The position numbers were made by a program, and so were the translations under genes. From Macrostomum lignano (taxonomy: Eukaryota), in assembly GCA_002269645.1 (NCBI GenBank), contig NIVC01000227.1, positions 434,001-498,000 of the forward strand: a stretch of 64,000 nucleotides of DNA, in the 5' to 3' direction. Numbering within the stretch: the first letter of the stretch is position 1; each line of letters opens with the position of its first letter. This document shows positions 1 through 64,000 of this stretch, in pieces. The notes beneath the pieces were generated by a model that searched no databases, was not told the origin of the DNA, and worked only from the letters and a program-made list of their open reading frames with translations.

Positions 1-3000
1 CCATGATCGCAGGAGACGAGGAGATTCACAAGATTCAGGGCCAGATTCTAAACGGAATGAGCGAGATGCAGAGTCTAGTTGCTCAGGCTATTAGCTACTG
101 GGATAAATTCCGAGAAATCTGGGAGGTAGAGAAAGACCAGTTCTTCGAAGTCTACAAGAAGGGCAACCCGAAGGTGGCATCCTTCGACGCTGACATAGGT
201 CGCTACTCGGAGGTGGCGACAAGCGTGATGGACAGCGACGCCATGGTGACGACCAAGTTCCTGCAGCTGGACTACACCCAACTGAAGATGTCAATCACCA
301 CTGATTGCAAAGAGTGGCAGAACCGCTTGACGCGGCTGCTATTGGACATCTCGTCGGACAACCTCATGGCATTCCACAAGTACTTGAAGGACATGAGCGA
401 GAATGTTTGCCGACCGCCGCAGACCCTGGACGAGCTGGGAGATGCCTTGCAGCTGTGGGAGAAGCTGGACAGTGAAACTCCAGAACTGGAGGAGAAGATC
501 TACCCACTGGAGGAGCCGTTCGAGATTCTGGAGAAGTACGAAGTGCCCATTGGAGACGACATCATGGAAGTGCGCTACAATCTGAAGCACCAGTGGGACC
601 AGTTTAAGGAGACCATGGTGCACGCGGAGGAGATGCTCCGAAAGCACAAAGAAAAGTTCAAGTCCAGTAAGTTAAAACTCAAATTTTCAAACTCAAACTA
701 AAGTTTTAAAAGTTTTGAATGATTCTAACCAATTCCACACTTACTTCACAGATCTCATTTCACAGTCCGAGGACTTCAAGAAGTCAGTCAGCAGTCTGGT
801 GGACGAGTTCGCAACAACTGGTCCGTTTACATCGGCAGTGAACACCAAGGAGGCACTGGCGAGCATCACGAGGTTCAAAGAGCAACTGGCCGCGCTAAAG
901 GAACAGGAGGCCAACTTGAGGAAGGGACTCAACATCTTCAAGATTGAGCAGCCGCCAAACAAGGACATTGCCGCGCTGGAGAAGGTTCGTATCATACTAC
1001 TTACTACTATAGGCATTTTTACTAAAGCTGACGCATACTAACACAGTTATTAGTTCTTGTATCGTAAAAAATCCCATAAACTATAAAGAGTTTTCGTCTG
1101 AGAACCGCGACAACCCGAACCATGCTGACAACGGTGATTGAGAACGCCGAGACCGTGGACCCGTCAGCTACGGGAAGTCACTCGGAGTCGCGGCGAACAT
1201 CGATGCACAGCATGGACTCTGTAGTCTCGATTGAGGGCGAACAGGTGGTCATTAAGAACTACGACCACGTGCCCAGCCCGTTTATGGTGCCAATCAACGC
1301 CGTGATGCGCGACATCAAGGCGCTGAACGATCTACCCATGGGAGTCACGCCCGAACCGGAGCTTCTTGGCCTGACTGCCGACACCGAGCGATCGTCGGAT
1401 TTTGTCGCCACAAGTGTGGTCAACCCGGAGTTCGAATCGATGGTGTCCACTTTGAACACCGAGCCGATGCCAGATCCGTCAATGATTCAGCAAGTATGGA
1501 TGAGGTCATACGAGAGGCCGTTTCCTCCGTTCACAATGGATCGAGGTGTCGACAGATTTCACCAGTTCGTCCATCGGCACCATGATTCCATGATTTTTTC
1601 TTCGCAATGTCACCAAGTTTTTTATTCAGCCGTCACCGTTATTATTTGAGTCTTCACAGGTGTTTTCAAATTTTGCATAGGCCGTGTGGTGGTCACAAAT
1701 ATTTGAATGATTCATTGTTTCACAAGTCCATTTCATCTTGCTACCGATTTACCCAGAAATTATAGAGGTATATTCGTCGTATAATTTCAGGACCTTGAGT
1801 CGGTGGAGAAGGTTTGGATGCTGCGGGACGAATGGGAAGAAAACTGGAACAGGTGGAAGAGCGGCCGTTTCGTCAACCTCAAAGCATCCGAGATGGAAGA
1901 TGTGGCTAACAATGTGTACAGGAATCTGTACAAGCTCAGTCGCGAGCTGAAGGACAAGAACTGGGAAGTTGTGGAGACCAGCCGCGTGCGGGTCGACCAG
2001 TTCAGGAAGACGATGCCGCTCATCACCGACCTGAGAAACGACGCGATGAGAGCGCGTCACTGGGCTACGATCAAGGTGAGCGATTGCTTTTACCAATACG
2101 CATCCTATCGTTTAGTTACTCAATGCAAATTCAGCAGCTGACAATTTGCGCAATTTATTGAATTTCTACAGGAGGAGATGAACAAACCATTCGACGAAGA
2201 CGCTGAAGACTTCACCCTGGAGAAGATCATCGAGCTGGGCTTCGATGCCCACGCCGAGCTGGTCAACGAGATCTCCACGGCAGCGCGCAAGGAGCTTGAG
2301 ATTGAGAATCGCATCATCGACTTGGAGAAGACTTGGGAGCGAGTTGATCTGGACATTGTGCCACACAAAGACAAGGGTCACTTCAAGGTCAGATCGACTG
2401 AAGAGATTTACCAGACGCTGGAGGACAACCAGGTGCAACTGTCAACAATGAAGCGTCCAGGTTTGTGAAGCCATTCGAGCACCAGTGGACCAGTGGGAGC
2501 GCGACCTGTCGCATATTTTGGAGACGCTGGAAACCTGCAGGTGTGCAGCGACAGTGGCTGTACCTGGAGAACATCTTCCTTGGCGAGGACATTCGCAAGC
2601 AGCTTCCGAAAGAGACCAGCGACTTTGATTCCATCAACAGCCAGTGGAAGGTCATCATGACTGACATCAACAAGGAGAAGAACGCTAAACGCAGCACCAA
2701 GAAGGCTGGCGTGCTGGAGACACTCAACGGAATGAACGACAAGCTGGAAGGTATCCAGAAATCGCTCGACATGTACTTGGAAACCAAGCGGCAGATCTTC
2801 CCCGATTCTACTTCATCTCCAATGACGACCTGCTGGAGATCCTCGGCCAGAGCAAGAACCCAGAGGCCATCCAGCCGCACTTCAAGAAGTGCTTCGACAA
2901 CATCGTGCGACTCACAATTAAGAAGGTGAGACTACGATAATGATGCTAAAAGTTGCAGACCTTGAATGATTTAACGATACGCTGGGCCCTCTTAATCTAT

Positions 3001-6000
3001 TGATTTACGTTAAGCAATCTATCGACTCTGTTAATTTTCAAAAAATTACAGGAAACCTACATCTGGAATGTTCTGGTTAGCATTAATTTCCTAAAAATAT
3101 CACAAAAATGTTTTTTTAAGTTCACGGACTGTAGGATTTTATTATTTGAGTTGTCGCTTTTTAGGAAAAAATCTAATTTACGTGTCTCTTCGTCAGGACA
3201 TTCGTCACCGGTTTTTTACTTTCTTCAAGTTTCACTACGTCACAAATCTTTATTAATCATCGAATAGCGATATAAAACTCCAAAAACTTTCAAATAATCG
3301 ACAGAACAACGTCCAGGGCTGGGAGGCCTCCCGAATGCACGCAGACGACGGCGAATTCGTCGACTTTGAGAAGCCGCTTCGCCTTGAAGGTCCGGTGGAG
3401 AGCTGGATGAAGGAGATCGAGGACACGATGCGGGTCACTCTGAGAAACTGCCTTCGGGAGACGCGAACCAATCTGAAGAAGATGCTGAGCAAGAGAGACA
3501 AGTGGCTCAGGGAGAACAAAGGCCAAATGTGCATCACCTCCAGCCAGATCCAGTGGACGCAGGATGTCATGAAGGCCCTCAGTCTGGTAAAAGAACGCAA
3601 CGACAAGAAACCGCTCAGATCGCTGAAGAAGAAGCAGGTGGTGATGCTGAGCAAGTTCTCCGAGATGATCAGGAAGGACTTGGATCCGCTGGACCGGAAA
3701 AAGGTGAACGCCCAGGTGATTATCGAAGTTCACCAGCGCGACATCATCGAGAGGCTGTACAAAGCAGGCGTGAGCGACATCAACTCGTTTGATTGGCTGG
3801 CGCAGCTGCGCTTCTTCTGGGACAAAGACCTGGATGATTGCGTAATCAAGCAGACAAATACTCAGTTCGAGTACGGCTATGAGTACCTTGGCAACAGCGG
3901 TCGACTGGTCATCACGCCGCTGACAGATCGCTGCTACATCACCCTGACCACTGCGCTGCACCTCAACCGAGGAGGCTCTCCGAAGGGACCCGCTGGTACG
4001 GGAAAGACTGAGACAACCAAGGATCTTGGCAAGGCTCTGGGCATGTACGTCATTGTGGTGAACTGCAGCGAAGGCCTCGACTACAAGTCGATGGGTCGGA
4101 TGCTCTCCGGCTTGGCCCAGACCGGCGCCTGGGGCTGCTTTGACGAGTTCAACCGGTGCGTTTCCATGAAATCAGAATTGACTTTGGTTGCCATTTTAGA
4201 AATGGGTCTGAAATTTCACTGCCATTTCCTATACGAGTGTAATGTATGTTACTCCAGTCGACTCTAATAAAAATGACTATAATTTTGAATGGTCTCCCAA
4301 CGTAAACCATTTTAGCATCAACATCGAGGTGTTGTCCGTAGTTGCCAAGCAGATCCTGAGCATTCTGAGTGCATTGGCCACAGCCGGCCCCAACACGCCA
4401 GTGAGCAAGTTCCTATTTGAAGGCTCGTCGATCAACCTGCGCAAAACCGTTGGCATCTTCATCACGATGAACCCTGGCTACGCTGGACGCACAGAGCTTC
4501 CGGACAATCTGAAGTCCATGTTTCGCCCGATCTCCATGGTGGTGCCCGACTCCACCATGATCGCGGAGATCACTCTGTTTGCTGAAGGGTTCGGAAACAC
4601 GAAAATCCTGGCTAAGAAGGTGCGTTTTATTGTTGCAGATAACAGGGAACACACGGGCCGAACGTATTGAGGGATTAAGCGAATCCTGGGACAAATGAAT
4701 GCGGTTGAACAAATTTACCAAAGTGGATTCGCTTCATCAAAGGTTCTGTTTCAAGTTCGACACCCCAGTTTACTCAGTGTAACTGTGTCAAAATATATAT
4801 TCTTCAGATAGAGTATTATCAGGTGAATTTAACATTAATGTTTTTGACAATATAGACTATTTAAAGTGTCCTCAATTTGTTGGTTGCATCTTAGTTCACT
4901 GTAGGAGCTCTAGACTTTATTTCCATAGCTCTACTCAAGAGAAAAAACCCTCCTAACCCTCGCAGGTGTTCACCCTGTACAGTCTGGCCGTGCAGAAGCT
5001 GTCCAAGCAGGACCACTACGACTTCGGCCTGCGCGCCCTGGTCTCCGTGCTCCGCTACGCCGGCAGGAAGAAGCGAGCGAACCCGGGCACGCCGGACGAA
5101 GAGATTCTGCTGCTGTCCATGAACGACATGAACCTCGCCAAGCTGACCGCAGTGGATCTGCCCCTGTTCAAAGGCATCGTGTCTGACCTGTTCCCCGGAG
5201 TGGACGCGCCTGTCATGGACTACGCCAAGTTCAAAGACAAAGTCGAGGCCATGTGCGACCAGGCCAATCTGGTGCGAACGAAGTTCACCGTGGAGAAGGT
5301 GATCCAGCTGTTTGAGACCAAGAACAGCCGGCACAGTACCATGCTTGTGGGCAAAACTCTCTCGGCCAAGTCGGTCACCTGGCAGTTGCTAAGGGACACC
5401 TTGACTGCCCTGGCCAAGGACGGCGAACCGGGCTACGTTCCCGCCAAGGAGTACGTCATCAACCCGAAGGCGGTGTCGTTGGGCGAGCTGTACGGCGAGA
5501 TCGATCTGTCCAGCAACGAGTGGACCGACGGTGTGCTGTCCAGCGTTATGCGATACACCTGCGCAGGTGAGTTCATTTTGAGCTGTAGCAGTGTGTTTGA
5601 TAAAGAGACACCTGAGAAACCCTAACCTCTTACCAGGGGCTAATTTGCTTTGAAATTTTGAGTCACTTCGAATCTCTCTTCTAAAACCGAATTTTAGGCT
5701 TCAAAGAAGGTAAGATTTTAAAATTAACACTGTTTAGACTTAGACAAAGCAATTTCTTTTGTTATAATTCTCTCGAAAAGCAACATTTACTATTCGCGTT
5801 ATTATTTACTATTAGAAATTTGCTATTTAACTTAATCGAATTATATACATTTACAAACGGTTCAAAGGTCACATTTTTGTTATGCATGAGCGATGGGTTA
5901 CATTCAAATCTTCAGGAACCATGGCTTACATACAAACTTTCAAGAGCACTGACATTTCTTGCATTTTGTTTACACATTCATTCTGCTTACGTTTTCTTTT

Positions 6001-9000
6001 TATTACTCTAAAGGCATCAAGCATAGCTATAGAATTGTGAAGTGGCTCATGCACTGTCGTCAGAACGTGGACTCTTCTCCAAAGACTTAGAGCAGCGTTA
6101 ATGCTGATGCACTTTATTGTTTTCTATATTGCCTTAAGGCTCAAACATGCTTTTAGGAAACAAACAAGAGAGCGGTGCTCTAAAATATACGAATGCCTGT
6201 AGAGAGATAGGACATAGACAAAAAGCGAAACTTGAAGGGAACGAGAGAGTCAGTAAGAGAATTAATAGTAGTACATCAATGCGCGCGTTGATAGGAGGCA
6301 TTCTCTCAATGCACAACATGCCCCTTCTTCAGAAGCTGCTTACAACCATGACCTATATGTATGGGTTATATCAATAAAGTATAAAATTTCATGAGTAACT
6401 TTTAGAGTGGGAAAACATATCTTATTCAGTTCATTGTTAACAGGCAAGGTAGTTATTGTTCACTACAACTCATGAGAATGCTATGGGGTGAATCTCTCGG
6501 GAGGTCGACGGTCTCGCAAACTTCGTCTCAGTTGGGCCTGCTGTTGGTCATCGGGCGGTACGTCTGCATTGGATGTGGGAACAGCATCTTCATCATCGTC
6601 ATCGGCGTCTGAAGGCTGGTTTTGAGGCGCCAGCTGATTAGTGCTAGCTAACTGCAACCGACTGTCAGCGAGAACCCACGCCGTGTTCCTGCCTGCAGTC
6701 ATCACAAAGGTCGCGGGGGTGCCTGACGACGATTCATGTGGTTTGTAGTGGACCGTCTCCCCCTGAACGAAAGGACTACGGGCACGCGCAGTCGTCTGCC
6801 AAAGACCAATTCCGCCGGGCATTTACCTCGGGACATGGACGAATTGCGATGGTGGAAAAGTATCTTCTGAAGGAAGCGGAGAAACTCCATGTGGGTGACG
6901 CGCTCGGTCCACGCTCTCAACGCCGTCTTGACAGTACGAACTGCCCGCTCCGCCGATCCATTTGCCTGAGGGTAGTACGGAGGCGACTCCAATTTCCGAA
7001 CGCCGTTGGCGCGTAGGAATGAGGATAGGGGATCACCAGTAAACTCAGGTGCGTTGTCCGACACAAGTAGTTCGGGTACACCAAATCGAGAAAACACGGT
7101 AATTAGGGACCGAACAACACTATCTCCTGATCTGTCACGCGACGGAAAAGCTTCTATCCATCCTGAAAACGTATCGACGACAATTAGGATATTTCCAATG
7201 TCCTTTACATACGCCCAATCGATGTGGATCCGCTGGAAAGGAAAAGTAGATGCTGGCCAAGTGTCTCTTTCTTTGAGCAGTCGCGGTCGTAGCTGATTGC
7301 ATCCAGAACATCGACGCACAAATTGTTCAACATCAAGCCGCATCCCAGGCCACCAACACGATGAGGCTAGTAGATTGTAAGAGGCTTGCGCGCCCAAGTG
7401 CGTGTCGTGAATAGTGTTAAAGGCTTCGAGACGTAGGCGAGGCGGAATAAAGATGCGTCTCTGCTTGAATAGCAGGCCAGTTTCCATAGTGAGGCGATCC
7501 GCGACTTTTTTGAATGGGGATTCCGCCTGAGAGCACTTCGACCAGTCTCCAGAGCGCACGCGCTGAATTATCTTCTGAACAAGAGGGTCAGAATCCATCT
7601 CCGCCAGTATACGCTTAGAGTCAATGGTTGAGGTTTCGAATACCACGCAGTTGATCGCATCAGAAATTTCCTTTGGATCGGGCGACGCTTTAGTGAAACG
7701 CAGGCGGGAAAGTGCGTCGGCATGGGGAATTTGAGGACCACTAACATATTGAATTTGGAAGTCATACTGCATAAGCGCAAGCGCCCAGCGACCAATTCTA
7801 GCCGAGGTGTGCGTGGGCACCTCGCCACCAAAGAGGCGAAGTAGCGGCTGATGATCTGTCTGGATAGTAAAATTTCTTCCTAGGAGGTACTGTCTTAGGC
7901 GATTGATTGCCCAGAAAACTGCAAGCGCCTCGCGCTCAATGTTTGAGTAGTTTTCCTCAGCTTTTGATAACGTTCTCGAAACATAGATGATGGGATGTCC
8001 TTCCTGCGTGAGGACGCCAGCCACGGCACATTTGGAGGCATCGGTAGTCAAAGTGACTGGTTTCTCTAAACTGTACGGCCTTATGACAGGAGCGGAGCTA
8101 ATCTCACGCTTCAGATTTTCAAATTACTCAGAGCAACGGGAATCCCAGACAAACGCTGTGCTAGCCTTGCGAAGATTGTTTAACGCGCGTGTTTTAGCGG
8201 TGAAATTTGGGATTAGTCGGCCGAAAAAGTTGACGAGACCCAGAAACTGCGATACCTCTTGCTTGTTTGCGGGCGTAGCGATTTGGCGAACCTTTTCGCG
8301 TTATTATTTACTATTAGAAATTTGCTATTTAACTTAATCGAATTATATACATTTACAAACGGTTCAAAGGTCACATTTTTGTTATGCATGAGCGATGGGT
8401 TACATTCAAATCTTCAGGAACCATGGCTTACATACAAACTTTCAAGAGCACTGACATTTCTTGCATTTTGTTTACACATTCATTCTGCTTACGTTTTCTT
8501 TTTATTACTCTAAAGGCATCAAGCATAGCTATAGAATTGCACAGTGCTTCTTAATCTACAATACATCATATACTATGAGCTGTATATAGAGAAAAGTTCT
8601 GACTACTCAAGTAAGATAGAATTAAAATGCTCCTCTGTATGAAAATGCCCCCCGTCCAGACGAGAAAGACGATCAGAAGTGGATTCTGTTTGACGGGCCT
8701 GTCGACGCCTTGTGGATCGAGTCGATGAACAGCGTTATGGACGACAACAAGATTCTCACGCTGATCAATGGAGAGCGAATTTCTATGCCAGCCCAGGTGA
8801 GAAATTATGCACATTGGACATTAATGTGTGCTAATCAAACGTAATAAGAAATAAAATACCTTCATGTACGTTTTTGTCGAATGATTACAACCAATTAAAC
8901 AAGCATAGAACGATATTAAGACACACAGAGGCAGAGACTTAGAGCAGCTGGGTCGGCAAACTTTTTTTACCTCAAGGGCCAGACAGAGAACCTAGCTAAT

Positions 9001-12000
9001 GGCTGCGGCCAGATGAGAGAGGAATGGAGAAGGAATAGAGGAAAGAGAGGAGAGAAGAGAGGAAAGATGAAAGACGAGATGAGAAGAGAGAGAAGAAGAG
9101 GTGAGCGAGGGGAGAAAATAGAAGAGGGAAGAGATGACGGACGTAAGAGAGTTGAGACCTTGAGCGGGCCGGATTGCCATTGTGAAGTTTCAAAGGACCC
9201 GAGGGCTGGATAGAGAGACTTCGAGGGCTGCATGTGGCCCGCGGGCGGAGTTTGTCGACCCTTATTCTAGATATCAAAATAGATCTCTTCAGGAGAGACA
9301 CAATCGCACAGGTATCGCTGCTATTCGAAGTCGAGGACCTGGCGGTGGCCAGTCCGGCCACAGTGTCCCGTTGCGGCATGGTGTACAACGACTTCAACGA
9401 CCTCGGCTGGCAGCCGTTCGTCGAGTCCTGGCTGCGCAAAAAGAAGGACAAACTGCTGGTAGAGGAGCTTCGACGCCTGTTCGAGAAGTACATTGAAAAG
9501 ATGCAGGAGCTGGTGCGCACCAGCTGCTCCGAGCTGATCCCGATCGCCCCGATGAACGGCGTTGTCAGCCTGACCCGTCTGCTCGACGTGCTCGGCACGC
9601 CCGAGAACGGTTTGGACTCGAACGATACAGAGAACTTCAGCCGCATGGCGGAGCTGTGGTTCCAGTTCTGCATGATCTGGTCCGTGTGCGCCTCTGTTGA
9701 CGAGGACGGTCGCAAGAAGATCGACACCTACTTGCGCGAGGCGGACGCCAGCTTTCCGAACAAGGACACTGTTTACGAGTACTATGTTGACGTGAAGAAC
9801 AAGTCCTGGGTGCACTGGGAGGAGCAGCTTCGAGGCGGATGGAAGTACAATCCCAACCTGCCCTTTTACAAACTGGTTGTGCCAACGGTAGACACCGTTC
9901 GTTATTCTTACCTGACGCAGAAGCTTGTGGAGAAGAAGTATCCGGTGATGCTCGTGGGTCCTGTTGGCACCGGCAAGACCTCTGTTGCGACAGGCGTGGT
10001 AGAGAAGCTCGACCCTAGCAAGTGGTCCTTGTTGACCATCAACATGTCCGCACAGACTACCAGCAATAACGTGCAGGAAATCATTGAGGGTCGCGTCGAG
10101 AAGCGAACCAAGGGCACTTTTGTGCCGGTGGGCGGCAAGAGTCTTCTGACCTTCATGGACGATTTCAACATGCCCGCCAAGGACACCTACGGCTCGCAGC
10201 CGCCGCTGGAGCTCATCAAGCAGTGGATCGACTACGGCATGTGGTACGACCGAAAGCGGCAGACAGTGAAGTACGTGCAGGGCATGTTCCTGCTGGGCGC
10301 GATGGGACCTCCAGGCGGTGGACGAACTGTGATCTCGCGCCGGCTGCAGAGCAAGTTCAACCAGATCAACATGACTTTCCCGAGCGAGAGCAACCTGAAG
10401 CGCATTTTTGGCAGCATGATCAGCCAGAAGTTGCAAGACTTCGAAGAAGACATCAAACCGGTAGGAGAGGTCGTCACCCAAGCTACGATCGATCTCTACT
10501 ACGCAGTGTGCCAGAAGTTCCTGCCAACGCCGTTGAAAATTCACTATCTGTTCAACTTGCGCGACATCTCCAAGGTGTTTCAGGGCATGCTGCGTGCCAA
10601 CAAGAGCTTCCACGACACCAGGGCGGCGATCACTCGACTGTGGATCCACGAATGCTTTCGCGTCTTCGCCGACAGGCTGGTTGACGATAACGACAAGCAC
10701 GCGTTTGTAGAACTCCTGTCAGAGAAGCTGGGCGTACTGTTTGATCAGACATTCCACAACATCTGCCCGAACAAGCAGCCACCAATCTTTGGCGACTATC
10801 TCAACGTCGACCTGGTGTACGAAGACATCACAGATATGGAAAAGCTGAAGAAGCACATGGCCGAGATGCTCAAAGAGTACAACGAGACGCCGGGCATTAT
10901 CTCCATGGATCTGGTGCTGTTCAGGGACGCCATTGAGCACAGTAAGTTGTACCTGGTAACAAAGACGACAAGTAGTTTTTCCTAAATATTTTATTTAACA
11001 TTTTGAAGAAAACTAAACGATTCCTTCTCAATTTTCCCTTTCAGTCTCGAAGATCATTCGCTACATCCGTCAGCCCCGTGGCAACATGCTGCTCATCGGA
11101 ATTGGCGGCAGCGGCCGTCAAAGCCTTGCCCGTCTGGCCGCCTTCATCTGCGAGTACAAGACCTTCCAGATCGAGGTTACTAAGCACTACAGGAAGCAGG
11201 AGTTCAGAGACGGTAAGGAATGAAGAAGAGAAAGGCCAATTTAAGAACGGAAAACGTGACACAACTCATTGCCCCATGCACTAAACCTTGCAGACATTAA
11301 GAGTCTCTACCGCCAGTCTGGCGTGGAGAACAAGCGAACCACTTTCCTGTTTAGCGACACCCAAGTGGTGGAAGAGAGCTTCCTTGAAGACATCAACAAC
11401 ATGCTAAGCTCTGGAGAGGTGCCAAATCTCTTCAAACCGGACGAGATCGAGGAGATGCGCGGCGCACTGGCGCCCGAGGCCAAGAAGGAGGGCATCGACG
11501 ACACCCCAGCCAACATGTTCAACTTCCTGATCGAGCGAGCTCGAGCCAACCTGCACGTCATCCTGTGCATGAGCCCGGTTGGCGAGGCCTTCCGCAACCG
11601 GATCCGGATGTACCCCGCCTTCGTGAACTGCACGACTATCGACTGGTTCTCCGAGTGGCCGCCAGATGCGCTGCTGGAGGTGGCGGACCGCTACCTGGCA
11701 GACCTGCAGTTCGGAAACACAGAAGAGGTGAGGGAATTTACTAGTTAGTTTGTGGGTACTTCAACGCTATCTTAGAATTCGATAAGTCAAATAAAATTTA
11801 TTTGCGATTGATCAAAACCAACCATTTCAGGAAATCAAGCAATTTGTAGGTGGACCAAAATGTTTGGTATTTGTTAAAATGATTTGAAAATCTAACAAAT
11901 GTGGCTTGCTCAAACAAGTGTGAATATTTTAAACGATAATCTGCATGGGTCCGCTTTTGATTAAGCATAATTGTTAATTCTAAACAGCAGGTCTGTTTTG

Positions 12001-15000
12001 CTTAATTCAAAAAAGCTGTTTTGTTCTCACGTCGCTTAACGTCGCTTAACGGGTTGAATCTAACAGAAATTTAAACTGAATTTTCCGTATTTTAACAAAG
12101 CGTACCAAATGATAAGTGTTACTGAATACAATTAAGAGCATGTGTTCACTTTTTTGATAACTTAATCAACATTTCTTTGTCTTTCAAGTTATACCTGCGT
12201 TGTGAAACTGTTAAAATTATTTTTCCATGAATCCCCGGGTGATTTTTAGTGTCTATTCTACTGATTGAAGCCTAATTCTCACTGCCTTGTTAACGACGTT
12301 GTGATGAAAAATACTTCAGAAATCAATAAGTGTGCTTTGACATTGAACTCAAAACAACTCTGCTTAATGTTTGTTTTGGATCTTAGCAATTTCAATCTTT
12401 AAAATATTCCAGGAAAACATCAAGCCGGCTCTGTCCAGGACCTTCTCCTTCATGCAGAAGTCTGTGTCCGAGTACTCGCGACGAATGCTGCTGGAGATGA
12501 AGCGATATAACTATGTGACTCCAACCAACTATTTGGAGTTGGTTTCCGGTTACAAAAAGTGAGTATACTTTTTCGTTATCTGCCCGTCCCTCATCCCAGC
12601 ACCCTCACTCCCTGCCCCTCCCTTATCTCAGGACCTAATTAAAGATCTACAGTTTACTGTGATGTCATTTTACTTGAACATCGACACTTCAAGTTCAGCT
12701 GCCAGTTTGGACTTTTCCAAAAATTCCAACCCTCAGGCTGCTGGCAGAGAAGCGGCAGGAGCTGTACAGCTCGTCGCAGAAGCTCAAAAACGGTCTCAGC
12801 AAGATTGACGAGACGCGCGAGAAAGTCGAAGTGATGTCTGAAGAGCTCGAGAAGGACAAGAAGAAGGTGGCGGAGTTCCAGCGTCAGTGCGAGGAGTTCC
12901 TTGTCATCATTGTGCAGCAGAAGCGCGAAGCCGACGACCAGCAGAAGCAGGTGGCGCAGACCAAGGAGCGAATCTCCGTGGACGAAGCCAAGTGTCTCAA
13001 CATGAAGGAGCTGGCCGAGGCCGACCTTCAAGAGGCGATGCCAGCCCTGGAGGCCGCAGTGAAAGCCCTGGAGGCTCTTAACAAGAACGACATCACTGAG
13101 ATCAAGTCCTACGGCAAGCCGCCCTACCTTGTCCAGAAGGTCATGGAGGCCGTCATGATTCTGCGCGGCGCCGACACGAGCTGGGAGACTGCCAAGCGTC
13201 ACCTGGGAGAGCAGAACTTCATCGGCCAGCTGGTCGACTTCAAGAAGGACAACATCTCCGACCGAGTGCTGAAGAAGATCGGGCAGTACTGCTCGCAGGA
13301 CGACTTCCAGCCTGAAGTGGTTGGCAAAGTGTCTTCAGCGGCCAAGAGCCTCTGCATGTGGGTGCGCGCCATGGAGGTGTACGGCAGGATCTACCGGGTC
13401 GTGGAGCCGAAGCGGCAGCGACTTCAGCAAGCTGAGGCGGTCCTGCAGGAGAAGCAGGCTCAGCTGCGCGAGGCCGAGGAGAAGCTTGCAGCTGTCGAGG
13501 CCAAGATGAAGGAGCTGCAGGATCAGTACAACGGCAAGATGGAAGAGAAGGAGAACCTGCGAAGAAAGGCGGAGCACACGGAGAAAATGTTGGACCGAGC
13601 CAATCAACTGGTGGACGGTCTGGCTGGCGAGAAGGTTCGCTGGGAGCAGTCGGTGGAAACGATGGAGAAGCAGATGGAGCTGCTGCCCGGTGACTGTCTC
13701 GTTGCTTCGGCTTGCTTGTCCTACCTGGGTCCGTTCCTCAGCAACTACCGAGACGAGATGAACCTGAAGTGGATCGAGTTCGTCAAGTCGGAGGCGATCC
13801 CCTACTCGCCGGATTTCAAATTCACCGAGTTCCTGTCCAATCCGACCCTCATCCGCGACTGGAACATCTGGGGCCTGCCGTCGGACAGCTTCTCCGTTGA
13901 GAATGGCGTCATCGTGACCAGGGGCTCCCGGTGGCCGCTCATGATTGACCCGCAGGTGAGCTTGCAAGTTTTTCTAGCTTATACAATAGTAATTGAACAG
14001 TTGAAAATCGATTTCTTAATGACACAGTATCTGGAATTCAGCTCATGCACAACTCGGATGCGAGTGCACGCGCTAGTGTAGCATCCTACTTGAAGGACTT
14101 GATCTGTCCATGCTTCAAATATTCAGTGATAGACTGGGAGACCAAACAATATTGATTTCAAGGCTCATAGGGGAGTTGCTGAAATACTGAGCCTCAAGGC
14201 TTATGGAAAATTGCTGAGACGTCAAGGCTCATGGGGGGATTTCTGAGCCTTCAAGGCTCATGGGGGGATTTCTGAGACGTCAAGGCTCATGGGGAGGATT
14301 TCTGCGCCTTTAAGGCTCATGGGGGGATTTCTGAGACGTCAAGGCTCATGGGGGGATTTCTGAGACGTCAAGCCTCATAGGGGATTGCTGAAATGCTGTG
14401 GCTCATTGGGGGTTGCTCAAATGCTTTGAGCCAATGCTCAAGAAGACGTGATAACTTAGACTTGATTGCTGGCTTTCAGAGCGAATGCAGTTTTGCTTTG
14501 AAAATATTTTACGCTAAGAAAATTAACAAGGGTGACTGTACAGAAAGAATCAAAAGCAATTTGCAAACTGATTCTGAACTATCGCTCTGCAGGGCCAGGC
14601 GCAGAAGTGGATCAAGAACATGGAGGGCAAGGAGCTGATCATCATTGATCTGCAGCAGGCGGACTACATCCGCAAGCTGGAAGTGGCCCTGCAGTATGGC
14701 AAACCGGTGCTGCTCCAGAACGTAGCGGAGAAGCTGGACCCCAGCCTCGACCCGGTGCTGAACAAGTCCATTGTGAAGCTGGGCGGGGCCTGGATCATCA
14801 AGCTCGGCGACAAAGAGATCGAGTACAACTTCGACTTCCGGTTCTACATCACGACCAAGATTCCTAATCCGCACTACGCACCGGAAATCTCCACTAAGAC
14901 GGCCATCACCAACTTTGCCATCAAGGAGGACGGTTTGGAGGCTCAACTGCTGGGCATTGTGGTCGAGAAGGAGCGCGAAGAGCTCGAGAAGGAGAAGGAC

Positions 15001-18000
15001 AGTCTAGTGATGAAGATCGCGGCCGGAAAGAAGAAGATCAAAGAGCTCGAGGACGAAATCCTTCGACTGCTGAACGAAGCGCAGGGCTCCCTGCTGGACG
15101 ACGAGCAGTTGGTGAACACGCTGCAGACGTCCAAGTCGACCTCGGCGGAGGTCACGGAGCAGCTGGCGGTGTCTGAGAAAACCGAAGCCCAGATTGACGC
15201 GGCTCGCGAGGGCTACCGACCGTGCGCTACGCGTGCCTCCATTTTGTTCTTCGTCATGAACGACATGGGCAAGATCGACCCGATGTACCAGTTCTCGCTG
15301 GACGCCTACATCAATCTCTTCAAGCTCAGCATCGACCGCAGTCAGCGAAATCCGCGCCTCGAGGAGCGAATCAGCAACTTGAACGATCACCACACTTACG
15401 CCGTGTACAGGTACACCTGCCGCGGCCTTTTCGAGAAGCACAAGCTGCTGTTCTCCTTCCAGATGACCGCTAAGATTTTGGAAGCCTCCGGCAAGCTGAA
15501 CATGGACGAATATGACTTCTTTCTTCGCGGTGGCGTCGTGTTGGACAGGGATAACCAGATGGACAACCCGGTGCCGAACTGGCTGTCCGAAACCGGCTGG
15601 GACAATATCTCCGAGCTGGACAAGCTGGCCAATTTTCACGGGATCATCACAAGTTTCGAGCAGTACCCTCGCGACTGGCACATCTGGTACACCTCATCTG
15701 AGCCGGAGAACGCCGCTCTGCCTGGTGAATGGGACAACGCCACCAACGAGTTCCAGCGGATGCTGATCGTCCGATCTCTGCGCGAAGACCGCGTCTCATT
15801 CTGCTCGACCAGCTTCATCGTCAACAATCTCGGCTCGAAATTTGTCGAGCCGCCGGTTTTGGATACCAAGCAGGTTGTGGAGGAGAGCAACTGCAAGACG
15901 CCGCTGATCTTCGTGCTGAGCCCGGGCGTGGACCCGACCAACGGCCTGATGCAGCTGGCCGAGACCTTCAAGATGGCGCGCAAGTTCCAGGCCTTGTCCC
16001 TGGGTCAGGGACAGTCCCCGACGGCTACCAAGCTGATCAAGGAGGGCGTCAGTCAAGGTCACTGGGTCTTCCTGGCCAACTGCCACCTGTCCATGTCGTG
16101 GATGCCGCAGCTGGACAAGCTGATCGAGCAACTGAACTATCACGAGGTTCACCCGGATTTCCGACTCTGGCTGAGCAGCTCACCGCACCCGAACTTCCCA
16201 ATCGCAATCCTGCAGGCCGGCATCAAGATGACCACCGAGCCGCCGAAAGGACTCAAGGCCAACATGAAGCGCTTGTACCACATCATCAAAGAGGAAGACT
16301 TCTCTTCGTGCAGCAAACCAGATCGCTTCAAAAAGCTGGTGTTCTCCCTCTGCTTCTTCCACTCCATCCTCATCGAGAGGCGCAAGTTCCGCATGCTCGG
16401 TTGGAACATTCTGTACGAGTTCAACGACTCCGACTTTGAGGTGTCGCTGAAGATCCTCTCCAACTACCTGGACCAGTACGACGAGACGCCTTGGGACGCG
16501 CTGAAGTTCCTCATCGCCGAGATCAACTACGGCGGTCACGTGACAGACGACTGGGACCGGCGCCTGCTGATCACCTACATCACCAACTACTTCAACGAGG
16601 ACGTCATCACGACGCCATTTTATAAGTTCTCCTCTCTGCCGCACTACTACGTGCCGCGGGACGGCTCGCTAGCCTCCTACCGCGAGTACGTCAGCATGCT
16701 GCCCAACATCGACCACCCGGAGGCTTTCGGCCAGCACCCCAACGCGGACATCAGCTCGCAGATTCAGGAGACTCGCCTGTTCTTCGGCACTCTGCTCTCG
16801 TTGGTGCCGCAGGTCACCTCTGGCGGCGCGGGCGAGTCGCGCGAAGACAAAGTGCTGGAACTGGCCAGGAACATCTACAAGCAGCTGCCGGAGAACATCG
16901 ACTACGAGGCAACGGCGAAGCTGATGCAGCAGGACCCCAACCCGCTGAACGTGGTGCTGCTGCAAGAGATCGAGCGTTACAACGCCCTGCTGAACTTGAT
17001 CAGGAGCAACCTCACCGACCTGGACAAGGGCATCCAGGGTCTGGTTGTGATGAGCTCCGATCTGGAGCAGATCTTCCTGGTAAGAGTTGCAGGCAGGCAC
17101 TCAGACAGACACAAACCAGACACTAAAATAGACACTAAGACAGGCGTACAGTATCACAGATGGACTCTAAGAAAGATACGTAGACATTCAGACAGGCGGA
17201 CATTTAGACAGGCGGACATTTAGACAGGCAGACATTTAGACAGGCAGACATTTAGACAGGCAAATATTCAGACAGGCGGACATTTAGACAGGCAGACATT
17301 TAGACAGGCAGACATTTAGACAGGCAAATATTCAGACAGGCGGACATTTAGACAGGCAGACATTTAGACAGGCGGACATTCAGACAGGCAGACATTTAGA
17401 CAGGCAAATATTCAGACAGGCAGACATTTAGACAGGCGGACATTCAGACAGGCAGACATTTAGACAGGCGGACATTCAGACAGGCAGACATTTAGACAGG
17501 CGGACATTCAGACAGGCAGACATTTAGACAGGCAGACATTTAGACAGGCAGACATTTAGACAGGCAAATATTCAGACAGGCGGACATTTAGACAGGCAGA
17601 CATTCAGACAGGCAGACATTTAGACAGGCAGACATTTAGACAGGCGGACATTTAGACAGGCAGACATTTAGACAGGCAGACATTCAGACATTTAGACAGG
17701 CAGACATTTAGACAGGCAGACATTCAGACAGGCAGACATTTAGACAGACGGGCAGTAGGACAGGCAGACAATAAGGCAGGATGCATGCATATGTAAATAT
17801 CACCAGCGAGACTTCAAGTGATTTCCGCGAAGACTTTACAGAGGAGCAAGTCGCCCATAAAAGCCGCATGTGGCTACCGATGTCCTTGCCGCCAACCCAC
17901 AGGCAATCTACGACACCCGAGTGCCGTCGCTCTGGGAGCGCACCTATCCATCAATGAAGCCGCTCGCCTCGTGGACTCGGGACCTGTTGAAGCGGGTGGA

Positions 18001-19735
18001 GCAATTCCAGGAATGGGCCACGACAACGCACCCGCCGAAGATCTACTGGATCTCCGGGTTCAGCCTGCCGACAGGCTTCCTGACGGCTGTGCAGCAGAAG
18101 TCCGCCCGGCAGAACAACGTGAGCGTCGATTCGCTCAGCTGGGAGTTCACTGTGCAGACCATCGACGACTCCAGCATCCCCGAGGCGGCTAGAGACGGCG
18201 TCTACGTCAAGGGGCTCTACTTGGAGGGCGCCGGCTGGGACAAGAAGCAGTGCTGCCTGATCGAGGCGAACCCCATGCAGCTGGAGTGCGAGATGCCCAC
18301 CATCCTGTTCAGGCCGGTGGAGAACAAGAAGAAGACGGCTAAGAGTGAGCTGCGTGCTTGAAGCAGCATTTTGATTTTGTTGGGTGATTCGATCGCCTGG
18401 GTAGTGGCGCCATTCGAGTACCAGAATTGGCGCCAAATTTAGGTCTCCTAAGAAATGGCGCCAAGCTGGGGTCTTTTTAGAAACGGCGCCAAGTTGGGGT
18501 CTCAGAAATGGCGCCAAGTTGTTTGGGGTCTCCTCAGAAATAGCGCCAAGTTGTTGGGGTCTCCTCAGAAATGGCGCCAAGCTGGGGTCTCAGAAATGGC
18601 GCCAAGCTGGGGTCTCAGAAATGGCGCCAAATAGTTTGTAGTCTCCTCAGAAATGGCGCCAAGTTGGGGTCTCCTCAGAAATGGCGCCAAGTTGTTTGGG
18701 GTCTCCTCAGAAATAGCGCCAAGTTGTTGGGGTCTCCTCAGAAATGGCGCCAAGCTGGGGTCTCAGAAATGGCGCCAAGCTGGGGTCTCAGAAATGGCGC
18801 CAAATAGTTTGTAGTCTCCTCAGAAATGGCGCCAAATAGTTTGTAGTCTCCTCAGAAATGGCGCCAAATAGTTTGTAGTCTCCTCAGAAATGGCGCCAAG
18901 TTGTTTGGGGTCTCCTCAGAAATAGCGCCAAGTTGTTGGGGTCTCCTCAGAAATGGCGCCAAGCTGGGGTCTCAGAAATGGCGCCAAGCTGGGGTCTCAG
19001 AAATGGCGCCAAATAGTTTGTAGTCTCCTCAGAAATGGCGCCAAATAGTTTGTAGTCTCCTCAGAAATGGCGCCAAATAGTTTGTAGTCTCCTCAGAAAT
19101 GGCGCCAAGTTGGGGTCTCCTCAGAAATGGCGCCAAGCTGGGGTCTACTCAGAAATGGCGCTAAGTTGTTTGGAGTCCTCTCAGAAATGGCGCCAAGTTG
19201 TTTGGGGTCTCCTCAGAAATGACGCCAAGTTGTTTGGAGTCCCCTCAGAAATGGCGCCAAGTTGTTTGGGGTCTCCTCAGAAATAGCGCCAAGTTGTTTG
19301 GAGTTCCCTCAGAAATGGCGCCAAGTTGTTTGGGGTCTCCTCAGAAATAGCGCCAATTCTGGGTCTCAGAAACGGGGCCAAGTTTCATCTAACGTTGCCC
19401 TACCAATCAGAGTCAAGCGTTACTCATTACAAGCATTAAATTTAGAGTAATTATTAGATTAATTACTGACAAGATTAAAAACTGATTCGGCAGATACAGA
19501 CGACGCAAATGTGCACATTTCTACTCTGAGTAGGTCAATAAGCAAGTAGCTTATATACTCGCAAACGCCTCCACCCGCAGACGTGTACATCGCGCCGTGC
19601 TACTACTTCCCTAACCGAGCCGGAGTCAGCGGCCGGGCCTCCTACGTGGTGGCGGTGGATTTGAAGAGCGGCGAGAAGCAGCCGGATCACTGGGTGAAGC
19701 GAGGCACCGCGCTGCTGATGAGCCTCAGCTTCTGA
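1..19735 (+). CDS. DNAH2: Axonemal dynein heavy chain, DNAH2 (inner arm I1/f beta)-like; 5'-partial, 16 exons in window
   Basis: Exons reconstructed with GT-AG sites and matching phases: 1-666, 752-984, 1791-2075, 2172-2925, 3305-4155, 4316-4619, 4966-5566, 8660-8796, 9312-10941, 11045-11212, 11294-11727, 12413-12558, 12737-13955, 14593-17079, 17903-18344, 19581-19735 (TGA). P-loops: AAA1 GPAGTGKTE with CFDEFNR, AAA3 [12 protein letters not shown]4 GIGGSGRQS; stalk coiled coil, AAA5/6 and C-terminal [14 protein letters not shown]. Resemblance to DNAH2 is from recalled sequence. Exon 4 contains about 4 small indels (2453-2803). Confidence 0.93.
1122..1649 (+). CDS. Intronic 175-aa ORF in DNAH2 intron 985-1790: candidate alternative first exon (1122-1493) or nested gene
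   Basis: GC-rich, coding-like island in an AT-rich intron. TATAAA at 1082-1087, ACCATG start, and a phase-0 donor CAA|GTATGG at 1493/1494 that matches the phase-0 acceptor at 1791. No recognisable domain. Confidence 0.45.
   Translation: MLTTVIENAETVDPSATGSHSESRRTSMHSMDSVVSIEGEQVVIKNYDHVPSPFMVPINAVMRDIKALNDLPMGVTPEPELLGLTADTERSSDFVATSVVNPEFESMVSTLNTEPMPDPSMIQQVWMRSYERPFPPFTMDRGVDRFHQFVHRHHDSMIFSSQCHQVFYSAVTVII
5793..6037. repeat. 245-bp direct repeat, copy 1 (host intron sequence flanking the Gypsy fragment)
   Basis: Appears identical to 8295-8539 (TTCGCGTTATT...TATAGAATTG); the ORF track gives the same 63-aa peptide from both copies. Confidence 0.95.
6036..6467 (-). repeat. Probable 3' LTR of the Gypsy fragment
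   Basis: Starts 13 nt after the pol stop; termini TGTAGTG...CACTTCACA on the minus strand; AATAAA on minus at 6113-6118. No clear polypurine tract. Confidence 0.6.
6036..8300 (-). mobile_element. 5'-truncated, decayed Ty3/Gypsy LTR retrotransposon (end of RT, RNase H, integrase, 3' LTR)
   Basis: RT thumb ([26 protein letters not shown]), RNase [14 protein letters not shown] and [11 protein letters not shown], zinc finger H-H-C-C (HDTHLG...CSGC), integrase core [27 protein letters not shown], terminal [15 protein letters not shown]. One in-frame stop near 8128 and a frameshift near 6780. Confidence 0.93.
8295..8539. repeat. 245-bp direct repeat, copy 2
   Basis: Identical to 5793-6037 by eye; directly abuts the truncated RT sequence. 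Confidence 0.95.
8945..9264 (+). mobile_element. hAT/Charlie-like MITE with internal GA-rich tract (copy 1)
   Basis: Ends CAGCTGGGTCGGCAAACT and AGTTTGTCGACCCTTA, resembling CAGGGGTCGGCAAAC-type TIRs; 3' part homologous to copies ending at 36240, 40751 and 62222. Confidence 0.75.
14160..14393. repeat. Minisatellite, ~30-bp unit (AAGGCTCATGGGGGGATTTCTGAGACGTC), DNAH2 intron 13
   Basis: About 7 degenerate tandem copies. Confidence 0.9.
17180..17746. repeat. Minisatellite, 16-bp unit (AGACAGGCAGACATTT), DNAH2 intron 14
   Basis: About 35 tandem copies. Confidence 0.95.
18428..19375. repeat. Minisatellite, ~26-35-bp unit with core CTCAGAAATGGCGCCAAG, DNAH2 intron 15
   Basis: About 30 tandem variant copies. 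Confidence 0.95.
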
Positions 19736-20462
19736 TAATTATGCTTAATAATTGTTCATTACTTTTAACTAAAATATCAACTATTTCAATGAAATTAAAT
19801 AATATGACAAGCATTAGTCAAGGCTGTTTACGAAAATATAATCTTCAAGGAAATGAAAACTAAAACAATAAATACTATAAAAAAATAATAGCAAATATTA
19901 ACAAAAATAAAAAACACCGGAAATTACAATGAACGACAATGAAACTTGTTTAAACTCTTGTACAAACAACCGTAAAAGGCTATAGTGCAAAAATTGACAA
20001 GAAATATTTTAAAAAACTGATTTGACATACAGCCTTACTTTCTGCGGCAGTTATAAGTTTAAGTGCCTTCATTTGTTTAAATGATTATATTTATTTAAAC
20101 AATGATAGAAAGACATTCCAAAGACTTTTTTAGTTGCGAAATAAAATTTAACGAAATCTTTTACTTTTTACCTGCATGTTATTTGTAAACGTGTAAATTG
20201 TATTTTGTCACAAAAAATAAACGATTTACGGTATTAATTTCGAGAGCATCAATTTGCTCAAAAACGTTCTGAAGATTTTTTCTATAGCTAAGTATTGCAT
20301 ACAATCACGCTCCACTTTAAAATGGAGTAATTTCAAAATTTTTACGCGGGGCAGATGCGTGTTTCTCGGTGTGACTCTGTTTATTATAAAAACAAACTTA
20401 AGACACTTACACGGACAATGGATTGATCAATACACGTGCCGTATATTTATTTGAAAAAAATT

Positions 20463-23400
20463 TCACTGGTTCTCCTTCACTCCGTACCAGAAGAACAGGT
20501 TGGGCAGCTCGCGCCTGTTGAAATCGCACTTGTGGTGCCGCTGGCTCATGTCCTGCTGCACCAGCCTGCGGCGCTTCTCAGCTTCGCGGAAGGCCTGCAA
20601 TTTGGATGGAAACTTGTTCGGCTAGCTATTGGGATTTGGGAATGGAAACTTGACGCTCGCATAGGAGTGCCCTTGGGAGTTGGCCTCCAAGGGCGTTAAT
20701 TGCACGAACAAACCCAAGCGGAGACTCAAATTAATTGTCACTCTATTGGAATCGAGCCTGGGCCGCTGGTATATTGATGAAATGTGCTCCATTTTTGAGG
20801 GCCGCGCTTAGACCACTAGTAGGCTACGGCCTCCCCAGTACCTACCTGTCTACCTTCTCACCACTTCTCATTTACCTACCTACATGTACCTACCTTCTAC
20901 CTACCTACCTACCTACCTACCTACGAAACTATGCTGATCTGCCTATCTGTTTACAGGTACTTACCTATTTATCTAACTCATTTATCTTTCTAGCCGCCTA
21001 CCCTAAGACTGACAAACAATTAATGCCTTTGACCCAAGCAATAATCGAAAATTCCTGGAACCCTTGGGTTTGATTCATGCGACACGCCTACATGACTGGG
21101 TTCTTGTGGCATTCCCGCATTCAAATGAAAGACGCAATGAAAGCCGTATCCCAGAAACTGCAGACCTCAAAGTCCCACAGTGAAGAGGCGAACACGGCCT
21201 GGGTTCGCATCGCGGAGCACAGCAGCGCCGACCGATGGTAGACATGAAACTGGAGGAACGGCAGGAACCTCGCCGACTGCACCTGGATGAACACGTAGCC
21301 AACGTAAATTGGCATGCTCAGATAGGCGATTAGCGTGAATGACGTCACCACCAGGCTGATCATCTCGCACTGGATTGGCTTCTGCATCTCTAGCAGGCAA
21401 GTGATGCTGGCCACCACCGATATGCGATTGGGACAGCGCAGCTGCTCAACCCGAACCTGCGATCGCGAAGGTTGAAATGGTAAAGTGGCCCAGTAACTGA
21501 GGATCTGGGAGACTGGCTCGGCAACTGAGGATGTGGGAGTCTGGCACAGCAACTGAGGATTGGGATGGGAGGCTGGCCCAGCAACTGAGGATCTGGGAGG
21601 CTCGCCTAGCAACTGAGGATCTGAGAGGCTCGCCTAGCAACTGAGGATCTGAGAGGCTGGCCCAGCAACTGGTGGGGATCTGGGAGACTGGCCCAGCAAC
21701 TGAGGATCTGGGATGCTAGCTCAGCAACTGAGGATCTGGGAGGCTGGCCCAGCAACTGAGGATCTGGGATGCTGGCCCAGCAACTGAGGATCTGGGAGGC
21801 TGGCCCAGCAACTGAGGATCTGGGAAGCTGGCCCAGCAACTGAGGATCTGGGAGGCTGGCTCAGCAACTGAGGATCTGGGAGGCTGGCCCAGCAACTGAG
21901 GATCTCGGAGGCTGGCTCAGCAACTGAGGATCTGGGAGGCTGGCTCAGAAACTGGGGATCTGGGAGGCTGGCTCAGCAACTGAGGATCTCGGAGGCTGGC
22001 TCAGCAACTGAGGATCTGGGAGGCTGGCCCAGCAACTGAGGATCTGGGATGCTGGCCCAGCAACTGAGGATCTGGGAGGCTGGCCCAGCAACTGAGGATC
22101 TGGGAGGCTGGCCCAGCAACTGAGGATCTGGGAGGCTGGCCCAGCAACTAAGGATCTGGGAGGCTGGCCCAGCAACTGAGGATCTGGGATGCTGGCTCAG
22201 CAACTGAGGATCTGGGATGCTGGCACAGCAACTGAGGATCTGGGATGCTGGCACAGCAACTGAGGATCTGGGAGGCTGGCCGAGCAACTGAGGATCTGGG
22301 AGGCTCGCCCAGCAACTGAGGATCTGGGAGGCTGGCTCAGCAACTGAGGATCTGGGAGGCTGGCTCAGCAACTGAGGATCTGGGAGGCTGGCCCAGCAAC
22401 TGAGGATCTGGGATGCTGGCCCAGCAACTGAGGATCTGGGATGCTGGCCCAGCAACTGAGGATCTGGGAGGCTGGCCCAGCAACTGAGGATCTGGGAGGC
22501 TGGCCCAGCAACTAAGGATCTGGGAGGCTGGCCCAGCAACTGAGGATCTGGGATGCTGGCTCAGCAACTGAGGATCTGGGATGCTGGCACAGCAACTGAG
22601 GATCTGGGATGCTGGCACAGCAACTGAGGATCTGGGAGGCTCGCCCAGCAACTGAGGATCTGGGAGGCTCGCCCAGCAACTGAGGATCTGGGAGGCTCGC
22701 CCAGCAACTGAGGATCTGGGAGGCTGGCTCAGCAACTGAGGATCTGGGAGGCTGGCCCAGCAACTGAGGATCTGGGATGCTAGCTCAGCAACTGAGGATC
22801 AGGGAGGCTGGCCCAGCAACTGAGGATCTGGGAGGCTGGCCCAGCAACTGAGGATCTGGGAGGCTGGCCCAGCAACTGAGGATCTGGGATGCTGGCTCAG
22901 CAACTGAGGATCAGGGAGGCTGGCCCAGCAACTGAGGATCTGGGATGCTGGCTCAGCAACTGAGGATCTGGGATGCTGGCACAGCAACTGAGGATCTGGG
23001 AGGCTGGCCCAGCAACTCCGTATAGTTACACAAGCGTCAATAAACACCTTTCCGGTAGACGTTCTCAATACTAGCGGCTTCTTAGCGTTCACTGATCTGC
23101 GTGACCGTCGCAGAAGCACCGGTCTCAACCGGTTTGGTTTATCGGGAGCTGCTGGACTATCGGAGGCATTACTTATATGCGGATAGTAACAGATGGGGCA
23201 GGAGGCTGCGTTCCAAGTAGGCTGCCAGCAATCCCCTACGTCTTCCTCAGTGCCAACGTCGGTATGATCAAAGCGACTGTCGGAAGGATCAAAGCGACCG
23301 TCTGAATGATCAAAGCGACTGTCGGAATGATCAAAGCGACTGTCGGAATGATCAAAGCGACTGTCGGAATGATCAAAGCGACTGTCGGAATGATCAAAGC

Positions 23401-24892
23401 GACTGTCGGTATGATCAAAGCGAAATCGGAGGTGACGGTGACGGTTGCGACGTTGCAGGAGGCGACGGCGGCAGCGCCTGCAAAGTCCGAGCCGATCCCG
23501 AGCTGTACCTGGAGGGCACCGGTCATCATAAATCAGCTGCAAGGAGTGCAGATTCATCAACTGATTAGCAGCATTTATCGCAGCTTTTGAGCTGTGTCGC
23601 ACAACCAGACAGGTCAGGGAAAGCTCTTGATAGATATTTCCGCAGTGGTTGAGCAGCCGCGGTCGCAGATGCACCAATAGGCGGTCTCCGATTCTGCGAA
23701 TTGTTGATGGAAATACAAGACGTCCCCCTCTGTAGCTGGCACCCCCTTCTGTAGCTGGCACCCCCTCTGTAGCTGGCACCCCCCCTCTGTAGCTGGCACC
23801 CCCCTCTGTAGCTGGCGCCCCCCTCTGTAGCTGGCACCCCCCTCTGTAGCTGGCGCCCCCCTCTGTAGCTGGCACCCCTTCTGTAGCTGGCACCCCCCTC
23901 TGTAGCTGGCACCCCCTCTGTAGCTGGCGCCCCCCTCTGTAGCTGGCACCCCCTTCTGTAGCTGGCACCCCCCTCTGTAGCTGGCACCCCCCTCTGTAGC
24001 TGGCGCCCCCCTCTGTAGCTGGCACCCCCTTCTGTAGCTGGCACCCCCCTCTGTAGCTGGCACCCCCCTCTGTAGCTGGCACCCCCCTCTGTAGCTGGCA
24101 CCCCTCTCTGTAGCTGGCACCCCCTGCTGGCACCCCCCTCTGTAGCTGGCACCCCCCTGCTGGCACCCCTCTCTGTAGCTGGCACCCCCTCTGTAGCTGG
24201 CACCCCCTTCTGTAGCTGGCACCCCCCTCTGTAGCTGGCACCCCCCTCTGTAGCTGGCACCCCCCTGCTGGCACCCCTCTCTGTAGCTGGCACCCCCTCT
24301 GTAGCTGGCGCCCCCTCGGTAGCTGTAGAATAACCTGTAATAACTAATCGCCTCACGTGTAATAACTAATTGCCTCACCTGTAATAACTAATTGCCTCAC
24401 CTGTAATAACTAATTGCCTCACCTGTAATAACTAATTGCCTCACCTGTAATAACTAATTGCCTCACCTGTAATAACTAATCGCCTCACCTGTAATAACTA
24501 ATTGCCTCACCTGTAATAACTAATTGCCTCACCTGTAATAACTAATTGCTTCACCTGTAACAACTAATTGCCTCACCTGTAATAACTAATTGCTTCACCT
24601 GTAAAAACTAATCGCCTCACCTGTAGTAAGCGGCACAGCCGTTAAACAATCGGCCAGCCCAGTATTTCAGCCTCTTTCTTCGCCTGCGACCGCCATCAAA
24701 CCAGACCACATTGTCTGTCGAGTTTCCGCAAGCCGGCAGAGCCAGCCACGAGTCTGTCTGAAGGCCCGGCCAGTGCCAGTGGCGCACCGTGGTGACACTT
24801 CGGCTTGGCAATGACCGGCAATCGTGAATGATTGTAAATAGAAACAGAAATGAGTAGATTAGCAATCCTGAATTATAACAATAAATACGCAT
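20463..24892 (-). CDS. Predicted 4-exon orphan gene, ~446 aa, signal peptide plus single TM helix (type I membrane protein-like)
   Basis: Exons 24892-24621, 23693-23048, 21456-21166 and 20594-20463 join in frame (1341 nt; phases 2, 0, 0) with GT-AG sites. Hydrophobic N-terminus, RRRRKR basic site, (RFDHSDS)x~8, TM ISLVVTSFTLIAYLSMPIYVGYVFI, and AATAAA at 20451-20446 just after the stop. The last two exons are better supported than the first two. Confidence 0.55.
20667..20769 (+). repeat. Dispersed ~105-bp repeat (SINE-like fragment), copy 1
   Basis: Homologous to 61319-61434 (shared CAAGGGCGTTAATT and AATCGAGCCTGGGCCGCTGG). Confidence 0.65.
20838..20990. repeat. Degenerate (CCTA)n microsatellite
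   Basis: Run of TACC/CTAC units. Confidence 0.8.
21497..23017. repeat. Minisatellite, 28-bp unit (CTGAGGATCTGGGAGGCTGGCCCAGCAA), ~54 copies
   Basis: Tandem array filling intron 2 of the predicted orphan gene. Confidence 0.97.
23265..23425 (-). repeat. 21-bp tandem repeat, in frame within the predicted exon (RFDHSDS x ~8)
   Basis: Unit GATCAAAGCGACTGTCGGAAT; length is a multiple of 3. Confidence 0.9.
23722..24325. repeat. Minisatellite, 19-20-bp unit (CTGTAGCTGGCACCCCCCT)
   Basis: About 30 tandem copies; G5-G7 runs on the minus strand. Confidence 0.95.
24332..24624 (-). repeat. 22-bp minisatellite whose unit contains a 5' splice site (ACAG|GTGAGG)
   Basis: Minus-strand unit ACAGGTGAGGCAATTAGTTATT, ~13 copies; the first copy is the predicted exon-1 donor of the orphan gene. 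Confidence 0.9.
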
Positions 24893-25107
24893 TAATGAAA
24901 TTTTCAACTTCTTTGCGTCGTCAGAGTATATCTCCAAAAAACATCAACGACTTGTTTATCAGTATTTAATTTTACCGGCCGATTTGAAATCAGCAATGTA
25001 AGTGCTTGATTTCGGGCCATAGACAGTGCGGATTTCATGAAAGCAAAGTTTTTTATCTAAAAATATGGTTCTATTTATCTTTTGTTCGAGCGAGCCTATG
25101 AGGTTAA

Positions 25108-25368
25108 CTAGTGTGAATGGATAAGCTATAGTGTGAAAGGATAAGCTAGTGTGAATGGATAAGCTATAGTGTGAATGGATAAGCTACTGCGAATGAACAA
25201 GCTACTGTGAATGAACAAGCTACTGCGAATGAACAAGCTACTGTGAATGAACAAGCTACTGTGAATGAACAAGCTACTGTGAATGAACAAGCTACTGTGA
25301 ATGAATAAGCTATTGTGAATGGATAAGCTACTGTGAATGGATAAGCTACTGTGAATGAACAAGCTGCT
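25108..25368. repeat. Minisatellite, 18-bp unit (GCTACTGTGAATGAACAA)
   Basis: About 14 tandem copies. Confidence 0.92.
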
Positions 25369-27057
25369 GTTGAATCCAAATACACTGTACGCAGGTATAC
25401 ATATCACACAGGGTGCACATGAGTTGCGGTCCTGCCTTTTTCATTGCTCGAACACGACTTGTGCATTCTTGTGAATTAGTACACAAGACCCAGGCAATTT
25501 TGTTCACGTATGGAAACTGGGGTCGCACATTCGCAATGCCATTTTCGCTACTATAAAGCGAATATTTCAAACAAAAACAACACATTTTTCTGTAGTTATG
25601 CTGCCAAATTCAAGTCAGCTAAACGCACCCAGAGGCAATGGACTGAAATGTATCCATAATTCGTATCGAATATTTAAAAGGCTTGAGTGATGCCACATTA
25701 TTTTGGCGCAATTGTGAACAAATACGATTTTTTAATGGAATTGGCTTGTAGCCAAAAACATGACATTCGTACATGAATAGCTTAAAACTTTTCATTATTT
25801 TCAGGGTTTGATTAATGTAAAAGTGCACGAATCCTGTTTTTCCCCCAAGTTAGTTCCGTATATTTCAATAGTTCATTTAAAGTGTCAATCAATAATCTTA
25901 TAGTTATTGGGATTCTTGGGATCACCAAGATTTTCTATCAATTGTCAAATTATAAAGTACATGTAATTTGTAAACATGGAGTCTGTAGGTCAGGTCCGTC
26001 AGGAAAGTCTCAGCCACATAAGAGTGGGGTACTAGTTGCTATTTTATTGACTTTGAATTTTGAACAACCATCCTGCCTGGGTCCAAATTCACACCCCGTT
26101 GAAAGCGATACCGTGACAAGAACAGCTCACTATGTAGTGACTCTAGCAACTTCACAGAGTCACAGACTGTTGAGTCACTGGTTAGAGTCACTGGTCGTCT
26201 AGAGTCAGTTCTTATTCTACCTGCGTTAGCTGCAACGACTCTACACAATCTGCAATGCGTGTAAACAGTGACAGTGTAACCAGAGTTAACCTGTGCGACT
26301 AAGACAGATACATAAGGCCGCTTTCCTCGGTTCCAATAAAACCAGTCCGTCCACGACTGAGCCGAGGCAGGCACCAGCAAGCGTTGCCAAGGTAACAAAC
26401 AAGCCCCCCACCCCTAGCGATAAAAACGGCTTGAACAGAACCGAATTCGCGAGATCGAATGCTTGCATACATTTTGCAATTGACGTGGCAGCCCAGAACT
26501 GGCCCAGATTAGCGGGCCAAATATGGCCAAACGCCAGGGCAATTTTATCTCTTGTTCGCAAATTCGAATAGAGAGATAAAAACCCTGCAATGTGCATTTA
26601 CAGACAGACAACCTTTGGCGCCGTGCAAAGTTTAACGAGCGACTCCAAAGTATAAAAATTCAGATTAAATATAAACAACATTTTAGTATTTGAGCTACAA
26701 GAATGTAAAAATTGTTTGTAAATTTTGTCTATTTCAATTTCTACAAGTCAAACTGACACATTTGGGCATCGGCAGCATAATTTATCTCAATGGGAAAAAT
26801 GAACCTAACAGTGCACTAACGGTCATTAGGAAAACATTGATGGCAGCAACGCATTCGCCTTTTCAGTATGGGCAGCCTTGCAATTTCTGGTTTGTGAATT
26901 GTCTGGTTTGTGAGGCTTCTTGTGTATGAAGTTTCCAGTCTGTGCAGGCTCCCTTGAAATACACCCTAATCAAAGATGGAATTTTGCAAAGCAGATATGT
27001 CGCAGTTAAAAGCATCCTGATGAGCCACAATGTCCTCCTCTTGCACCGCACCAACTC

Positions 27058-30008
27058 TCATTTGCCCGCCGACCCCAGTAAAGTCATGTCCGAAGGCGGC
27101 GGAGGAGGCGGCTTGTCCGGCTTTTCGAGCACGATGACCCGCTTGGGGTACTGCTGCAGCTCCACGACCAGCAGCTTCAGCTGCCAGGACTTGTCCTCAG
27201 CCTGCGGCGGGGTGGGGAATGGACGGGTCTTGGGACCTATTTTGAAACCTGAAATTCAGTTTGAGCCTATCCTGAGCACTGAATCTCACTCTGAATCTAT
27301 CCTGAGCACTGAATCTCACTCTGAATCTATCCTAAACCCTGAATCTCACTATGAATCTATCCTGAACCCTGAATCTCACTATGAATCTATCCTGAACCCT
27401 GAATCTCACTCTGAATCTATCCTGAACCCCGAATCTCACTCTGAATCTATCCTGAACCCCGAATCTCACTCTGAATCTATCCTGAACCCTGAATCTCACT
27501 CTGAATCTATCCTGAACCCCGAATCTCACTATGAATCTATCCTGAACCCTGAATCTACGATTATTTGAACGCCGAATCTCACCCTGAATCTATTCTCCTG
27601 AACCTAAAAACCTCAAACTGAATCACATACTTAATATACCAAAAATCTAATCCAGAACTTAGCCTGAACAATTAACCTGAACCTAGCCTGAACCATTAAC
27701 CTGAACCTAGCCTGAACCATTTACCCTGAACCTAGTATTAACATTAATCCTGAACCTAGCCTGAACCATTAACCCGGAACCTAGTCTGAACTTAGCCTCA
27801 ACAATTAACCCTAAACCTAGCCTGAACCATTAACCTGAACCTAGCCTGAACCATTAACCTGAACCTAGCCTGAACCATTAACCTGAACCTAGCCTCAACC
27901 TAGCCTGACCCATTAACCCTGAACCTAGCCTGAACAATTAACTTTGAAACTAGCCTGAACAATTAAGCCTGAACCTAGTCTGAACAATTAACCCTGAACC
28001 TAGCCTGAACCATTAACCTGAACCTAGCCTGAACCATTAACCTGAACCTAGCCTGAACCATTAAGCCTGAACCTAGCCTGAACCATTAACCTGAACCTAG
28101 CCTGAACCATTAACCTGAACCTAGCCTGACCCATTAACCCTGAACCTAGTCTGAACAATTAACCCTGAATTTAGCCTGAACCATTAACCTGAACCTAGCC
28201 TGAACCATTAACCTGAACCTAGCCTGAACCATTAAGCCTGAACCTAGCCTGAACCATTAACCTGAACCTAGCCTGAACCATTAACCTGAACCTAGCCTGA
28301 ACCATTAACCTGAACCTAGCCTGACCCATTAACCCTGAACCTAGTCTGAACAATTAACCCTGAACCTAGCCTGAACCATTAACCTGAACCTAGCCTGAAC
28401 CATTAACCTGAACCTAGCCTGACCTATTAACCCTGAACCTAGTCTGAACAATTAACCCTGAACCTAGTCTGAACAATTAACCCTGAACCTAGTCTGAACA
28501 ATTAACCCTGAACCTAGTCTGAACAATTAACCCTGAACCTAGTCTGAACAATTAACCCTGAACCTAGCCTGACCCATTAACCCTGAACCTAGTCTGAACA
28601 ATTAACCCTGAACCTAGTCTGAACAATTAACCCTGAACCTAGCCTGAACCTAGCCTGAACCATTAACCTGAACCTAGCCTGACCCATTAACCCTGAACCT
28701 AGTCTGAACAATTAACCCTGAACCTAGCCTGAACCATTAAGCCTGAACCTAGCCTGAAGTATTCTAGTCCCCTAAAATAAAAAACGCACCTTAACTCCCT
28801 GAGCATAGACGTCGGCCCTATTGAACTGTCCAACCAGGTGGAACCTGAGCGACATCACTCGCTGCCCAGTCTCCGAGTCCAGCGACTCCTCAGAGTGGAC
28901 TCGACTGCGCGACCGGCGCGAGCTGCCGTCGCCGTGCGAGCGAATGGGTTCGCCCAGAGCCGCCTGGACCTGCGGATCTTGAAGGCACCTCTCGGTGGCC
29001 AGAGACTGCAGCGCTGTCGGGGACTCGCTGGAGTAGAGCTCGCGCCATAGGGCGTAGAACAGACCGCCTGTGACCAGCACGCCAGCCAGCACCACCAGAG
29101 TGTAGCCGAAGTCTTTGGATCCTTCCACAACTGGCAGTGGATGGGGGGCATGGTGTTAAATTAATGCGTAGCTACCTTGTGTAACACTTACAAGCGTCTA
29201 TGGGTAATCACCAAGTGTCTATGGGTGATGCACCAAGTGTGTCTCTGGGTGATGCACCAAGTGTGTCTATGGGTGATGCACAAGTGTGTCTATTGGTGAT
29301 GCACCAAGTGTGTCTATTGGTGATGCTCTAAGTGTGTCTATGGGTGATGCACAAGTGTGTCTATGGGTGATGCACCAAGTGTGTCTATGGGTGATGCACC
29401 AAGTGTGTCTCTGCAGTCTCTACTAGTGTCTGCATGGTGTCATCGACTAATTTCGCTACACGGATGCTTTCAAGATTGTTTATCAACTGTCAAATTTGAG
29501 TAATCTGTGAACATGGAGTTTGCAGACTTTCGCAACTTCTGTGGGTTAGAGAGGAGGCTCAGCAGTGTTGTGGTGGGGTAGAGATGCTGGTATTTTATTT
29601 GATTCTTGAACTTTTTGGCTGATGACATACTGACATACAAATTAATTAAAATTGATTTCAAATCACGCGTTGTTTAAGCCTGCCTTTTTCTACTGCTAAA
29701 TTTGCAGACAGTACTGCATACCTTAACTAATCAATATGAACTACACAGTACAAGCCACCCAGTCATAGAGATAAGAATTATCACAAAACAGAGCTTCTGG
29801 CAAGGGTCTCCACAGAAAGAGGGCCTTCAAATCGAACAAAAAATCGATAATAAGCACTGGCTGGCGGGGTAGAAACCATATAGAAACAATATTCCAGAAT
29901 GTGACAATACCTTTCTGAGCTGGAGTCAGGTTAGCATAGCTCTGACTGGGCGGTCGCTCACCAAATATCACACTCTTGCTCAGCTGCTGAGCGTGATCAG
30001 TTTGTTTC

Positions 30009-30049
<41 letters not shown>

Positions 30050-30279
30050 TTGATCAGTAGACTGATAGCGGCGAAGGCACACAGAGTTTATTGCTCTGGC
30101 ATTTGAAGCCCCAGGGTTGCTATGACAACGTTTGAAAAGCGCCGCCCTCGCAGCCACCACCAAACCGTGCCCAGAGACGGGGCCTCGGAGCAAGACAAGA
30201 GACTGGAAAAAATTAATCGGAAAAGCAGCTCAGAGAAAGATCAGTACAGAGATAGCCAAGTGCATGCGATTGATACCAT
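27058..30279 (-). CDS. TIMM21: Mitochondrial import inner membrane translocase subunit Tim21, 259 aa
   Basis: join(30279-30277, 30202-29911, 29130-28790, 27201-27058) = 780 nt in frame. Arg-rich presequence, KDFGYTLVVLAGVLVTGGLFYALWRELYSSESP TM region, ALGEPIRSHG, C-terminal LVVELQQYPKRVIVLE, all matching recalled Tim21 motifs. The ATG-only first exon is tentative. Confidence 0.88.
27265..27560. repeat. Minisatellite, 30-bp unit (GAATCTCACTCTGAATCTATCCTGAACCCT), TIMM21 intron
   Basis: About 10 copies. Confidence 0.93.
27655..28758. repeat. Minisatellite, ~24-25-bp unit (CCTGAACCTAGCCTGAACCATTAA), TIMM21 intron
   Basis: About 45 copies. Confidence 0.95.
29200..29410. repeat. Minisatellite, ~24-bp unit (GTGTGTCTATGGGTGATGCACCAA), TIMM21 intron
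   Basis: About 9 copies. Confidence 0.92.
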
Positions 30280-30545
30280 GCCAGATAGCGAGTGCCCCCC
30301 CGCAAAAAACAGCATAGCACAAATCATGTAGCAAGAAACAGACAGTGAGTGCAGTGCGCAGTGAGGCGCCTGATCTGAGCTCTTTATCAGCCAAGTCAGT
30401 GGGCGGGGCTCGGTATTGGCTGGCAGATTTTCTGGGCCTATAAATTAGCCTCAGCAATAGGTGAGCCGAGGCCTCTCTTTGCCAACCAAACACAGTACCG
30501 CTTTTTGCAACACAAAACAGACGCTAAACACACAACTCAGCCAGC
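30280..30545. promoter_or_regulatory. Putative bidirectional promoter between TIMM21 (-) and the DM9 gene (+)
   Basis: 266 bp between divergent start codons; GC box GGGCGGGG near 30400, ATTGG (reverse CCAAT) near 30415, TATAAAT at 30439-30445. Confidence 0.6.
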
Positions 30546-31115
30546 ATGAGCACCTTCAAGAGCAGCGGTGGCAAGGGTGTGGATCTCTGCCTGTCCTGGG
30601 TCAACGCCGCCAACGGCGAGATCCCGGCTGGTGCCGTGAGCATCGGTGGCGACGTGTTCGTTGCCAGGTGCTTCAGCGATGGCGAGCTGCTGCCAGGCAA
30701 GGTGGCCGCCGGTCACAACAGCTGCTACGCTCCCTATGATGGCGAGGAGAAATGCTGCGACACCTACCAGGTGAGTTGCCATGGATCCTCAGTGATCCAG
30801 CAGTGCGCATATTCACCTCAGGCTAAATTATTGACGCTCTGACAGGTGCTCTGCGAGACCTGCAATCACGGCCTGACTGGCGGCCCAGGCTTCGAGTGGG
30901 TGGCCTGGAGCGGCAACACGGCCCCCAAGCACGCCCTGATCAGCGGCAGCGACCAGGGCCGGCCGCTGTACGTGGCCAAGGCCAACATTGACGGGGAGTG
31001 GTGCGCTGGCAAGTACATCCCGGACTATGGCAAGGCCTATTTCTCCTGCGGCGGCGCTGAGCACGAGAAGGAGGACGACTTTGAGGTGCTGGTGATGTGC
31101 ACCCGCTCCGGCTGA
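30546..31115 (+). CDS. DM9-repeat (DUF3421) protein, 164 aa, two DM9 repeats
   Basis: join(30546-30770, 30846-31115), phase-0 intron. Repeat motifs W..AANGEIPAGAV...FVAR...LLPGKV and WVAWSGNTAPKHAL..G.DQGRPLYVAKA...AGK...FEVLV; AATAAA near 31163. Confidence 0.88.
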
Positions 31116-31707
31116 GCACAATTGACTCAACAACAAACAGTCAAACTTCTCAAACTAGTTTAAATAAAATCACTAGGATCCAGGCTGTACACGTAGCAAG
31201 ACTCAGCAATGAGAATAAGAACAGAAGAGGCGATGTGATTATTCAACATATTGCATATTTATTAGGATACTATATTACACAATAAATATATACAATAGCA
31301 TAACCAAGCTACAAATACTTAGTGCCTTTATTCAAACACGATGCTTTTTATCATTTGTCTTTGCTACAAATTATAAGCAATGATAAAACTATAACAAAAC
31401 TCAATACAAGCCAAGTATCTGCCTAATAAAACAATTGTAAACCATTTGGACATAAAACAAAAGATAAAAACAAAAACATTATAAATACACTCGTAGGTTA
31501 AAAATATATAAATATATACATATATATATATATCAACAATCACTACTTCTGTGATAAAAAATACTACTTTCAATAGTAATTAGAGTGCCTTTTGCAATTC
31601 CAACCCTTGAAGTTGGTATTTTTGTTCAATATGGCTAGTAAGACAAATTAAAATCAAAAGTTTTTTTATTACACAAAATCTAAAAAACTACTAACAAAAG
31701 CATACAT

Positions 31708-31860
31708 GTGCAACCTATTGATTCACCCGGCCGTTTCTATTGGCAACACACATGTAAGTCGCTATTGGCTGAGAGCAGTCACGTGACTACTATTCTGTCC
31801 AATAGCGACTTACATGTGTGTGTTGCCAATAGAAACAGCTGGGTGAATCCCTAGGTTGCG
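31708..31860. mobile_element. ~150-bp palindromic MITE-like hairpin
   Basis: ~60-bp arms (GATTCACCC..TTTCTATTGGCAACACACATGTAAGTCGCTATTGG and its reverse complement) around a central AGTCACGTGACT. Confidence 0.8.
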
Positions 31861-33310
31861 CCCAAGCATGAACAAAAGTATGTTACTGTTTTTACATTCT
31901 ATACTGCTGGCTTCATGGAACTGCTTTTTGACAATACTTGATTCAATATACAAGCTTATAAGAGCTTTTGAGTTACCATAAGCATCAGTATTTAGTAACA
32001 AAAGGCTAAGATCTTTAGAATAAAACAAATAAAATATTTTTATATTTTGAATTATCTATAAAACAAGAGGGATACAAGTTGACTAATAGGACACTTTTAC
32101 AATAGTAATGGAAATATGCTTGTAGCACAATGAATTTAACTATGAATAATGAATGAATGAATAATATCAACAAGGAGCTTTGTGATTTTATATCTTAATT
32201 TTTTCTTAATTGATTACAAATACAGAAATCTTAAAGAAGCTTATGAGATTTAGGCCCAAGAATAAAGGCTAGACAAGTAGGAGTTTTTGTCAAGTTGAGT
32301 AGTGAGTTGAGTTTTGTTGCCTTAAGTTAAGTATTTTTTAGTTGTTTTAGTGAATACTTTAACAAATATTTCTTACCAAAAACCAAGATTTTCTGCTTTT
32401 AACAATGAAAAAATATAGTTTTTTGTCTCTTTATTGCTACCACCCTGTGTTACAACAGTGCAATGTTATTACTTCAGAAATTGATAATACTACTTGTTAC
32501 TACTTGCTATGTAGTAGTAGTATAGCTTGTGGCTGACTCTTATTTTAACATGATCAAATCTTGTTACAACCATTATGATACCTTTTGTCCTAAAAACTTA
32601 ACTAAAACTTAACTTGACTCTACTTTTTTCCTAAACTCAGCAAAGTTGTTTTCATAAAAAGCTTGGGTAGCCTGACTTGAAAGCTGAATATTTGTTTAGC
32701 TATTCCAGAAAATACAAGAAAAATCATTTTAGCTAGTATTATGCATCTAAGTAATTGAAATCTTTTTAATACATATAATAAAAATAATAACTACACTAAT
32801 AAAAATATAAAGTCTAGTTCAATTTAATAATAACTATTGATTTAATAGTCATTTTTTATTTAAAATATTCAATAGTTTGGCATACTTATAAGCATTAGTA
32901 ATCAAAAACTTATGTTAAGAATTATTCTACCTAAACCTAAAAAGGGTTCTATGTCTCTATTTAAGTTTAGGTTAATAAAATCAATGCCCATAAAGAATCT
33001 TCCCATTTTAAACTCTTCTAAAATGGATAAAATGGATGCATACATTAGCCCTTCATAGTTCATTGGCATACATATTTGGCATGCTTGAATCATAAAAAAT
33101 TATATTTGGCATACAAAAACTGGCATGCAAAACAATATGAAAACTGTTACAAGAATGTTCCAGATTTTGTAACAAAAGGTTGTATAGTTTCTAAGGAATA
33201 TATTGTTTAAAAAGTGAAAAAAGAACCAACATAGAATATGTGGAAGTGTAGCTTGTCTAACAAATAGTAGGAAAATAAACGTCAACACAAACATAAAATA
33301 AAACATTTCT

Positions 33311-33358
33311 TTTTAGCCAACGTGTTTTGTCAAACACAAGATGTCGTCAGGGCAAATT
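33311..33358 (-). ncRNA. Degenerate minimal hammerhead ribozyme in the inverted pLTR (left copy)
   Basis: Minus strand TTTGCC-CTGACGA-CATC-ttgtgttt-GAC-AAAAC-ACGTT-GGCTAAA; CTGACGA intact, GAAA mutated. Confidence 0.55.
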
Positions 33359-33942
33359 CAATTAACTTTAATTCACAACACCAATATATTTAAGCAAAAC
33401 AAACTGTACAGTCCAAAGGTGGGTCAAAACAGTCCGGTAGAATTTCAAAAGTGCCAAGTACATAACAAAGGGAGAGAGAGAGAAAATAGGCATGGCTCTG
33501 CTCACAGCACTCTCAGCTCACGCTCCATCCCATTGTTTCCTACATTGGAAAAACGAAGCGACACCTGCACACTAGAGCTAGGGAACATTGGCTAAAAAGC
33601 TCTACGATTAATGACCATCTGCTGGTTTGTAAAAAATGTTGTGACAATGAACTGATTCAGCTTTTTAAAGTGCTGGATGGGTGCAAATTTGACCATAAGC
33701 TTAAGATTATTGAAGCTTCTTATATCAGAATGCACAAACCCAACTTGAATGTGCAGCTTGCTGGCAATGGGGTGGAGCGTGAGCTAAGAGTACTGTGAGC
33801 AAAGCCATGCCTATTTTCTCTCTCTCTCCCTTTGTTATGTACTTGGCACTTTTGAAATTCTACTGGACTGTTTTGACCCACCTTTGGACTGTACAGTTTG
33901 TTTTGCTTAAATATATTGGTGTTGTGAATTAAGGTTAATTGA

Positions 33943-33990
33943 ATTTGCCCTGACAACGTCTTGTGTTTGACGAAACGCATTGGCTAAAAA
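33943..33990 (+). ncRNA. Degenerate minimal hammerhead ribozyme in the PLE pLTR (right copy)
   Basis: TTTGCC-CTGACAA-C-GTC-ttgtgttt-GAC-GAAAC-GCATT-GGCTAAA; core changes G8>A and in stem III. Confidence 0.6.
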
Positions 33991-34599
33991 GAAAAATTTT
34001 ATTTTATGTTTGTGTTGACGTCATACATGCGCAACTTCTGAAATTACGCTGGCCGTGCGACTTAGTTTTCGATAAAAAATGCGACTTACCTATAAAAGAG
34101 CCAAGCAAAAACTTTAGGTAAACGGCAGGAGTAACTATGACCATATTTTTAAAGCTAAATGCCTCGCCAGCTAATTAGTGCTGCGTGCAGATTCGGCGTT
34201 TTTATAACAGCTAATCAGTATGTCATCTAGTGGCGGCATGAAGCAATTAGTAAATTGTCAGTACAGTGTAGTGAGCATACTACAAAAGTCATGATTCATG
34301 AATGTCCAGAAGTAAGTGAAGTGAATACAGTGTGACCTATAGCTCAAGAACGATTTGCTAGACGATTTGGCATGGAAGATGAGAGCCCTGATTCAGATGG
34401 CTCATCAGATGCAGAATACGAATCCAGTAGAGATACAAGCTGTGAAAACCCACAGATTTTTAAACCACTGAATTCTAATTCCCGGAACTATTTTTGCATA
34501 GATTCTAAATTTGAAGTCATGCTCAAACAAAAACTTGTTATTTGTTAACAGTTATGAAAAAGGCAAAGATGGGAGTAATGCATGTTAAACTAAGATTTG

Positions 34600-35090
34600 A
34601 GGCCTTTGCAAATTCTCTCCATTCCTCAATCTTCTCATCCTCTTTTTCTTTTCTCTCTCATCCCTTATCCCTTCTCTCTTTCCTCTCCTCTCTCCTCTCT
34701 TTCCTCTCCTCCCCTATCTCTTCTGTCTCCTCTCTACTTTCTTATCTCTCCTCTCGTCTCTCTCCATTCCACTCTACTCTCATCTTATCTTCCCTCTCGT
34801 CTCTCTCCACTCTACTCTCTCATCTTATCTCTCCTCTCTTTTCTACTCTCTCATCTCTCCTCTCTTCACTCTCCTCTCATCTCCTCTTTATCCTCTCTTC
34901 TCTCATCTACTCTCTCCTCTTTCCTCTTTCCTCTCTTCTGATCTCATCCATCATCTTTTCTTTCCTCTTTCCTCTCATCTCCTCTTCTCTCTCATCTCTT
35001 TTTCCTCCCTCAGCTTTTCTCTCCTCTTCTATCTTTTCTCCCATCGCATCGCTCGCCTCTCCTCTGTTTGCTTATCTCTAATCTTCTATT
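34600..35090. repeat. CT-rich low-complexity tract, followed by a GA-rich tract at 35140-35290
   Basis: Nearly pure pyrimidine run on the plus strand. Confidence 0.9.
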
Positions 35091-35139
35091 CCCTCTACTT
35101 TGAAGTAAGAAAATATGCACATATTTTTGCTGAAGATAA

Positions 35140-36240
35140 GAGGAGAGAAGAGGGCATTGAGGAGAAAGGGTAGAGAGAAAGGGGGAGAAGAGAGGAGAGT
35201 AAAAATGAGAGGAGAGAGAAGAGGGAAAAGGGGGAGAGAGAGAAGAGGGGAGGCAAGGTAGAGAAGAAGAGAGAGATGAGAGTTGAAGAGACACCAACCT
35301 AAGTAATGTTACCAACCTTAAGAAAGTAGTGTTACTTTTGCTTGGTGTGGACATATGGACAGTCACACTTGCATGTGCTTGCTGTCATTTGAAAGCGGCA
35401 AGTCTCTTCTTTAAAATGACACCAATTGCAAGAGATTTGAATCTGTGCTTCAAGAGATATGGACGATTAAGTAGAGAAAGGTCAGTCATAGACTTACAGA
35501 ACCTTAAAAATGTCAACAGAAAACTTTTATCACGAGCGTAATTACTCCAGAAAAAACAAAAAACACAACAGTACAGTACAGAAGCAGGTGAAACAGATAA
35601 CAAGCAAATTATCACACAAGCGAACAACATTAAAATCATTCATCGGTTGGCAGACTTGTCATCTTGCTGACAGCATGGTCGCCATGAGCTGTGCAAAGTT
35701 GCCTGTGGATGTCAGCCGATTTGGTTCCGGAGCTCCAAAGTGTAAAGATGGCATGTCGCTGCCCAGTCTTTGAATGCACATCCATTTGCAGTTCACAATT
35801 GAAAATTGAATGTCAATAAACTTTGCAGGCGCAGCAGAAGCAGTTTTACAAGTCTCGTAGTTTTATGAGACAGCCCCTCTCGTCCACTGCATCACATTTG
35901 GCCATAGACAGCCCATGATTACGAAAAAATCAATAAAATCGTAAAAGTTTTCTGTTGACATTTTTGAGGTTCTGTAAGTCTATGACTGACCTTTCTCTAC
36001 TTAATCGTCCATATCTCTTGAAGCACAGATTCAAATCTCTTGCAATTGGTGTCATTCTAAAGAAGAGACTTGCCGCTTTCAAATGACACCAAGCACATGC
36101 AAGTGTGACCGTCCACACGTCCACACCAAGCAAAAGTAACACTACTTTCCGGACGCCCCTCGTAGTTAGGAAGTTTCAAAGAACCCGAGGGGCGAGGGCC
36201 AGATAGAGGGGCTTCGCGAGCCGGAGTTTGCCAACCCCTG
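35140..36240 (+). mobile_element. hAT/Charlie-like MITE (copy 2), interrupted by a mariner derivative
   Basis: GA tract ending ACACCAACCT, then 3' part 36165-36240 (GAAGTTTCAAAGAACCCGAG...AGTTTGCCAACCCCTG) followed by CTCCAGAG. Confidence 0.6.
35322..36164 (-). mobile_element. Mariner-derived foldback element with 208-bp inverted arms and transposase N-terminus
   Basis: Arms 35322-35529 and 35942-36149. Right end reads TA|CGAGGGGCGTCCGGAAAGTA (mariner-type TIR). The spacer from ATG 35785 reads MDVHSKTGQRHAIFTLWSSGTKSADIHRQLCTAHGDHAVSKMT, a mariner HTH-like sequence. Confidence 0.8.
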
Positions 36241-36369
36241 CTCCAGAGTTTAAGAAATCAATGGGAAACTGTTGACGCGGGCTTCTGATTTCAAAGATCT
36301 TGTCTGTTGTTGAAGGCTTCTATTCTGTTTTTGCTCTCCTGCCACACTTGCACCTACTACCCCCTGATT

Positions 36370-37240
36370 GCCTCTGATTGTGACTTACTTCCCTCTTATT
36401 GCGACTTAGTTGCTTCTTTTTGCGACTTACCTAATCCTTTTTGCGACTTACCTAATCCTTTTTGCGACTTACTTAATCCTTTTTGCGACTTACCTAATCC
36501 TTTTGCGACTTACCTAACCCTTTTGCGACTTACCTAACCCTTTTGCGACTTACCTAATCCTTTTTGCGACTTACTTAATCCTTTTTGCGACTTACCTAAT
36601 CCTTTTTGCGACTTACCTAATCCTTTTTGCGACTTACCTAACCCTTTTGCGACTTAACTAATCCTTTTGCGACTTACCTGATCCTTTTGCGACTTACCTA
36701 ATCCTTTTGTGACTTAGCTGATCCTTTTGCGACTTACCTGATTCTTTTTGCGACTTACCTAATCCCTTTTGCGACTTACCTGATCCTTTTTGCGACTTAC
36801 CTAATCCTTTTTGCGACTTACCTAACCCTTTTGCGACTTAACTAATCCTTTTGCGACTTACCTGATCCTTTTGCGACTTACCTAATCCTTTTGTGACTTA
36901 GCTGATCCTTTTGCGACTTACCTGATTCTTTTTGCGACTTACCTAATCCCTTTTGCGACTTACCTAATCCTTTTTGCGACTTACCTAATCCTTTTTGCGA
37001 CTTACCTAACCCTTTTGCGACTTACCTGATCCTTTTTGCGACTTAGTTTGCTTCTTTTGCGACTTACCTGATCCTTTTTGCGACTTACCTGATTATTTTT
37101 ACAACTTAGTTTGCTTCTTTTGCGAATTGTTTTTCTTTTGCTTCACGATTTTCCCTGAACTGCTCTTTTTTTTCGCTTTCCTCTTGCCTTTCTTGGTTCT
37201 TGTGTTTTTCTGTTTTTGGTTGACTCAATTTTGTGACTTA
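36370..37240. repeat. ~21-bp tandem array (TTTTGCGACTTACCTAATCC), subterminal repeats of the hAT element
   Basis: About 40 copies; the same GCGACTTA motif occurs at 34058 and 34082 near the left TIR. Confidence 0.9.
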
Positions 37241-40200
37241 CCCCTGGTCAGCCACGATTTACGGTGGCCGGATCGGCCAGGTCGGCCAGCAGTTGCGCAT
37301 GTATGGTTGACGTTTCTTTTCTTACAACATAGAATATCTATATATTTATTACATGTGCTAATATTTTATATTTTAAATACTTATTAGCTATCTGAAATTC
37401 TTTTGATTACAAACTATCCAAAGGTGAAATAGATATGATAAGATTCTTTGTTATAATTTACACATAAAAATTTTAAATGTGGCAATGCAAAAAAGGTTCT
37501 TTATTGCTATAGAATAAGGTCATAGAGTTTTGAAATTTTAGTGTATATTACAAAATCATATTTCCAAATTTTTGCATATTTGGCATATACCTAAAAGTTA
37601 GCTTCAAAACAACAATAGAATATATCTTCTTTGTCACAGCAGTGTGCCTTAGGGCCAAGTCACAAATGAATGCCACACTATGAGCTGAATCCAGGGCATC
37701 TGTGTCAGCCAATAGGCAGTCAATGAAACACATCAAATGTGCGCCTGTCCTCATTAGTATAGTGCTTATAGCATTAGTAGTAGCATTTCCTACACTGGCT
37801 ACAAGTAGTACAACTTGGTACAGATGATGTAGCCTGTTATCTAGAGTTGCGAATAGTGCAAATAGCCTAAAAACTCTGGTGTACACTAGACACCTTCCTG
37901 ACACTTTTGACAATAGCATAGGCCTATTCCACACTCCAGATCATGTAGTATAGGCCTAAGTCATAAAATTAAGTTGGATTTATATAGCATTAAGTAGCAG
38001 GCCTAGTATGATTTCAGAGATAGCACATATTATATCATATATTGAAGGTCTTTCTTTAAGGAAAAGTAAGTTCTCATTGGGCCTACACTAATTTTGAGGT
38101 AAATAAAATGTCATGAACTTGATGAAGCCTTAACACTTTCTGTTTGAATATTTAATTTAGGCTAATAAATTATTTTTGTTGGTGACAACAACGACCAAAA
38201 ACTAAATCAATGGGGTTCATTTAATTAATAAAATATATATAAAAATGGCTTGCATAGCAATAATACCATAAGTTTGCATTTAAAAATTCTAACACAACTC
38301 GAAACTTTTTTCTACATCTTGTTACTTTTCATTAAAAAACAACAGTGCTTCACCTAGCAATAGCCTAGCCTAGCAATAGCCATTGGTAGTATAGAAATGT
38401 CATAAATTATTTTATCAATAGGCCTATTCTATACCCCTAATATATAGAAAGTCAAAAATGATTACATACATGTGCATAATTCATTATGAAAAGAAAATCG
38501 AAAGCAACAGCCTTTTAATTTTTTGCAATGATAATAATGCTAATTAGTTATTACTGTAGCAGTGTAGCTCAGATAGCATATGTTGTCACTGAAATTTGAA
38601 GCCATTTTCTTGGAAATTATTTTATCGAATATAATCGAAAATTAACAGTTAAAAAAATTAACAAATTATACCTACAAATATCGTTTCGGTGTGAAAAAAA
38701 GATAAATATTATGCTTCAAGTTTTGAGCCTTCAAGTCCTAAAACATTTTTGCGGTTAAAGGTCTGCATACGTTCGACAATTTTGGGGGCGCTATAGCGCC
38801 AGCATCAGATAAGGCAGTCGCACAATGCAGCACCAAAGGTCCAACTACAGTGGTCCTTAGCAAGTAACTGATGTGATTGTAAGACAGTGAGTGCACTAGG
38901 GCCGGTCCGGTTGAGGCTCTATCCGTACCTGCAGCCACAGTTCTTTTGTCTGGCACTGATCGATGCACCCATTGTTTTTGGACCCCAGCGTTGACTAAAG
39001 CGGTTTCCCGTCCTGCACCCAGCTCTCTGAGAGGCATTACGATTTTCGATTTACTCTCTATCTTAACCGATCCAACCCTTGGGACCCAGCCAATAGAGGG
39101 TCTAATTAGGAAACTGTCTGCTATATATAGTAACATCGAGTATGAAGGGCTAATACTACATGGTATACATCTGGCCGTTATCTGCACGCTTTTTGTTTAA
39201 TACATAAAGGTTTGAAGGACTGGAAATGAACAGGAGAACAGAGAACAGAGAAATCACACGATCTATAGCTAGACCAATGGAGCCCGGTTAAACGTTACTA
39301 TCGGTTGGAAAAAACTGCCTGCAACAAGCCACATCTGGATTGTCATCCTCACAGATGGATATGTGATCTCATTCAATGGCAAACCGATCGGAGCACCTTG
39401 TGGAAAAGAAATTCAAGCAATTACTGTCAAATGGAGATTGACGATTTCGTGCTGCCCGACGATATATTGACCTTCATGATGGCATATGTTCGCGATTTAC
39501 TGCGTGCGTAGCGTTGATCGAAGACCTCGAAAGATTGACAGACGAGCTAGAATAAAGCGTCACGAGTGTCAAATAAGACGTCAGACGGATCAGTGTCAAA
39601 AAGTTGTTCAACTTCATGGCATCGACACCGTCTTTAAAAATTGACTTGATGACGGCTGAGCCGGAGGACGTCAAACGTGGGCTGCGATTGATCTACGGCA
39701 TACATGTACGTTTCGTAAGCCAGACGGCGGATATCATTCGCAAGCTTTGCTAATTTACGCACCTTTAATTTACCCAAATGACCCTATAGTTTAATGTGGA
39801 CATTATTGCCAAAGTGATGTTTCTCATACATCTCAATTGTTTGTTAAATTGTCCCGTTGAATTGTTATATAAAAACTTGTAAAAACCCTAACCATAGCCC
39901 TAACCCTAACCTTAACCTCTATCTATAGTACTTCTATAGAAATATCCCCGCCGTTCTTATGGTTGAATGGTAACCAGCAGTCTGCCGATCCTCTCCTTCT
40001 CTTCTTTCTCTCCCCTCTCTTTCTGTTCTCTCCCTCTCTCCTTCTATTCACTCCCTTTCTCCTTTCCTTCTCGCTCCTTCTCTTTGTTTCCTTTCTTTCT
40101 TTTTAGATCCCTTGTCAAAAGCTTTCCCTGTATTTCATTATATAGAATGCTTGTCGGCTTTTTCTTTTCAACTCCCATAATAGCTCGTGACTGTACACTC

Positions 40201-40353
40201 CGTAACGACCCTATCAACAAATATCTCAGTGCGAATCACTCACTCCTGTTTGTACATGTACCTTTGTATCCAAGCACAGCGCTTCACCAGCAACTTTCTG
40301 CTTTGGATCGGTTTTCCTCTCAACAAGCTCTCTCTCAAGTTCCCTCTCTAACC

Positions 40354-40751
40354 CAAGGGTCGGAGAACCCAGAGAACCCAGAGCATGACTGCGGACAGAG
40401 GAGGGGAGACAGGAGATAGAAGAGAGAAGAGAAGAGAGGAAAGGAGAGAGGAGAGCGGAGAAAGCGAGGAGAGAAGATGAGAGGAGAGGAGAGAAGAGGA
40501 GAGGAGAGGAGAGAAAATGAGAGGAGAGGAGAGAAGATGAGATTAGAGGAGAGAAGACAAGAGGAGAGAGGAGAGGAGAGAAAAGAGAAGAGAGGACAGA
40601 GGAGATTAGAGAAAAGGGAGCTGAGAAGACAGAGGCACAAACCTTGAGCGGGACGGATTGCTACTGTGAAGTTTAAATCAAAGGATCCGAGGGCCGGATA
40701 GAGTCTTTGCGGGTCGCATGTGGCCCTCGGGCCGGAGTTTGCCGTCCCCTG
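40354..40751 (+). mobile_element. hAT/Charlie-like MITE (copy 3, complete) with GA-rich core
   Basis: Ends CAAGGGTCGGAGAAC / GTTTGCCGTCCCCTG; perfect 8-bp TSD CTCTAACC (40346-40353 and 40752-40759). Confidence 0.9.
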
Positions 40752-42168
40752 CTCTAACCGCTCTCTCTCAAACACGATCAGCTCTATCTTGAGGGGGTAG
40801 AAAAGTATTGCTTTACAGATTACAGCGAAGAAATGGGCTTGAAAGCTCTAAATCTAAATTTAGAGCCAACAGTTCCATTTGTACGCGAGTGCATTCATGT
40901 ACCTGCAGCTGGTTATAACTATAACTTGCATTAGAAACTGGTTTTAAAACGCTATAGATAACGTCGCTCTTTAAAGAAACCGTTGGCCTCTCTGGAGAGA
41001 GGATCTTCTCTTTCTGGAAAATGTACTTTCTACTGGGGTAATTATTACCTACAAGTCAAATGGACAGCAAATTCAAGTAAGTCCACGGTGGGAATTCCGA
41101 CATTCCGACATCTGGAGATCGCTAGCAAATGTCAATCGGGTGACGCGGCGTCATACGTCGGCTAAACGTCGGTGAAATATGAAAGAACCCGTTTGTTAGA
41201 CGTCGCTGACATCGGGTTGCTGTACGGGAATAGGTCATAGGTATAGCTATCGATTCATACCGCTTTTAATTGCACTTTTCACGATCAACTGGTCGCATTA
41301 AACTTTAATGGGATGTAGCCACGACGACAAAACTAGGCAGGCCTAGACCCATGGCCGTTAAGCATCTGAGCTAACGTGTAGCTAGTGAAAGATATATGTA
41401 GATGATTTTAAGTCAATGGTTCCCTGCTCCTAACAGTGTCGGTTTCTAATACCCCTTTTGCTTCCTATTTGGCTTTTACAGCGTTCAAACGGGTGCGTTG
41501 AAAAACCCATAAAAATTCATTTTTACCATAGACTAAGAACTGAAATCACTACGGAGGCTATTTGGTCTATTCACTATCAGTTTAGTTGGTTTCACGAACA
41601 TCAAATTCCAAACATCTACATTCACGGTCCTCTCTGTCTATCCGACTGGTTTTAGCGTAAGGTCCTCTACACCATTCTTTATGTTAGTCTAGGAAAACTG
41701 AGTCAAGTCATGTTTGCAAGCGAAGGAGAAAACCATTGAAAGATCTCTACCGAAGTGACGAAAGTATTTATTTGACTACATAACACGAAACCACGTACAT
41801 TAGTAGCCAAACGCCATCCGATTGGCTGGGGGTTAAAACCATGCACACTGGCAAGCACAAATGTACACAGGCAGGGGTAAAACGATAGCGCGCAAGAATG
41901 ATCAGTCACGGGAGAGAGAGAGAGAGAGAGACAAGTGAAACAACATGAAAAACCAAAGTACAACCCCAACACTTTACTTTGACGTGGCCCAAAGTTCCAG
42001 TTAAAACCAACTTGATTTCTGTTGCCTAGGGCTTTCTATGGTTCGTCTAGGTACGTGCTCGTAAATATTTAAAACAGACGGTTACATTAATCTGCTACGT
42101 TAAAGTACTCATCTTTTCAATGCTTTTAAGACTTAAACGCGTTTTATAAGTTACTGCTTTTGTTTTAG

Positions 42169-44141
42169 AGCCCTTCCCAGTGACCGAGAGTTGAGCCAGC
42201 AGCTGCACTCGGCGCTGACTCAGTCAGGATTCGTGGAATCCAGAGCTGCTTTGCAAAGCGCTGTTGCTGACGTGTTGCAGGATATCCTAAGGAAAAGAGA
42301 TCACAATGAGCTCTTTGTAGTAGGCAGCTTCTCCGATGGCTGGGGCAATAACTTTAGGACCCTGGACGGCAGAACTGATGTTGACGCCGACATTGACATG
42401 ATGAGGCTGATCCCCGACAAAACGTATCATCCAAGAGGCATTTGCCAGTGTGATGGAGCGTACATCCAGCATGAGTATCGCAACGGCCACATTCAGTGCT
42501 TCGGATTTGGTGAGACTTCACTTTTAATGCCTGGGCTTCTTTGCGGGATAAAAATATTCCAATTCCAAATGACATATATTGATCAATTAATGTAAACCCA
42601 ACTTAACCCAGACTCTTTGATTCCTCGAAATGGTCATTTACGCGAAAGTGGGTCAAATTCCCAAACATTACAAACATTATGCAAATGTTTGTACTATGCA
42701 TTTTCACTGTACCAAACAATTAAATAACATTGGGACGAAAAATCTGACCAAATCTCACGAGAATGGTTTGTCTTTACCTTGGGTCATAAATGCGCTCCGT
42801 TTGTGTTGCGTATTTTTCTTACTTTATGAATATTCAACCAGTGGTTAATAGTTATTTAATATTAATTTAAACACTACCACAGCCGCTAAAGGGTCGAGTA
42901 CGGCTCTCGCGTCGCCAGGGTCCGCCCTAAGACCCGCCGTGGACCTGGTTTTCGCTTGTCGTCTCTGCCGCTATCCTCAAATCGTCTCGCTATCCAAATT
43001 TTTCGAGCCCGTGAGACGGTCGCTGGAGCAGGATTTAGAATCTGCCTCTCTGCCTTGTCACGTGGTGCTGGCAGCCTCACCTGGTCAAAAAGGAAAGGAG
43101 CTACGTGCGAGCACTAGCTTCCTTGAGAAGCGAATGTTGCGAAGCTTAACAACTATTCAAGGTCAGCTGTTCGTCACACTTAAATATCTAGTCAAAAAGG
43201 TCATCTGTGACAAGTATGGCTTTAATGTAGAAGGTCTGAAGTCTTTCCACGTGAAAATTATTGCATTGCAAATGGTTCAGGAGACACCAATGGAACAATG
43301 GAAGCCCGAGAATCTCGTGACGCTCACGAGACAGGCGCTGCAGATGCTGCTCGACTGCATAGAAGATAGCAACACGCCTGAAAACACTGATGGTCGGATT
43401 TTGAGTCATATCTTTCTAAGAGATGCAGCAGTGTACCTCAAGGGTGCAGTTTTTGGGGACAGAAACTGGACGGATCAGACGTTGAGAAGCATCGCAAGCA
43501 CATTAAAAGCTGTGATAAATCGGCTGCCACAGCACCTGCTGCAGTTTATTGGCAGTCTCAAACGAGTGGTTGAGCTAGACAGGTTTTACTTCCATCCGTT
43601 TCAAATCCTGCCGGATCTGAGTCCCAGGTCCGTCGCGAATTCTAACGGCCCGGTAGAGTACCATGAGATCTACGACCTGGTGAGGAAGTGCGTTGCGCAA
43701 CTCTCTTTCGAAGATTGTCCAGCAACATCCCGGGAGTCTCTCGTGAATCTGATTGCCAGGCTACCAGACTGCGCTCGCTCAGCACGGGAGGCACTCAGAG
43801 CTCTGTTGCACTTTAAGTTCGGTGATCTTAACTCCGCATTGGAAGTTCTAAGAGAGTGCAGCGGCCACGCAGTAAGCAGAGGTATTCCGTGGTCTGCTTC
43901 AAGGCCAGCTACCGAATTCACTGCAGAATATGTGTGGTGCCACCTGAAGAGTGTCGATTCTGCGTGGAGGTTCTGCTTTGAGTTCGATCAATTGCCGAAG
44001 TTTAATTTTTTGACAAAATCTTTGGCAGACAGTTATCCTACTCAAGTCAAGGATATTTGTGAAAACTACTTTTACTTGGACTTTGACAGACTGCTATTGG
44101 CGTTGCGACTCGAGCTCGAGTTAAAATTTGAACAAAGGTAA
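42169..44141 (+). CDS. Mab-21/cGAS-like nucleotidyltransferase (cGLR-like), ~530 aa, apparently intact
   Basis: Exons 42169/42171-42509 and 42883-44141 join in phase 1. NTase motif VVGSFSDGWG...DADID, third acidic AVDLV, CHVV, SFLEKRML, LKYLVKK, LKSFHVKI, W.PENL (Mab-21 C-lobe). Possible start exon ATGGTTCGTCTAG|GT at 42038-42050 is uncertain; the ORF end overlaps an AG|GTAAGT donor, so a further exon is possible. Confidence 0.8.
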
Positions 44142-45011
44142 GTATGCCAATTTTATGTGAAAATTTCTCACTTTTTGATGGAGAGAATCAGAATATTGAT
44201 CAGTCTTTTGTTTGATTTTTTATCAATATCGTGATAAATTTCGGCCTTTTCGGCCCCCTTTGTGGGGAAGCCTTCGGGCCTCAGGTCTCAGAAATAAATC
44301 ATGCAATTAGAGTCCTGGCCCCCCACTCCTGTCAGATAGTCAGCCCCATGGTAGCTTGATCGTGTGGCGAGCAGTCTAGGTCCTATAGCTAAGAGAGGGA
44401 CAGCGAGAGACAAGCAGGGAGAATTTTGAAGGTAGAGATCAGCTAATCCGCAGATTAACTAACCCGCTGCCACCAGCCCCTGTGTCCTGGCTCACCAAAC
44501 CGGACTTTCGAAATCGGGCTTCCGACTAGAGGGGGCTTTGCACTTACCTGCCAACTAGTGTCTTTTTGCTGTCAATCTCGAAGTCATAGCCGATGATAAG
44601 GGACTCTGCTGGGACTTGATCGCATTGGCCATGCAGGTACAGAGGGGACTTGTGCAGGGGATTCTTGCAGTGGCGAGACTATGGGGTAGCTACATGTACT
44701 ATTACATAGCTAAATACGAGGAATTGTACTTTTGGCCTTCAACGTGCCAACTAGCCTCTCCTAGCGCTGATAATAGACTAACTCGAACTTCAGAGACCGC
44801 ATGATTCATCACCCGAGCCGCTTGGCTAACCTAGAGTGCACAGAGTACATCTCTGGAGCCGATTCTGCACTATTGGCAATTTCGTTAACTGATTTGATAG
44901 GTTAATCGACTGAGAACTGCCTTGCCATTGGCCCACTGTTACCGGCGCCTACTAGCTTAGCTACTCATCTGAGCCATCGGCGAACAAAGAAATAAAACCG
45001 ATAAAAATAAC

Positions 45012-45686
45012 TGTTAGATTTAACCTTCTCCTTAGATCACTTCACACTTCAGATTGTATTGGAGCTTCAGACTACTAGCAGTATTATTGAATGGCTTCTG
45101 CCTCAGCAACAGCACTACTGAACAAAATGAGCAAAAGTTTGCGCCTAATCCAGCTACTGAAACAGGGGACAGATAAGGAATCACCCAATCAAGCAAGTCT
45201 AGGTAGCCTCTCACCCAACCAATCAGAAACTCAACAGCCGGAGACCAGGTAATCCACAGTGACCGAATCGGCTTAGCGCTTCGCAGCTGTAGGCCCGTGA
45301 TGATGCTGTCACACACTTCGCAAATAGCTAGCAGGTGTTAATCTTGATGATCGTTGCTGTCGACCGGGGGAATTCGTTCTTGATGATGATGGGGGAAGTC
45401 GCGATCCGGGGATCAAGAGACGACGGTCGAGCTCCGGGAACCAGCAGTTGCGTACTGGGTCCGAGCAAGTTGAGGTCCGAGCGGCCCAAAAACACCGGTT
45501 TATAAAGCCGCCAACTGGATCGCAATTTGTTAGAATGGAACACCTCGACGCTGATTGGCTGAGCCGATTTGCTATAACTGACGTCAAATTTTCTGATTGG
45601 CTGAGCTTGTTGCCACCCAAACTAACGTGACCAGAAAATCCTATCAGTTCCCTCGGGGCCATAAAAATACGGCAGGTGCAGTCACA
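45012..45686. mobile_element. Candidate solo LTR (675 bp)
   Basis: TGTTAG...GTCACA termini; flanks AATAAC/AATCAC (5 of 6 match); internal TATAAA near 45504 and several ATTGG/CCAAT boxes. No clear poly(A) signal. Confidence 0.4.
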
Positions 45687-46092
45687 AATCACTCAAAATC
45701 GCTACATTATGATTCATGGCTTTTCTCGCAGTCATGTACTTTGGACAAATGAAGTTCGAAGAACGATACAATCTCAAGCTTAGCTCAAAAAGTGCTTATT
45801 TAATTTTTTCTAGTCGAAGAAATGCTGCGGATCAATTTAAAGTAGTCAAAATTTTGAATTCTAATACTGATAATTGAATGAAGCTACAGAAAGCTGAGTC
45901 AAACACCGATATTAATAATAAATATATTTGACATTCCATTTGGATTTTTTACGCTAAAATGATTTACAAACAAAACCCTATGTAATTGCACGGTGTTTTT
46001 TGACACAATCCATCCTTTTATTTATAATAGTAATCTGGTAAGAATGTTTAAAATATTTTGCTCAGTTTTTGAGTTTGTCCTTCAAATTTCAG

Positions 46093-47077
46093 AGGCTCTC
46101 TCTCCGACAGAGAGCTAAGCCTGCGGCTAAACTCGGCGCTCACTCTGTCCGGATTTGTGGAATCCAGAGCCGCTCTTCAGAGTGCAGCTGCTGACGTTTT
46201 GCAAGAAATACTGAGAGAGAGACAGGAAGCGATGAAAAAGTACACATGTATGGATTACGAAGCTACATGTACTTTCTTAGTCGGAAGCCACTCGGACGGT
46301 TGGGGCAACAACTTGACAGCAATAAACGGAAGAACTGACTTAGACTCCGATATGGATGTTGTTAGTCTGATTCCAAATAAAATGTTTCATTTGAAATCGG
46401 TGTGCCAGTGCGATGGCGATCCAGACCCGTACGAGCTGATGAACGGCCACATCCAGTACTTTGGATTCGGTGAGTTCCGCTGCATATGCAATTTGTTCCT
46501 TACCTACGTTTCTTTCTCTCTTGTGACGGATAATAAATTCAGTCGTAGGTTTTATAATAAATTTTTGTGTAATAGTTAAGGACCAGCGCCCCCAAATTCC
46601 CCTTCCCTTCCTGGTCCCTTTCAATCTGCGGAGTCAGCGGAATACAAAACATTTTTTCTTCAATCGAGCTCTTTACTGAGAGACTCAATTCACATCTACT
46701 GACCTGATATTTGTAAGCTAGAGAAATTCTGAAATCAACACCGATTATCTCGTCCTCAAACCATCTCTATCTCTACCAAGCTGAACAAAATATTTGTCAT
46801 TCTTTCTTCTGCTTTAAACCATTTATAGCTATTTTATCACTTTGTAGCATCGAGTCCTGCGATACCATTAACCGGGACAGCCCAGCGTCCAGCCGTGGAC
46901 GAAGTCTTCGTCCCCCGTCTTTGCCGGTACCCTCCGATTGCGCCCCTGGAGCTGAGCCGACCGTCAAACATTCCCCAGTCCGTGTTGCAGAGTCAAGACG
47001 CTCAATATGAGACCGGGAGTGAACGTAATTTATTTGCTTTTTGGCAGTCACCATACAAACAGCTAAGGAGAAATTAG
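46093..47077 (+). pseudogene. Truncated paralog of the cGLR-like gene (NTase N-lobe only)
   Basis: Exons 46093-46469 and 46848-~46993 have the same structure and phase as the intact copy (LVGSHSDGWG...DSDMD, PAVDEV...RLCRYP). Homology is lost at ~46993, stop at 47077. Confidence 0.8.
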
Positions 47078-47334
47078 GCAATAAACAAGAAGCAGAATAG
47101 CATATCGAAATGTTTAGTCCATCACTGAAGTCAGCCTGGCGGACTGCGTTAGAAGGCCATTCGATTTAAGCACCTGCCAAAGTGCCTCTGACAGCGGAGT
47201 TCCCATCTGGCCGTCTTCTCAGCTGTGATGACGAGGCCGACTGCCTCCCGTGCAATCCGCTCCAGCAGCATGAAGCGCCACTCCTTAGAGCGATAACTGA
47301 AGGCTTTCACACTCAGTCTCATATTGAGCGTCTT
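46994..47334. mobile_element. ~340-bp inverted-repeat-bounded element at the cGLR paralog breakpoint
   Basis: Perfect 19-bp IR AAGACGCTCAATATGAGAC (46994-47012) / GTCTCATATTGAGCGTCTT (47316-47334), extending imperfectly to ~29 bp. No TSD seen. Confidence 0.65.
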
Positions 47335-47769
47335 ATTCTCATTTTGATATTCCATTTTTTAGTCTATGGCCAAGCCATTCCTGCAGCCAAGACTGGGCAT
47401 GCTCTGGCCGTGGCTAGCCTGGCGTTGCTTGCGATCCTATGCAGTCTTATTTTGAATGTCTAAAGTCTTATCTAGAGCGTCAAAAGCTATACTAATCCTA
47501 GCAATATAGCAAGACAGCTTTAGTGTAGCAATGCCTACTAGTTGCGCATATGCAAGATCCTATTGAGTCTATTAGCTCGAACTAACGTTGATGCCTGGCC
47601 TACGGAAGAACTAACAGCGCGCGCGGGACACTCACACGGCAAAACTAACAAGAAACCAAATTTGAATCAGACCAAATTTGAACAAAGATAAATTAATGAG
47701 GGAAATTAATAGAAAAACAGAAAGAAACATGAGACCAAAAAAATATATTATTAACTATTAATTCCAACA

Positions 47770-47895
47770 GTAATCCTAAAACACAATAGAAAACTGCAAT
47801 AACAGGGTTCGCTCGCATTTTTTTCTATGCCACTTACTGGCTCATCGTCCCTGATCACCCTGTTATTGCAGTTTTCTATTGTGTTTTAGGATTAC
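47770..47895. mobile_element. 126-bp hairpin MITE-like element
   Basis: Perfect 38-bp inverted repeat (47770-47807 / 47858-47895) with a 50-nt loop. Confidence 0.8.
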
Positions 47896-47959
47896 GTGTT
47901 TTAGGATTGCGTTGGTGGCGACATCTTTGTTGCCGACGACGTCACACAACCATTCTCAC

Positions 47960-48184
47960 CTGGTAATCAGTGTAGGCCTTCTCCTCGGTGCCGTACGGTG
48001 CAAAGCAGAACTGGTGACCATTAGCCACCTTGCCCGGCAACTGTTCGCGCTCGTGTAGGCACCTGGCTACAAAGACGTCGCCACCAACGCACACAGCGCC
48101 ATCTGGGATCTCTCCATTGGCTGCTCTGATCCAGGACAGGCAGAGATCCACGCCTTTGCCGCTGCTGCTCTTGTAGATGCTCAT
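47960..48184 (-). pseudogene. Second DM9-repeat gene, exon 1 only (exon 2 missing)
   Basis: 225-nt exon of the same length and donor position as 30546-30770; 52/75 aa identical by hand count. No second DM9 exon downstream; an inverted DM9 fragment lies at 47908-47935. Confidence 0.8.
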
Positions 48185-48584
48185 GCTTTGCTTGCGTTTT
48201 TTCAAATGAAGATTATTGCCGAGTGCGGGTGTATCCGTTCTAGCCCGGTTGTAGAGCGGCCTAGCAATAGCTATTATACATGCATGCAGCACCGCAACCT
48301 CATTCAGTCATGCAGCTGGACGGAAAGGAAAGTTCTACGCGTCACTACTATTGCCTTGGCAATGATTTTCTTGCGGTGACTAATAAGCTAGCATAACCGC
48401 AAATGTATTTGTTACTGCAGTGTCAGCCAGTAAGTGTTTACGTGACTCTGCAGTTGCCTATTGAGAGTCGTAGCCAAGTGTCCAGAGTGCCATAAATGGA
48501 AAGTAAAAAGTTACCTACGCAGGATCGCTTAGTAGCAGGCAGGGAGAGCAGAACTAAATCTTGATAGTCTGACCCACGACGGCG

Positions 48585-49140
48585 CCCTCTTCCCAGTAGC
48601 TCTGTCGCCCCCTTCCCAGTATAGCCTTGGCGCCCCCTTCCCAGTACAGCCTTGGCGCCCCCTTCCCAGTACAGCCTTGGCGCCCCCTTCCCAGTAGCTC
48701 TGTCGCCCCCTTCTCAGTATAGCCTTGGCGCCCCCTTCCCAGTACAGCCTTGGCGCCACCTTCTCAGTACAGCCTTGGCGCCCCCTTTGCAGTACAGCCT
48801 TGGCGCTCCCTTCCCAGTAAAGCCTTGGCGCCCCCTTCCCAGTACAGCCTTGGCGCCCCCTTCCCAGTACAGCCTTGGCGCCCCCTTCCCAGTACAGCCT
48901 TGGCGCCCCCAATTTCCAGTATAGCCTTGGCGCCCCCTTCCCAGTATACCCTTGGCGCGCCCAATGTCCAGTATAGCCTTGAATTGGCGCCCCCTTGCCA
49001 TAGCCTTGGCGCACACTTTCCAGTATAGCCTTGGCGCCCCCTTCCCAGAATAGCCTTGGCGCCCTCTTCCCAGTATAGCCTTGGCGTCCCCCTTCCCAGT
49101 ATAGCCTTGGCGCCCCGAATTTCCAGTAGCCTTGGCCCTT
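48585..49140. repeat. Minisatellite, ~25-bp unit (CCCAGTACAGCCTTGGCGCCCCCTT)
   Basis: About 22 tandem copies. Confidence 0.95.
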
Positions 49141-49859
49141 CACAGTAGCTTTAAATTTGTCGCCACCTTCCCCAGTAGCTTTGCGCGCCCTCCGCCATTA
49201 CAGGTAGCCAATTAGTAGTACACCTATACATGTATGTGTAGACTGAAGACGTGCGCGCGCGTTAGAAGTGGCTGCAATAACAATCTCACCGGCCTGCGCA
49301 TTGACTACACTATGGATGCAAGCCAAATAAATATATATTCGGTCTTGGATTGGGGCACCACTGTACGTGTCTATGAAACCATGAGACTGTCATGCAGTGA
49401 AGCTGTTAAAATTTGCCTCGATGAGCACTGAGTGTGTCAGTCAATCATACATGTCCTTAGAGTCATATAGCTCTATTGTGTATATCATTGCTGTGGTTCT
49501 CATTACAAGTACATGTAATGTATAATGTATATGCACATGTTACGAATGATGAGGATTCGACAGCAAGAAGAGAAGCGTAAATCCAAGTCATTTGATTCAG
49601 GTCCACGGCACCACGTAGCGCAATAACTCCCAAACTATAATAGTTTTTGCTCCTGCAAAAGGAATATTTCACGCATATACTGCAACGTTGGAAGTTTGTT
49701 TTCAGCTTAGCTTTTAGCCTCTGGTGTCGACGATCATTTTGTCTATTTATAAAGTAATAGTGCTCAATTTGAGTTCGCGTGCACTTCTATTATTTTCTAT
49801 TATTTCTCTTTCTTTCTCTCTGCGTCAACCCCCACCCCTGTGTATAGTCTTTCGCGAAA

Positions 49860-50170
49860 TTTCTTTTCGTTTCCGATTGGCTGTAAATGCGTGAATAACG
49901 AACCCTAACCAATAGAGTGCTTAGTGCCTACCCTGTCGGAGAAATCCGATTGGTTAGGATTTACTAAGCTGCGTTTTTCACCCTGCCCTCCCCCGTCGCG
50001 GTCAGTCTATAAATTCAAGCAAGCTGGAGAGCTAGTAAATCAGGTTTCTTCGACTAATAAAGTCTGCAATAGTTGGCGAGAATTCGAACTCCGGAATACG
50101 CGGACCTACAATAATTTAATTTGGACTATTTTGGTTCTAACATAAATCCATCTTCAAATTATCTACTGAG
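49860..50170 (+). promoter_or_regulatory. Putative clathrin heavy chain promoter and non-coding first exon
   Basis: Three CCAAT/ATTGG boxes (49873-49955), TATAAA at 50008-50013, donor CTGA|GTGAGT at 50170, acceptor at 50412 ahead of the ATG at 50461. Confidence 0.55.
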
Positions 50171-50460
50171 TGAGTATTTAACCTAGTAATATTTTATTAA
50201 AAACTTTTTGGTGAATGAAAATTGAACATAGTTTATTATTTTTCGTTTCTGCACGATGCGGTGCTTTTTCATTTGTTATAACAGTGCTATGAGTTGTGCC
50301 TATTTCCTGAATTTAAGCATAAAGAATTTAACGGACAAAAAACTTCAATCGATCAACAGAAGAGAACGAACGTAGGCTACTGATTCTGAGTATTAGGCAG
50401 TAGTCTTTTTAGACATTTGCTAGAGAGTCCCAGGATTACCTAATACTATTCTATTGTATC

Positions 50461-53400
50461 ATGTCTCAGACAATTCCTATTAAGTTCCAAGAACATTTCC
50501 AGGTAAGTCTAATAAAAATCGGTTTTTACAGATAAACGAGTATGTATACATGTGTACTAGGCCTACAACTAGTACTCGCCACTAAATAGTGTTAGTTAAT
50601 CTTTATTGCTCAGGCTTCACCTTGCATGTCAGTATTTATAGTTCTATCATCTCCTTTTCTTTTTTCTCTTTCTGTTTTATACTTTATTCTTATTAAATCC
50701 TTTATTTAGCCTTCAGGCGGAATCAGGCCAGACTTTTTTGCTTTATGCTATTGTGTGTTGCTATAGGCCTAAATATTTAGGCAGTGCTTATCCCCACGGT
50801 ACCGTAGGAATAATTTCTGTCTTATTCCAACGGTACCGTGGGGATAATTTTCTGCTTATCTGCACGGCACATTGACGAGATAGCTGCCCCATCTTCTACA
50901 TATGCCGTGGGAATAATTTTCTGCTTATCCGCACGGCACATTGACGAGATAGCTGCCCCATCTTCTACATATGCCGTGGGAATAATTTTCTGCTTATCCG
51001 CACGGGTGAATTGTTGAAGCAATGCAATAATCTATACAAACAAATTGAGAATTTACATGTCTAGTAAGAAGTCTACAGAAGCAGCGGCAATGGACTTTTC
51101 GGGGATGTCGGGATTAGACTAGTTGCTAAAAGTTCCTAAATTGTAAACAATTACTAGAGCAATTCATCTTAAATCATACGTCATAAATACAAAAAAGTGT
51201 TTTTTTTGCGTAAAAAGGCCATTAAATCTTTACTTCTATCAAAATAATAGCCAAGCAAAGTTATGTTGTTATATTGCACTCAAACCGTAAGTACTAAACT
51301 AAATTATGAACCCACGGCATATGTAGAAGATAGGCAGCTATCTCGTCAGTGTGCCGTGCGGATAAGCAGAAAATTATCCCCACGGTACCGTTGGAATAAG
51401 ACAGAAATTATTCCTACGGTACCGTGGGGATAAGCACTGCCAAATATTTAACCTATAAACATAATTTTTTACTTTTTAATATTCTTAAAATTTCTTAAAA
51501 TATTTTTTAAGAATGTTTTAAATTAAAAAGCTTGGTAAAGCTTTTTTCAATGTCCAAGTTATAATTTATGGCTGCTAGCTACCCATAGGCCTAGCTACAT
51601 CTACATGTTCTTATTATGATCTGTATAATATAGCATTATTAGGGTTAAGATTAGCATAATTTATTTTAAATAAAAATATATAACTATATATGTAGTATAG
51701 GCCTTAAGGCATTTAACTAATTATCAAGTTTAAGAAAGTTATATGCTATCTTAAACTAGGCATATGCCTATTTAATTTATTTTCTGATTCAACTCAATGA
51801 ATTTATGCTTATTTATTGTAAAAGGGACCTAGTTTTAACTCAACTTTCTTGATTTATTTTTTTTATTAGCTCTATTATTTCCTCATTTTTTCTGCCTTTT
51901 TGTTTTATACTTTATTCTTATCAAATCTTTATTTAGCCCTTTGCTTAAGCCAAAGATTTTTTGCTATATGCTATTGTATATTGCTAAATAAATATTTTAA
52001 GGGTTAGAAAATATTGAAGTTTAAAGATTTTGAGATGGGGGGAGAAGAAAAGGAAAAAAATAATTTAATTTATTTGAATATTTTCATGTTTGACATTAGT
52101 CAGTTTCTGACACCAATTTAGGTGGGATGGTTTAACTTTGAATTGCCACCTGCATTGTCTTGGCACTTGTAAAGCCAGAAAATCTAACAAACTAATACAT
52201 TTAGCTTTTCTGTTGATACTTCGTCTGCTAGGTCCTCAATTCCAGGGGTAGGATAGTTATAATTTGCAGTTAGGCAGTCTTTTAATGGCACGGTCATTCA
52301 ATTGAGTCCTTAGATACAATAAATTTTGTAATCTGTCCATATGCTCAGTTTGTTACTATCAGTAGTAAAGTAGTACTACCACCATTGTAATTTCGTATTA
52401 CAGAATATTTAGGGCCTCAAGCTTTCTTTGAGATAAGACTAATTGGTTGTTTCATGCCCCGTGGGCAAATGACTCAATAGAAACTAAAGGCTTCAATTAG
52501 GAATGAGTGTATAAATATTGTTGTCACTTATTAATATTTAACACTGGATAGGCATTAGTTAAACAAATTACTAAGAATTACTAATGTATTATTATTATTA
52601 ATTGTTAATTCACTATGACAAGAGTAGATTTGGCGCAGCCAGGAGCAATTAATGAAATAAATTGGGGTTATGCACTGAGCAAATGAGAGATTAGCTATGG
52701 TCCAAAACAGAACCAGAACAAAAGTAAGAGAAAAGGGTGTTGAAAACTGAAACTGAACATGCAAGAATTTATACATAGAACTCGGCTAATTCCCGGGAAT
52801 GGGACACAAGGGGGAACACTGGGTGGAACACATGAGGGAAAAAGGAATTAAACTAGCAGTGGATACGTGGTAAAACATGTTAAAACAAGGATGGGACCAG
52901 GGAAAGGACTAGCAAATAAGTCATAATGCCAATAAAAGTTAAATAATTTTTTTTAATCTGTAAATTTTTCTAGTAGTCTTAAATCTAAAATTTGTAGCAT
53001 TTTTATATTGATTTTATTATTTTAATTTAACAATAACATGGATAATGAAGTTCTTTGCTATCTTTTCTCACTATTTGAAATTTTCCTCACTAATGCAAAC
53101 CTTTTCATCACTTTTCGGAACTTTTCCTGAGTACTTTAAAGTCATTAAAACTTATCAGTATAGGAAATGTTTAGTTTTGTGGTTTGTCAGGATTAGGAAG
53201 GGGATAGCAGCAATTAGTAAAGGTATAAATAAAGATTTTCTATGTTCAATCTGTGCATGCAATGTATGAGTATGTAACACTCAGTTAATTTTTTGTTACA
53301 AATTATTAATGCATTAATTCGTGCATAGGCATGAAAGGTGAGCGAGATGCACAGAAAAGGCACTTTAGGGGTCTATTGAATGTTTTGGAAATGCACCTGT

Positions 53401-56400
53401 ATACATATTTACACCGCACATGTACACCTTATGCACCTCTAATTCACCTTTTGTGCACTTTCTGCGCCCCTTCAGCACCTTTCCTACACCTGCTGTGCCT
53501 CACTTGTGAGCCTACTATTTATTCACTTTTTGTGTACCTCCAGTGCCCCTTACGCACCTTTAGTGCCCCTACCGCCGCAACCAATCAAAATTGAGAATTC
53601 ACCTACTGCCTAACCACTTCACCGATTTTACACCTTTCATGCCTCTTTTCAAAAATATTGGTGACATTTAGGCATAAAAGGTGCAGTCAGGTGCATTTCT
53701 AAAACACACACAAAATAGGCCACTAAGGTGTCTCTTTTGTGCACCTCGCTCACCTTTTATGCCTCTGCAGGTGCATAATTTTTCCAATGGGTATACTAAC
53801 TATAAACTTAGGAAAGTTTATTATCTTTATTGATTCTTGATATAATTCTTATTCTTAAATATATTATATATAAATACTAAGCTATAGCCTAGTGGTCTAT
53901 TGTGATGCTTTGATGTGCTAGTGGCCTAGACTTCTTTCCAAGTGCAGCCATATTACTTTGGGGATAAATTGTAATCTTGGCTTAGGGCTGCTTGTGCAAT
54001 GAATTCCCCCCAAAGCACAGTGAAAGGTCTTGTTAAGATTTGTTATGTTCAAAGACACTACGTGGTTGGACTCAAACTCTACTGAGGTTAAGCAACCACC
54101 AGTTTGCTTATGTACTACAATTCTATTGAAACTCTACTGAGGTTAAGCAACCACCAGTTTGCTTATGTACTTCAATTCTATTGAAACTCTACTGAGGTTA
54201 AGCAACCACCAGTTTGCTTATGTACTTCAATTCTATTGAAACTCTACTGAGGTTAAGCAACCACCAGTTTGCTTATGTACTACAATTCTATTGAAACTCT
54301 ACTGAGGTTAAGCAACCACCAGTTTGCTTATGTACTTCAATTCTATTGAAACTCTACTGAGGTTAAGCAACCACCAGTTTGCTTATGTACTTCAATTCTA
54401 TTGAAACTCTACTGAGGTTAAGCAACCACCAGTTTGCTTATGTACTACAATTCTATTGAAACTCTACTGAGGTTAAGCAACCACCAGTTTGCTTATGTAC
54501 TTCAATTCTATTGAAACTCTACTGAGGTTAAGCAACCACCAGTTTGCTTATGTACTTCAATTCTATTGAAACTCTACTGAGGTTAAGCAACCACCAGTTT
54601 GCTTATGTACTTCAATTCTATTGAAACTCTACTGAGGTTAAGCAACCACCAGTTTGCTTATGTACTTCAATTCTATTGAAACTCTACTGAGGTTAAGCAA
54701 CCACCAGTTTGCTTATGTACTTCAATTCTATTGAAACTCTACTGAGGTTAAGCAACCACCAGTTTGCTTATGTACTTCAATTCTATTGAAACTCTACTGA
54801 GGTTAAGCAACCACCAGTTTGCTTATGTACTTCAATTCTATTGAAACTCTACTGAGGTTAAGCAACCACCAGTTTGCTTATGTACTTCAATTCTATTGAA
54901 ACTCTACTGAGGTTAAGCAACCACCAGTTTGCTTATGTACTTCAATTCTATTGAAACTCTACTGAGGTTAAGCAACCACCAGTTTGCTTATGTACTACAA
55001 TTCTATTGAAACTCTACTGAGGTTAAGCAACCACCAGTTTGCTTATGTACTACAATTCTATTGAATAAAAACCCCTGTGCTCAACCCAACCCAGCTGCAA
55101 AACATCGGCATCAACAATGCCAGCATCGGCTTCTCCACGCTCACCATGGAGTCAGACCGGTTCATCTGCGTCCGCGAGAAAGTCGGTGAAACCGCCCAGG
55201 TAGTGATTGTGGATATTAACGATCACAGCAACCCCACTAGGCGGCCAATATCAGCCGACAGCGCCATCATGAATCCTGTCAGCAAGGTGATCGCTCTGAA
55301 GGCTGGCAAAAGCTTGCAGATTTTCAATATCGAATTGAAATCTAAGATGAAGTCGCACACGATGACTGAGGATGTCACTTTCTGGCGCTGGATCACCGTA
55401 AATACTATTGGCATAGTGACGGAGACTGGAGTGTACCACTGGAGTCTGGAGGGTGACTCTGGCCCGGTTAAGATGTTTGACAGGTGAGACTGTTTTGCTT
55501 GGGTACACGAGTATATGAGATTCTTTCCGAAATTCGCCTACTATCACGGAAGATTTTTGTTCATAAAATTCTCCGTTCTCTCACACAATGCCACCAAAAA
55601 TTCTTAGAAAATTCCCCTTTAGGTACTCTCCCTTCTTTTTTTAATGAGAAACTCCTCAAAAGATTCTACATTCTTTGAAAGATTCCCCTTTAGCGGTTCC
55701 CCGTTTTTAGAAAGATTCCCCTCTAGTGATTCTCCATTTTCTCGAAAGATTCCCCTCTAGTGATTCTCCATTTTTAGAAAGATTCCCCTCTAGTGATTCT
55801 CCATTCTTTAAAAGATTCCCCTCTAGTGATTCTCTATTCTTTGAAAGATTCCCCTCTAGTGATTCTCCATTCTTAGAAAGATTCCCCTCTAGTGATTCTC
55901 CATTCTTAGAAAGATTCCCCTCTAGTGATTATTCTATGAAAGATTCTCCCTCTAATGATTCTCCATTCTTAGAAAGATTTCCCTCTAGAGAGTTTCTATT
56001 CTTTAAAATATTCCTCTCTAGAGGTCTGTTCTCCCAGCTATAATAAATTCCCCTCGAGAGATTCTCCTCATCGGAATCACAACAAATCACCGCCGTTCTT
56101 TAGTTATATCCCTTTAGAAGTCTTTCTTAATTCACCCAGAAATTCTCTTGAGCTCACCATCACCCCCCCCCTTCGCGATGAAACCCGGCAGGCACGCCTC
56201 CCTGTCCGGCTGTCAGATCATCAACTACCGTTCGGACACCAGCCAGAAGTGGCTGCTCATCATTGGCATTTCGGCGCAGCAGAATCGCGTAGCCGGAGCC
56301 ATGCAGCTGTACAGCGTCGAGCGCCGCGTCTCCCAGCCAATCGAAGGCCACGCCGGCGTGTTTATCGAGTTCAAATTGGAGGGCAACGCCTCCCCGTCTA

Positions 56401-59400
56401 ACCTGTTCTGCTTTGCTAACCGAGGAGTACAGGTAATATTATGATTGTATAAATCAAGTCTTTACTAGGCAATAGTGTTGAACCCGTCCTATTCATATTC
56501 CTACCTATATCTTGCTTACAGATTTGTACTTTTAAAATTTCTCAATATGCACTTGTTTTTTAGATTCTCTACTTTGATTCCCTCTCTGAGATTTCCCACT
56601 TTGATTGCCTCTCTGAAATTCCCCACTTTGATTGCCTCTCTGAAATTCCCCACTTTGATTGCCTTTCTGAGATTCCCCATCTGATTCCCTCTCTGAGATT
56701 CCCCATCTGATTCCCTCTGAGATTCCCCACTGGTTCCGTCTCTTGAGATTTCCCATTTGATTCTCTCTGAGATTCCCCACTTTGATTCCCTCTCTGAGAT
56801 TCCCCACTGGTTCCGTCTCTGAGATTCCCCATTTGATTCCCTCTTTGAGATTCCCCACTTTGATTCCCTCTCTGAGATTCCCCACTTTGATTCCCTCTCT
56901 GAGATTCCCCACTTTGATTCCCTCTCTGAGATTCCCCACTTTGATTCCCTCTCTGAGATTCCCCACTTTGATTCCCTCTCTGAGATTCCCCACTTTGATT
57001 CCCTCTCTGAGATTCCCCACTTTGATTCCCTCTCTGAGATTTCCCACTTTGATTCCCTCTCTGAGATTCCCCACTTTGATTCCCTCTCTGAGATTCTCCA
57101 CTTTGATTCCCTCTCTGAGATTCCCCATCTGATTCCCCTCTGAGATTCCCCATCTGATTCCCCTCTGAGATTCCCCATCTGATTCCCCTCTGAGATTCCC
57201 CATCTGATACCTTCTCGGAGATTTCCCGACTCTACTACCCCTCTAAGTAAAAGTACGAGTATATTATTCGATCCTGCAAACTAATTATCCTTTAAAATTC
57301 CTCTCCCTAAACCCGCACCGGCAGGCCGCCAAGCTGCACGTGATCGAGGTGGGCCAGCCCGCTGCCGGCAACCAGCCCTATCCCAAGAAGCAGATCGATT
57401 TGTTCTTCCCGCCGGAGGCTACCTCCGATTTCCCGGTTGCTATGCAGGCCTCGCCTAAGCACGGCATCGCCTACCTGGTGACTAAATACGGCTACATTCA
57501 CATGTACGACATGGACACGGCTACGTGCCTGTACATGAACCGGATCAGCAGTGAGACCATTTTTGTCACGGCTCCGCACGAACCCAGCGGTGGAATCATT
57601 GGCGTCAATAGGAAGGGTCAGGTGCTGAGCGTCAGCCTTGATGAGGACAATGTTATCAGTGAGACTCTTGGCTTATTGCTCATTTTGGCTTCATAAAATC
57701 ATTTTGCTTCATTTGGCTTCATTTTGGATCATCCCCTGACAATTTTGTTTATCCTCCCCTGACAATTTTGTTTATCCTCCCTTGACACTCTTGTTTATCC
57801 TCCCCTGACAATCTTGTTTATCCTCCCCTGACAATCTTGTTTATCCTCCCCTGACACTCTTGTTTATCCTCCCCTGACAATCTTGTTTATCCTCCCCTTG
57901 ACACTCTTGTTTATCCTCCCCTGACACTCTTGTTTATCCTCCCCTGACACTCTTGTTTATCCTCCCCTGACAATCTTGTTTATCCTCCCCTGACACTCTT
58001 GTTTATCCTCCCCTGACAATTTTGTTTATCCTCCCCTGACAATTTTGTTTATCCTCCCCTGACAATTTTGTTTATCCTCCCCTTGACACTCTTGTTTATC
58101 CTCCCCTTGACACTCTTGTTTATCCTCCCCTGACAATTTTGTTTATCCTCCCCTTGACACTCTTGTTTATCCTCCCCTGACAATCTTGTTTATCCTGCCC
58201 TTGACCCTTGAAATCTTGTGTATCCTCCCCGTAGGATTTTTGGGTTTCTTAAGAACTCAGCCCTTAGATATTATGTAACTAGCCCTGAGATCTCATAACC
58301 AACCTTGAGGTTTGACCTAACCAGGCTCTGAGGTCTCACAAAACCAGGCCCCGAGGTTGAGATCTCACATAAACAGCCCTGAGATCTCACCCTGAGATTT
58401 GCGCCCCTATTCCGCCACCCGCAGGCTACGTGACCAACAACCTGCAGAACCCGGACCTGGCACTGAAGCTGGCCTCGCGCAACAATCTTCAAGGCGCTGA
58501 CGACCTGTTCCTGCGCAAGTTCAACAGCCTGTTCCAGCAGGGCAATTACTCTGAGGCTGCCAAAGTGGCCGCCAGCGCTCCTAAGGGCATCCTGAGGACT
58601 CCGCAAACTATTCAACGATTCCAACAGGTGCCAGTGCAGCCAGGGACCACCTCGCCAATGCTGCAGTACTTCACCATCCTGCTTGACCAGGGCCAGCTCA
58701 ACAAATACGAGAGCCTGGAGCTGTGCCGCCCCGTGCTGCAGCAGGGCCGCAAACAGGTGGTAGAGAAATGGCTCAAAGAGGACAAGCTGGAATGCTCTGA
58801 AGAGCTGGGAGATCTGGTTAAGCAGACCGATCCAACTTTGGCTTTGAGTGTCTACCTGAGAGCCAATGTGCCGCATAAGGTTATCCAGTGCTTCGCAGAG
58901 ACTGGGCAGTTCCAGAAGATCGTGCTCTACGCTAAGAAGGTAAGCCAGAATCATCCTCAAAGCACCCCTGGAATCGCCCTGAAAGCACCCCTAGAATCAC
59001 CCTCAAAGCAACCCATAGAATCGCCCTCAAAGCACCTCTAGAATCGCCCTCAAGGCACCCCTAGAAACGCCCTCAAAGCACCCCTAGAATCGCCTTTAAG
59101 GCACCCCTAGAATCGCCTTTAAGGCACCCCTAGAATCGCCTTTAAGGCACCCCTAGAATCGCCCTCAAACCACCCCTAGAATCGCCCTCAAGGCACCCCT
59201 AGAATCGCCCTCAAACCACCCCTAGAATCGCCCTCAAAGCACCCCTAGAATCGCCTTCAAATCACCCCTAGAATCGCCCTCAAACCACCCCTAGAATCGC
59301 CCTCATGGCACCCCTAGAATCGCCCTCAAATCACCCCTAGAATCGCCCTCAAAGCACCTCTAGAATCGCCCTCAAAGCACCTCTAGAATCGCCCTCAAAG

Positions 59401-62400
59401 CAACCCTAGAATCGCCCTCAAAGCACCGCTAGAATCGCCCTCAAAGCACCCCTAGAATCGCCCTCAAAGCACCCCTAGAATTGCCTTTAAGGCACCCCTA
59501 GAATCGCCCTCAGAACTTATCAAGACAATTAGACAAATCACGCAATAATCCTACATCCGTTGCTATGCCATTGCCACCCGCCCCAATCCGCAGGTTGGCT
59601 ACTCGCCAGACTACATCTTCCTGCTGCGCAACCTGATGCGCATCAATCACGAGCAGGGACTCCAGTTCGCCCAGATGCTCGTGCAAGATGACGAGCCCCT
59701 AGCCGACATCAGCCAGATTGTCGACGTGTTCATGGAGCAGAATCTCGTCCAGCAGTGCACCAGCTTCCTGCTAGACGCTTTGAAGAACAATCGGCCTAGC
59801 GAGGGTCACCTGCAGACTCGCCTGCTGGAGATGAACCTCATGTCTGCGCCGCAGGTGGCCGACGCCATCCTTGGCAACCAGATGTTCTCGCACTACGACA
59901 AGGCGCACATTGCCAGCCTGTGCGAGAAGGCCGGCCTGCTGCAGCGGGCTCTGGAGCACTACACCGACCTCTACGACATCAAGCGGGCCGTGGTGCACAC
60001 GCACATGCTCAACCCGGAGTGGCTGGTCAACTATTTTGGCAATCTAAGCGTTGACGACTCGCTGGAATGCTTGAAGGCCATGCTGCAGGCCAATATTAGA
60101 CAGAACCTGCAGGTCTGTGCATGCTTGGCTCCAATACCGTCTCTTATCCCATTCTATCCCATCTCTCATCCCATTCTATCCCATCTCTCATCCCATTCTA
60201 TCCCATCTCTCATCCCATTCGACCCCAACTCTCATCCCATTCGACCCCAACTCTCACCCCATACTACCCCATCTCTCATCCCATTCGACCCCAACTCTGA
60301 ACCCATACTACCCCATCTCTCATCCGATTCTACCCCAACTCTCACTCCAAACTACCCCATCTCTCATCCCATTCTATCCTATCTACTCTCTACATTCTAC
60401 CCCATCTCTTTCCTCTCTTTACCGTATCTCTCCCCATTCTACACCATCTCCCGATCCTACCCTATCTCTCCCCATTCTACACCATCTCCCGATCCTACCC
60501 TATCTCTCCCCATTCTAGCCCATCTCTCATCTCACTTTACCTCATCTATCATCCTCCCCACCCTGTCTCTGTTTCCTTCCTTATCTGCGTTTAAGCTGTC
60601 CTATTTATACAATTCTACTTAAAGTAGTCAAATGCGGCTTATGTAGATGAACAGTAAACTGCGTTTCTTAGAAACACTTAAAAACTAACGTCTAAGAAAC
60701 TTGTCTGTAAGTAGTATCTATGGCTCCTTTTGCACATGTTTGTTAGGAAATTGAAGCCACTTTCTGCTTCTACCGAACCCCGCAGGTGTGCGTTCAAATC
60801 GCCTCGAAATATCACGAGCAGCTCGGAGCGGCCGCCCTTATTGAAATATTCGAACAGTTCAAAAGCTACGAAGGCCTGTTCTACTTCTTAGGCAGCATTG
60901 TGAACTTCAGCCAGGACCCGGAGGTGCACTTCAAGTACATCCAGGCCGCCTGCAAGACCTCCCAGTTCAAGGAGGTGGAGCGCATCGTTCGCGAGTCCAG
61001 CGTCTACGAGGCCGAGCGGGTGAAGAACTTCCTGAAGGAGGCCAAGCTGACCGACCAGCTGCCGCTCATCATCGTGTGCGACCGGTTCGACTTTGTGCAC
61101 GACCTGGTGCTCTACCTGTACCGCAACAGTCTGCAGAAGTACATTGAGATCTACGTGCAGAAGGTGCGCTTAAAAACTTTTTCAGTTTAAAGCAGGGGCA
61201 GTATGCACCTTTAAGCGACATTGTCACACAGCCAGGGAGAGGCACGCACAGGCACACAGTCACACAGGAGTGCACAGCGGCCCTAACTTTATTTATCGAT
61301 AGGCATGTACACTTCACTGTGCCTTGGGGGTTGCCTCTCAAGGGCGTTAATTAGCACGAGCAGAGCCAAGCCGAGATTCTATTTTAGCCGTAAAAATAAT
61401 GTGACTGCACTTTAAATCGAGCCTGGGCCGCTGGCACATCAGAGCGCTGCGCTGGCGTACTAAGATACCCCCCCCCAAATTGAGACTTATGGGTGAGATT
61501 CTGAGGATATGGATTGAGACTTCTGGATGAGATTTTGAGGATATGGATTGAGACTTCTGGATGAGATTCTGAGGATATGGATTGAGACTTCTGGATGAGA
61601 TTTTGAGGATATGGATTGAGACTTCTGGATGAGATTTTGAGGATATGGATTGAGACTTCTGGATGAGATTTTGAGGATATGGATTGAGACTTCTGGATGA
61701 GATTTTGAGGATATGGATTGAGACTTCTGGATGAGATTTTGAGGATATGGATTGAGACTTCTGGGTGAAATTTTGAGGATATGGATTGAGACTTCTGGGT
61801 GAGATTCTGAGGATATGGATTGGGACTTCTGGGTGAGATTTTGAGGATATATGGATTGAGACTTCTGGGTGAGATTCTGAGGATATGGATTGAGACTTCT
61901 GGGTGAGATTTTGAGGATATATGGATTGAGACTTCTGGGTGAGATTCTGAGGATATGGATTGAGACTTCTGGGTGAGATTTTGAGGATATATGGATTGAG
62001 ACTTCTGGGTGAGATTTTGAGGATATATGGATTGAGACTTCTGGGTGAGATTCTGAGGATATGGATTGAGACTTCTGGGTGAGATTTTCAGGATATAGAT
62101 AGAAAAGAGAAGCGAGCTGAGCAAAGACACAAACTTGAGCAGGCCACATTGCCATTGTGGAGTTTCAAAGGACCCGAGGACCGGATAGAGAGGCTTCGCG
62201 GGCCGGTTTTTGCGGACCCCTGCTCTAAGGAGTGAAAAACTTCAAGCTTGCGTCACCAAATCTCTGCGCAAATCTTGCAGGTGAACCCTAGCCGTCTTCC
62301 AGTGGTTGTTGGCGGCCTATTGGACGTCGACTGCTCCGAAGACGTGATCAAGCAGCTCATCCAGGTGGTCCGTGGCCAGTTCTCAACTGACGAACTCGTT

Positions 62401-63551
62401 GCGGAAGTTGAGAAGCGGAACCGGCTCAAACTGCTGCTACCCTGGCTTGAGAATCGGGTGCACGAGGGCTCTGAGGAGCCGGCCACGCACAATGCCCTGG
62501 CCAAGATCTACATCGATGCTAATAACAACCCGGAGCGGTTCCTCAGGGAGAACCGGTTCTACGATTCCCGGGTGATCGGCAAGTACACGGAGAAGCGCGA
62601 CCCTCACCTGTCCTGCCTTGCCTATGAGCGGGGCCAGTGCGACGAAGACCTCATCCGGGTGTGCAACGAGAACTCCCTGTTCAAGTCCGAGGCCAGGTAC
62701 CTAGTTAAACGGAAGGACGAGACTCTGTGGGCTCAGGTGCTGCAGGAGGACAATCCTTATAGGCGACAACTGATTGATCAGGTGAGCGGTTTTGAAATCA
62801 CATTTTCAAGGATTTTGTAGGTAATCTGTAATCCGTTGAGTGAGATTTTAAAGAGATTTGTAATCTGTGTGGGTGAGATTCTGGGATTTGTAACCTGCCT
62901 GGGTGAGATTTAGAAGAGATGTGTAATCTGTTAGGTGAGATTATCAAGAAATTTTCAATCTTTTGGTAAGATTTTAAAGAGATCTCTAATCTGTTTGAGA
63001 CTGAAGAGATATGTAATCTGTTAGGTGAGATTTTGAAGAGATATGTAATCTGTTAGGTGAGATTTTGAAGAGATGTGTAATCAGTTCGGTGAGATTTTGA
63101 AGAGACTTCTAATCTGTTTGAGATTGTAAAGATATCTGTAATCTGTCTGAAATTTTGAAGAAATCTAGAAGGTGAGGTTAACCATGTTGCTCAAATCCCA
63201 ATCATTGCTCACAACCCGCAGGTGGTGCAGACCGCCCTGTCGGAGACCAACGACCCCGAGGAGATTTCCGTCGCCGTCAAATCCTTCATGGCCGCGGACC
63301 TTCCCAACGAGCTCATCGAACTGCTGGAGAAGATCGTGCTGGACAACACCGTGTTCTCGGACCATCGCAATCTGCAGAATCTGCTCATACTCACCGCCAT
63401 CAAGGCCGACACGACCCGGGTCATGGAGTACATCACCAAGCTGGAGAATTTCGACGCTCCAGAGATTGCTCAGATTGCCATCAGCAACCAGCTGTTCGAG
63501 GAGGCGTTCGCCGTGTTTAAGAAGTTCAGCGTCAACGAGAGCGCCATTAAG
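50461..63551 (+). CDS. CLTC: Clathrin heavy chain, 3'-partial, 9 coding exons in window
   Basis: Exons 50461-50502 ([14 protein letters not shown]), 55095-55483, 56192-56432, 57325-57658, 58425-58939, 59594-60112, 60786-61163, 62281-62781, 63222-63551; all GT-AG and phase-consistent. Terminal beta-propeller ([26 protein letters not shown]) and CHCR repeats. Confidence 0.97.
50780..51441. mobile_element. Non-autonomous Mutator (MULE)-like element, 662 bp, in CLTC intron 1
   Basis: ~130-bp TIRs starting GGCAGTGCTTATCCCC; 9-bp TSD AAATATTTA (50771-50779 and 51442-51450); internal ~69-bp tandem duplication in the left arm. Confidence 0.85.
53322..53769. mobile_element. Degenerate MITE with ~80-bp inverted arms
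   Basis: TGCATAGGCATGAAAGGTGAGCGAG... versus ...CTCGCTCACCTTTTATGCCTCTGCA. Confidence 0.65.
54076..55065. repeat. Homogeneous 55-bp satellite, 18 copies, ending 29 nt before CLTC exon 2
   Basis: Unit AACTCTACTGAGGTTAAGCAACCACCAGTTTGCTTATGTACTTCAATTCTATTGA; a single T/A variant in units 1, 4, 7, 17 and 18. Confidence 0.98.
55672..55990. repeat. Minisatellite ~33 bp (TTAGAAAGATTCCCCTCTAGTGATTCTCCATT), CLTC intron 2
   Basis: About 9 copies. Confidence 0.9.
56570..57210. repeat. Minisatellite 27 bp (GAGATTCCCCACTTTGATTCCCTCTCT), CLTC intron 3
   Basis: About 24 copies. Confidence 0.95.
57733..58205. repeat. Minisatellite 23-24 bp (CCCCTGACAATCTTGTTTATCCT), CLTC intron 4
   Basis: About 20 copies. 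Confidence 0.95.
58950..59512. repeat. Minisatellite 23 bp (CACCCCTAGAATCGCCCTCAAAG), CLTC intron 5
   Basis: About 24 copies, starting right after the donor. Confidence 0.95.
60135..60560. repeat. Degenerate minisatellite ~21 bp (CCCATCTCTCATCCCATTCTA), CLTC intron 6
   Basis: C/T-rich tandem array. Confidence 0.85.
61319..61434 (+). repeat. Dispersed ~110-bp repeat (SINE-like fragment), copy 2
   Basis: Homologous to 20667-20769. Confidence 0.65.
61492..62092. repeat. Minisatellite 34-36 bp (GAGGATATGGATTGAGACTTCTGGGTGAGATTTT), CLTC intron 7
   Basis: About 17 copies. Confidence 0.95.
62095..62222 (+). mobile_element. hAT/Charlie-like MITE (copy 4, 3' part)
   Basis: CACAAACTTGAGC...AGTTTCAAAGGACCCGAG...GGACCCCTG followed by CTCTAAGG. 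Confidence 0.75.
62815..63165. repeat. Degenerate minisatellite ~32 bp (GAGATTTTGAAGAGATATGTAATCTGTTAGGT), CLTC intron 8
   Basis: About 11 copies. Confidence 0.85.
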
Positions 63552-63577
63552 GTGAGCGCTACGGATATGAGACTTTA

Positions 63578-64000
63578 ATCCCTGGATTGGGTTCTTAAAT
63601 CTCCCAAATCCCTGGACTGGGATCTTAAATCTCCCAAATCTCTAGATTGGAATTTTAATCTATCAAATCCCTAGATTGGGATCTAAAGCCTCCCAAATCC
63701 CTAGATTGGGGTCTTGAATCTCCCAAATCCCTAGATTAGGATCTTGAATCTCCTAAATCCCTAGATTGGGATCTTAAATCTCCCAAATCCCAAGATTAGA
63801 ATCTTAAAAATCTCCCAAATCCCTAGATTGGAATCTTAAATCTCTCAAATCCCAAGATTAGAATATTGAATCTCCCAAATCTCTAGATTGGAAACTTAAA
63901 TCTCCCAAATCCCTAGAATGGAATCTTAAGTCTCCCAAATCCCTAGGATGGAATCCTAAATCTCCGAAATCCCTAGAATGGAATCTTAAATCTCCGAAAT
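63578..64000. repeat. Minisatellite ~30 bp (TCTCCCAAATCCCTAGATTGGGATCTTAAA), CLTC intron 9
   Basis: About 14 copies, running to the window end. Confidence 0.92.

Follow-up and report, generated by a model that had tools for sequence, protein, structure and literature searches.

DM9 and cGAS-like genes in an unstable interval between TIMM21 and CLTC of Macrostomum lignano

Gene content and copies of the locus

The window analysed here is a 64,000 bp stretch of Macrostomum lignano contig NIVC01000227.1, in which window positions equal L003 positions plus 20545. The interval between TIMM21 and the clathrin heavy chain gene (CLTC) was found to hold a two-exon DM9 gene on the plus strand, DM9(+), a two-exon cGAS-like gene on the plus strand (cGLR-a), a truncated plus-strand paralog of it (cGLR-b) and an exon 1 remnant of a second DM9 gene on the minus strand, DM9(-). 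The left flank, TIMM21 (27058..30202, minus strand; called gene at L003 6513-9657), carried minisatellites in an intron, and the ORF at 28772-29128 matched Pfam TIM21 with 76.6 bits. The right flank, CLTC (50470..64000, plus strand, start approximate), was mapped over from an L004 gene call and showed Pfam Clathrin repeats. Both calls confirmed the location between these two genes that had been given in an initial annotation of this DNA.

Three copies of the locus were compared: the window (NIVC01000227.1), a sister copy on NIVC01000111.1 (L004) and a third copy on NIVC01001703.1 (L001). The sister copy still had all four genes (two DM9, two cGLR), while the third copy kept both DM9 genes and showed no cGLR with tblastn. 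The segment with both cGLR genes (38760..46994, plus strand) was shared by the window and NIVC01000111.1 and missing from NIVC01001703.1. The third copy was colinear up to window 38760 (L004 3994); beyond this junction (L001 ~14725) it resumed at L004 ~12844-13206, and a small piece at the junction was inverted. It was a mosaic when compared with the sister copy, with an identity of 84-92% in its left part and of 96-100% in its right part. Overall, the three copies of one locus clearly illustrate presence/absence and deletion variation in a recently duplicated genome.

DM9 genes

Exon 1 of DM9(+) was read from the sequence at 30546..30770 (75 codons, ending in CAG/GTGAGT at phase 0) and exon 2 was located at 30846..31118, TGA stop included. 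The spliced product of 164 aa was 100% identical to the annotated protein BOX15_Mlig020479g1 (P0029). It scored 119.3 bits with Pfam DM9 (PF11901), whose cut-off is 26.2, and its two DM9 repeats both aligned to oyster DM9 lectin structures (PDB 5id8 and relatives). The dN of DM9(+) was 0 against each of the two other locus copies, and the gene is under strong constraint. DM9(+) is probably a small two-repeat DM9 lectin without a signal peptide, and homology suggests mannose-type glycan binding. Carbohydrate (mannose) binding or microbial recognition has been reported for DM9 homologues (PMC5712788, PMC8106982), as have immune roles of DM9 proteins in other organisms (PMC5712788, PMC8106982, PMC12379375).

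DM9(-) consisted of exon 1 only (48184-47963, minus strand, 74 codons), exon 2 having gone with a 5.5 kb deletion. Intact homologues were found at L004 17008-16787 plus 14882-14658 and as a 163-aa gene in the third copy. The initial annotation had described one intact and one truncated DM9 gene on opposite strands, and both descriptions agreed with these gene models.

Gene structure of cGLR-a and cGLR-b

Exon A of cGLR-a (42169..42509, plus strand) started at the acceptor ttttag/A in phase 2, had no ATG and carried the GS ... DIDM portion of the active-site motif. Exon B (42883..44141, plus strand) contributed the third Asp of that motif (VDLVFA) as well as the helix bundle of Mab-21_C and a helical extension, and the TAA stop at its end overlapped a consensus donor (AG/GTAAGT). 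The ~65-aa C-terminal tail of the family was missing from cGLR-a; no tail exon was found downstream of 44141 at E ≤ 10, and the tail was absent from the window and the sister copy alike. In canonical paralogs the ankyrin exon precedes the NTase exons by ~0.5 kb. It was present in L005-L009 and L011 and absent in the sister copy and L010, and a tblastn search of the window with three ankyrin regions (E ≤ 0.01) found none. The local cGLRs do not have the Macrostomum ankyrin-cGLR architecture of an N-terminal ankyrin exon and a C-terminal acidic tail.

No complete frame with a start codon was obtained for cGLR-a, as exon A lacks an ATG and, unless spliced, the frame ahead of it is closed. A scan for an in-phase ATG plus donor produced three first-exon candidates in 11 kb, one of which (41060-41076) was identical in the sister copy. 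The number of candidates was no higher than chance, and this mini-exon is at most a candidate start; an ATG at 42039 with the donor AG/GTACGT was rejected because of its wrong phase. A read-through splice from cGLR-a to cGLR-b (donor 44137/44138, acceptor 46092/46093) was in frame in the window and was also rejected; it is not conserved, because in the sister copy a TAA precedes the donor by three codons. cGLR-a was missing from both public protein annotations, and its best database match was 60% identical. Its closest paralog, P0001, is likewise annotated as beginning at the exon equivalent to exon A, which suggests an unrecognised 5' end and not decay. Overall, the assignment of this gene to the cGAS-like (cGLR) family by the initial annotation held, while its description as intact is unproven given that ATG, ankyrin exon and C-terminal tail were all lacking.

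For cGLR-b, exon A (46093..46471, plus strand) was an open frame with GS and DMD motifs, and of exon B the deletion had left a remnant of the first ~49 codons (46848..46994, plus strand). These two pieces correspond to the truncated plus-strand paralog noted initially. cGLR-b in the sister copy carried independent lesions, and the gene may be truly decaying. The substitutions available for dN/dS of cGLR-b (5.5 synonymous and 9.5 non-synonymous changes) were too few to decide.

Probable enzyme identity and constraint of cGLR-a

The active site of cGLR-a read VVGS53, 20 residues, D74-I-D76-M, 55 residues and V-D134-L, in agreement with the published cGLR motif h[QT]GS X8-20 [DE]h[DE]h X50-90 h[DE]h (PMC9980059). 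The sole deviation was V in place of Q/T ahead of GS, which is common to the catalogued M. lignano members. In the family alignment G52, S53, D74, D76 and D134 were nearly invariant, and cGLR-a keeps all catalytic residues. Pfam reported Mab-21_C alone, at 19.5 bits and below the 24.1 cut-off, with no match to the Mab-21 N-terminal domain, and phmmer against the PDB gave a weak hit to cGAS (E ~0.5). Alignment with PAA86972.1, cloned as a cGLR by Li et al. (PMC9980059), extended end to end with 36% identity over 421 residues (E 6e-68). The AlphaFold2 model of cGLR-a had a pLDDT of 86.9 and a pTM of 0.86, and its best Foldseek matches in the PDB were cGAS and Cv-cGLR1 (8gjw) with probability 1.0 and a TM score of ~0.55-0.6 on the target. 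By its predicted structure, cGLR-a is homologous to known enzymes of the cGLR/CD-NTase type.

Frames of ~530 codons were open in both the window and the sister copy of cGLR-a. Comparison of these two copies showed 34 synonymous and 25 non-synonymous changes, a dN/dS of 0.21 (binomial P 8e-9), and differences of 20/11/29 at the three codon positions, with an excess at the third. Divergence between the copies was 3.8% in exons and 3.5% in introns overall, and the constraint on cGLR-a is therefore moderate. Its intact catalytic motif, modelled fold and constraint suggest that cGLR-a is probably an active nucleotidyltransferase of the cGAS-like type, producing a nucleotide second messenger. Since the gene is unannotated and starts at no identified codon, it is the constraint that has to argue for its being functional.

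The Macrostomum cGLR expansion

Li et al. 2023 (PMC9980059) catalogued ankyrin-cGLR proteins of M. lignano, among them PAA86972.1, PAA45980.1 and PAA68676.1. The same paper reported that most flatworms have no cGLR, in contrast to the expansion in M. lignano, and described immune roles of cGLRs in other organisms; its main text lists no M. lignano enzyme among the active enzymes ('Macrostomum' appears 0 times there). The family comprised 89 representatives of 50%-identity clusters at E < 1e-10, and M. lignano was the source of 8 of the 10 representatives checked, i.e. every family-proper member looked up by name. The local cGLRs are members of this very large, Macrostomum-specific and already published ankyrin-cGLR expansion, the scale of which is the more interesting biology. 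What is new here is modest, namely two unannotated, ankyrin-less cGLRs of a known, catalogued expansion.

Deletion, insertions and repeats in the interval

At the deletion junction (46995..47305) 311 bp of the window stood where the sister copy has 5.5 kb (L004 10629-16140), so that window 46994/47306 corresponds to L004 10629/16140. The first 112 bp of the junction were an inverted copy of L004 16057-16168. In this one deletion of ~5.5 kb, cGLR-b lost its 3' part and DM9(-) its second exon. Compared with the sister copy, the window also had a ~3.3 kb insertion (34021-37299) and a ~1.5 kb insertion (44230..45735) between cGLR-a and cGLR-b. Two foldback inverted repeats (33279-34021 and 35322-36149) were located at and inside the larger insertion.

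The interval had been described as a transposon-dense island. ORFs of the 31-48 kb region contained no transposon protein domain, and minisatellites, the two foldback inverted repeats and indels were found instead. The proposal that both gene families had duplicated and decayed locally survived in part. Duplication was supported, the ancestral arrangement having two genes of each family; independent decay in both families was not, as DM9(-) is intact in the other two copies. The reading of the locus as a product of birth and death is weakened because the single 5.5 kb deletion, absent from the sister copy, cut both truncated genes. Truncated neighbour genes can share one lesion, which is a warning for similar loci.

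Linkage of DM9 and cGLR genes

Eight other M. lignano loci (seven cGLR, one DM9) were sampled, each to ±10 kb. No DM9 was found within ±10 kb of the seven cGLR loci (L005-L011), and no cGLR was found at the only other DM9 locus, present as two copies (L012/L013). A DM9-cGLR linkage was thus seen at 0/7 and 0/1 of the other loci, and the third copy of the present locus keeps its DM9 pair with no cGLR, against the pairing put forward in the initial annotation. At the loci sampled, the pairing failed the check that the annotation itself had proposed, namely linkage at other loci. The caveat entered there, chance accumulation in a dynamic region, was the better reading. The annotation had also held that such a linkage was not known to be described, and no paper linking DM9 with cGAS or cGLR was found. 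A DM9-cGLR fusion transcript was considered and rejected. Splicing of DM9 exon 1, which ends in phase 0, to cGLR-a exon A, which needs two upstream bases, produced a stop after four codons, and DM9 exon 2 ends in a stop and has no donor.

Interpretation of the locus

The preferred interpretation, with a probability of about 0.7, is ordinary co-location in an unstable intergenic interval and not a functional DM9-cGLR module. An older convergent DM9 lectin pair would have occupied the TIMM21-CLTC interval, and a tandem ankyrin-less cGLR pair, derived from the large Macrostomum-specific ankyrin-cGLR expansion, would have come to lie between the DM9 genes. Adjacency would then be a by-product of the dispersal and duplication of the cGLR family into a repeat-rich, indel-prone interval, and the ~5.5 kb deletion with its inverted junction removed the 3' ends of cGLR-b and DM9(-) from the window copy. 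Counting against chance, two specific families within 20 kb are uncommon a priori and the arrangement was kept in two of the three locus copies. A functional immune module, in which DM9 lectins sense microbial glycans, the ankyrin-less cGLRs co-act or are co-regulated with them and the linkage is under selection, is quite improbable. It would be consistent with the immune roles of both families elsewhere, the dN of 0 of DM9(+), the retention of the arrangement in two copies and the lack of an ankyrin module, which might leave the local cGLRs to use another partner. However, the pairing was absent from the eight other loci and from the third copy, DM9(+) and cGLR-a lie 11 kb apart, their exons do not join in frame and the literature search found no link. 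If the linkage were real, a glycan lectin and cGAS-like signalling would be connected, a combination not described before. Least probable of all is the more specific proposal that the ankyrin-less cGLRs swapped their ankyrin sensor for an in-trans partnership with the flanking cytosolic DM9 lectins; if true, recognition of glycans would feed into cyclic-nucleotide signalling in a flatworm lineage whose cGLRs, unlike those of most platyhelminths, are massively expanded.

In another alternative the cGLRs are non-functional relics, copied in part from an ankyrin-cGLR gene (exons 2-3) and lacking both promoter and start codon, so that the locus would consist of one or two working DM9 genes and pseudogenes. 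This is unlikely, though it carries more weight than the other alternatives. The missing ATG, ankyrin exon and C-terminal tail, the absence from both annotations with a 60% best match, the different lesions of cGLR-b in its two copies and the near-equal divergence of exons and introns all fit relics, but the open ~530-codon frames with a dN/dS of 0.21 and third-position excess, the retained catalytic residues, the annotation of P0001 from the same exon and the in-phase candidate mini-exon at 41060-41076 argue for a gene. It is improbable that the deletion and the cGLR-free third copy are artefacts of long-read assembly and not real alleles or homeologs. Short inverted pieces at both junctions, the mosaic identity of the third copy and the 1-nt A-run difference, typical of long-read error, would fit such artefacts, but both junctions are internal to long contigs (of 120 kb and 700 kb) and their flanks are colinear, and replication-based rearrangements are likewise known to leave inverted pieces at junctions.

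Comparison with known systems

Multigene innate-immune clusters evolve by birth and death. The present locus resembles them in its tandem duplicates, its presence/absence variation between copies and its damaged copies; it differs in that both truncations in the window were one event and that DM9 and cGLR genes were unlinked elsewhere in the sample. DM9(+) resembles oyster CGL1/CgDM9CP-1 (PDB 5id8; PMC5712788) and Fasciola gigantica DM9-1 (PMC8106982) in its size (~140-165 aa), its two DM9 repeats and, by inspection, its lack of a signal peptide. Its sequence identity to the oyster protein is low, and sugar binding of DM9(+) is putative.

cGLR-a shares its predicted fold with mouse and human cGAS and Cv-cGLR1 (PDB 8gjw; ~390 aligned columns in Foldseek), and its catalytic triad and spacing fit the published motif as theirs do, whereas it is only 12-16% identical to them and has an extra helical extension of ~150 residues. 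The pI of cGLR-a is 7.3 for the whole protein and 8.58 for the first 345 residues alone, compared with >8.5 for nucleic-acid-sensing cGLRs (PMC9980059). Finally, cGLR-a is 40-60% identical to other catalogued M. lignano cGLRs and shares with them the GS...DxD...D motif, the Mab-21_C bundle and the long helical C-terminal extension, whereas the window genes lack their N-terminal ankyrin exon and 'DWIRDVAEREDADEQEL' tail and are not in the public protein sets.

Gene order and the DM9 genes

Axonemal dynein heavy chain exons occupied the left end of the window on the forward strand (1 to ~18 kb; positions 1-18000), followed to the right by several minisatellites, TIM21 on the reverse strand, the DM9/cGLR interval and, at the right end, the clathrin heavy chain gene CLTC on the forward strand. 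A Ty3/gypsy-like pol remnant with RT RNase H and integrase in a 449-aa ORF (6702-8051) lay on the opposite strand within the dynein gene. Long minisatellite arrays, built of 18-30 bp units repeated up to 54 times, were located at 21486-23017, 23724-24629, 27267-28758, 36395-37108 and 48581-49116, one within the TIM21 intron and another immediately upstream of DM9(-), and their copy numbers varied among the copies of the locus. Besides minisatellites, the interval had two foldback inverted repeats and, compared to the sister copy (NIVC01000111.1), insertions at 34021-37299 and 44230-45735. The features noted in the sequence by the initial annotation were real and its description of the region as dynamic was right, but a transposon-dense island was not shown, as no ORF in 31-48 kb matched a transposon protein family.

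The forward-strand DM9 gene, DM9(+), consisted of exons 30546-30770 and 30846-31118 separated by a 75-nt intron with donor CAG/GTGAGT. The spliced protein of 164 aa (Pfam DM9, 119 bits; pI 4.8) was 100% identical to M. lignano BOX15_Mlig020479g1, showed no amino-acid change compared to either of the two other locus copies and had no N-terminal hydrophobic signal on inspection. Structures of oyster DM9 lectins (5id8 and related entries) aligned with each of its two repeats. Only exon 1 of the reverse-strand DM9(-) was present in the window (48184-47963).

Comparison of the three locus copies

The sister copy (L002/L004, ~96-98% identical) had the full set of TIM21(-), DM9(+), cGLR-a, cGLR-b, DM9(-) and CLTC, with cGLR-b annotated as protein P0014 (BOX15_Mlig001763g2). 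L004 10629-16140 was replaced in the window by 311 bp, of which the first 112 bp (46995-47106) were an inverted copy of L004 16057-16168. With this single 5.5 kb deletion, cGLR-b lost the remainder of its exon B, DM9(-) lost exon 2 and part of its intron, and the spacer between the two genes disappeared. The truncations of both paralogs were confirmed, but they did not reflect separate decay of the two families; since the deletion spans parts of both genes, the two decayed paralogs are one event. cGLR-b was also damaged in the sister copy, where the acceptor and the first ~11 codons were lost and a 1-nt deletion was found in an A-run directly before the annotated ATG (L004 ~9990-10001). The P0014 model therefore begins at an internal Met just after the 1-nt deletion and leaves out the GS/DxD catalytic part, although that part can still be read upstream. 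Either genuine decay or an error of long-read sequencing could account for the lesion.

In the third copy, L001 (NIVC01001703.1), DM9(+) was retained, as was an intact DM9(-) of 163 aa lying about 8.4 kb from it, but a ~8.9 kb segment bearing both cGLRs (L004 3994-12844) was missing. The DM9 pair is therefore the stable component of the locus, while presence of the cGLR pair varies between copies. A small inverted piece was found at the L001 junction too (L001 14726-15028), so that a short inverted segment was common to both structural differences; such segments could be a signature of replication-based rearrangement or an assembly artefact. L001 was a mosaic relative to the sister copy, with 84-92% identity left of the junction and 96-100% right of it, which suggests recombination, gene conversion or chimeric assembly.

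Proposed DM9-cGLR linkage

A linked innate-immune cluster had been proposed for these genes. Search with tblastn for DM9 within ±10 kb of seven other M. lignano cGLR loci (L005-L011) gave no hit at any of them (0/7). Besides the genes at this locus, a profile search found a single DM9 gene in M. lignano (P0031), both copies of which (L012 and L013) adjoined two Grp7_allergen-domain (lipid-binding) genes and no cGLR. The proposed linkage is thus not supported by any sampled locus, and no papers joining DM9 with cGAS or cGLR were found in the literature search. DM9(+) and cGLR-a were 11 kb apart, and their joining by exon-skipping was rejected as it would be out of frame.

Overall, the reading that best fits the interval is an older pair of DM9 lectin genes among which two cGLRs of truncated architecture, belonging to a very large and lineage-specific family, would have been placed (or, in one copy, from which they would have been lost), with the single deletion following in the window copy.

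Coding status of cGLR-a

cGLR-a had two open exons on the forward strand (42169-42509 and 42883-44141), joined G/CC over a GTGAGA...CAG intron. The canonical family gene has three exons, namely an ankyrin exon of ~1.6 kb with the ATG, exon A about 0.5 kb on, and exon B, which includes a conserved acidic tail. Both the ankyrin exon and the C-terminal acidic tail were absent from the window and the sister copy. Exon A starts at an acceptor in phase 2 and has no ATG, nor does an open frame extend upstream of it; the gene had been called intact, which is unproven. cGLR-a was in neither public annotation. A candidate in-phase mini-exon at 41060-41076 was identical in the sister copy, although chance alone would yield candidates of this kind at a similar rate.

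Evidence against decay came from comparing the window and sister copies of cGLR-a, between which 34 synonymous and 25 non-synonymous changes were counted (dN/dS 0.21; binomial P 8e-9), with differences by codon position of 20/11/29. Constraint is moderate because exon divergence (3.8%) was about equal to that of introns (3.5%). On balance, cGLR-a is probably functional, with a 5' end that the two-exon model lacks.

The cGLR-a stop codon overlapped a consensus donor AG/GTAAGT (44137/44138) whose phase agrees with the acceptor of cGLR-b exon A (46092/46093), hence a tandem cGLR-cGLR transcript is possible from the window copy. In the sister copy, the stop was three codons earlier. A UniProt model of 1346 aa (P0033) had two cGLR domains.

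The cGLR family

At L005 (NIVC01001606.1), a 30 kb stretch contained two tandem ankyrin-cGLR copies, both complete, and a reversed partial copy, and the annotated gene of P0007 covered both tandem copies (about 19 kb). Two M. lignano models outside the window, P0080 and P0175 (PAA59752.1, PAA80948.1), each united ankyrin repeats, a caspase domain (Peptidase_C14) and a cGLR domain within one protein, and could be real sensor-effector fusions or merged neighbouring genes. A JGI metagenome contig of 2867 bp encoded a 504-aa member (P0019, 40% identity) of the otherwise Macrostomum-only family, presumably from flatworm DNA within the environmental sample.

In Pfam, cGLR-a matched only Mab-21_C at 19.5 bits (cut-off 24.1), and phmmer against PDB showed cGAS at E ~0.5. 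Strong homologues were many, and wherever the source gave a species it was M. lignano (best 60% identical). In a full HMMER scan, 89 cluster representatives (clustering at 50% identity) scored E<1e-10; among ten whose names were checked, all eight strong ones came from M. lignano, while the weak pair consisted of a Lingula protein and an ENA protein. Past about E 1e-7, proteins of other animals matched cGLR-a in the Mab-21_C region only. G52-S53, D74, D76 and D134 were nearly invariant in the family alignment, and the cGLR-a motif (VVGS, 20 residues, DIDM, 55 residues, VDL) fits the published cGLR active-site pattern with one deviation, V where Q/T is expected. The AlphaFold2 model (pLDDT 86.9, pTM 0.86) matched cGAS and Cv-cGLR1 in Foldseek with probability 1.0 and TM ~0.55-0.60 per target. 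cGLR-a was 36% identical (E 6e-68) to PAA86972.1, an M. lignano ankyrin-cGLR listed and cloned by Li et al. 2023, therefore the cGLR label is fair and the family is already catalogued. According to that study, cGLRs are absent from most platyhelminths, and M. lignano ankyrin-cGLRs were nevertheless listed and cloned (Li et al. 2023, PMC9980059).
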